IMG/VR virus record: IMGVR_UViG_3300000116_000001
Location: 1 to 36,779 of that record
Length of the DNA: 36,779 nucleotides
Source: a virus
Strand: one strand, 5' to 3'
Of the stretch, positions 1-36,779 are shown piece by piece. A program made the position numbers and the translations under genes. Each line of letters opens with the position of its first letter. The first letter of the stretch is position 1. The notes under the pieces were generated by a model, which was given only the letters and a program-made list of their open reading frames with translations, was not told where the DNA came from and made no database searches.

Positions 1-1163
1 AACCATGTACCATTTTTACCAAACCATATCTTAGATGTAGCACTTGTTAAATCTACTGCCATCATAATGATGTTATTAACACTTGCTTGAACACCATAGT
101 TTACAGTTCCACCACCACCATCATCTATAAGATTGGGTGTGCCAGTCATGGGTTGGTAAGTAATTCCCTCGCAACCATTTGAACCTGTTTCTTTTCCTAC
201 GATTGCATTAGCTCCAGTATATTGCCATCTTCTTGAAGCATGAGTACCATTTTTATAAATTGATATTGTGTTGCCATCTGCTTGTGTGTTTGCTGATGCT
301 GGTTTAAATTCTGCATACCATTTACCATCTGACACCATCATTGTTCCATTAACACCTCTAGCATTGCCTGTTGTTCCTAGATAAGCTGTGCCAGCATGGT
401 CTACATACTCACCACCATTATTAATAGATTGATAATCTGATTGGTTTTTATCTAATGTTATAAAGTTATTACTAGGTGTATCTGTGTCTTGTATAAATGT
501 TCCTGATGTAGCCATGTTATTACTTTCGCCACTAGAATCTAATCCAAAGTTACTAGCATTTTCGTACTTTAGGAAGAACCCATTTGTTCCATAAGTTACA
601 CTTGGAGATAATTTTGCTTTCCATTCACCTGTTGTACTGTCAGTTTCACCGAATGTTGATGGTGCATAAGACTGTCCATCTGCAAAATGGGTATGGGCTA
701 ACAATCCATTAAAGTTTCTATTAAGCCCTTTAAAGTTTCCTATTCTGTGTTCAACATTCATGTTTATACCTAAGTCTTGATTTTGGTTAGGTATAGTATT
801 AGTAGCTAAAGATGTTTCTGCATCTCCACCATTAATGTAAATTCTTACTCTATTTGCTGCTGTTGATTGGGTAGTGTCACACCTAACTACCAAGTGATAC
901 CACGAGGTAGGGTCACGAAGTAATCTGTTCGTTACTTGATTTAAAACATTTGAGCTACTTGCATATGATTGCACTTGTATTCCATAAGTTGACGTTACAG
1001 CTATATATGCAAAATCTGCATTATTACCTTCATAACTATTTGCCCATATTACTTTATCAGAAACTGGATTATCAGGTAGTTTAAACCATGTGCTAAATGT
1101 CCAAGTTTTTCTGTTACTTGCATCTAGTGTTTTGCTTAAATATGATGATGCTGTTGTTGCCAT
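1..1163 (-). CDS. LamG + SPRY receptor-binding-type protein, N-terminal ~387 codons only (duplicate of part of CDS 34279..35718, cut by the window edge)
   Basis: ATG at 1163 equals 35718 minus 34555. The sequence is identical to 34556..35718, with an AGAGGA SD upstream. Confidence 0.85.
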   Translation of the reverse strand, partial: MATTASSYLSKTLDASNRKTWTFSTWFKLPDNPVSDKVIWANSYEGNNADFAYIAVTSTYGIQVQSYASSSNVLNQVTNRLLRDPTSWYHLVVRCDTTQSTAANRVRIYINGGDAETSLATNTIPNQNQDLGINMNVEHRIGNFKGLNRNFNGLLAHTHFADGQSYAPSTFGETDSTTGEWKAKLSPSVTYGTNGFFLKYENASNFGLDSSGESNNMATSGTFIQDTDTPSNNFITLDKNQSDYQSINNGGEYVDHAGTAYLGTTGNARGVNGTMMVSDGKWYAEFKPASANTQADGNTISIYKNGTHASRRWQYTGANAIVGKETGSNGCEGITYQPMTGTPNLIDDGGGGTVNYGVQASVNNIIMMAVDLTSATSKIWFGKNGTW

Positions 1164-2224
1164 AATGTCCTCTAGTTAAATGCCATGCTGTTAGCCATAC
1201 CAACACTTGCTGTTATACTGAATGCTCGATCTACAGTTTGACCCTCTGCATCTGTTAATCTTAATGTAAAATTATACGTTGTGCTAGCTGTTGGAGATGG
1301 AGCTGTACCTGTTATTACACCTGTTCCGCTATTAAGCGTTAAATTCATTGTTGATGCTGGGGTATTAGCGTTACTTGTTAAGACACTTGTGGTCTCGCTG
1401 AAAGCTACTGTTGAGTCTGATGATCCATCTACATCTATAGACACTGATGCTCCAGCTGCAACCTCGCCTAAACTTCCAGCACTTGTGCTAAAGGTAGGAG
1501 CTGCGCTTGCTGTAATAATATTATTGGTACTACGTCCAGCATTACCATCTGGATTCTCTATTCTCACATGGTAAGCACCAGTTGCTAAAGTTACATTTAC
1601 AGATAGCGTTGTAGCATTAGTAAATGAAACAGAGTTAGGTCTAGTAATTGCACCAGTAGTTTTAATAAATTCAACAATAGGTACAGTTACAAAGTTTGAA
1701 CCCGTAATATTAATTGTTGTTGCTGATGATGGAGCTATTGTTTGTGATACATTAGCTACTGTTGGTTTAGTCTCTCCAACTGTCACACTTCCACCAAGAC
1801 TAACTGCGCTTCCATTAATGGTAATAGCGGAAGCTGCCAATTTGGCAATAGGAATGCCAGCAAGAGTAATGTTTAGTGTCTCGTTGCTACCATCGTTAGT
1901 CTCAGTGAGAGTAACACCAGTACTTCCTGTAGCCGTTAGCTTAGCTAACAAACCACCAGCACTGCTGTCGTTTGAGGAAATTTTTACGTTTGAATCTGTT
2001 GATGCAACTGAGTTCCATGCCGAACCTGAGTAATACTTAAAGGTATTAGATGAGGTATTGAAGTTTAAATCACCAGCATTTAAAGATGAATCTGGATCTC
2101 CACTAGTTACTCTGTATCTGTCTGCAAAACTATTAACTCCAGCTATATTGCCAGCTACAGTAGTTACATTAGATGCAATTCCAGCTACCGAAGTAACGTT
2201 TGATGCAATCCCAGCCACTGTTGT
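1..2224. repeat. Terminal redundancy, left copy (identical to 34556..36779); defines a closed 34,555-bp genome unit
   Basis: The window start aaccatgtaccatttttacc recurs at 34556. Every track ORF in 1..2224 reappears shifted by exactly +34555 with identical translation (1281..1574 = 35836..36129; 1818..2033 = 36373..36588; 1172 = 35727). The window's last 15 nt, cccagccactgttgt, equal 2210..2224. Confidence 0.93.
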
Positions 2225-2911
2225 GACATTAGAAGCAACACCCGCAACGCTTGTTACGTTACTTGCAACGCCAGCTACTGTTGTTATGTTAGAAGCAATG
2301 TTTTCTACAGCCGCTATATCACCAGCTATGTTTGCAACTGCTGTTACATCTGATGCAATCGCTGCAATTGCCTGTACATTTGTTGAAGTATTAGTTACAT
2401 CTATTGTACCATCACTAGCAAAAGCCATTACCTTGCCCGCTCTTGTAGCTTTGGCTGGTAAAGACATGTTGGCTGTAATTGAATCTGTGTCTAATAATTT
2501 AACGGATCGCTCTATGTGTTGGTCTAAGTCTGCAAGTTTTGCATAGACTTTATCTAAATCTGTGTTAAGCGCAGCCATTGAAAATGAACCACTAGATACA
2601 AAATCAGACGCTCTTTCTATTACAATATCTCTTATGATTGTAATGATAGCCCCGTTAAGAATACCAGTAGCCCCAATGTTTATTGTACCACCAGCTCCAA
2701 ACTCATAAGACTCATCACTGCTTGAGGCTGTACCTGTAACAGTGTATGTATTAACAGCACTAGAATTAGCATCATAAGAAAGAAGAGTAGTCCCGTTATA
2801 TACTTTAATATCTGTTACTGCAAAAAACTCAAACGGAATTGTAAACGCTTGTTGGTTTGCTGTTGCTGTATAAGCAACTCTTGGTATATTTTTATTACTA
2901 GCTATTGTCAT
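1172..2911 (-). CDS. Tail fibre (T7 gp17 position and N-terminal adaptor type) with decamer-repeat shaft and Ig-like distal domains
   Basis: 579-aa ORF with an ATGA overlap to the upstream ejection-protein gene. The N-terminus RVAYTATANQQAFTIPFEFFAVTDIKVYNG resembles the T7-type tail-fibre attachment domain. The centre carries a VAG(V/I)ASNVT(S/T) array. An IPT/TIG-like segment (ITGSNFVTVPIVEF...YHVRIENPDG) and a He_PIG/cadherin-like Ig segment (LNSGTGVITGTAPSPTASTTYNFTLRLTDAEG) follow. Confidence 0.85.
   Translation of the reverse strand: MTIASNKNIPRVAYTATANQQAFTIPFEFFAVTDIKVYNGTTLLSYDANSSAVNTYTVTGTASSSDESYEFGAGGTINIGATGILNGAIITIIRDIVIERASDFVSSGSFSMAALNTDLDKVYAKLADLDQHIERSVKLLDTDSITANMSLPAKATRAGKVMAFASDGTIDVTNTSTNVQAIAAIASDVTAVANIAGDIAAVENIASNITTVAGVASNVTSVAGVASNVTTVAGIASNVTSVAGIASNVTTVAGNIAGVNSFADRYRVTSGDPDSSLNAGDLNFNTSSNTFKYYSGSAWNSVASTDSNVKISSNDSSAGGLLAKLTATGSTGVTLTETNDGSNETLNITLAGIPIAKLAASAITINGSAVSLGGSVTVGETKPTVANVSQTIAPSSATTINITGSNFVTVPIVEFIKTTGAITRPNSVSFTNATTLSVNVTLATGAYHVRIENPDGNAGRSTNNIITASAAPTFSTSAGSLGEVAAGASVSIDVDGSSDSTVAFSETTSVLTSNANTPASTMNLTLNSGTGVITGTAPSPTASTTYNFTLRLTDAEGQTVDRAFSITASVGMANSMAFN
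2138..2371 (-). repeat. In-frame 30-nt (10-aa) periodic array inside the tail-fibre gene (~8 units; four near-perfect units at 2162..2281)
   Basis: Residues 181-258 read AIAAIASDVT AVANIAGDIA AVENIASNIT TVAGVASNVT SVAGVASNVT TVAGIASNVT SVAGIASNVT TVAGNIAG. The DNA units differ at many synonymous positions. Confidence 0.9.
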
Positions 2912-5900
2912 TTAAATACATCCGTTGTGGTATTGTATATTGATTTAAATAATCCATCTGTCCAGATTAAACTATTACCAGGAATCTGTCTTCTAAATAA
3001 ATTTAAACCCTCTTCAGTTGTAGCATCATCATCCATTATATAATTTAAGATATCTAAAGGTATAGATGGACCAGCACCAAATGTTTCACCTAAAGCATCT
3101 ACCGTAGTAGCTTCTCCAAATCTTGGATCAATACCAATTGCTGGTCTTAATCCTAAAGGATAATCTAAAAATCCTTGACTTAATGTTTCAAGCATAAAGT
3201 TCATATCTGTAAGCATACCACCAATTCCGCTAACTTCAATAGCCCTAATTATTTTTTCCTCTGTAGATTTATAATGCCAATAGTTAGGATTCTTTAAATA
3301 ATCTGAGTAACCGCCTAAAGCTAGCATGGCTACAACACCTTGCATATAATAAGCTTCTCTTCCAGATAAACCTGACAATACTATTTTTCTGTTAGCTCCC
3401 ATTCCCCATGAAAAAAACTGAAAAGGTAAAGACAATGCAGCATTAGATATTTTTCCACCTCTAGCGTCTGGCATATAACCAAGCATTCCCCCAACTTTAC
3501 CGCTTAATGCGTTTTGCATTCCTTTACTTCGTATTCTTTGTCCTCCTGACATTAATCCAGGTGTATCTGATACGTTTGGAGTTACTATTGTTCTATTTGT
3601 ATCAGTATAAACTGCTTGTCTAAATCTCATTCTAGCATTTTGAGAACCTGGACCAGTCCAAGAATCAACATTTGCAGTAAACAAAACATTATCGTCACCT
3701 AAATCTCTTGTTACTACTTTTGAAACTACATCATCGTTTGCTCCTACTTTTTCTACAGGCATCTTAGATATAATTTTAGCTGTATCTTTATCTATTCCAG
3801 CTTGAAGTAACCTTAAAATATCTTTAGGAGTTGCAGTTCCCTCAGCTGACTTAAATGATAATCTTAATAAATCATCAGCCTGTAATACACCAGCTTGTAA
3901 TTTCATTGCAGCAGTATAAATTGTCAATCCGTTTAAAACATACCATGGACCTTGAGCATCGTTCATTTTTTGACCAACTTTATCAAATGCTTTACCAAAT
4001 GCTGATGTACTGCCAGCCCATGCCGTTGAACCCGAATCTTCTATAAATCTACGCTTCATCATTCCCATGTAATAATCACTAGCAATACCCATTTTCTGAA
4101 CATTACCTTGAGCATGTTTCATCATATGTAAATTTTCAAATAAACCAACAAAACCTTTTCCAAAAGTTTTTTGAAATCCTTGTGACATCACAAGCTTACC
4201 TATGTCTGGAAGAGCAGAAACCACAACTTTACCCATATAAGCAAGTGAAGCCCAATCTCTTAAAAATGTTGATATTTTTTTGTTAAGAGAAGTTGGATCT
4301 TCTAGATTAAACTGTCCTAACATTTTGTCTTTTGTATCTACAAATGAATTAATAATATCATCTATATCTTTTTTGCTTACGTTTTTGCCTAAGTCTTTTG
4401 TTATTAATTCTATTTCTAATACAGATAAAGCATCATCAAGATGATGATCTCCAAATTGTTCTATTATTGCTGAAGCTGGAGATACTTTTTGTTTGTAATT
4501 ACTAGCAATGCTTTTTGCATTTAACTGTAAATATTCCATTATTAATTCATTAGGAACATCAACCCCTCTAGACATAAAAGTAGTTCTTCCAGAAACATAT
4601 TTGCCAAAATTATCAATCCCTAAGCCTCCAATATTTGTAGAATCTCCATGTGCTGATTGTGTCATTATTTGGTCTATCTCTCCATTAACTCTATCCTCTA
4701 TTTGTCTTGCACCTGACTGTACTGTTTTTGGTCTTGGATTTAATCCTTTGTCTTTTAAAGAATTAAAATATTTGTTATAAGCTACCTTAAACTCTTGATC
4801 GTCTAAACCTTTAAACATTTTATCTTTTATACTAGTAAACGCTCTTTCTCTTTTTTGACCAACAACTCTTGGTTTATCAAAAGTTATTCCTCTGTATCCT
4901 TGCATGTCAGCAAGCGGTATAACTTCTTTAAGTTTTACTTCTTGTCCGTCTATTATTTTTGTATATGGTTTTAATATAAGTTCGTTTTTAGTGTAATGAG
5001 CTAAAAGTTTTTTCTTTAAACCCTCTGTATCTGCCATTACTTTATCTACATTCCAAACTCTATAAAAGAAATCTTCTTCATAATTTTTAACCATTCCAGC
5101 ATCTCTTAGTAACTTTTCATCTTCAAGAGATAGTTTATGACTAGTTTGGTATTTTAAAGCTTGTTCGTCTAATTCATTTTGTTTTGCATAAAGAGCATCT
5201 ATTTGTTCTTTACTAAGCTTATTCTTAGTTTTAGAATTATTAGCTTTAATAATATTACCAATTTCAGCTGATCTTTTTTTCTTTAATAACATTACTTTTT
5301 CAAAACCACCAGATGAAACAAAAGTTTTATGGTCTTGAAAAACTTTTTTATGAAATTTAGTAAAATCAATAAAAGCGTTAATTGCTTCCATCATCTCGTC
5401 TGGTAATCTTTTACGATATTCTTTGCTAATTACACCTCTTGATACAGCTTCCATTACTTGCTCATGTGTAACCATTATTGGTTTATCAGTTTCTTTATTG
5501 TTTTTTAATTGTTCCTTAATTTTATTTTTAGCAAATACTTCTTTTGCTCTAATAGTAGCTGAGCTTATATTAACTCCTAAAAAAATAGATGGATCTGTAT
5601 TATTTGTATTAACTCTAACATGGGCATTATCTAGTGCATCTATTAGTTCTTTGTACTTTATCATGTATCTTGTATTCAACTCAGCTAATACAGATGGAGG
5701 TTGCGTTATTCCGTATCTTGCTAGCCTGTTAGGTATTGAATGATCTCCTGATAATCTAGCCATCATAGAACCAATTAAAGGAGCAGTTTTTATATTTGGT
5801 AATTTATCTTTTATGTTTGCAATAAAGCCATAATCAGATTGAAAACTAGATATTTCTCTAGCCCAGAAAGGTATGTCTTCTGTGTAATCAACAGACTTTT

Positions 5901-8367
5901 TAATATTTAATTCTTTTAAAGTTTTTTGATTTAAAAGATTTTCGTACTGAGCATCTGTCTTTACAAGAACATTATCTTTATTTAAAGCTAAAGCGTTAAT
6001 TCTATTTTCATAAGCGCCCTTAGTTTCTTCAGGTAATCGTTTATGAAAAGTGTGCATTTGTTCGTGTCTTAAAACAAAATTGTACCATTCTTCTGGTGTT
6101 TTAAATTGATCTTTAGCTAAAGGCTTTACTCCTTCTACTTTTGGTTTTGTCCATGGAGAATTTTTAAAACTATCTAGTAATGATTTTTTATTTATATTTA
6201 TAGACTTACCATCAAACCAAGCATTAACTTCGTCTCCGCCATCTTTTCTTGTTTTGCTTTTTGACACATAATTTACAGGAGTAAACACTTTTATTTCTTT
6301 TTTTAAAAACCTTGTTTCTCTGTAAATTTCTTTTAAAACTCTAAAATCTAAATAATCTGCAAAAGTTTTAAACGATGGTATAGGCTCTATATCATTAATC
6401 TTTTTGGTATATAATTTTTCTTTGTATGCTTTTTTTAAACCTATAGTATCTCTCATCATAAGCCCAGACTCTGGATCATATTTTATTAACTTTGATGGTG
6501 TGTTCTTGCTGGTAATTTCTGCAGATTTGCCAGTTGAAACTTTGTGTTTTATGTATCTTTTAAAAGACTGTATTCCTGTACTGTTACCGTCAAATCTTAA
6601 TTTTATTAAATCTTTAACTGGTCTGTAATCTATTCTTTTAAGTTCATTCAATAAATCTAAGTCATTAATAAGACCTTTAGAGCCTAAAAATTCTAGTTTT
6701 TTAGTAAATTTACCACCAATACTATAGGTATCTATTTTTTTTTCGTTCTCTGTTATTAAAACTTTAAAACGTTTTATAAGAGGCTCGATGTCTTCTTGTT
6801 TACTTACCTTACCAAGAAGCAAACTTCTAAAATTTTGCTGAGGATTCTCTTTCATAGACTCAATAATGTTATCCATGTATCTTGCTTCAGTTACATTTAA
6901 AGACTGCATGTCTTCTTTTGTCTGTAACTTTTTAAATATGTCTGGATTTTCTAATTCTTTTAAAGCATCCCTATATGATTTAGATGTTTTTCTTAAAGAA
7001 GTAATAATCATTTTATGGTCAGATAATCTTTTTTTAAGTTCTTTAAAATCATTCCATGGCATACCTCTGTTTTTTGCTTTTTCCCAACTTACACCCATAT
7101 AAGTTTGTTTAATACCAGATTCTTGTGATAAAAATCTTGAAAATTCTTTTTCTAAATCAGCTTCTTTTAAAGATTTTATTAAATCATTTTGACCTTTTTT
7201 TGTTTGCAATATCTTAGCTAGAATGTCCAACTCAGTTTCCATTTTATTAGGAGAACGATATGTTTTTGGTCTTGGGTTTATTAAAGTTCCGTCTTTTTTC
7301 ATTCCTTTAGTGTCAACTTTAAACTTTAAATCTTTTTCTAAAAAATTATTTGACTTATTTTTTTGATAAACATCATTCATTATTCTGTTTATTTTTGAGT
7401 AAAAAATTGTGTCTGGACTAGCAACAGCGTTAGGTTGTTCTTTAATTAATTTTTCTTCTAAAAAAATATGAGGCTCATAATCTTTAGGATTAAAAATCAA
7501 ATTATTGTCTACTTCTGCGTCAAACACAGGCATTCCCTCTTCTGCTGTATCTGCAAAATGTATTTTTTCTGAAGCATGTTCTGGAATACTAACGTCATCT
7601 AAGTTTTTATTTTTGTTTATTTTAACTGATTGTGACCTAAGAGAAGACAAAGAAGAACCGATTGTTGCATTTAAAGTACCACCTAATAAAAAAGCTCCAC
7701 CTACGTAATAAGCTGTTTCTTCATTAGTAGAAGTAGGATCTAACGGTCTTCTTATAAATTCTGTAGCTCCAACAAGACCTCCTACTTTTAAACCAGCTTT
7801 TGAAACATTAGCAAGAAATCCTATGCCACCAGTAAAAGGAATTGCAACAAGGTTAATTGGATCTGTTAAGCCTGCTACTAAACTAGGACCAAAATTTCTA
7901 CTAGTAAGAGCCAGTCTTTTTTTTCTTGAAAGATTCTGGTCAATCTTTGATTTTAAAAATTCAAAATGTGATTCATTTCTAACGTCTTTCCAAAGATGCC
8001 TGTATTGTTCGTAACCCTCATCATTTTTATAAGGATTAAATGTTCTATCTACAGGACTTTGCCACCAATCTTTGACACCACCTTGCATTACATTTATATA
8101 TTCATTGTCTTGCATAGTTAAACCATGCCACCACAACCCTACTTCATCGCCTACGTCTGCCCAAAACCCATGGTCGTAATTTGATTTGACTCTATTGTCA
8201 GCTTCTATAGGTTCAAAATTACTATTGTCCTTTGCAAAAAATGGTTGGTTGCTTGGCTTTAATTCTTCATCAACTTGATCGTAAAGTTGTTTGCTTCTAG
8301 CCTCATCGTCTTGAATTTTCTCTGGACTAGTAGTAAAACTTTCTTTGATTGTATCTAAAATACTCAT
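2908..8367 (-). CDS. Very large internal virion / DNA-ejection protein (T7 gp16 position)
   Basis: The ORF is open to 8391 (TTG). An ATG at 8367 gives a classic ATGA overlap with the upstream stop, so MSILDTIKES is the likely start (1819 aa). Gly-rich hydrophobic segments near the N-terminus (LVAGLTDPINLVAIPFTGGIGFLANV, AYYVGGAFLLGGTL) and near the C-terminus fit a membrane-inserting ejection protein. It is the last of three internal-protein genes before the fibre, as in T7-like phages. Confidence 0.7.
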   Translation of the reverse strand: MSILDTIKESFTTSPEKIQDDEARSKQLYDQVDEELKPSNQPFFAKDNSNFEPIEADNRVKSNYDHGFWADVGDEVGLWWHGLTMQDNEYINVMQGGVKDWWQSPVDRTFNPYKNDEGYEQYRHLWKDVRNESHFEFLKSKIDQNLSRKKRLALTSRNFGPSLVAGLTDPINLVAIPFTGGIGFLANVSKAGLKVGGLVGATEFIRRPLDPTSTNEETAYYVGGAFLLGGTLNATIGSSLSSLRSQSVKINKNKNLDDVSIPEHASEKIHFADTAEEGMPVFDAEVDNNLIFNPKDYEPHIFLEEKLIKEQPNAVASPDTIFYSKINRIMNDVYQKNKSNNFLEKDLKFKVDTKGMKKDGTLINPRPKTYRSPNKMETELDILAKILQTKKGQNDLIKSLKEADLEKEFSRFLSQESGIKQTYMGVSWEKAKNRGMPWNDFKELKKRLSDHKMIITSLRKTSKSYRDALKELENPDIFKKLQTKEDMQSLNVTEARYMDNIIESMKENPQQNFRSLLLGKVSKQEDIEPLIKRFKVLITENEKKIDTYSIGGKFTKKLEFLGSKGLINDLDLLNELKRIDYRPVKDLIKLRFDGNSTGIQSFKRYIKHKVSTGKSAEITSKNTPSKLIKYDPESGLMMRDTIGLKKAYKEKLYTKKINDIEPIPSFKTFADYLDFRVLKEIYRETRFLKKEIKVFTPVNYVSKSKTRKDGGDEVNAWFDGKSININKKSLLDSFKNSPWTKPKVEGVKPLAKDQFKTPEEWYNFVLRHEQMHTFHKRLPEETKGAYENRINALALNKDNVLVKTDAQYENLLNQKTLKELNIKKSVDYTEDIPFWAREISSFQSDYGFIANIKDKLPNIKTAPLIGSMMARLSGDHSIPNRLARYGITQPPSVLAELNTRYMIKYKELIDALDNAHVRVNTNNTDPSIFLGVNISSATIRAKEVFAKNKIKEQLKNNKETDKPIMVTHEQVMEAVSRGVISKEYRKRLPDEMMEAINAFIDFTKFHKKVFQDHKTFVSSGGFEKVMLLKKKRSAEIGNIIKANNSKTKNKLSKEQIDALYAKQNELDEQALKYQTSHKLSLEDEKLLRDAGMVKNYEEDFFYRVWNVDKVMADTEGLKKKLLAHYTKNELILKPYTKIIDGQEVKLKEVIPLADMQGYRGITFDKPRVVGQKRERAFTSIKDKMFKGLDDQEFKVAYNKYFNSLKDKGLNPRPKTVQSGARQIEDRVNGEIDQIMTQSAHGDSTNIGGLGIDNFGKYVSGRTTFMSRGVDVPNELIMEYLQLNAKSIASNYKQKVSPASAIIEQFGDHHLDDALSVLEIELITKDLGKNVSKKDIDDIINSFVDTKDKMLGQFNLEDPTSLNKKISTFLRDWASLAYMGKVVVSALPDIGKLVMSQGFQKTFGKGFVGLFENLHMMKHAQGNVQKMGIASDYYMGMMKRRFIEDSGSTAWAGSTSAFGKAFDKVGQKMNDAQGPWYVLNGLTIYTAAMKLQAGVLQADDLLRLSFKSAEGTATPKDILRLLQAGIDKDTAKIISKMPVEKVGANDDVVSKVVTRDLGDDNVLFTANVDSWTGPGSQNARMRFRQAVYTDTNRTIVTPNVSDTPGLMSGGQRIRSKGMQNALSGKVGGMLGYMPDARGGKISNAALSLPFQFFSWGMGANRKIVLSGLSGREAYYMQGVVAMLALGGYSDYLKNPNYWHYKSTEEKIIRAIEVSGIGGMLTDMNFMLETLSQGFLDYPLGLRPAIGIDPRFGEATTVDALGETFGAGPSIPLDILNYIMDDDATTEEGLNLFRRQIPGNSLIWTDGLFKSIYNTTTDVFK

Positions 8368-11300
8368 TCTTCTATCCCATCCAACCACCAATTTTGGTTT
8401 GGAGAAGTAGACCAGTGTCTAATTTGGCTGTCTATATTGTCTCTATAATTTATAGCTTGTGCTTTATTTTGTAATAAAATATATTGGTCATCTGTAACTG
8501 CTTGCGCCATAGCTTCTGACTCACTTAAGAATACTCTCTTTCCATCTATAATTTTAATTTGTTGAACAGCTATCCATCCTAAATCTGGATGCTTTTCAAT
8601 GTGTGTAAAGTTATACTCAGTTGTACCCGCATTAATTACATCCCCAGTGTTATTTATATAATCTTCTTTGAATTCATACGGAGGTAACTCAGAACTATAA
8701 AGATTTTCTAAATCTTGAATTACATTAAATTCTGGTCCAGAATTAGCTTGAAATCTTCTTGCTCCAGTATAAGACATTTTAGGATCATCCATGTCAAAAA
8801 ACTTACCTCCTCCAGTAAATCCCTCTATACTGTCTTCTATTTCTTCTGCAAACTGACTACTAGTTAAGTATGTTAATCCTAAAACTATTCCTCCTTTTAA
8901 AAAACTTCCTTTAGTAAACTTAAGTCTTTTTTCTTTTATGTACTCTAAAGTTTTTCTAACATATTTCCCGCCCCATTTATCAGGAATTTTAGATGGAACA
9001 GCTTTATCAGGCGCACCAAGATATTTGTTTATTAATCCACCAGTTATAAATGCACCAAATCCCTCGCCCATTGTTACTTCTCCATCTGGCATAATTTTAT
9101 TTATACCATGAAAGTGTTGGTCCCATTCTCTTCTTGCCCAGTATTCCCAACTACCCAGCCAATCTTGTTTATCGTTTTGTGGATTATGGTCAGATTCTGC
9201 TTGAGTTAAATCTTTGATAAATGACCTAAAAACATTATTTCCAGAAACAACATTTCTGTAAGCTGGCTTATAGTATGGAGCTAAATCTAACTCTGCTCTA
9301 CGCCCATTCTTACCTAAAACATAATCAAAGTCTCCATCATCATTTACTTTTACTACGTTATAACGTTGGTATTGTTCATTGATTCCAATAGGAATTAATT
9401 TAATTCTTCTTCCAAATTCATTGTTTACAAAGTCTTCTACTGTGTCGTATTTAGTTTCTGTTGTCCATCTTTTAAGTAAAGGATCGGCATTAAATAAAAG
9501 CAATAAAGGTTCTTTAACCCAATCTAAATTCCATTTTGCCTCTGGGTCCCAAATTGTTTTTTGAGTTTCTGGAATATATTTTTGAGGAGGCAAAGCAAAT
9601 TGTGACAACGCTTCTGAATTTTTTATAACACCATCGTAGTACAAAGGATTGCTAACGTTTTGGCTAGCACCAATAACATATTCACTTTTAGTTAATTGAT
9701 GTTTATATAGTTTATTTTTTTCAATATCGTAAATATAATCTTCTACATCAAAATTTTTAATATTTACTCTTGAAACTTCACTCGTTCTTATTTTTCTAAA
9801 AAATCTTTTAGCTTCACTTCTTGCTCTTTCTCTAGTATTCCCGCCAAATCTATCATTGTAATAATCAACAAATTCTTTTTCTAGGTCAACATATTTAGTA
9901 TAATCTGTTCCTAATAATCCTAAAGCAGAATCTACTGACATTATTTCTCCTCTTTTTTCTTTAGTAAAAGTTTCAGAAAATTCATTTAAAGTAAAAGTTC
10001 CATTATCTAAACCTCGTATCATTCTTGTTAACCAAGTTCCAGTATCATCACCATAATGCACTAACAACATGTTTTGTTCTTGACCAGCGCCATCTGTATA
10101 TTTTGACAATCTTCCTAAATATCCTGAGTTATACAAATAAGAAATTCTTTCTGTATCAAAAGTATTAAAGCTAGCCATGTGTTCTTTTCTTATTGTAGGG
10201 TGCATTTGCCCGCCAGCAGTTGCAACAAATATTTGATACTCCATATCATTTGGTGCTTCTTGAATTGTAAGATTTCTTTCATGTCTTTGATTATAAACAT
10301 CAATCAAAGCTTGATTATTATTCGGGTTAAATTTTTCCATGTCAGAATCAGAAAGTTTTGCATTAGAGGTATTAGCAAGTATATTGCCTATTATTCTAGA
10401 GCCAATACTTGCTGACTCAACCTTGCTATCAAAAACTTGCATCATGTTTTTTAAATAAGATACTTTGTTTTTTAATTCTGTTCCTATTGCGTCTTGTAAC
10501 TCTGGATCATCAAAAGTTTTATTAAAAAGTTCTGCTGTTAATTGTTGAGTTTCTCCAGCTCCTTCCCCAAAAAAAATATGAACAGGCATACTTTGTACAT
10601 TTGGAGCTTTAGATAAAAGCATAATCATGTTTTCTGTATTAAGAAGTTCTCTTTGTATATCTTGATATGAAGCAGTACTGTAATTTTGTAACTGTAATTT
10701 GTTTATTAAATTAAATCCAGATACTAAATTATTAATTCTTCTTACATTGTCAGGTCCTTTTATAATTGCTTTTCTTATATTTAAATCAGATCCTTCTCTA
10801 TTAAGTTCTTTTAAATCTAAAGTTAACTTATTTACAAGTTCATTGTCGTTAATTTTTGCAGCATTAAATATTTTGTCTTGCAAAATTTTATCATGCACAT
10901 CCCAGGTATCCGATGCTCTTTTATGTTGTTCGGCTAAATGTACATTTTGTACTCTTGAGCCTCTTGAGATAATTTTTTTTTCAGCATCTGCTCTTAATTC
11001 ATTTGCTATAGTTGGATCAATGTTTTCATATATAAGTGAATGTTTTGCTGATGCTATTGTTGCAAATTCTTCCATTGTTCCAAACTCTGACTCTACTCTA
11101 TTAGCTTCATCTTCTGTAATTTTTAATAAATCATTTGATAAATTTGCAGTGTAGTCTCTAGCCAATTGTTTTTTGTAAGCCTTTAAACCTGAATCTCCAC
11201 GTATTCTTTGTTCCACAGGATATATAAGACTTGTCATTTGAGTAGATATAGTTTCCCCATCAACAATTTTAGATACATTTTTTTTACCATATTGTAATTG

Positions 11301-11501
11301 TTTGGCAAGACTTGTTCCCTCATTTATGTTTTGAGCTTTCAAGTTATCAACAACCATAGTATTAAACTCAGAACCTAAAGCTGAGTAAAGCTTAGATTTG
11401 CTTAATTCATTTTGTGCAGCAACAAGGTTTCCTTTATTATTTCCAACAGAAATTTTGCTTGTATAATCAACTTGTTGTTTATAAGGAGTTACTTTTGCCA
11501 T
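8364..11501 (-). CDS. Internal virion / ejection protein (T7 gp15 position)
   Basis: 1045-aa ORF between the gp14-position and gp16-position genes, tightly packed with its neighbours. No catalytic motif recognised. The call rests on synteny and size. Confidence 0.6.
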   Translation of the reverse strand: MAKVTPYKQQVDYTSKISVGNNKGNLVAAQNELSKSKLYSALGSEFNTMVVDNLKAQNINEGTSLAKQLQYGKKNVSKIVDGETISTQMTSLIYPVEQRIRGDSGLKAYKKQLARDYTANLSNDLLKITEDEANRVESEFGTMEEFATIASAKHSLIYENIDPTIANELRADAEKKIISRGSRVQNVHLAEQHKRASDTWDVHDKILQDKIFNAAKINDNELVNKLTLDLKELNREGSDLNIRKAIIKGPDNVRRINNLVSGFNLINKLQLQNYSTASYQDIQRELLNTENMIMLLSKAPNVQSMPVHIFFGEGAGETQQLTAELFNKTFDDPELQDAIGTELKNKVSYLKNMMQVFDSKVESASIGSRIIGNILANTSNAKLSDSDMEKFNPNNNQALIDVYNQRHERNLTIQEAPNDMEYQIFVATAGGQMHPTIRKEHMASFNTFDTERISYLYNSGYLGRLSKYTDGAGQEQNMLLVHYGDDTGTWLTRMIRGLDNGTFTLNEFSETFTKEKRGEIMSVDSALGLLGTDYTKYVDLEKEFVDYYNDRFGGNTRERARSEAKRFFRKIRTSEVSRVNIKNFDVEDYIYDIEKNKLYKHQLTKSEYVIGASQNVSNPLYYDGVIKNSEALSQFALPPQKYIPETQKTIWDPEAKWNLDWVKEPLLLLFNADPLLKRWTTETKYDTVEDFVNNEFGRRIKLIPIGINEQYQRYNVVKVNDDGDFDYVLGKNGRRAELDLAPYYKPAYRNVVSGNNVFRSFIKDLTQAESDHNPQNDKQDWLGSWEYWARREWDQHFHGINKIMPDGEVTMGEGFGAFITGGLINKYLGAPDKAVPSKIPDKWGGKYVRKTLEYIKEKRLKFTKGSFLKGGIVLGLTYLTSSQFAEEIEDSIEGFTGGGKFFDMDDPKMSYTGARRFQANSGPEFNVIQDLENLYSSELPPYEFKEDYINNTGDVINAGTTEYNFTHIEKHPDLGWIAVQQIKIIDGKRVFLSESEAMAQAVTDDQYILLQNKAQAINYRDNIDSQIRHWSTSPNQNWWLDGIEE

Positions 11502-11504
11502 TAT

Positions 11505-12257
11505 CTATACCTCTGTTTCGTAAAGTTTTTTAGTTCCTACTTGGCTTGCAGTATATTGTTTTGTTTCATCGTATATCTTTTTAGCATCATCAAAGAGAGT
11601 TTTAACACCAGCTACTTTTACAGTAAACTTAGCGTCTTCAAAAGAATTTGACGCTACCATTGCGCTTTGTGATTCAAATAAATTGTTCATGTAATTGCTC
11701 ATTCCTATCCCTCTTAACGCAGCTGAGTCTGCTTTATAGTTTTTACTACTAGCAGTAGCTATTGCTTCATAAGACATGCTACTAGGATCTATTCCTGTCC
11801 CAGATATTGTTGCTTCAAATGTAGCTAGTTTAGTAAGGTAATCTTCTGCTATTGCATTTTGTTTTAATTTTTGAGCTAAATCTTCCTCTTCTCTTTCTAT
11901 TTTTAATTCTTTTATTTTTTGTTGTTCTGCTCGTTTTTGATAATCTAAGGCTCGCAACTGTGAATCTGATGCAACTTTATTACTGTACATGTTTAAACCT
12001 GTGCCAACTGCGTTCATAACTCCTACACCAGAAACATAAGAACCAACTGCACTTGCTGCAGCAGTTCCATAACCAGCCGCTGTTGCTGCCAATCCTCCAG
12101 CTAATTTTCCATAAGTAGAAGAGTAGTTAAAAAGAGTAGCGGTGTTTACCATTGCTACGCCAACAGAAGAAACTGCCGCATAAGATGAAGCTGCCATTGC
12201 TCCACCAGCATAAGACATTGCTGCCGATGTTGCCGCCATTGTTACTGGATCACACAT
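11505..12257 (-). CDS. Internal virion protein (T7 gp14 position), Ala/Gly-rich hydrophobic N-terminal half
   Basis: 250 aa. The start overlaps the tail-tube B stop by 1 nt. The N-terminal ~100 aa are A/G/S/V-rich (MAATSAAMSYAGGAMAASSYAAVSSVGVAM...), followed by a charged coiled-coil-like stretch (QKRAEQQKIKELKIEREEEDLAQKLKQ). Confidence 0.55.
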   Translation of the reverse strand: MCDPVTMAATSAAMSYAGGAMAASSYAAVSSVGVAMVNTATLFNYSSTYGKLAGGLAATAAGYGTAAASAVGSYVSGVGVMNAVGTGLNMYSNKVASDSQLRALDYQKRAEQQKIKELKIEREEEDLAQKLKQNAIAEDYLTKLATFEATISGTGIDPSSMSYEAIATASSKNYKADSAALRGIGMSNYMNNLFESQSAMVASNSFEDAKFTVKVAGVKTLFDDAKKIYDETKQYTASQVGTKKLYETEV

Positions 12258-14743
12258 TAGTAATAAATCTCCTCTGTTATCGTTAATATTCTAAGCGGTA
12301 AAGGTGCAGATTGAGTAACTTCAATAAAAGGATTTGTGTTATATCCTAAAAAATGTACTTCTTTTTGACCTGTAAAAGCTGTTAATCCTGTTGATGTATC
12401 TAAATCAGATACACTGTTTACATAAACATCCATTGTGTTTACCTTTATATTATAAGTATTAGACAAAGTAAATATAGCTTTAGCTATTTTCCTAGGCGAA
12501 GCTGTAAGCGTAGCTACCGATCCAGATGATTTTACTTGAACATCTGTAGGCATAGTATGAACAGTAATGTCATAATTTAATCCTATATCTATAGCTGATG
12601 TTGGCTCAGTAAAAACAACAACGCCGCTACTATTTACTACACCGCTTCCATAATAATTAATATTAGTAGCTCCCTCCGTGGAGCCTGATGTTCCGTGTAC
12701 TGTTAATCCTCTCATGTCAGGAGCTGAATTTAATCCAGACCATGTTCTAGAAGAAGTAAAAGTAAGAGCAACATCGTTCGCTGTACTCTTTGCAGCGTTA
12801 ACTGTAATCGAATATTCACCAGAGTTTGAAGTAGCTGATACTGCATTAACTGTATAAACAGTAGCATTACCAGCAAATGTAAACTTTTCTCCTATTTGTG
12901 GAGCTGATGTCATTCCATTAACGATAACATTGGTGGAGCTACTCGTTGTGCCGTTGGTCAAGGGGGACCCATGGGGCTGGTAGCTCCCAGACAATGACTT
13001 AGTCACTGTCATGTCTGTTGGTATGTCAAAAGAAGTTGTTGCAAATTGTTCTAAATAATAAACAGTTGCTGAATTTATTGTTCTTTTTACTGATACATAA
13101 ACATTACTTGTAGTACAGGCTACTGATTCTATTTCTCCATTAGTTGTCCAAAGCATCCATCCAAATACTTTTTGCGCTCTTTGTGCAGAAAATACAGCTA
13201 GGCTACCATCACCACTATTTACTACAAAGTAAAGTTGCTCTGTTCTTCCTGGCAAAGAATCTATTGTTGCAGTATCAGTAGGTATATTAAATAAATGAGA
13301 CGCTAGAACATTAATCAAAGCAGACTGATAAGCTTCTGAATTTGGATCGTATAAGTATTCTCTTATATTAACTCCATTGTTTTGTATAAAATTAGTTGTA
13401 CCATTGTATGACCTAGGCATTCCTTTCTGTTGAGTTCCATAAGTAGACTGCTGTGTTATCTGTATATCTGATGGAGTTATTGGTTTACCAATAGGAGGCT
13501 TTAAATAAAACTCACCTCTACTTGTTAAGATTTCTACGTTTGCATTAGAAACTAAATGTCTTATTTCGTTAGTTTGATTAGAAGCTATTTGTATTTGAAC
13601 AGACTCATTATCTAACCCCTCTCCTACATCAAAATTAAAAAATTGTCCTACTTTACTAGCTTGAATACCATCTGGTAAATCAGTTACTCCGCCAAAAAAT
13701 AGTCTTTGTTCGTGAAAACATATTGCTTTTGGATATCCGTGTACTGGTGAAAATACTTGTTCATCCCAATTTCTAGTAGGTGGGTGTCCAGATATAGTTA
13801 CTCTAACACCACCGCCATCTACTGATTCTGTTGCTGAATCACTACCATCTGTTGTAAACGAATAATGATTGTCATCTACTGTTGTAATTGTTTTTGCTCC
13901 ATTTAATGCACCAAAAGCAATACCCGCTCCATCAACATCATTGATAGAATCTGCTCCAGCAATAGTTATAGAAGCTCCTGTGCTAAACCCATGGGCTACA
14001 TGAGTCACAACAACAACCGCTGTTCCAGCTGAAGTTGCAAATGGATCTTCATCTAACTCCATTATAGGAACTTGTTTAAGAGTGCCTACTGCTGTAGTAG
14101 CGTTTGTACGAGCTGTAATAAGCAATTCTGCTCCCATGTAACGTACTATGGTACCAACATGGTCTGTGGTCCAATAATCAGCAGAAGTGGTTAATGTGAC
14201 GTTTGTATCACCTTTTGTTACAGAATTTATATCTAGGGTAATTGTGTCATTAGCAAATTTAAAATAAGGTTGATATGTTTTTTCCCCATTAACACTTGAG
14301 TCAAAACTAAAACTAGATTTTACAAAAGATGAAGCTCCTGTTCTAGTAATAACAGTAGGCTCAAAACCTTCATGAACAATAATCATTACATCTTTTTTTT
14401 GTGAAAAACTTAATTCATATAATGATGACGTAATCCAAGGACAAGAAGTAATTGTTTGTAATAATGTTCCATTAGTTGAGTATATTTTTAAAGCTGTATT
14501 TTGAAACGCAAAGATATACTCTTGCGTACCGCTAAATATAAAAGGCTCAATTCTTGAAACCGCTCCTAAATCTGCTCTAAAATAACTTCCTGGTCTTCTC
14601 TCTACAGATCCTTGATTTCTACATATTACGTTTCTAGCTTTCTGTAATCCATCTCCATAAGCAGACTGGTCATTTCTAGCTATAAGTTTTGGATCAAGTT
14701 CACCTGAATGAAAAGAAGATAAGTGTCTTCGTGTTATTCCCAT
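12257..14743 (-). CDS. Tail tubular protein B / nozzle (T7 gp12-like)
   Basis: 828 aa. The N-terminus GITRRHLSSFHSGELDPKLIARNDQSAYGDGLQKARNVICRNQGSVERRPG matches the conserved start of podovirus tube B proteins as I recall it. It lies directly downstream of tube A. Confidence 0.8.
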   Translation of the reverse strand: MGITRRHLSSFHSGELDPKLIARNDQSAYGDGLQKARNVICRNQGSVERRPGSYFRADLGAVSRIEPFIFSGTQEYIFAFQNTALKIYSTNGTLLQTITSCPWITSSLYELSFSQKKDVMIIVHEGFEPTVITRTGASSFVKSSFSFDSSVNGEKTYQPYFKFANDTITLDINSVTKGDTNVTLTTSADYWTTDHVGTIVRYMGAELLITARTNATTAVGTLKQVPIMELDEDPFATSAGTAVVVVTHVAHGFSTGASITIAGADSINDVDGAGIAFGALNGAKTITTVDDNHYSFTTDGSDSATESVDGGGVRVTISGHPPTRNWDEQVFSPVHGYPKAICFHEQRLFFGGVTDLPDGIQASKVGQFFNFDVGEGLDNESVQIQIASNQTNEIRHLVSNANVEILTSRGEFYLKPPIGKPITPSDIQITQQSTYGTQQKGMPRSYNGTTNFIQNNGVNIREYLYDPNSEAYQSALINVLASHLFNIPTDTATIDSLPGRTEQLYFVVNSGDGSLAVFSAQRAQKVFGWMLWTTNGEIESVACTTSNVYVSVKRTINSATVYYLEQFATTSFDIPTDMTVTKSLSGSYQPHGSPLTNGTTSSSTNVIVNGMTSAPQIGEKFTFAGNATVYTVNAVSATSNSGEYSITVNAAKSTANDVALTFTSSRTWSGLNSAPDMRGLTVHGTSGSTEGATNINYYGSGVVNSSGVVVFTEPTSAIDIGLNYDITVHTMPTDVQVKSSGSVATLTASPRKIAKAIFTLSNTYNIKVNTMDVYVNSVSDLDTSTGLTAFTGQKEVHFLGYNTNPFIEVTQSAPLPLRILTITEEIYY

Positions 14744-14746
14744 TTA

Positions 14747-15355
14747 TTAACTAACAGTTGCTTTTATAGTTCCTAAAGCCCCTGAGTTCCTCCTATTTCT
14801 GAATCTAGTAGTATCTACTTTTCTTGTAGTTTGAGCTTGAGAATCTTGTGATTTAGCAAAAGCCATTTGAGTTATTGCTCTGTTTTGATATAAATTAGAT
14901 AGGCTATCGTTTCTTGCAATAGCTCCAGCAAATAAAGATGCAAGCTCAAATACTAATGCTTGTGTAAAATAGGGTGGAAAATTAGCTTCTGATGGTTGAA
15001 ATGTGTAATCAGCTACTACTACATCAGAAGTAGAAGCATCACATAAAACGTTATCTTCATAACGATCAAACTCAATAACGTTATCGTTAATAGTTAATGT
15101 GTTAATAATTAATGCTGTTGATGGTATTGCATATTTTGCTGACCATCTAGCTGTTGGTGCATCTGCATGTCTTGATAGTGTTGCTTGTTGTGTAGCAAAC
15201 CTCCATCTAGTTCTAGTCAACATGTTTTCTAATGCTAATTCATATAATTGTCCAGATACTAATGACTCTGTTGTGTTAGAAGTAAAGTCAGAGATAGTGT
15301 TAGCTCCTACTAGAACCAATGCTTTGCTACAAATTGTAAATTTACTTGCGCTCAT
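14747..15355 (-). CDS. Tail tubular protein A / gatekeeper (T7 gp11-like)
   Basis: 202 aa (T7 gp11 is of similar size). The N-terminus ICSKALVLVGANTISDFTSNTTESLVSGQLYELALENMLTRTRWRFA fits the gp11-family pattern. It lies between the capsid module and tube B. Confidence 0.75.
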   Translation of the reverse strand: MSASKFTICSKALVLVGANTISDFTSNTTESLVSGQLYELALENMLTRTRWRFATQQATLSRHADAPTARWSAKYAIPSTALIINTLTINDNVIEFDRYEDNVLCDASTSDVVVADYTFQPSEANFPPYFTQALVFELASLFAGAIARNDSLSNLYQNRAITQMAFAKSQDSQAQTTRKVDTTRFRNRRNSGALGTIKATVS

Positions 15356-15365
15356 ATCTTAAAGC

Positions 15366-15397
15366 GAAAGGGGAAACCCTGGAGAATCTCCCCTTTC
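15366..15397 (-). terminator. GC-rich stem-loop after the capsid gene pair (putative partial terminator, attenuator or mRNA stabiliser)
   Basis: Perfect 9-bp stem GAAAGGGGA (15366-15374) / TCCCCTTTC (15389-15397) with a 14-nt loop. On the minus-strand RNA it is followed by GCUUUAAGAU and then the ATG of tube A. It sits in the 49-nt gap between 15405 and 15355. Confidence 0.5.
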
Positions 15398-15404
15398 AGG
15401 AATG

Positions 15405-15653
15405 TTATGTTCCGTTAGTTGTTGTTACAGTTGCCGCTGCTGTTGCAGACGTTACAAATAATAAATCACCAGTTGCAGTACCACCTGTGGTACCTACAGC
15501 TAGGATAATATCAAATTGTTTTAAGTCTGCTGTGACACTACTAAAGTATCCAGAGCCAGCAATAGCTGACGGTGCATCAGTACTCTTGTAAATAAAGAGA
15601 TTTTGATCGCCCGCTCCAGCTATTTTTTTTAAGTTGATTGCTGCAAAAGCCAT
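15405..15653 (-). CDS. Small protein downstream of the capsid gene (possible head decoration or accessory protein)
   Basis: 82 aa with a strong SD (AAGGAGAAC) 12 nt after the capsid stop. The composition is Ala/Gly/Thr-rich and beta-type. The function is only a positional guess. Confidence 0.6.
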   Translation of the reverse strand: MAFAAINLKKIAGAGDQNLFIYKSTDAPSAIAGSGYFSSVTADLKQFDIILAVGTTGGTATGDLLFVTSATAAATVTTTNGT

Positions 15654-15665
15654 ATTATGTTCTCC

Positions 15666-16490
15666 TTATTCTCTTACGATACATTGTATCATACCATCGC
15701 CGTCAATTTCGACAGCTCCAGCACTAAAATACGATGTAATCAAGTTACTTACCTTTTCAGGTACGTAGTTAATTTCAGTTCTTACATCAGAACCAGTAGC
15801 CAAACCTAATGCACTTGAGTGATAGGCGTGACAATCTCTGTCTGCTGACGCAAGGGTTAATCCAGAATGAGTAAAGAATGTAAATCCTAACCATTTCTTA
15901 GCAGTCATCCCGCCAGCAAATGGAAGATCCGCTTCCCCTACATATTCTGCTCTACTGAACTGGTCGATTTGCAATAAATCTGCCCATCCAGCTGGTGATA
16001 CAACAAAGTATCTTTGTCCATCATCTGGTATGTCAGCTTCTCCAAACGTTTCGTACACTGTTAAAGCTTTAGCTAGTGTTAAACCAGCTGAGCCGTGTGC
16101 GATGTTTGCAGCGTTACCGCCACCATCAAGAACATCAATAATTAATTGATCCATTTTACGTCCTAAAGCAGCCGCAGCAGATTGTGCTAACACTTGTCTT
16201 TCATCAATGTTAGTTTTTAGTTCATCCAATGTGTCGACATAGTCGGCAGCATAGAAATCAGCTAAAGTAACATCAACAGTTGAATGTGCTATTTCCATAG
16301 TGTTGACTTGCCCATGTCTAGATTTAGTAGACGCTGAACCTTTGCCAACTTTTTGGAATCTTGCTTGGTTGCCAGTAACGTTATTTGATTGACGTATAGT
16401 ATTACGCAGTTTGCTTCCCATCCTCTGATAAGCCATGTGGACTTCGGCTTCAAACTGCTTAATAAACGCCGTTGAAATTTGCGTTGCCAT
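15666..16490 (-). CDS. Major capsid protein
   Basis: 274 aa with an AGGAG SD. The N-terminus MATQISTAFIKQFEAEVHMAYQRMGSKLRNTIR is typical of podovirus HK97-fold capsid proteins as I recall them. It follows portal and scaffold and is followed by a hairpin. Confidence 0.8.
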   Translation of the reverse strand: MATQISTAFIKQFEAEVHMAYQRMGSKLRNTIRQSNNVTGNQARFQKVGKGSASTKSRHGQVNTMEIAHSTVDVTLADFYAADYVDTLDELKTNIDERQVLAQSAAAALGRKMDQLIIDVLDGGGNAANIAHGSAGLTLAKALTVYETFGEADIPDDGQRYFVVSPAGWADLLQIDQFSRAEYVGEADLPFAGGMTAKKWLGFTFFTHSGLTLASADRDCHAYHSSALGLATGSDVRTEINYVPEKVSNLITSYFSAGAVEIDGDGMIQCIVRE

Positions 16491-16514
16491 ATTAAGCTCC
16501 TATTAAAAGTTAAT

Positions 16515-17060
16515 TTAACAGTTGTCCACTTTCAGCTTTTCATCGGTTGCCCAAACTGGACCGAGATCATCTAAAACGGGCTGTATGTTTTTAGATACGC
16601 CCTGTATCTTCTTATAAAAATACAATACTTCGTTACCTTTTACAACTAATGGTTCACTATTAAAGCTAAAACCTAACCATTTTAACCATTTAATGTTTGT
16701 TTTATGCTCAATAGTTATATAATTAGCCACATATTCGTAGTCTGATAGAAAATAATTAGCCCATTTTTTGGTACGTTTAGTAAAATATTTCCAATGTTTA
16801 TCTAATTCTTCCGAAGATAACATCCACACAGTTCCATGTTTAAGGTTATGTGGGTTAGAAACTACACCAAACATTGCTACTACATTGCCATCATCAAGAA
16901 CTGTATAAGTGTTAACGCCTTTTCTTGTGTATCTAAAAGGCAAAACTAATACTTCTAAAGGTGTGTTACCCATAGCACACACCTCGTAATTATCCATTGG
17001 TCGTAGCTTAAAAGCTAAATCAAAAGCATGATTTGGTATAGCTTTTTCTACATAAAGCAC
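16515..17060 (-). CDS. Hypothetical protein between scaffold and capsid (possible acyltransferase-like fold, T7 gp13/DUF2833-like)
   Basis: 181 aa, overlapping the scaffold stop by 1 nt. The motif run GTVWMLSS...KWANYFLSDYEYVANYI...NIKWLKWLGFSF reminds me of DUF2833/GNAT-like phage proteins. This is unverified. Confidence 0.55.
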   Translation of the reverse strand: MLYVEKAIPNHAFDLAFKLRPMDNYEVCAMGNTPLEVLVLPFRYTRKGVNTYTVLDDGNVVAMFGVVSNPHNLKHGTVWMLSSEELDKHWKYFTKRTKKWANYFLSDYEYVANYITIEHKTNIKWLKWLGFSFNSEPLVVKGNEVLYFYKKIQGVSKNIQPVLDDLGPVWATDEKLKVDNC

Positions 17061-17818
17061 TAGACCTTGCCAGCATTATTCAGTCTTTGCCAAGCAGAAT
17101 CTACCTGTGCAACATAAGATGGATCTCTGTCTTTGTTACTATAATACCTCTTGTCGTTCATCATTGTTTTTACATCAGCTACCGTAAGCTCATGCTCTGG
17201 TTGAGCAACTTCTGCCGATCTACCTACTCTAGATTTTTGCATTTCCATTATTCTTTCTAGAGCAGAAACACCTAACGCACTAGTACCTAAAGTAGAAGCA
17301 ATTAATTCCATTTCTTCTGGAGGAAAATTAGCCTGTGCAAATCCAGTAACAGCATTAATTCTGTCTTGACTGTTTTCTCCTAGCTTAGACATTTCTTCTT
17401 CTATGTTAGGAGCAGAACCCATAATAGTATCTATCCATGTGTTAATTCCCTCTTCATACATCTCTTGAGGTAAGCCAAGTTCCTTGCATTTACCACCCCA
17501 CCACTCAGTCATTGGATTAGAATTAACCATTTCTTCGGTTATACCCTCTACTAACTTAGGTAAAACATATTCTTCTGGCAAACCCTCTGATGCTTCTGTT
17601 TCTAATTCCGACAATATACTTTCTCTCATTTCTTCTTGTTTACCTGTAGCAAACTTCTCAAGATTGTTATATGACTTAGCTAAATCATCTAAGTTAACTT
17701 GTCCTTCTTCAGCATTCCAAAACTTTTCTGGTATATAGTCTGGTCTTTCTGATGTAACTACTGGTGCTTCACGTGAAACATTTTCTTCTACTGCTTCTGT
17801 TGCTTGCTCTTCACTCAT
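17060..17818 (-). CDS. Scaffolding protein (putative)
   Basis: 252 aa, very acidic and predicted helical (SEEQATEAVEENVSREAP..., EEMRESILSELETEASEGLPEE). It sits between portal and capsid. Confidence 0.6.
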   Translation of the reverse strand: MSEEQATEAVEENVSREAPVVTSERPDYIPEKFWNAEEGQVNLDDLAKSYNNLEKFATGKQEEMRESILSELETEASEGLPEEYVLPKLVEGITEEMVNSNPMTEWWGGKCKELGLPQEMYEEGINTWIDTIMGSAPNIEEEMSKLGENSQDRINAVTGFAQANFPPEEMELIASTLGTSALGVSALERIMEMQKSRVGRSAEVAQPEHELTVADVKTMMNDKRYYSNKDRDPSYVAQVDSAWQRLNNAGKV

Positions 17819-18098
17819 TTGTATTCTCCTTAACTAATTTTTGGCTAGCGCCTTTATTTGATCTTCTTTGTATTAATCCCACTAAATATCTTTGCCCCTC
17901 TAAATGTCGTAGATGTTGGTCTGTTATTTCAGGACCAGCTACAGCTTCTAGTGTTAGGGCTTTAAGATGTTTAAGAACGTGAGCGCCACCTTGAGTAGTA
18001 AACAAGGCGTTAAACAAAGCATTTAAGTTCTCCTCATCTTCTGGTTTACGTTTTATTCCGTCTAAACCAATAAGCGTATTGGGCTTTTTCTCTGCCAT
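17811..18098 (-). CDS. Small conserved head-module protein (Bbp19-like?)
   Basis: 95 aa directly after the portal gene. FNALFTTQGGAHVLKHLKALTL...HLEGQRYLVGLIQRR resembles the Bbp19-type family seen next to portals in BPP-1-like phages (from memory). Confidence 0.5.
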   Translation of the reverse strand: MAEKKPNTLIGLDGIKRKPEDEENLNALFNALFTTQGGAHVLKHLKALTLEAVAGPEITDQHLRHLEGQRYLVGLIQRRSNKGASQKLVKENTNE

Positions 18099-18106
18099 AA
18101 TGTCTC

Positions 18107-19693
18107 CTATTGAGGAGGTATCTCCTCTTCTGTTGGTTGTTGTTGTTGTTGTTGTTGCATCATCTGTTGCATTTGTTGCGCAGCTTGTTGCATTTCTTCC
18201 GATGAACGTATAAGTTCTTCTGGAATTCCTAGTTTTTTAGCTACATATTTAGCTACTTCATCTTGTTTTATTAAGATATTCATAAGTTCTGGACCTACTC
18301 TACCCTGTATCATTGCTAAAAATCTATCTATATTAGCTACATCTGCTTGATTTTGTGCTTGTGCTAATGGAGACGAGGATCTAACTTTAACTTCTCTACC
18401 ATTTATTATTGGTATTGTTATTCTTCCTTGTTTTTTAAGGATATAAACTACTCTTTGCAACACTGGTGTAACCATTTCTGATTGCAATCTACCAAATGCT
18501 GCACCTATTTGACGTGACAAGTCAGCCTGTCTTTCGGCTACTTCAGTAGCAGACATAGGTGTTTTCTCATTAGGATTGCCCAACATATCATTATATAAGG
18601 CTTTCTTAATATTCGTTCTCATATCTCTCAAAACTAAATCTGATACTTGGAAACTTCCAACTGGGGCTACAGGAGTTAATCCTTGAGATCCTGGGGCTTT
18701 AGGAATTATAGTTCCTGGAATTAATTGAATGTTGTCTACATTAATAACTCCGTCATCTTCTACCTGATACATACCTGATATAGACATCTGTGCATTTTCT
18801 AATATTAACTCGACAGTAAGATTTGCTACCTTAATTGCTGGTAAAGCTAACTGTAATGGTCCACGACCATACACTTCTCCAGCACATTTACTCCATCTAT
18901 ACACCACATATGGGTTAGAACCAGAGCCTTTAAAGGTTTCTGTGTAGAGTTTATGCTCATACATCTTTGCAATAGCACAAAAGTGGTACTCTTCTTCCTT
19001 AGTATTAAAGTAATTTCTGTATACAACCTCTATTATTTCACATTCTTTGTCTGGATTTTTCTCCATATCCATCATTATTTTGTCTGAAAACTCTGCGCTT
19101 GGATAAGCAATAGCTAGTTCGTGCAGTTTAATCATACGTTTTCTAAAGATATGGTCTACCTTATCATCATGTCCAGATGTCATTGATACATGTGGTAATG
19201 GTATTGCTTTGAATTTAACTGGATTAGTTGCATCTCCCTCTTCTACCAAAAGAACACCTGTTCCTAAAGCAACATCTAAGAATGATTCGTGTATTTCTTG
19301 TGAGAAGTTTGAGTTTTGTAATATCTCAAACACATAGTCAGTTACCTCGTCTAACATAAGATTAACTTCTTTCTCTTGCTCTTTAGGTACTTCACTTCCA
19401 GCTACAAAATCAGCCCATCTAGCATAGTTTGGTACTATACCAGCCTGTAATCTTGAGGCAAACTCTTGAACTCCTACTACAGCAGTCTCATCAAAGATGC
19501 GGTCTGTACGTTGACGACCAGAAGTTTCAGTAAAAAAGCTTTCTCTTTGTGGTAAAGCGTATTCATAACACTGTTCAAAAGTATCCGACCATTGTTGTTT
19601 TAATCGTTTAGCATGCTCGTATCTAGCTAGTAATTGCTTAACTGGATCATCATTATAGTTAAGACCAGATTCTGTTTTTACTTCAATAACCAT
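18107..19693 (-). CDS. Portal (head-tail connector) protein
   Basis: 528 aa (T7 gp8 is of similar size). It lies downstream of TerL and upstream of scaffold and capsid. The C-terminal tail is Q/E-rich (QQAAQQMQQMMQQQQQQQPTEEEIPPQ). Confidence 0.85.
   Translation of the reverse strand: MVIEVKTESGLNYNDDPVKQLLARYEHAKRLKQQWSDTFEQCYEYALPQRESFFTETSGRQRTDRIFDETAVVGVQEFASRLQAGIVPNYARWADFVAGSEVPKEQEKEVNLMLDEVTDYVFEILQNSNFSQEIHESFLDVALGTGVLLVEEGDATNPVKFKAIPLPHVSMTSGHDDKVDHIFRKRMIKLHELAIAYPSAEFSDKIMMDMEKNPDKECEIIEVVYRNYFNTKEEEYHFCAIAKMYEHKLYTETFKGSGSNPYVVYRWSKCAGEVYGRGPLQLALPAIKVANLTVELILENAQMSISGMYQVEDDGVINVDNIQLIPGTIIPKAPGSQGLTPVAPVGSFQVSDLVLRDMRTNIKKALYNDMLGNPNEKTPMSATEVAERQADLSRQIGAAFGRLQSEMVTPVLQRVVYILKKQGRITIPIINGREVKVRSSSPLAQAQNQADVANIDRFLAMIQGRVGPELMNILIKQDEVAKYVAKKLGIPEELIRSSEEMQQAAQQMQQMMQQQQQQQPTEEEIPPQ
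18137..18157 (-). repeat. (CAA)7 microsatellite encoding Q7 in the portal C-terminal tail
   Basis: The plus strand reads (ttg)7 at 18137-18157, in frame with the portal ORF. Confidence 0.9.
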
Positions 19694-19956
19694 TATGCAC
19701 CTAGAGTTGTTCTGCTTAACATATCAGAAGATTGTTCAAATCCTTTGCCACCTTTAGAACCTGTTAGTAAATTTCTTCCTCCAAACTTAGCACTGTATTT
19801 TGCTACCCTACGTTCAAATAAATTTTCTTTTAATTGAGTTGCTTCGTTGTTAGCAATAGTTCTTTCACGCTTACGTGCAGCAGCCGCTCTTTCTTCAATA
19901 GCTGGATCTGGTGGTGGTGGTGGTGGTGGAGCTGATGGTCCTGAACCTCCGCACAT
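19693..19956 (-). CDS. Small protein with a poly-proline tract, between TerL and portal
   Basis: 87 aa, MCGGSGPSAPPPPPPPDPAIEERAAAARKRER.... It is tightly packed between neighbours (1-nt overlap with the portal start, 1-nt gap after the TerL stop). Confidence 0.6.
   Translation of the reverse strand: MCGGSGPSAPPPPPPPDPAIEERAAAARKRERTIANNEATQLKENLFERRVAKYSAKFGGRNLLTGSKGGKGFEQSSDMLSRTTLGA
19909..19929 (-). repeat. (CCA)7 microsatellite encoding P7
   Basis: The plus strand reads (tgg)7 at 19909-19929. This corresponds to codons 10-16 of the 87-aa ORF. Confidence 0.9.
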
Positions 19957-19957
19957 T

Positions 19958-21463
19958 TTACTTCCTCCTCTGGTAAACGCTCTTTGGCTTTAATTCAAAG
20001 ACGTTATAATTTCTTTTAGCTACCCTAGGTGTACTAGTTTTGCCCCCAATTGTCAATGCTCTTCCCTCTCCAGCGCCTAATAACATGTACTGTAATGCGT
20101 CATGAATATGAGAAAATCTATTTTTACTTGGTTTATCTTCGTATCTTTCACCAGATACTTGCATTCTTCTATAATGATAACCACCATCAAACCCTTTAAT
20201 GATATTAATACATTTTGGATCTATTAAAATTCCTGAATCTCCGTCTATCATTCTAGCTAATGTAGCATTTACACTCTCTAACCTCAACATAACATCGTTG
20301 CTAGGTGCTGGTCTTGCGGATATTCCACGACCTCTAAGTATCTGAAATGGAGTTGATTCATCAGTCTGCGCCCTATGGTCGCCAGCTGGATCGCCATATA
20401 CAGTAAATGTTCTAGGTAAATACTCTGCCATTTTCTGTTTCATAAGGTCTGAAAACCTTAATATACCCATATCTTCTGCCACTAATTCATCAACAATAAG
20501 CCATCTACCTCTAACTCTTTGCCCAAATACACAAGCTGGAGTTAACCCAAAGTCAATTCCCATGTATATAGGGCTGTCTTTCATTAAAGCTACGTCTGAT
20601 TTAGCTACATGAACATCTCTTCTAAACATTTCATACACGGGTTTGCCGTCTTCAATCTGTCCTAGTTTGTTTAATATATAGACATCTATCCACGATTTAG
20701 TCTTACCCCTAATAATATTAGAGTAATAGTTAGGAGTTAAGTTTTTTCCATTTTCTTTTTTATCGCTTTCATCGTATCTATCAAACTCATTATTTTTATT
20801 ATACATTTCTGTCATGGCTGGAGGTTGATTCCAGAATCTCCAGTTGTCTGGTTTGACTAACATTTTAGCTTCTTGCTTGGTAATGTATTCAGGTATAACA
20901 GCTTCGCCAGATAAAATTGACCACCAATGATCTGTATCTGGAGGGTTAGTATCAGCAATAACACCATACCAGCTAGGTCCACCATCTCTCATAGACGGAT
21001 ATCTACCTACCCTCATGGTACAAGCATCGACAATTGACTTAGGTATTTCACGTGCTTCGTTAATCCATACCCCTGTTAACTCTAATGATAGCAATTTCTT
21101 TACATCTTCTGGTCTATCTAGGGCTAAAAAAATAACTTCAAGCTCAACATCCCCTTTAACAATCTTGTGTGTATAAGGAACAGACCAAGTAAATTTACCC
21201 CAATCTTCTTCTGGAAACCAATCTAACCATGTCTTAATAGTAGTAGTCTTAAGTTGTGGGTTGGTGTTACGAATGACTGCCCATCTAGATTTACGCTTAC
21301 CATCTGATGCTGGCTCTTGTTGCAAGGCTCTACGGATAATCTCAATACAACAGCTAACTGACTTGCCACTACCTACTGGTCCCCTCAATCCTCTAAAGAA
21401 TGATTCATCTTTCATGAATTGCTTTATAGTATTGCCGTCTGGCTTATAGGTTAACGATGTCAT
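19958..21463 (-). CDS. terL: Terminase large subunit
   Basis: 501 aa with Walker A LRGPVGSGKSVSC and a Walker-B-like LTGVWINEARE. The C-terminal nuclease-type acidic motifs are MGIDFGLTP and HIHDALQYMLLG. It lies just upstream of the portal. Confidence 0.9.
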   Translation of the reverse strand: MTSLTYKPDGNTIKQFMKDESFFRGLRGPVGSGKSVSCCIEIIRRALQQEPASDGKRKSRWAVIRNTNPQLKTTTIKTWLDWFPEEDWGKFTWSVPYTHKIVKGDVELEVIFLALDRPEDVKKLLSLELTGVWINEAREIPKSIVDACTMRVGRYPSMRDGGPSWYGVIADTNPPDTDHWWSILSGEAVIPEYITKQEAKMLVKPDNWRFWNQPPAMTEMYNKNNEFDRYDESDKKENGKNLTPNYYSNIIRGKTKSWIDVYILNKLGQIEDGKPVYEMFRRDVHVAKSDVALMKDSPIYMGIDFGLTPACVFGQRVRGRWLIVDELVAEDMGILRFSDLMKQKMAEYLPRTFTVYGDPAGDHRAQTDESTPFQILRGRGISARPAPSNDVMLRLESVNATLARMIDGDSGILIDPKCINIIKGFDGGYHYRRMQVSGERYEDKPSKNRFSHIHDALQYMLLGAGEGRALTIGGKTSTPRVAKRNYNVFELKPKSVYQRRK

Positions 21464-21653
21464 TATCTACCGCCAATTTGTATAATTTTTCTAAGGTGGC
21501 TGGTTGTAAGGTTTCAAGAACTCTCTCAGCCTCACGATCGGTAATAGCTTCTTTAGGCATATCTTTCATATGAGACATCTTAACAGCCATCACAAGTTTC
21601 TTCATACCAGACTTATCAAACTTTCTTAATGCTTCTATAGTGTGAAATGCCAT
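21444..21653 (-). CDS. Hypothetical small protein immediately upstream of terL
   Basis: 69 aa, overlapping terL by 20 nt and preceded by a TAATG junction. It occupies the slot usually taken by a small terminase subunit, but I recognise no motif. Confidence 0.55.
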   Translation of the reverse strand: MAFHTIEALRKFDKSGMKKLVMAVKMSHMKDMPKEAITDREAERVLETLQPATLEKLYKLAVDNDIVNL

Positions 21654-21826
21654 TATTGATTATCTATTAAGGCTTGTGCCATTTTAGTTGCTTCGTCTCT
21701 AGTATACCCTTTAATCATTTTATGTTCTATATAATCAGATATTCTAGTATTACGTCTTTCTCTTATTGCTTTATTTTCGTTTTGGACAATGACCTTTGCC
21801 CTTTTTATATTTTTTTCCACGCTCAT
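21653..21826 (-). CDS. Hypothetical small basic protein (57 aa, below the ORF-track cutoff)
   Basis: My own translation: MSVEKNIKRAKVIVQNENKAIRERRNTRISDYIEHKMIKGYTRDEATKMAQALIDNQ. A GAGG SD lies 6 nt upstream of the ATG at 21826. The stop overlaps the next ATG (TAATG). Confidence 0.55.
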   Translation of the reverse strand: MSVEKNIKRAKVIVQNENKAIRERRNTRISDYIEHKMIKGYTRDEATKMAQALIDNQ

Positions 21827-21838
21827 TCTTTACCTCAC

Positions 21839-22321
21839 TCATAGTTTCTTTGCCTGTCTTCTTATTGACGGTGTAACAATTCCATAAAACTCTCTATCAA
21901 GTTTATTAAATTTTGTTATATTACTGTAATGTTTGGGTTGTGTGGTTTTAAGATTGAGTAATGTTTTGTGATCTATCTTAACTTTATACAAATTACCCTG
22001 TTTGCCAGCAATATTTTTAGCAGCTGTTTTGTCTGTTGTAAACCAATTGCCGTAAGTTTTAGCGCCAGTACCCCTTACTTTGTTATCAATCTTATTAAAT
22101 GCAATATTTTTTTTAGCATCCGTTAGGGTTAGTTGTTTATCTGGAACCCCCCTGTAAAGAGTATGAGGTCTTGTTTTGTAGTTTTTAAGTAAGGTCTTGC
22201 CCGTTGTATAAGCAAACTTACCTATTCTAACTGCTGGTACTACACTCGCTACTGTTAAAGCAGTTTCAATTGGATTGTTCTTGGCGTAGTTAACAGCATT
22301 GTCAAACAAGGATGCAGACAT
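21839..22321 (-). CDS. Hypothetical basic protein with ADP-ribosyltransferase-like R / T-T / E motif spacing
   Basis: 160 aa with LYRG (R57), WFTTD (T95-T96) and LDREFYGIV (E144). The spacings are 38 and 48 aa, with a beta-strand-like NLYKVKID in between. No search was done. Confidence 0.55.
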   Translation of the reverse strand: MSASLFDNAVNYAKNNPIETALTVASVVPAVRIGKFAYTTGKTLLKNYKTRPHTLYRGVPDKQLTLTDAKKNIAFNKIDNKVRGTGAKTYGNWFTTDKTAAKNIAGKQGNLYKVKIDHKTLLNLKTTQPKHYSNITKFNKLDREFYGIVTPSIRRQAKKL

Positions 22322-22870
22322 TTAATATCCCGCATAACCTGTTCTATTCTTCTTGTTAACCTTGATACCTCTGAGCTTGTGTATCTTCCTCATACGAGCG
22401 TTAAACAGCTCCATTTCGCCCATTTTAGTTGTTTTAGTTGTAACCTTACCGCTCAATAGGTTAGAAGTGTTAATACCTGTCTTAGGTGTTTGCTTAACTT
22501 TAGTAGTATAAGGCTTAGTAATAGAAGTATTTAACAATCTTGATGTATTGATATTGTTTTCTGAATAGGCGCTAACCATAGACTGACCTGTCTGTGGCAT
22601 AAAGGCTGCTTTATTCTTTGCTACTTTAGCCGCAGTAACCTTAGCTTTATTAAAACCAGCTACCAATTCAGAGCCTGTAGGTTTTTTAAACCCAGACTTA
22701 TTGTATAAGGATCTAATCTGTCCAGCATGTAGTTTCATTCCCATGCGGTTAAAAGCTTTCTGTGTAGGACTATTGGCTGTTGAAGCTTTTGATTTATACT
22801 CACTTGCTCTAATACTAGATCCAAGTTTCTCTATCCCTTTATCTATGCCCTTTTTCTTATTGCTTATCAT
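22322..22870 (-). CDS. First gene of the late arm: highly basic, low-complexity protein
   Basis: 182 aa, K/T/N/S-rich (…KVTAAKVAKNKAAF…TTKVKQTPKTGINTSNLLSGKVTTKTTK…). An AGAGG SD precedes the ATG at 22870, and the stop abuts the next ATG. Confidence 0.6.
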   Translation of the reverse strand: MISNKKKGIDKGIEKLGSSIRASEYKSKASTANSPTQKAFNRMGMKLHAGQIRSLYNKSGFKKPTGSELVAGFNKAKVTAAKVAKNKAAFMPQTGQSMVSAYSENNINTSRLLNTSITKPYTTKVKQTPKTGINTSNLLSGKVTTKTTKMGEMELFNARMRKIHKLRGIKVNKKNRTGYAGY

Positions 22871-23465
22871 ACTAACCTCTTGTATATAAATTTTTTTTAA
22901 AACGCATGTTTTGTTCTCTCTCTCTTTGTATCACGAATAGAAGATGATGTGAAGACCTTGAAAGGAAATAATGCGTGTCGGGGTCCCCCCCTATCCGTTG
23001 GGCTTCCAGTTTTGAACCCCCCTCCTGTGTCGGTGAGCAAAACAGTAAGAATAATAGTCACATCAGAGATGTGTCATATAATATGCTACGCAAACAAAGG
23101 AAGAACATACTGAGTAGTGTATGTAACAAAGAGTAAAGAAAGAATAGAACCAGCTTGAACTCAATAACTATGTCAAGTTTTTTTGATGGAGTTACATTAG
23201 CTTCTAGTAGTTTAAATACCCCAGTGTGTATGCAAGTGTGTGTGTATGTGACGCACCCCCTCTCTTCGATAACGCTCAACATATCTCAGATTGAAACAAC
23301 TATAAGCTAATTAGACTAACCATAATAAAAACACCGAGACTCTCTTAATTGTTACATTCCCCTATGTCTCTTTGACATAGATTATTGAGTTAAAGCTTTA
23401 TGTTAAACCATGGTTTTTATAAATAAGTTATATCAGCCATATTAACAAACATAGGTAAATATAAA
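22871..23465. promoter_or_regulatory. 595-bp non-coding divergent control region between the late and early arms (promoters; possibly ori, pac or an ncRNA)
   Basis: It is by far the largest gap in an otherwise overlapping gene map. It contains no ORF with an SD. It carries C-tracts (C7 22985-22991, C6 23017-23022, C5 23256-23260), a GT-rich block (23223-23250), small palindromes and a TTGACA hexamer. Confidence 0.6.
23362..23380. promoter_or_regulatory. 19-bp inverted repeat CTATGTC-tcttt-GACATAG overlapping a TTGACA hexamer (candidate operator or -35 element)
   Basis: Perfect 7-bp arms at 23362-23368 and 23374-23380. TTGACA lies at 23372-23377, about 90 nt upstream of the first early ATG. 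I found no convincing -10 at canonical spacing. Confidence 0.3.
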
Positions 23466-24116
23466 ATGAAAGATAATAAAAAAGATAACAAATCAGTTGT
23501 TATACCAGATAATGCAAAAAACAGCATGTTCATAGCTAATGCTATATGGAAAGAGGCACGTGTTAAGTTAGAGGCAGAACCCCAATCTGAGATAGGTTCG
23601 TTCGATAACATAATGACTCTATTCGATGACATGAAACCTGAGGCACATGGCGGTAATGGAATCGGCTGGGTACTAGGAAACGGTAGGTATTTCGAGAATG
23701 CTATCAGAAATCTTAATGAGTGTTGTGCGGATGCTGTTGCTAAAACAGTGTTGCTACTTGACAAAGATATTGATGGTTTAAAAACATATCTAGGTAGACT
23801 AGAAGAAAACAATTCAACAGCCAGTAGTGATATGAATAGAGTTGCTACTACTGTTACTGGTGCAAAAGACTATACCCAAGAAACAAGGAATGCCATCAGT
23901 TATGCGGATGCTAATCGTGAGTTCCTTATAGAGATACTAGCGTCCTTCATTAACGTTGCTAACCTACATGCCAAAGATAAGGTAGTTATGTCAGCATATG
24001 AACGTTCACTTGAATATCAAAGAAATCAAGGCGTTCAAACAGGCGTAGTTCAAGGTAAGGCTATGATATCTGCTAAAGATATTGCTAAATCTAGAGCAAA
24101 GAAACTAAGTAAGTAA
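23466..24116 (+). CDS. First early gene, hypothetical 216-aa protein
   Basis: ATG ORF followed by a strong intrinsic terminator. Predicted helical, with no motif recognised. Confidence 0.7.
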   Translation: MKDNKKDNKSVVIPDNAKNSMFIANAIWKEARVKLEAEPQSEIGSFDNIMTLFDDMKPEAHGGNGIGWVLGNGRYFENAIRNLNECCADAVAKTVLLLDKDIDGLKTYLGRLEENNSTASSDMNRVATTVTGAKDYTQETRNAISYADANREFLIEILASFINVANLHAKDKVVMSAYERSLEYQRNQGVQTGVVQGKAMISAKDIAKSRAKKLSK

Positions 24117-24155
24117 TCAGTAGGATAGTATCTTAGATATGAGTCCTAATTGACA

Positions 24156-24207
24156 GTGAGTAGTGTATCAGATTATGAGTTTGATATGCTACTTACACTT
24201 TTTTTTT
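24156..24207 (+). terminator. Rho-independent terminator of the first early gene
   Basis: The stem is 3 bp + a 2-nt bulge + 11 bp (24156-24169 pairs with 24183-24198, including two G-U pairs). The loop is 13 nt and is followed by T9 (24199-24207). The other side has no T-run, so the terminator is unidirectional. Confidence 0.65.
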
Positions 24208-24249
24208 ATACCACAGAATTCTGTATATGTACTAGCTTTACGCAAGTCT

Positions 24250-24621
24250 TTACTTCAAATCTATATTGATTGAAAAATCACCCGATATAACATGTTGATT
24301 CTTTTCAGCTGGCTTGAACCCAGCACGATCCAACAAATCTTTACTGGCTTCTAGCTTTACATACTCTGATTGTGCTGATGATGATAAGTTTATTACACTA
24401 CCTAATGCTTTATGGGTACTGTAACCTATCTTATTTCTTATCTGCTGTAAGTAATACTCTTGTACATCTGGTCTATGCAACAATCGACTTGCTGTTACAC
24501 GGGCAGAGTTACCTTTATATCCTATCTGTAATGATGCTGACTTGATTGTACATCCAGTGTCTATCAATAGGTCGACAAGCTTCTTGGCTTTATCAGGTAT
24601 AGGTTTAGCTATAGATTTCAT
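24250..24621 (-). CDS. terS: Terminase small subunit-like protein (Terminase_2-type HTH)
   Basis: 123 aa. The pattern KAKKLVDLLIDTGCTIKSASLQIGYKGNSARVTASRLLHRPDVQEYYLQQI ... ASKDLLDRAGFKP matches the TerS pattern I know (x-AGYS-x-A-x-asrLL-x-V-x-yi ... LldRaG). Confidence 0.65.
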   Translation of the reverse strand: MKSIAKPIPDKAKKLVDLLIDTGCTIKSASLQIGYKGNSARVTASRLLHRPDVQEYYLQQIRNKIGYSTHKALGSVINLSSSAQSEYVKLEASKDLLDRAGFKPAEKNQHVISGDFSINIDLK

Positions 24622-24659
24622 AATATAATATATACCACATTAACTATTGGAGAGCAATA

Positions 24660-25025
24660 ATGGGCAGACTAAAAGCAACAATACCAGATGGCTACATACC
24701 TAATAGATATCTTACAAACTTTAAGACATACCATAGAAATAATCCTAATGTCTTTGCTAAGATAGCAGAGTATGCAGACAGGGCAAGACAGACTAGAAAG
24801 AAATATAGCATTGAGATTATTATTAATGTTGTAAGATTCTGGACTGACTTAAATGGAGTAGGAGATCCATTCAAAATCAACAACAATTACAAAGCATATT
24901 ACGCAAGGATGTATATGCAATACAGAAACTGTAAAGGTTTCTTTGAAGAACGCAGTAGTATATCTGATGATTATGATTTCAGTTATGACATAGAAAAATT
25001 TAAAACATATATAGGAGAGAACTAA
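24660..25025 (+). CDS. Hypothetical 121-aa early protein
   Basis: A GGAGAG SD precedes the ATG, which is only 38 nt from the divergent terS start. No motif recognised. Confidence 0.65.
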   Translation: MGRLKATIPDGYIPNRYLTNFKTYHRNNPNVFAKIAEYADRARQTRKKYSIEIIINVVRFWTDLNGVGDPFKINNNYKAYYARMYMQYRNCKGFFEERSSISDDYDFSYDIEKFKTYIGEN

Positions 25026-25300
25026 TGGACACAAGCGACTTAAAATTATTACAAGATATGTTAAATGATATTGAACATCTAATAGAGAAGACCAATCAGA
25101 TGTACATACCAGCTAAGTATCACACTACATCTCTTAGACCAGAGGCAATGTGTGACCTATCGTATCGTACGGGTATGCGTGACCAGATGCACAGTCAACG
25201 ATGCCAGATTAAGTATGCACTTATGGTAGCCGAAGAACGTGTAGCTGAAGAACTTGATGACAATTATAAACAACACTTGGAGGATAAGAAATGTATGTAG
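25025..25300 (+). CDS. Hypothetical 91-aa early protein
   Basis: The ATG overlaps the previous stop (TAATG). Confidence 0.6.
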   Translation: MDTSDLKLLQDMLNDIEHLIEKTNQMYIPAKYHTTSLRPEAMCDLSYRTGMRDQMHSQRCQIKYALMVAEERVAEELDDNYKQHLEDKKCM

Positions 25301-25461
25301 ATGAAGAACAGGAACAAGATGCTATGAGTATATTACTAAGCAGTGGTGCAAAGATATGCAAAGAGCAACCAGTAAAAGGTGCCGTATTCATGACACTAGA
25401 ACCAACGGAGGATAAGAAAGATGATGTTACTAACGAAAGCGATCAAGAAAAAACTGATTGA
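25291..25461 (+). CDS. Hypothetical acidic 56-aa protein (below the track cutoff)
   Basis: My translation: MYVDEEQEQDAMSILLSSGAKICKEQPVKGAVFMTLEPTEDKKDDVTNESDQEKTD. A GGAGG SD lies 7 nt upstream. It overlaps the next gene by 41 nt. Confidence 0.4.
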   Translation: MYVDEEQEQDAMSILLSSGAKICKEQPVKGAVFMTLEPTEDKKDDVTNESDQEKTD

Positions 25462-25762
25462 CAATCATCATAAGACTAGAACAGAGGGTGCAGAATCCTC
25501 ACACAATGCAGTAGTGCATTTGTTTAATCCATATGGTAGAGGTGACTGGTACCTAAGTGAGTTAGATCCAGAAACTAACATTGCATTTGGTGTATGTTGT
25601 ATTGATTATGCTGAGTTCGGTGATGTGTCAATGGATGAAATAGAAAGCTTAAAAATTGGACCGTTAAATATAGGTATAGAAAGAGAGTACTCTTTTCCTA
25701 CCAACAAGCATAACTTAGGATGGTGCATGGACTATGCTAAACAACAAAGAGGATATCAATAG
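25421..25762 (+). CDS. DUF2958-like protein
   Basis: 113 aa. VVHLFNPYGRGDWYLSELDPETNIAFGVCCIDYAEFGDVSMDEIESLKIGPLNIGIEREYSFPT fits the DUF2958 consensus as I recall it (KFF-P-g-WyltE-D...FG...ElGyvsl-EL...iERD-f-P). It has a GGAGG SD. Confidence 0.65.
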   Translation: MMLLTKAIKKKLIDNHHKTRTEGAESSHNAVVHLFNPYGRGDWYLSELDPETNIAFGVCCIDYAEFGDVSMDEIESLKIGPLNIGIEREYSFPTNKHNLGWCMDYAKQQRGYQ

Positions 25763-25795
25763 TTCGGTAACATAGTGAGATTCTTGAGCCGAACG

Positions 25796-25837
25796 GGATA
25801 GATAGGTAATAAGTGAGAGTTAAACGCTTATCTATCC
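25796..25837 (+). terminator. Stem-loop closing the second early transcription block (possible terminator or processing site)
   Basis: An 11-bp stem, GGATAGATAGG (25796-25806) / CTTATCTATCC (25827-25837), with one G-U pair and a 20-nt loop. It is followed by TTAACTAATT, which is only moderately U-rich. A weaker 6-bp hairpin lies at 25762-25794. Confidence 0.35.
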
Positions 25838-25843
25838 TTAACT

Positions 25844-25866
25844 AATTAACTTGGAGATATATTATG
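25844..25866 (+). repeat. 23-nt gene-junction / translation-initiation repeat, copy 1 (aattaacttggagatatattATG)
   Basis: Identical to 26073-26095. A degenerate third copy, aacttggagaaacattATG, lies at 26397-26415. acttggagg also precedes the ATG at 25291. Confidence 0.85.
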
Positions 25867-26061
25867 GACATAGATGAATGGATAGGAATAACAACGCCTA
25901 AAGGTGAAAGCATAGACATAAGTATTAATGCTGAAGATGATGATGAAATTAGAATAGTTTTTTATAGTATCAAAACTTTTCCTGATGGTAGGAAACAGAC
26001 AGGAGACCAGTTTGATACGATAACGATTAATAAATTAACAGGAATTCTAGTATTCAAATAG
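25864..26061 (+). CDS. Hypothetical acidic 65-aa protein
   Basis: The ATG is embedded in the conserved junction repeat, which carries a GGAG SD. Confidence 0.6.
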   Translation: MDIDEWIGITTPKGESIDISINAEDDDEIRIVFYSIKTFPDGRKQTGDQFDTITINKLTGILVFK

Positions 26062-26072
26062 ATTTAAAAGTA

Positions 26073-26095
26073 AATTAACTTGGAGATATATTATG
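26073..26095 (+). repeat. 23-nt gene-junction repeat, copy 2
   Basis: Exact match to 25844-25866, ending at the ATG of the next gene. Confidence 0.85.
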
Positions 26096-26386
26096 CAAGA
26101 GGGAACAATAAGAATAATAGATTATAAAGTACGAGGCTGTCCAGTTAGGACAGTATGTAAGTTTTTTGGTGTAGATAAACATGGGAATAGCACATGGTTA
26201 TTAGATACTAAGAGTGATATCTATAATAACTATCACAACTATACATCTAAGTATGAAGACTACTTAAGCCACCGCCATCACAAGGCAAGCATAAGAAGAA
26301 ACTTTAGACTAGCAATGGAACAAGTACTTATTAAAACTATCGATGAATATTTATCTACTGTTAAAGGACAGCTAGATTTATTGTAA
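26093..26386 (+). CDS. Hypothetical 97-aa protein
   Basis: The ATG is embedded in junction repeat copy 2. Confidence 0.6.
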   Translation: MQEGTIRIIDYKVRGCPVRTVCKFFGVDKHGNSTWLLDTKSDIYNNYHNYTSKYEDYLSHRHHKASIRRNFRLAMEQVLIKTIDEYLSTVKGQLDLL

Positions 26387-26412
26387 ACAACTAACAAACT
26401 TGGAGAAACATT

Positions 26413-26997
26413 ATGCCAAACTGGTGTGAAAACAACGTGACTATAGGTCACAAACTTAAACGTAAACTAATACCTTTAGCTAAAGAGTGTATGAAAGATA
26501 AACATAACCTGTTCAATCTTATCATGCCTCAACCAGACTGGATGACTACACCTAATGACAAGGGTGAGCTACCAAAACTAAAGGATATTAAAAATAAAAA
26601 AGGTGAACTCATTATGAAAATCAAGGAGTTTCCAGATGGTACTCAAGACGATAGATGGTATGACTGGAGGTGCAATAACTGGGGTACTAAGTGGGAAGTC
26701 AATGAGTTTTATCAAGACTCATTTCCTATTGACTATCACGGTGCAGACAAAGCAGATATAAATCGTAGTTATAATTACGAACTAGACATAGGCTTTGACT
26801 CAGCATGGTCGCCACCATTAGGTATCTATGCAGCGTTAGTTGAGCAAGGGTTTTATGTTTGTGCTAACTACATGGAGGGAGGCATGGGATATATTGGTGA
26901 ATGGTTGAACGGTAATGATTCATGTTTTGATTTCGATGAGAAAAATTTACCAAAGCAATTCAAAGAACAAGTACAACAATGGAGGGCGGAAGACTAA
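26413..26997 (+). CDS. DUF1281 / Api92-like ferredoxin-fold protein
   Basis: 194 aa. The landmark motifs are MPNWCENNVTI at the N-terminus, NNWGTKWEV, FDSAWSPPLGIY and NYMEGGMGYIGEW. These are the landmarks of the DUF1281/Api92-like family as I recall them. Confidence 0.65.
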   Translation: MPNWCENNVTIGHKLKRKLIPLAKECMKDKHNLFNLIMPQPDWMTTPNDKGELPKLKDIKNKKGELIMKIKEFPDGTQDDRWYDWRCNNWGTKWEVNEFYQDSFPIDYHGADKADINRSYNYELDIGFDSAWSPPLGIYAALVEQGFYVCANYMEGGMGYIGEWLNGNDSCFDFDEKNLPKQFKEQVQQWRAED

Positions 26998-27018
26998 CAT
27001 ATTAATAGGAGAATATCT

Positions 27019-27192
27019 ATGTATAACAATGACTTATACCATTACATATACAATTTAGAAGAACAAAAATTAGGTAGACGTGATATAATAAAGAACATTG
27101 CAAGCTATTTAAATACAAGTACAACGACTGCAAATCTTTTGTACGATAATTTTAAAGTCATGCTTGCTCTTACTGGAGAACACATACAATGA
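27019..27192 (+). CDS. Hypothetical 57-aa protein, possible small HTH (below the track cutoff)
   Basis: My translation: MYNNDLYHYIYNLEEQKLGRRDIIKNIASYLNTSTTTANLLYDNFKVMLALTGEHIQ. An AGGAG SD lies 7 nt upstream, and the stop overlaps the next start (ATGA). Confidence 0.5.
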   Translation: MYNNDLYHYIYNLEEQKLGRRDIIKNIASYLNTSTTTANLLYDNFKVMLALTGEHIQ

Positions 27193-27518
27193 GTCAAACC
27201 AAAATGAATGAGGACTACTGTCCTTCACAAAAAACAATCGATAAAATGATTGGTCAATACCCTGGAGTAAACATAAATTATGAACAAGAAAAATTTGTTG
27301 ATCACTACATCAGCACTGGTGACACTAGAGAGAATTGGGATGCAGCTTTCAGAAACTGGATCAGACGCGCTGATGAGTACAGCTCAAAGCAAACAAGCAA
27401 TCATGTTGCAACAAGTACCAATGCAATTCAGACACGAAAAGGTAGTCTCTATCGTGTTGCGAAGCAAGGAAATACAAACGATGATGGGCAAATCAAACGA
27501 TTTCCCAAATCAAAATGA
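27189..27518 (+). CDS. Hypothetical protein, possible replication-initiation helper (DnaT-like motif)
   Basis: 109 aa. PSQKTIDKMIGQYPG...EQEKFVDHYISTGDTRENWDAAFRNWIRRADEY resembles the F-x-yw...W-x-F-x-W pattern of DnaT-type or replication-associated phage proteins. The functional call is weak. Confidence 0.5.
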   Translation: MSQTKMNEDYCPSQKTIDKMIGQYPGVNINYEQEKFVDHYISTGDTRENWDAAFRNWIRRADEYSSKQTSNHVATSTNAIQTRKGSLYRVAKQGNTNDDGQIKRFPKSK

Positions 27519-27891
27519 CATAGATGAGTTTGCCCCAGACATTCTAAATATTTTTTCTATGTATATGAAACGTTGTACTCGTGAAGATGTAGCTGTTTGT
27601 TTAGAAAGAATTGCAGCAACATTTCAAATCAAAGTACCAGATGATACAGGTCTTAGAGAATACTTTGATATTCTTTCTGTATATCCTAGCTTTGTGCTTG
27701 AGTATTGTACTGATTCCCTACTAGTAGAATATCAATACCCTAGACTTCCAGTACCTAAAGACTTTATTGATAGGTGTGAGCCATACTATCAAGAACATTT
27801 GAAATGGCTTATCAATACTGTAAGAGACTTTCGTTTATTAGAAATTTTTAAACAAGGTGACATGAAAGTTAACAATAAATATTTGAGGTAA
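27481..27891 (+). CDS. Hypothetical 136-aa protein (ORF open from 27280; start uncertain)
   Basis: The ORF track gives 27280..27891, which would overlap the previous gene by 239 nt. ATG-ATG at 27481 has an AAGGA about 10 nt upstream and cuts the overlap to 38 nt. Confidence 0.5.
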   Translation: MMGKSNDFPNQNDIDEFAPDILNIFSMYMKRCTREDVAVCLERIAATFQIKVPDDTGLREYFDILSVYPSFVLEYCTDSLLVEYQYPRLPVPKDFIDRCEPYYQEHLKWLINTVRDFRLLEIFKQGDMKVNNKYLR

Positions 27892-27895
27892 TAAT

Positions 27896-28693
27896 ATGCT
27901 AACACAACAACAACAACAAGAAAGAAACAAAGGACTGGGAGGTAGTGACAGCAATAGAATCATGCGAGGTGATTGGCTTGATGTATACAAAGAGAAGAGA
28001 GGAGAGGCTGAGCCTGCTAACTTAGATCACATGTTAAATGTGCAGATAGGTATAGCTACTGAGTCAGTTAACTTAGATTTTTTAGAAAGAGAACTAGGTG
28101 AAAAAATGGTAAGAGATGTAACCGTAAAAACAAACAATCATATCATGTCTCATCTTGATGGCATGACTGTTGATAGCAGAGTACCAGTAGAAGCCAAGCA
28201 TACATATGAGGGTAATACTATGGAGGTAGTAGCAGAAACTAATTACCCTCAGCTACAACATTACATGATGCACACAGGTAAAACTCACATACACTTGTCT
28301 GTAATTTTTGGTAACAGAAGATGGGAGCAAGCAATAATAGATGCTGACTATACCTATCAACAAAAGCTTGAAAAAGTATTAGCTTATCTTTGGGATTGTA
28401 TACAGACAGGTACAACACCAATCAGTCTTGACTTACCAAGCACACCACCTAAAGAAGAAATTAAACTTAACGGTATGGTAAAGAAAGACATGAGTCACAC
28501 AAGAGAATGGATTGATTTAGCTAAGGAGTTTTATAATTATAAACCGATGGCTAAACATTTCGATGAATGCAAGAAAGCAATCAAGGATCTAGTATCTGAT
28601 GATTGCCGTGAGGCAAGAGGCAATGGGGTTGTGGTAACGCGCAACAAGAAAAATATTTTAACTATAAAAGAGGAGAAGAAAACTGATGAGTAA
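27896..28693 (+). CDS. YqaJ-type (lambda Exo-like, PD-(D/E)XK) recombination exonuclease
   Basis: 265 aa with GLGGSDSNRIM near the N-terminus, then HLDGMT...VPVEAKHT (D...E-x-K) and YPQLQHYMMHTG. This is the usual YqaJ motif order. Confidence 0.75.
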   Translation: MLTQQQQQERNKGLGGSDSNRIMRGDWLDVYKEKRGEAEPANLDHMLNVQIGIATESVNLDFLERELGEKMVRDVTVKTNNHIMSHLDGMTVDSRVPVEAKHTYEGNTMEVVAETNYPQLQHYMMHTGKTHIHLSVIFGNRRWEQAIIDADYTYQQKLEKVLAYLWDCIQTGTTPISLDLPSTPPKEEIKLNGMVKKDMSHTREWIDLAKEFYNYKPMAKHFDECKKAIKDLVSDDCREARGNGVVVTRNKKNILTIKEEKKTDE

Positions 28694-29141
28694 TTATACA
28701 GAAGAGTTAATTGAAAAATTTAAAACCAAATATAATCTAAAAGGAGAAGACTTCTGGGATTTAAAGAGAGGTAAGAAACCTGTTTGGATTATTAAACACA
28801 ACGCTCTTGAAAGAATAGCAATGCAAGACAAGATAACATGGCAGCTAAATGTACTTAGCTTTGCCCCAGATGTTCTAGTAAAATGTGTAGCTACAAAAGA
28901 TGAAGTGAAAGTAGAATCATTAGGAGAATCATCTCCTAAAAATACAATGAACCAATATCCATATGCAATGGCAGAGAAGAGAGCAGTCGATAGATGTATC
29001 TTGAAACTGTTGAATGCACATGCGTTTTTGTATTCAGAGTCAGAAGCTGATGACTTCAAAGAACCCGTGGGTAACAGTGTAAAAGCTGGTGCTCATGATA
29101 AATTAAATAAAATAGGAGACAAAATAAATGTCAGTAAATAA
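28686..29141 (+). CDS. Putative single-strand annealing protein (Rad52/Sak-like), partner of the exonuclease
   Basis: 151 aa, overlapping the exonuclease gene by 8 nt. YPYAMAEKRAVDRCILKLL resembles the A-x-KRA helix of Rad52-type annealases. It occupies the syntenic exo-annealase-SSB position. Confidence 0.4.
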   Translation: MSNYTEELIEKFKTKYNLKGEDFWDLKRGKKPVWIIKHNALERIAMQDKITWQLNVLSFAPDVLVKCVATKDEVKVESLGESSPKNTMNQYPYAMAEKRAVDRCILKLLNAHAFLYSESEADDFKEPVGNSVKAGAHDKLNKIGDKINVSK

Positions 29142-29349
29142 AATAAAAGAAGATAAGTATACTTATTATAATCCAGTAAATAAAAAAGAGGAGGATGTAA
29201 GTAGTATTACTTATCACATGGTGCGACTTATGTTCGGTGGTCAGTTAGGTCTAATAAGAAAACAAATGTTAGAACTAAAAACTTTAGAACTTGAGATTGA
29301 AGAAGAAATAAAAGCAATAGAATTGCTACATGAGGAGGAAAAAATATAA
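29128..29349 (+). CDS. Hypothetical 73-aa protein with a coiled-coil C-terminus
   Basis: Overlaps its neighbours by 14 nt and 1 nt. The tail reads LELKTLELEIEEEIKAIELLHEEEKI. Confidence 0.55.
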   Translation: MSVNKIKEDKYTYYNPVNKKEEDVSSITYHMVRLMFGGQLGLIRKQMLELKTLELEIEEEIKAIELLHEEEKI

Positions 29350-29765
29350 TGGCAAATGATTTAAACAGACTGTGTTTAATTGGTAGGCTTGGCAAGGATG
29401 CCGAGCTTGACACTACACAAGCGGGTAAACAATATATGAAATTTAGTTTAGCAACTAACAGAAAGAAAGGACAAGAAGAAGTAACCGAGTGGCATAACAT
29501 AACAGTATGGAATGAGAAATTGGTTGAACACTTACATCCTTATCTAACCAAAGGTAAACAAATATATCTTGAGGGTTTAGTTACTTCATGGAAGAAAGAA
29601 GATGGTAACACCGTACCTTTTGTTGAAGTAAGTTATGGTCACAACATTCAATTACTAGGTAGTAAGAATGATGCGCCAGCTCAAGTGCCAGAAGAACCTA
29701 GTAAGGGCGGTAGTGTTTTAGATAAACCAGCAGCCAGACCTGACGATGATGGCGTGCCTTGGTAG
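29349..29765 (+). CDS. ssb: Single-stranded DNA-binding protein
   Basis: 138 aa. The OB-fold start is NRLCLIGRLGKDAELDTTQAGKQYMKFSLATN...EWHNITVWNEKL. The acidic C-terminal tip is DDDGVPW. Confidence 0.88.
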   Translation: MANDLNRLCLIGRLGKDAELDTTQAGKQYMKFSLATNRKKGQEEVTEWHNITVWNEKLVEHLHPYLTKGKQIYLEGLVTSWKKEDGNTVPFVEVSYGHNIQLLGSKNDAPAQVPEEPSKGGSVLDKPAARPDDDGVPW

Positions 29766-30085
29766 TGGGTAAGAAAAAACCAAACAAAAAAATGCTGGAA
29801 CTGTATAGGATACAGAAAGAATATGGCTGTGTCCTATGCAAAAAATTAGAGACAAGACAGACAACCCATACTGAGATACATCATCTTAGAAAAGGTATGG
29901 GTATGTCACAGCGTGGTGTAATGTGCATTCCTTTATGTGTGTTTCATCATAGAGAACATGGACATGGATATCATGGTCTTGGTCGAAGAGCATTTGAAGC
30001 TAAGTATAATTGCACAGAAGAAGAGTTACTATCTGCTTATGAGGTAGGCTCTGACAATTACATTAATTGGGACTCTCTTAGTTAG
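29759..30085 (+). CDS. HNH nuclease of the Ref/DUF968 type (recombination-enhancement-like)
   Basis: The Cys/His array is CVLCKK...HTEIHHLRKGMGMSQRG...CIPLCVFHHREHGHGYHGLGRRAFEAKY. The start is ambiguous: TTG 29759, GTG 29765 or ATG 29792 (MLELYR...). None has a clear SD. Confidence 0.55.
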   Translation: MVVGKKKPNKKMLELYRIQKEYGCVLCKKLETRQTTHTEIHHLRKGMGMSQRGVMCIPLCVFHHREHGHGYHGLGRRAFEAKYNCTEEELLSAYEVGSDNYINWDSLS

Positions 30086-30305
30086 AAAGAGGGTTGTCGC
30101 TTCGAGCTTTGATGATTGCTATCTCAGCTTTAAGCACTGCTATCTCACCTTGGTTGACAGCTATATTAGCAACTAAAGGTTTAATGTCTGGGGCTGACAT
30201 GGACTCAATCACTTCCAGTCTATTCATTACACTACCAACAGCCATTAACATACCAGCTAATGTAGTTGCAATTCCTAATCCTACTCCCCAGCTTTTAATA
30301 TCCAT
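30078..30305 (-). CDS. Last late gene: 75-aa membrane protein (one N-terminal TM plus an amphipathic coiled-coil tail; holin- or spanin-like)
   Basis: ATG with a GAGAGGA SD 7 nt upstream, overlapping the upstream gene by 11 nt. The TM segment is WGVGLGIATTLAGMLMAVGSVM, followed by GEIAVLKAEIAIIKA. The mirror + ORF (30094..30321) has only a TTG start. Confidence 0.55.
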   Translation of the reverse strand: MDIKSWGVGLGIATTLAGMLMAVGSVMNRLEVIESMSAPDIKPLVANIAVNQGEIAVLKAEIAIIKARSDNPLSN

Positions 30306-31824
30306 TTATAATCCTCTCTAGTTCTAGTTGTGCTTTAATCTTATCACCAACAGCTTGATCAATTTTTTCTTGATACTTGTATAGCTTGTCACGGTTGATG
30401 TAACTAATTTCTTTATATATATTTCTATTGTCAACATAATCTCTGGACTCATAGCTGCCTCCATTAATATTTAATTGATCCTTAAATATATTTTGATTTA
30501 CATTACCATAAGAGTCAATAGATACTGATGATTGCATAGCCTTAGCTACTAAAATATTTACTTGAACAATCTTCTGGCTAACACTGGCTGTAGTCTTAGC
30601 TACCTCAGCACGTATATCTTCTATCGAAACAGAGACAGTATCTTCTCTAGTAGTTTCTTCAGACCGCTCTTCTGAAATGCTATCTTGTCTGAGGGCGAGG
30701 GTTTCATTGTCTCCACTTCCTCTGTCATTTGTTTCACTTCGGGTAACAGTCGTGCTTTCTTGATTCTCGGTTTGTCTTCCAGACTTTCCAGTAATTCTTT
30801 CTTCGTCTTCTCTTGGTGGACTACCATTTCCTGTTCTAGTATCCTCGACTCCATTGACTTCTTCACTTTCTCCTCCGCTAACCTCTTGTTGTATAGGCTC
30901 TGGCTCAGTGATTCCGCCAAGGTCTGAGGTTTGGATGTCGGTCTCCCGTTCTTGGAAGACTTCTTCTTCAAATGCAATGTCTTCTCGTTGGATTGGAATT
31001 TCTTTTGCGACTTCGATTTCTGTTGAGAATGATTCGATGTTCTCTTGATTGTCATAGTTTATTGTCTCCATGAATACATCAATGATCCCTGTATTAATTT
31101 CCTCTACCGCCTGTGGCTCAAAGTTAATCTCTTCAAGCATGGTAAATTCTATTGTCGGTTCATTAAATGTTTCAAAGTTAAATTCTTCTGGGATATATTC
31201 TATAATTTCTATATCCTCTACCACATTATATACTGTTTCACTCATAGTCTTCAACTCAGCTACCTGTGTAGTATTTAATAAACTGTATTCTACAGTAAGT
31301 GTAGGGTTCTTTAAGTCTATGGCTCTGTGTAAAGCAGACTGAGATGACTCGGTGAAATCAAACCTAGCCTTAATTGTATAGTCATTCTGATTGTTGATAC
31401 CCTGTGTATAACTATCTGTATATGTTGAGTAACTGCTACAGTTATATCCACTACAACCAGGTATAGCTACATCTCTTATCTGTGTAGTAACTGTACCATC
31501 TGCACCAGTTATAGTCTGAGTCATTTTAATTTCTTGGTCGTATTGATTCCAGCCCCACATGTCAGCACCAAAGGTAGATGTCCAACCACCATTAATTTGT
31601 GATTGATTGAGTGTATCTCCTAGTGTGATTGTATTCTCTATGAAATCTCCATGAACAGCAGCAACCGTACTGTTGCCATGATTGTGAGATGGATCGTTAC
31701 AGTTCCAGCCACCATGTCCTTGATTGTTGTTAAAGAATTGTTGAGGTAATAGATTGCCAGTAGTTTCAGCAAACAAAGAAGTTGAAGCTATAAGTAGAAA
31801 AAAAATTTTAGCTATTTGTTCCAA
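30295..31824 (-). CDS. Secreted 509-aa protein with a hyper-acidic low-complexity core
   Basis: Signal-peptide-like MEQIAKIFFLLIASTSLFA/ETT. A Cys/Trp/His-containing N-domain is followed by an E/T/I-rich stretch and a C-terminal coiled-coil-like tail. It overlaps both neighbouring genes. Confidence 0.6.
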   Translation of the reverse strand: MEQIAKIFFLLIASTSLFAETTGNLLPQQFFNNNQGHGGWNCNDPSHNHGNSTVAAVHGDFIENTITLGDTLNQSQINGGWTSTFGADMWGWNQYDQEIKMTQTITGADGTVTTQIRDVAIPGCSGYNCSSYSTYTDSYTQGINNQNDYTIKARFDFTESSQSALHRAIDLKNPTLTVEYSLLNTTQVAELKTMSETVYNVVEDIEIIEYIPEEFNFETFNEPTIEFTMLEEINFEPQAVEEINTGIIDVFMETINYDNQENIESFSTEIEVAKEIPIQREDIAFEEEVFQERETDIQTSDLGGITEPEPIQQEVSGGESEEVNGVEDTRTGNGSPPREDEERITGKSGRQTENQESTTVTRSETNDRGSGDNETLALRQDSISEERSEETTREDTVSVSIEDIRAEVAKTTASVSQKIVQVNILVAKAMQSSVSIDSYGNVNQNIFKDQLNINGGSYESRDYVDNRNIYKEISYINRDKLYKYQEKIDQAVGDKIKAQLELERIINGY

Positions 31825-32423
31825 GCCATACTCCTCTTGCCTACACTAGACACCTGTTTAATTCTATGGAATCCACCTACCTCTTTCCATCTTGCTTTAG
31901 CTTTATCACCTATCAATCCATCCACAGGGCAAGGTGAACCCGCATCCATCATGGATTTCCAGATGTTTTCGTCTTGACATGCTCTTGCTATTGCCGCTAC
32001 TTTCATACCTAGTTTAGCTAATACAGCTACTGACTTTCTCATTTCGCATTGTGGATCTACATAGTATGAGCCGAATGAACCACTGAAACCAATGACTGTA
32101 ACACCAGCAGCGAGAGGAATGACACAAGAGTCCTGTCCATACACAGACATAGAGGGCGCTGAGGCTGGGTTTACGGCTGTTTTCTGGTTGGTACTATTGT
32201 TTGTCTCATTATTTGTCGTGCTATTAGAGGATGAGCCTGATTGATATGTGGTTGCTGACTCATATCCACCTGTGATTGCTGTGTTAGAACCAGCATTATT
32301 AGACTGGGTATTGGTAGTACTACCACTAGAAGTTACATCACCTACTGCATTCTCTATACATAAGATGATAATGAACAAGGCTAAGATGCCTACACCTTTT
32401 AAGACTTTCTTCCGCATTTCCAT
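31812..32423 (-). CDS. Signal-anchored or secreted 203-aa protein with an S/T/N-rich linker and a 4-Cys C-terminal domain
   Basis: The N-terminus is MEMRKKVLKGVGILALFIIILCIENAVG. The linker is SSGSTTNTQSNNAGSNT...NNETNNSTNQ. The C-domain is CVIPLAAGVTVIGFSGSFGSYYVDPQC...ARACQDEN...GSPCPVDG. Confidence 0.6.
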   Translation of the reverse strand: MEMRKKVLKGVGILALFIIILCIENAVGDVTSSGSTTNTQSNNAGSNTAITGGYESATTYQSGSSSNSTTNNETNNSTNQKTAVNPASAPSMSVYGQDSCVIPLAAGVTVIGFSGSFGSYYVDPQCEMRKSVAVLAKLGMKVAAIARACQDENIWKSMMDAGSPCPVDGLIGDKAKARWKEVGGFHRIKQVSSVGKRSMAWNK

Positions 32424-32653
32424 TTTCTTAATGCCAGTGCTTTCCTAGTTGGTCTACCTTTAGAATCTTTCATTGGTCCTTTAACTCCAGACATTCTGGC
32501 ACAGAAACTTGCACGTCTACCCGCAGCTTTAGATCCTTTAGGTGCTTTGCCTGTCACTGGAGGCTTAAGCTTAGAGCCAGTCTTCTTATTGAAGTGCGCT
32601 CTACCCGCTGCATTAAGTCCACCTGTAGGGTTCTGAAATTTTTTAGCTACCAT
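32399..32653 (-). CDS. Very basic 84-aa protein (DUF5872-like?)
   Basis: FQNPTGGLNAAGRAHFNKKTGSKLKPPV...GRRASFCARMSG...KGRPTRKALALRKWKC matches my memory of a small family seen in marine phages and giant viruses. Unverified. Confidence 0.55.
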   Translation of the reverse strand: MVAKKFQNPTGGLNAAGRAHFNKKTGSKLKPPVTGKAPKGSKAAGRRASFCARMSGVKGPMKDSKGRPTRKALALRKWKCGRKS

Positions 32654-32778
32654 TATTTCTTCTTCTTAGGAAAGCCTTTCTTCATATTGTCGTATGCTTT
32701 CTTAGTTACAGTAGAGTTCTTTTTACTTCTACTTGTCCCAGCTTTCTTACGTTTGTTTATGTTTTCATATAAGCTCAT
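32653..32778 (-). CDS. Very basic 41-aa protein (below the track cutoff)
   Basis: My translation: MSLYENINKRKKAGTSRSKKNSTVTKKAYDNMKKGFPKKKK. A strong AAGGAG SD lies 6 nt upstream of the ATG at 32778, and the stop overlaps the next ATG (TAATG). Confidence 0.55.
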   Translation of the reverse strand: MSLYENINKRKKAGTSRSKKNSTVTKKAYDNMKKGFPKKKK

Positions 32779-32780
32779 AG

Positions 32781-33215
32781 TTATCTCCTTACTAATGATC
32801 CGCCAAAATATAGACCAACGATTGAACTAACTACATGCGTGTCGAGGGGCGTAATAACTAGCCCAGTCATTGGCTTCCATTGTGTTATGTCTGTTGATGA
32901 TGCAAATATCCACCACCCTTGCATGACTGCCTCAGTGTAACCTACATAGATTGGCATTGATGAGTCAATAAAGGGGGCTAACTTAGGCAATACAATAATC
33001 GCTACCACACAGATTAATGCAATCCATCGCCTAGTATTTTTTGTAAATGAATCTTGCACATCACGTGCCTTATCTTTTTGTTTAGCATCAAAGTTAGCTC
33101 GTTGCATAAGCATCTTCTGTTCATCTGCTTTATCTTTTCCTTTCTGAGCCATGATGGATAAGACTCCACCTAGTACTGTTGATACAAGCATTGATATTAA
33201 TTCTATTGGAAACAC
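32781..33215 (-). CDS. Integral membrane protein, ~3 TM (holin candidate)
   Basis: 144 aa with a GTG start preceded by AGGAGAAG. The hydrophobic helices are ISMLVSTVLGGVLSIMA, WIALICVVAIIVLPKLAPFI and VVSSIVGLYFGGSL. A long K/D/Q-rich loop lies between the first two helices. Confidence 0.55.
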   Translation of the reverse strand: MFPIELISMLVSTVLGGVLSIMAQKGKDKADEQKMLMQRANFDAKQKDKARDVQDSFTKNTRRWIALICVVAIIVLPKLAPFIDSSMPIYVGYTEAVMQGWWIFASSTDITQWKPMTGLVITPLDTHVVSSIVGLYFGGSLVRR

Positions 33216-33224
33216 AATCTTCTC

Positions 33225-34274
33225 CTATGTAGCTAGTGCTATTGTTCCGTTACTTCCTACCATTGGCATTTCAGCAAAAGCCATGTAAATATACTTTGAA
33301 TTTTCTTGGTTTGCTTTACCATCTGTGGTTGCTAATCTAAATCCATTACTTTCAAATTGAATAGTACAGTTTGTTGCAGTAGTGGTATCAACAAATTTAA
33401 GTGTTCTCGTTCTTGTACCACCTAAACCATAACCTGTTAGTCCTGATACTTTCACTGCCCATTCTTCAGTAGCATCCCATTTTTTAAACATTATCCATTT
33501 AGGTCTAAAACCACAATAAACTTTAGTTCCATATAGATGTCCTGTGCCTGAATAAAATCCAAACTTACTAAACCCTTTTACTTCTGCAAAACAATAAGCA
33601 ATACAAGGAGCGCCATCAGTATTATGATGTGATTTAGTTCCTATACTCCATAAAGTAGTTGTAGGTTTTGTGTCATTCCAACCATCAGCATCATCTTGAA
33701 ACGCTCCTGTTGATGCAAACTGTATTAAGTCTGTTTCAGTATCAGAGTACATTGTTGTGCCACCATTGAACACATCTCCTCTATCTGAAAGTGTTGTTGC
33801 TTTTGCTATTATAACTTTCGGTACAGCACCTAATCCATGACCAATAGTTCCTACTGCTCCTGTACCTGTATACCTACATATGCTTATACCAGCAGTCTGA
33901 TTAACTTGAACAGTAGAATTTATTGAACCTGATGTGTTGCTTGATTCTGAACCAGCATTTATTTTCCAACAAGCAGACATATATTTTTGACCAGCATCAT
34001 TAGTATTTGCTATGTTTCCAGTTAAAGTAAATCCATCTGATGTATAACTAGCCACATATGTTGTTGTATCAACAGCATTGTTTCCACTAGGAATCCAATT
34101 CTTAGCTGTACCCTCTGATGAGTTGTTTAATACTGGGTGTCCAGTACCCTCATATACTTTAATCCAAAGAGCATCAGGTTTAAAAGCCATGTTGTTAATT
34201 GTGGTTGTGCTATCACTACCATCCCATGTAGGACAGTCAAAGTGATCGTGTGGTTGAAATGAAATAAATGCCAT
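33225..34274 (-). CDS. Structural / receptor-binding accessory protein with three internal repeats
   Basis: 349 aa. The recurring module is W-x-G...F(K/R)P-x-x-WI(K/M): TWDGSDSTTTINNMAFKPDALWIKV, RYTGTGAVGTIGHGLGAVPKVIIAK and FYSGTGHLYGTKVYCGFRPKWIMFK. It lies downstream of the fibre genes. Confidence 0.6.
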   Translation of the reverse strand: MAFISFQPHDHFDCPTWDGSDSTTTINNMAFKPDALWIKVYEGTGHPVLNNSSEGTAKNWIPSGNNAVDTTTYVASYTSDGFTLTGNIANTNDAGQKYMSACWKINAGSESSNTSGSINSTVQVNQTAGISICRYTGTGAVGTIGHGLGAVPKVIIAKATTLSDRGDVFNGGTTMYSDTETDLIQFASTGAFQDDADGWNDTKPTTTLWSIGTKSHHNTDGAPCIAYCFAEVKGFSKFGFYSGTGHLYGTKVYCGFRPKWIMFKKWDATEEWAVKVSGLTGYGLGGTRTRTLKFVDTTTATNCTIQFESNGFRLATTDGKANQENSKYIYMAFAEMPMVGSNGTIALAT

Positions 34275-34278
34275 ATCG

Positions 34279-35718
34279 TTATCCTGTGTTCTTAATGTTC
34301 TTAGTACATATTGCTAAGAATCCTGATGGTGGAACATATTCAAAAATTCCAACTCCAGCAGAATCTGCATTGCCGCTGCTGACTAAAGTCGTCCCAAACG
34401 CCCCTCTTCCGAAGTTGCAATACATATAATAATTTGCACTACTATGGTTTACTGCTGTAACATTGACTCCCCAAAACTCATCTCCTTTAGCAAAAGATAA
34501 TCCAGGATTAGCTCCTGTTGCAGGATTTCCTACATTGGAAGTTCCAGGTGCATTGAACCATGTACCATTTTTACCAAACCATATCTTAGATGTAGCACTT
34601 GTTAAATCTACTGCCATCATAATGATGTTATTAACACTTGCTTGAACACCATAGTTTACAGTTCCACCACCACCATCATCTATAAGATTGGGTGTGCCAG
34701 TCATGGGTTGGTAAGTAATTCCCTCGCAACCATTTGAACCTGTTTCTTTTCCTACGATTGCATTAGCTCCAGTATATTGCCATCTTCTTGAAGCATGAGT
34801 ACCATTTTTATAAATTGATATTGTGTTGCCATCTGCTTGTGTGTTTGCTGATGCTGGTTTAAATTCTGCATACCATTTACCATCTGACACCATCATTGTT
34901 CCATTAACACCTCTAGCATTGCCTGTTGTTCCTAGATAAGCTGTGCCAGCATGGTCTACATACTCACCACCATTATTAATAGATTGATAATCTGATTGGT
35001 TTTTATCTAATGTTATAAAGTTATTACTAGGTGTATCTGTGTCTTGTATAAATGTTCCTGATGTAGCCATGTTATTACTTTCGCCACTAGAATCTAATCC
35101 AAAGTTACTAGCATTTTCGTACTTTAGGAAGAACCCATTTGTTCCATAAGTTACACTTGGAGATAATTTTGCTTTCCATTCACCTGTTGTACTGTCAGTT
35201 TCACCGAATGTTGATGGTGCATAAGACTGTCCATCTGCAAAATGGGTATGGGCTAACAATCCATTAAAGTTTCTATTAAGCCCTTTAAAGTTTCCTATTC
35301 TGTGTTCAACATTCATGTTTATACCTAAGTCTTGATTTTGGTTAGGTATAGTATTAGTAGCTAAAGATGTTTCTGCATCTCCACCATTAATGTAAATTCT
35401 TACTCTATTTGCTGCTGTTGATTGGGTAGTGTCACACCTAACTACCAAGTGATACCACGAGGTAGGGTCACGAAGTAATCTGTTCGTTACTTGATTTAAA
35501 ACATTTGAGCTACTTGCATATGATTGCACTTGTATTCCATAAGTTGACGTTACAGCTATATATGCAAAATCTGCATTATTACCTTCATAACTATTTGCCC
35601 ATATTACTTTATCAGAAACTGGATTATCAGGTAGTTTAAACCATGTGCTAAATGTCCAAGTTTTTCTGTTACTTGCATCTAGTGTTTTGCTTAAATATGA
35701 TGATGCTGTTGTTGCCAT
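34279..35718 (-). CDS. LamG (concanavalin-like lectin) + SPRY domain protein, probable tail-fibre or receptor-binding component
   Basis: 479 aa. The LamG-type pattern is KTWTFSTWFKL...SWYHLVVRCDT...VRIYINGG...FNGLLAHTHF. The SPRY-type core is GKWYAEFKP. It lies immediately downstream of the tail fibre. Confidence 0.7.
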   Translation of the reverse strand: MATTASSYLSKTLDASNRKTWTFSTWFKLPDNPVSDKVIWANSYEGNNADFAYIAVTSTYGIQVQSYASSSNVLNQVTNRLLRDPTSWYHLVVRCDTTQSTAANRVRIYINGGDAETSLATNTIPNQNQDLGINMNVEHRIGNFKGLNRNFNGLLAHTHFADGQSYAPSTFGETDSTTGEWKAKLSPSVTYGTNGFFLKYENASNFGLDSSGESNNMATSGTFIQDTDTPSNNFITLDKNQSDYQSINNGGEYVDHAGTAYLGTTGNARGVNGTMMVSDGKWYAEFKPASANTQADGNTISIYKNGTHASRRWQYTGANAIVGKETGSNGCEGITYQPMTGTPNLIDDGGGGTVNYGVQASVNNIIMMAVDLTSATSKIWFGKNGTWFNAPGTSNVGNPATGANPGLSFAKGDEFWGVNVTAVNHSSANYYMYCNFGRGAFGTTLVSSGNADSAGVGIFEYVPPSGFLAICTKNIKNTG

Positions 35719-36779
35719 AATGTCCTCTAGTTAAATGCCATGCTGTTAGCCATACCAACACTTGCTGTTATACTGAATGCTCGATCTACAGTTTGACCCT
35801 CTGCATCTGTTAATCTTAATGTAAAATTATACGTTGTGCTAGCTGTTGGAGATGGAGCTGTACCTGTTATTACACCTGTTCCGCTATTAAGCGTTAAATT
35901 CATTGTTGATGCTGGGGTATTAGCGTTACTTGTTAAGACACTTGTGGTCTCGCTGAAAGCTACTGTTGAGTCTGATGATCCATCTACATCTATAGACACT
36001 GATGCTCCAGCTGCAACCTCGCCTAAACTTCCAGCACTTGTGCTAAAGGTAGGAGCTGCGCTTGCTGTAATAATATTATTGGTACTACGTCCAGCATTAC
36101 CATCTGGATTCTCTATTCTCACATGGTAAGCACCAGTTGCTAAAGTTACATTTACAGATAGCGTTGTAGCATTAGTAAATGAAACAGAGTTAGGTCTAGT
36201 AATTGCACCAGTAGTTTTAATAAATTCAACAATAGGTACAGTTACAAAGTTTGAACCCGTAATATTAATTGTTGTTGCTGATGATGGAGCTATTGTTTGT
36301 GATACATTAGCTACTGTTGGTTTAGTCTCTCCAACTGTCACACTTCCACCAAGACTAACTGCGCTTCCATTAATGGTAATAGCGGAAGCTGCCAATTTGG
36401 CAATAGGAATGCCAGCAAGAGTAATGTTTAGTGTCTCGTTGCTACCATCGTTAGTCTCAGTGAGAGTAACACCAGTACTTCCTGTAGCCGTTAGCTTAGC
36501 TAACAAACCACCAGCACTGCTGTCGTTTGAGGAAATTTTTACGTTTGAATCTGTTGATGCAACTGAGTTCCATGCCGAACCTGAGTAATACTTAAAGGTA
36601 TTAGATGAGGTATTGAAGTTTAAATCACCAGCATTTAAAGATGAATCTGGATCTCCACTAGTTACTCTGTATCTGTCTGCAAAACTATTAACTCCAGCTA
36701 TATTGCCAGCTACAGTAGTTACATTAGATGCAATTCCAGCTACCGAAGTAACGTTTGATGCAATCCCAGCCACTGTTGT
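34556..36779. repeat. Terminal redundancy, right copy (identical to 1..2224)
   Basis: Same evidence as the left copy. Both boundaries lie inside ORFs (LamG-SPRY gene and tail-fibre gene). This looks like a circular-assembly overlap rather than a physical DTR. Confidence 0.93.
35727..36779 (-). CDS. Tail fibre, C-terminal ~350 codons only (duplicate of 1172..2224; cut by the window edge)
   Basis: The translation is identical to the C-terminal part of the 579-aa ORF. The leading M in the track ORF is an edge artefact. Confidence 0.85.
   Translation of the reverse strand, partial: TTVAGIASNVTSVAGIASNVTTVAGNIAGVNSFADRYRVTSGDPDSSLNAGDLNFNTSSNTFKYYSGSAWNSVASTDSNVKISSNDSSAGGLLAKLTATGSTGVTLTETNDGSNETLNITLAGIPIAKLAASAITINGSAVSLGGSVTVGETKPTVANVSQTIAPSSATTINITGSNFVTVPIVEFIKTTGAITRPNSVSFTNATTLSVNVTLATGAYHVRIENPDGNAGRSTNNIITASAAPTFSTSAGSLGEVAAGASVSIDVDGSSDSTVAFSETTSVLTSNANTPASTMNLTLNSGTGVITGTAPSPTASTTYNFTLRLTDAEGQTVDRAFSITASVGMANSMAFN

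Follow-up and report, generated by a model that had tools for sequence, protein, structure and literature searches.

A candidate lysis region with a probable holin and a lipoprotein-less module in the spanin position of a marine podovirus genome

Two-component spanins, such as Rz/Rz1 of lambda and gp18.5/gp18.7 of T7, combine an i-spanin, which has a periplasmic coiled coil, with an outer-membrane lipoprotein; their place is normally after the holin and the endolysin, and their genes often overlap. Disruptin (gp28 of phage phiKT) is a cationic peptide that replaces spanins. Class I holins and members of GTA_holin_3TM (PF11351; gene transfer agent holins) are small proteins of lysis cassettes, and M15 endolysins (Peptidase_M15_3, PF08291) are found in HTVC010P-type pelagiphages. 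Releasins, of which Mu gp25 (DUF2730, PF10805) is one, have an N-out/C-in topology and occur only in Mu-like transposable phages (PMC9239132).

The window analysed here, the whole stretch of 36,779 nt, contains one circular genome in full (34,555 bp, with bases 1-2224 recurring unchanged as 34556-36779) from a marine SAR11-type podovirus, Hodr/HTVC010P-like, and its backbone is common to Hodr, the nearest relative. Six ORFs, all on the minus strand, form a cassette at 30078-33215, at the end of the late operon and after a pair of tail-fibre genes that matched PF24299 (E value, 5.6e-76) as well as PHROG tail-fibre families (Table 1). The junctions are, in order, a 2-nt gap, a TAATG overlap and overlaps of 25, 13 and 11 nt; these, the coordinates and the physical properties of the products were reproduced as given in a preliminary description of this DNA. 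Since the stop of the 75-aa ORF overlaps the end of a convergent plus-strand ORF (29759-30085) by 8 nt, the cassette closes the late operon, as had been proposed. The position is also of a lysis type: at the syntenic place, HTVC010P carries its M15 endolysin with membrane proteins, and Hodr carries a SleB-like hydrolase (PDB 4f55; E value, 3.7e-5) with a GTA-type holin.

The same description had treated the six genes as a single co-translated, envelope-directed unit. The envelope direction does not hold for the 41- and 84-aa proteins, in which no TM segment, signal peptide or export signal was found in the sequence. A co-occurrence check argued against a single evolutionary unit, separating the ORFs into three modules of differing distribution, namely, the 144-aa gene, the 41- and 84-aa genes, and the trio encoding the 203-, 509- and 75-aa proteins. 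The reading we prefer, at a probability of about 0.5, is a terminal lysis region with a holin and a lipoprotein-less module in the spanin slot, with no recognisable gene for the wall-degrading step. That lysis here uses a novel lysin or is independent of an endolysin is possible, if doubtful.

Table 1. Positions of the cassette genes, their predicted segments and the adjoining tail-fibre genes in the window
Feature	Position (nt)	Strand	Residues (aa)	Remark
Two distal tail-fibre genes (349-aa DUF7483 + 479-aa)	33225..35718	-		directly upstream of cassette
144-aa membrane protein, phrog_38283 family	32781..33215	-		GTG start; probable holin
144-aa protein, TM1	33150-33206		~4-22	strongly hydrophobic (hydropathy)
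144-aa protein, TM2	32967-33029		63-83	strongly hydrophobic (hydropathy)
144-aa protein, C-terminal segment	32793-32840		126-141	weaker hydrophobicity; RR at end
41-aa polycationic protein, phrog_25774	32653..32778	-		
84-aa polycationic protein, Pfam DUF6321	32399..32653	-		
203-aa secreted 4-Cys protein	31812..32423	-		trio gene 1
203-aa protein, signal peptide	32340-32423		1-28	N-terminal hydrophobic segment
203-aa protein, 4-Cys domain	31869-32156		~90-185	Cys 100, 126, 149, 165
509-aa secreted protein	30295..31824	-		trio gene 2; TTG start
509-aa protein, signal peptide			1-19	
509-aa protein, conserved N-terminal domain	31255-31767		20-190	guessed beta-rich
509-aa protein, acidic extended linker	30565-31254		191-420	
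509-aa protein, C-terminal domain	30298-30564		421-509	guessed helical
75-aa bitopic membrane protein	30078..30305	-		trio gene 3
75-aa protein, TM segment	30225-30290		6-27	N-terminal (hydropathy)

A holin role is the most likely one for the 144-aa protein: small, with two or three predicted TM segments in the inner membrane, it would open the lethal membrane lesion and time lysis. By hydropathy its two strong segments cover residues 4-22 and 65-83. It matched phrog_38283 (E value, 2e-7), and the 981 homologues identified are all of ~144 aa, unfused and free of Pfam domains. The family lies at the lysis position, always after the tail fibres, in 23 cultured phages of SAR11 and Roseobacter, and in the T7-like HTVC031P it takes the position of the T7 holin gp17.5. 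It resembles GTA_holin_3TM and class I holins in its small size, its Gly/Ser-rich N-terminal hydrophobic segment, charged amphipathic stretch and central TM segment, its C-terminal 'IIGxYFGg' hydrophobic segment with basic residues at the end, and its location in a lysis cassette; GTA_holin_3TM members also interchange at one place (Mosig_203, Hodr 19443-19823 and locus L011). Comparison with GTA-type holins using hhalign gave a probability of 75% across the last 24 columns, covering the last TM segment only, and in L078 the family profile also picked up an ORF for a GTA-type holin (E value, 2.8e-5). The window protein itself did not reach PF11351 in the Pfam scan, and its gene differs from those of these holins in having no adjoining endolysin gene.

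In GenBank the 144-aa homologues of Skadi, HTVC203P and HTVC024P are entered as "peptidase M15", a name also used for the Skadi protein in the paper describing that phage (PMC10504331). The label is unsupported: members carry two or three TM segments and match nothing in Pfam, hhalign against true M15 sequences returned a probability of 0.3%, and neither a conserved histidine nor the H-x6-D...H zinc site is present.

A recognised endolysin was found in 1 of 10 loci with the 144-aa gene and in 14 of 23 without it (Fisher p = 0.009, a value that is not a true probability since the 33 assessable non-redundant loci are related). This negative association runs against a simple holin role and would suit a 144-aa protein that acts as the principal lysis effector in its own right, with no need for a soluble endolysin, possibly by blocking wall synthesis, as single-gene lysis proteins do in small phages, by unleashing host autolysins after membrane depolarisation, or by releasing a virion-associated lysozyme. 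In Skadi, HTVC203P and HTVC024P the family occupies the place of the M15 gene and gp38 of HTVC010P and is the only lysis gene that the annotations offer. No M15, SleB or GTA-holin match was found in the whole Skadi genome, where the only lysozyme-like domain forms the C terminus of an internal virion protein. However, no virion lysozyme domain was detectable in the window by profile searches, and we know of no double-stranded DNA phage that lyses by a single protein. In L070 and L071, moreover, a SleB-like hydrolase gene directly precedes the 144-like gene, and in HTVC031P the latter coexists with a pesticin-like muramidase encoded after TerL (E value, 3e-9), which argues for ordinary holin behaviour. 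We therefore regard a lysis effector of this kind as quite unlikely.

The preliminary description had noted that no classical endolysin is recognisable genome-wide, and wider searches agreed. When every ORF of at least 70 aa was scanned against Pfam and PHROGs, none matched a lysozyme, transglycosylase, amidase or peptidase family, and ten ORFs scanned with NCBIfam gave no endolysin family. A relaxed search of all 315 six-frame segments against M15, GH24, SleB, T7-lysozyme, lambda R and pesticin-like probes returned a best match of E = 0.12. The sole endolysin-named match, phrog_342 on the 1827-aa ejection protein, aligned residues 1264-1615 with profile positions 721-1051 and does not cover the lytic domain. 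Thus, by these profile methods, no cell-wall-degrading enzyme is recognisable in the complete 34,555-bp genome. An endolysin of classical function could lie elsewhere, too divergent to recognise: some lysins escape sequence methods, about a dozen ORFs are without a family, and several ORFs (160, 182, 216, 250, 194, 113, 97 and 91 aa) have no homologue in Hodr. However, the candidate ORFs are absent from the complete genome of S28C10 and from L013, L016, L019, L020, L027, L029 and L040 (~14 to 20 kb each), the 160-aa ORF resembles an ADP-ribosyltransferase, and the remainder are mostly early-region ORFs, which makes this explanation improbable.

The comparison with S28C10, a T7-like pelagiphage, also bears on the two exported proteins of the trio, in which the preliminary description had sought a hidden muralytic enzyme. 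The backbones of S28C10 and the window are unrelated; the only block common to both comprises 1172-2911, the tail-fibre genes, which are 49 to 75% identical to those of S28C10 and not similar in Hodr, and the cassette. Endolysin probes, in S28C10 the probes alone, detected no active endolysin in either genome. The gp3.5-like amidase of S28C10 is degenerate (His17 replaced by Asp, C-terminal zinc ligands missing), no pesticin-like lysozyme was found there, and Pfam identified no endolysin in the 10 kb to each side of the cassettes in L013 and L016-L019. A novel muralytic fold could reside in the 4-Cys domain of the 203-aa protein or the N-terminal domain of the 509-aa protein, both predicted to be Sec-exported. 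The 203-aa family (>5,245 homologues, a Pfam domain in none) is phage-restricted and has a conserved S/T/N-rich middle segment; its invariant residues in full-length numbering are C100, D123, C126, E127, K141, C149, Q150, D151, C165, P166 and W179, so that acidic or polar residues stand beside the cysteines (C-E, C-Q-D, together with D123 and K141) in a catalytic-site-like manner.

Elsewhere, however, the trio mostly lies downstream of a holin and a bona fide GH24, M15 or T7-type endolysin with the same invariant residues retained, and a muralytic 203-aa or 509-aa protein would therefore be redundant there. Skadi-type phages that carry the 144-aa family and lack the trio likewise yielded no soluble endolysin (Skadi, whole genome; HTVC024P, 12 kb). 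Profiles had no match among PDB sequences, and AlphaFold models of the 4-Cys domain (mean pLDDT 57, then 48) showed a helical core of at best moderate confidence, for which Foldseek returned no PDB fold, lysozyme-like or otherwise. The proposal is weakened by these results, and we consider it unlikely.

Where the trio comes directly after a true endolysin and holin, it stands in the normal place of spanins. Its order was constant in about 60 loci, the 509-like gene always lying between the 4-Cys and 75-aa-like genes. In L046, L066, L068, L079 and L085 the arrangement is GH24, GTA holin, 4-Cys, 509-like and 75-like, with no other spanin candidate in these cassettes, and the trio accompanies M15 in HTVC023P, L011, L053, L064, L069 and L099 (Peptidase_M15_3 in HTVC023P and L011). 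The family is very abundant in phages and essentially absent from cellular genomes, and in podo-, sipho- and myovirus contexts alike it is consistently syntenic with holins and endolysins. We read the trio as a conserved, phage-only and horizontally mobile module of the spanin slot.

Like two-component spanins, the trio has overlapping genes and a member with i-spanin-like architecture. The 75-aa protein carries a short, predicted periplasmic coiled coil after its TM segment, with three perfect heptads (NIAVNQG/EIAVLKA/EIAIIKA), and each of its homologues (74 to 140 aa) terminates in NPL(A/S/G/L)x. Flanking charges, judged by eye in four homologues, favour an N-in/C-out topology. The trio differs from spanins in having three genes rather than two, only three heptads in the coiled coil, a secreted partner of 400 to 700 aa with a long disordered linker, and no outer-membrane lipoprotein. 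No conserved lipobox was found in the 203- or 509-aa proteins, and no embedded ORF is present; the 203-aa protein does have one further Cys within its signal segment, but this is not conserved (it is absent in S28C10, for example) and the protein was rejected as a lipoprotein. The trio showed no sequence similarity to spanin families in Pfam, PHROGs or NCBIfam. The 509-aa protein (pI 4.2) has 26% D+E across residues 191-420, and its family comprises 142 clusters at 50% identity with lengths of 400 to 718 aa. The N-terminal domain is alignable across all homologues, TonB-like Pro/Lys/Glu repeats replace the acidic linker in relatives, and CBM_4_9 matches were only two and weak.

In our preferred reading the trio makes up a periplasm-spanning complex without a lipoprotein, which would act in the outer-membrane step. 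The 75-aa protein may serve as the inner-membrane anchor presenting the coiled coil, the long linker of the 509-aa protein could bridge the periplasm so that its N-terminal domain touches the wall or outer membrane, and the 203-aa protein, presumably disulfide-bonded, may be a periplasmic partner. A spanin-type function would require earlier wall degradation, for which no enzyme was seen in the genome.

The 75-aa protein shares with Mu gp25 its small size, N-terminal TM segment and lysis-cassette location, but its charge bias suggests the topology opposite to that of releasins. Its S28C10 homologue is annotated DUF2730, a family matched in HMMER by neither the window protein nor three homologues, and an FtsL-like match was sub-threshold (E value, 0.009).

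Superinfection exclusion or envelope remodelling had also been suggested, and the cassette might instead serve virion structure, since a place right after the tail fibres would suit tail accessory proteins. Two PHROG 'superinfection exclusion' matches to the 203-aa protein were sub-threshold (E values, 0.004 and 0.31) and confined to low-complexity residues 2-88, PADLOC returned nothing, the signal peptides and membrane anchors speak against cytoplasmic virion assembly, and the consistent holin/endolysin synteny points to lysis. A non-lytic function is accordingly very improbable.

The 41-aa (pI 10.6; 15 K+R) and 84-aa (pI 12.0; 24 K+R) proteins are predicted to be soluble and cytoplasmic. They share with disruptin a small size, a strong positive charge and a gene in a lysis cassette, but an evident amphipathic helix is absent from both, proteins of these types also occur far from lysis genes, as in Hodr, and DUF6321 caps large proteins, being the C-terminal domain of larger PHROG families. 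The 84-aa protein matched this domain (PF19846; E value, 7e-28; score, 97.5 bits; cut-off, 28.5 bits), and the 41-aa protein matched phrog_25774 (E value, 2.5e-21). A 90%-identical, unannotated ORF for the 41-aa protein is present in HTVC010P, with homologues in HTVC024P and Skadi, and 84-aa homologues were identified in HTVC010P (gp43), Hodr, Skadi and cyanopodoviruses. Within this group of phages the pair accompanies the ends of late operons, and in L013-L019 the 84-aa gene adjoins the 144-aa gene.

The window is a circularly closed, complete genome of 34,555 bp; the 2,224 bases that open the window recur identically as its last 2,224. A single long minus-strand late operon carries terminase, portal, capsid, tail tube, three ejection and three tail-fiber genes and ends in a cassette of six ORFs encoding proteins of 144, 41, 84, 203, 509, and 75 amino acids (aa), the final stop codon of which shares an 8-nt overlap with the end of the convergent early operon. 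For all six ORFs, coordinates, start codons, and junctions agree exactly with the preliminary description, and its physical account of the six proteins fits their hydropathy and composition. Its view of the cassette as one unit held for the tight junctions but not for unity, as the cassette is a composite of three modules: the 144-aa family, the 41-aa and 84-aa pair, and a trio of the 203-aa (4-Cys), 509-aa, and 75-aa genes. Promoters and terminators within the cassette did not exceed chance expectation, and no tRNAs were found.

Coordinates of features in the window and in the phage loci compared
Genome	Feature	Coordinates	Arrangement or annotation
Window	Six-ORF cassette	30078-33215	
Window	144 aa/41 aa junction		2-nt gap
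Window	41 aa/84 aa junction		TAATG overlap
Window	84 aa/203 aa junction		25-nt overlap
Window	203 aa/509 aa junction		13-nt overlap
Window	509 aa/75 aa junction		11-nt overlap
Window	Shared block	30078-35718 plus 1172-2911	
S28C10 (L001)	Shared block	10930-17965	
S28C10 (L001)	T7 gp3.5-like gene	31126-31557	'lysozyme'
L052	T7 gp3.5-like gene, intact copy	6347-6772	
Skadi (L102)	Skadi1_40	3504-3935	'peptidase M15'
HTVC203P (L103)	gp31	3504-3935	'peptidase M15'
HTVC024P (L002)	gp35	5686-6117	'peptidase M15'
HTVC031P (L105)	gp53	5950-6426	'putative peptidase'
HTVC010P (L008)	41-aa family ORF	26724-26876	unannotated
CRP-810 (L003)	gp51	5168-5590	'lysozyme'
Manatee Spring podovirus MW202481 (L006)	4-Cys gene	~3881-4384	unannotated
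Window	HEQMH motif	6052-6066	aa 776-780 of the 1827-aa ejection protein
Window	T7 gp13-like gene	16515-17060	
Window	Bbp19-like gene	17811-18098	
Window	160-aa ORF	21839-22321	

Among cultured phages, Pelagibacter phage Hodr is the nearest; its capsid is 76.6% identical to that of the window, and nearly the entire backbone is shared. The end of the Hodr late operon encodes a coiled-coil protein with a transmembrane (TM) segment at its C terminus, a protein combining a TM segment at the N terminus with a coiled coil, a SleB-like cell-wall hydrolase of 136 aa (PDB 4f55; E value, 3.7e-5), and a GTA-type holin. The corresponding position in HTVC010P holds an M15 peptidase and membrane proteins. 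Judged from these relatives, the cassette occupies the lysis position. The T7-like pelagiphage S28C10 (AP013540) carries, between its tail fiber and TerL, a contiguous block sharing 42 to 75% protein identity with a ~7-kb block of the window that comprises three tail-fiber genes and the 144-, 203-, 509-, and 75-aa genes. Outside this block, the window matches Hodr. The block matches S28C10 and not Hodr, so the tail-fiber and lysis genes have been exchanged between unrelated podovirus backbones, a swap of a host-range and lysis module between the two.

Of the three hydrophobic segments of the 144-aa protein, two are strong and one is weak, and the protein ends in SLVRR; small size, TM segments and a short charged C terminus are features by which holins are recognized. 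It is a candidate holin, which would form lethal membrane holes at a programmed time. The family comprises 981 members, all of ~144 aa, with no Pfam domain and no fusions, and occurs in 23 cultured SAR11 and Roseobacter phages, invariably downstream of tail genes. In the T7-like HTVC031P, the homolog occupies the place that the gp17.5 holin has in T7, and in two further loci (L070 and L071) a SleB-like hydrolase gene lies directly upstream of it; no endolysin gene adjoins the 144-aa gene in the window. Its architecture is like that of GTA_holin_3TM (PF11351), and a C-terminal 'IIGxYFGg' segment is present in both. The Pfam model PF11351 did not match the 144-aa protein, hhalign gave 6% with shallow profiles and 75% over 24 columns with deeper ones, and the HMM of the family produced one cross-family match, to a GTA-type holin ORF in L078 (E value, 2.8e-5). 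Kinship between the two families is therefore suggestive only.

Three 143-aa homologs, in Skadi, HTVC203P, and HTVC024P, are named peptidase M15 in GenBank, and Skadi-1 has been described as encoding a peptidase M15 for cell lysis (PMC10504331). The marks of an M15 peptidase were taken to be an H-x(3-6)-D...H triad that binds zinc and a soluble fold like that of VanY. This identity was rejected for the 144-aa family, which lacks the zinc motif and any conserved histidine in its alignment and has two to three hydrophobic TM segments; neither the window protein nor HTVC024P gp35 had a Pfam match, and hhalign against true M15 peptidases gave 0.3%. By these features, what has been published as the lysis enzyme in Skadi-type pelagiphages is a membrane protein of small size without the marks of a peptidase. 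The name 'peptidase M15', given to the lysis gene in several cultured pelagiphages, is thus unsupported and should be corrected, independently of whether a new lysis mechanism or lysin fold exists.

The 41-aa and 84-aa proteins are strongly basic (pI 10.6 and 12.0, respectively). The former belongs to the phrog_25774 family and the latter to DUF6321 (PF19846; 97.5 bits against a gathering cutoff of 28.5; E value, 7e-28). Both families recur at the ends of late operons in HTVC010P, HTVC024P, and Skadi, and the DUF6321 gene adjoins the 144-aa gene in several further backbones. The preliminary description had included the pair in an envelope-directed cassette; neither protein has a hydrophobic segment or an export signal, and nothing points to an envelope role. 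An unannotated ORF of HTVC010P, overlapping the annotated gp45 in another frame, encodes a protein 90% identical to the 41-aa protein of the window.

The trio begins with the 203-aa protein, which combines a signal segment at the N terminus with a C-terminal domain containing four cysteines (the 4-Cys domain). This is followed by the 509-aa protein, with a signal peptide and a 230-residue linker containing 26% Asp plus Glu, and by the 75-aa protein, with a single TM segment (aa 6 to 27) and three perfect heptads. The 4-Cys family exceeds 5,245 clusters at 90% identity and has no Pfam domain. Among 185,579 cellular genomes, the domain was found in 10 marine MAG or SAG contigs only, which suggests mis-binned phage DNA. 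Members of the 509-aa family share a conserved N-domain, a long extended linker, and a presumably helical C-terminal domain, the linker being acidic in the window and, in L011 and the Manatee Spring podovirus, consisting of TonB-like Pro/Lys/Glu repeats. The 75-aa family ranges from 74 to 140 aa and combines an N-terminal TM segment and a coiled coil with a conserved NPLxx end.

The order 4-Cys, 509-like, 75-like was fixed across 80 IMG/VR loci plus isolates. Five loci (L046, L066, L068, L079, and L085) have a contiguous run of GH24 lysozyme, GTA holin, and the trio, with no spanin candidate besides the trio. In a further six (HTVC023P, L011, L053, L064, L069, and L099), Peptidase_M15 comes after the trio; L052 has the trio and an intact T7-type lysozyme, and the myovirus Mosig has a GTA holin and then the trio. 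In two long-read contigs (L009 and L010) the genes are broken up by frameshifts, and these contexts were of little information. Phages infecting Gram-negative bacteria keep spanins in that position and order, after endolysin and holin. In its location with holin and endolysin, as seen in the five GH24 and six M15 loci, the trio resembles a two-component spanin, and its parts would suit a periplasm-spanning device, with the TM segment and coiled coil of the 75-aa protein and the extended linker of the 509-aa protein. The 75-aa protein may correspond to an i-spanin, an inner-membrane protein of type II topology whose coiled coil lies in the periplasm: it has the TM segment and three heptads (topology judged by eye from flanking charges), but i-spanins that are known have a far longer periplasmic part. 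The o-spanin, a small outer-membrane lipoprotein with a lipobox encoded by an adjacent, overlapping or embedded gene, has no counterpart: a lipobox cysteine is not conserved in the 203-aa or 509-aa families, and no alternative-frame ORF with a lipobox was found. Since no lipoprotein is present, the trio falls outside the two-component spanin family. In the lysis cassettes of many marine phages, the spanin slot is filled by this phage-only three-gene module, which has no lipoprotein and is a concrete candidate for a new way of disrupting the outer membrane.

Several annotations touching the trio were also considered. The DUF2730/Mu gp25 releasin identity of the 75-aa protein, taken from the S28C10 annotation, lacked HMMER support, with PF10805 matching none of the window protein, HTVC023P gp48, Mosig_200, and CRP-810 gp51 at an E value of ≤1. 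Gp51 of the Roseobacter phage CRP-810, annotated as a lysozyme, has a TM segment, a coiled coil and an NPLGR end, by which it belongs to the 75-aa family. For the N-domain of the 509-aa protein, CBM_4_9 was reached only below threshold (S28C10, E value of 0.009; 1 of 72 family members, E value of 0.006) and serves as a lead only. The viral curli (T8SS) 'multigene transfer' module (Wittmers et al. 2022), considered since it is likewise a mobile envelope module in pelagiphages, was rejected, its components CsgG and CsgF as well as CsgA/B and FecR being unrelated to the cassette. In the Manatee Spring podovirus, an unannotated 4-Cys gene lies upstream of genes for a 'TonB'-annotated protein, a small protein with an HExxH motif, a holin-like protein with three TM segments, and a GH24 lysozyme whose N-terminal segment is hydrophobic and signal- or SAR-like; the 4-Cys family therefore reaches freshwater phages.

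All window ORFs of ≥70 aa were searched with Pfam and PHROGs, which recovered capsid, portal, scaffold, tail-tube, terminase, SSB, exonuclease, and tail-fiber families and no wall hydrolase; NCBIfam, applied to ten window ORFs, gave no endolysin family. The endolysin classes covered were GH24, GH19, and GH23 lysozymes and transglycosylases, Amidase_2/3, Peptidase M15/M23, SleB/Hydrolase_2, and pesticin-like enzymes. Probes were the M15 enzymes of HTVC010P, HTVC023P, and L011, the GH24 enzyme of the Manatee Spring podovirus, T4 E, the Hodr SleB-like enzyme, T7 lysozyme, lambda R, and the pesticin-like HTVC031P gp53. Against all 315 six-frame segments at relaxed thresholds, their best E value was only 0.12, and tblastn with the endolysins of relatives detected no relic. 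The sole 'endolysin-named' PHROG match, phrog_342, aligned aa 1264 to 1615 of the 1827-aa ejection protein with profile positions 721 to 1051, which lie outside the lytic domain, and was rejected. The claim that the complete genome has no recognizable endolysin was thus upheld by every search, and no other ORF confidently matched a classical endolysin. The cassette is accordingly rated a lysis cassette with a noncanonical, lipoprotein-less outer-membrane module and no recognizable wall hydrolase. The original interpretation is thus partly supported: a lysis cassette with no recognizable endolysin stands, but the candidacy of the exported 203-aa and 509-aa proteins for the muralytic activity is weakened, since across phages they behave like occupants of the spanin slot and not like the endolysin.

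The lone HExxH noticed earlier is an HEQMH in the 1827-aa ejection protein, in a stretch that matches no family of Pfam, PHROG, or PDB; it may belong to a zincin-like domain, the protein being an injected, polyvalent one. Profile searches of both giant ejection proteins against PDB sequences returned nothing. HTVC031P gp53 matches the pesticin muramidase domain (PDB 4aqn; E value, 3e-9) and is likely the endolysin of T7-like pelagiphages, its gene lying after TerL, outside the cassette.

How the wall is broken could be explained in several ways. A new lysin may lie within the exported cassette proteins, and because invariant Asp, Glu, and Gln residues adjoin the cysteines of the 4-Cys domain, this domain may have an enzymatic role. 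AlphaFold models of the domain, with a helical core of moderate confidence (mean pLDDT, 57 with 56 sequences and 48 with 86), did not decide among the readings: Foldseek returned nothing from PDB (E value, about 10) and only uncharacterized sequence relatives from BFVD, and profile searches of the 4-Cys domain, the 509 N-domain, and the entire 509 family found nothing among PDB sequences. Superinfection exclusion, an envelope function raised in the preliminary description, found no support, as PADLOC defense families gave nothing below an E value of 0.6 and PHROG exclusion families matched (E values, 0.004 and 0.31) only the low-complexity N-terminal aa 2 to 88 of the 203-aa protein.

Alternatively, the 144-aa protein may be a self-sufficient lysis effector, or a cryptic lysin may lie elsewhere in the genome. 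Across 33 assessable, nonredundant but mutually related loci, searched with probes spanning five enzyme families, a recognized endolysin was found in 1 of 10 loci with the 144-aa gene (a SleB-like case) and in 14 of 23 without it (Fisher P = 0.009, nominal given that relatedness). The T7 gp3.5-like 'lysozyme' of S28C10, intact in L052, is degenerate: the zinc ligand His17 is replaced by Asp, and the protein stops before it reaches the His and Cys ligands of the C terminus. Its amidase activity has probably been lost, which would leave it a regulatory role only. Skadi has the 144-aa, DUF6321, and 41-aa families; neither the trio nor a soluble endolysin was found there, and its only lysozyme-like domain is the C terminus of an internal virion protein, a domain of a kind not found in the window. 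It is tentatively proposed, as the less probable case, that certain marine podoviruses, a set both large and very abundant, lyse without a classical endolysin, through either a new wall-degrading fold (4-Cys or 509-aa) or a mechanism driven by the 144-aa protein, which would be one not yet described for double-stranded DNA phages. The set would include this phage, S28C10-type T7-like pelagiphages, and possibly the cultured Skadi, HTVC203P, and HTVC024P. Phages of SAR11 rank with the most abundant viruses on Earth, and carbon release in the ocean is controlled by the step at which they lyse their hosts; to our knowledge, their lysis genes are known by annotation alone. A complete genome whose cassette has no recognizable wall hydrolase makes the question of wall breaking directly testable.

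Three further genes of the window were noted. Within the head module of this HTVC010P/Hodr-like phage, one encodes a small Bbp19-like protein (E value, 3e-9) and another a T7 gp13-like internal virion protein (E value, 2e-6; phrog_308, E value, 7e-27). The third, a 160-aa ORF with no equivalent in Hodr, has a weak ART-PolyVal match (E value, 0.026) and LYRG, FTTD, and REFYG motifs resembling those of an R-S-E ADP-ribosyltransferase.
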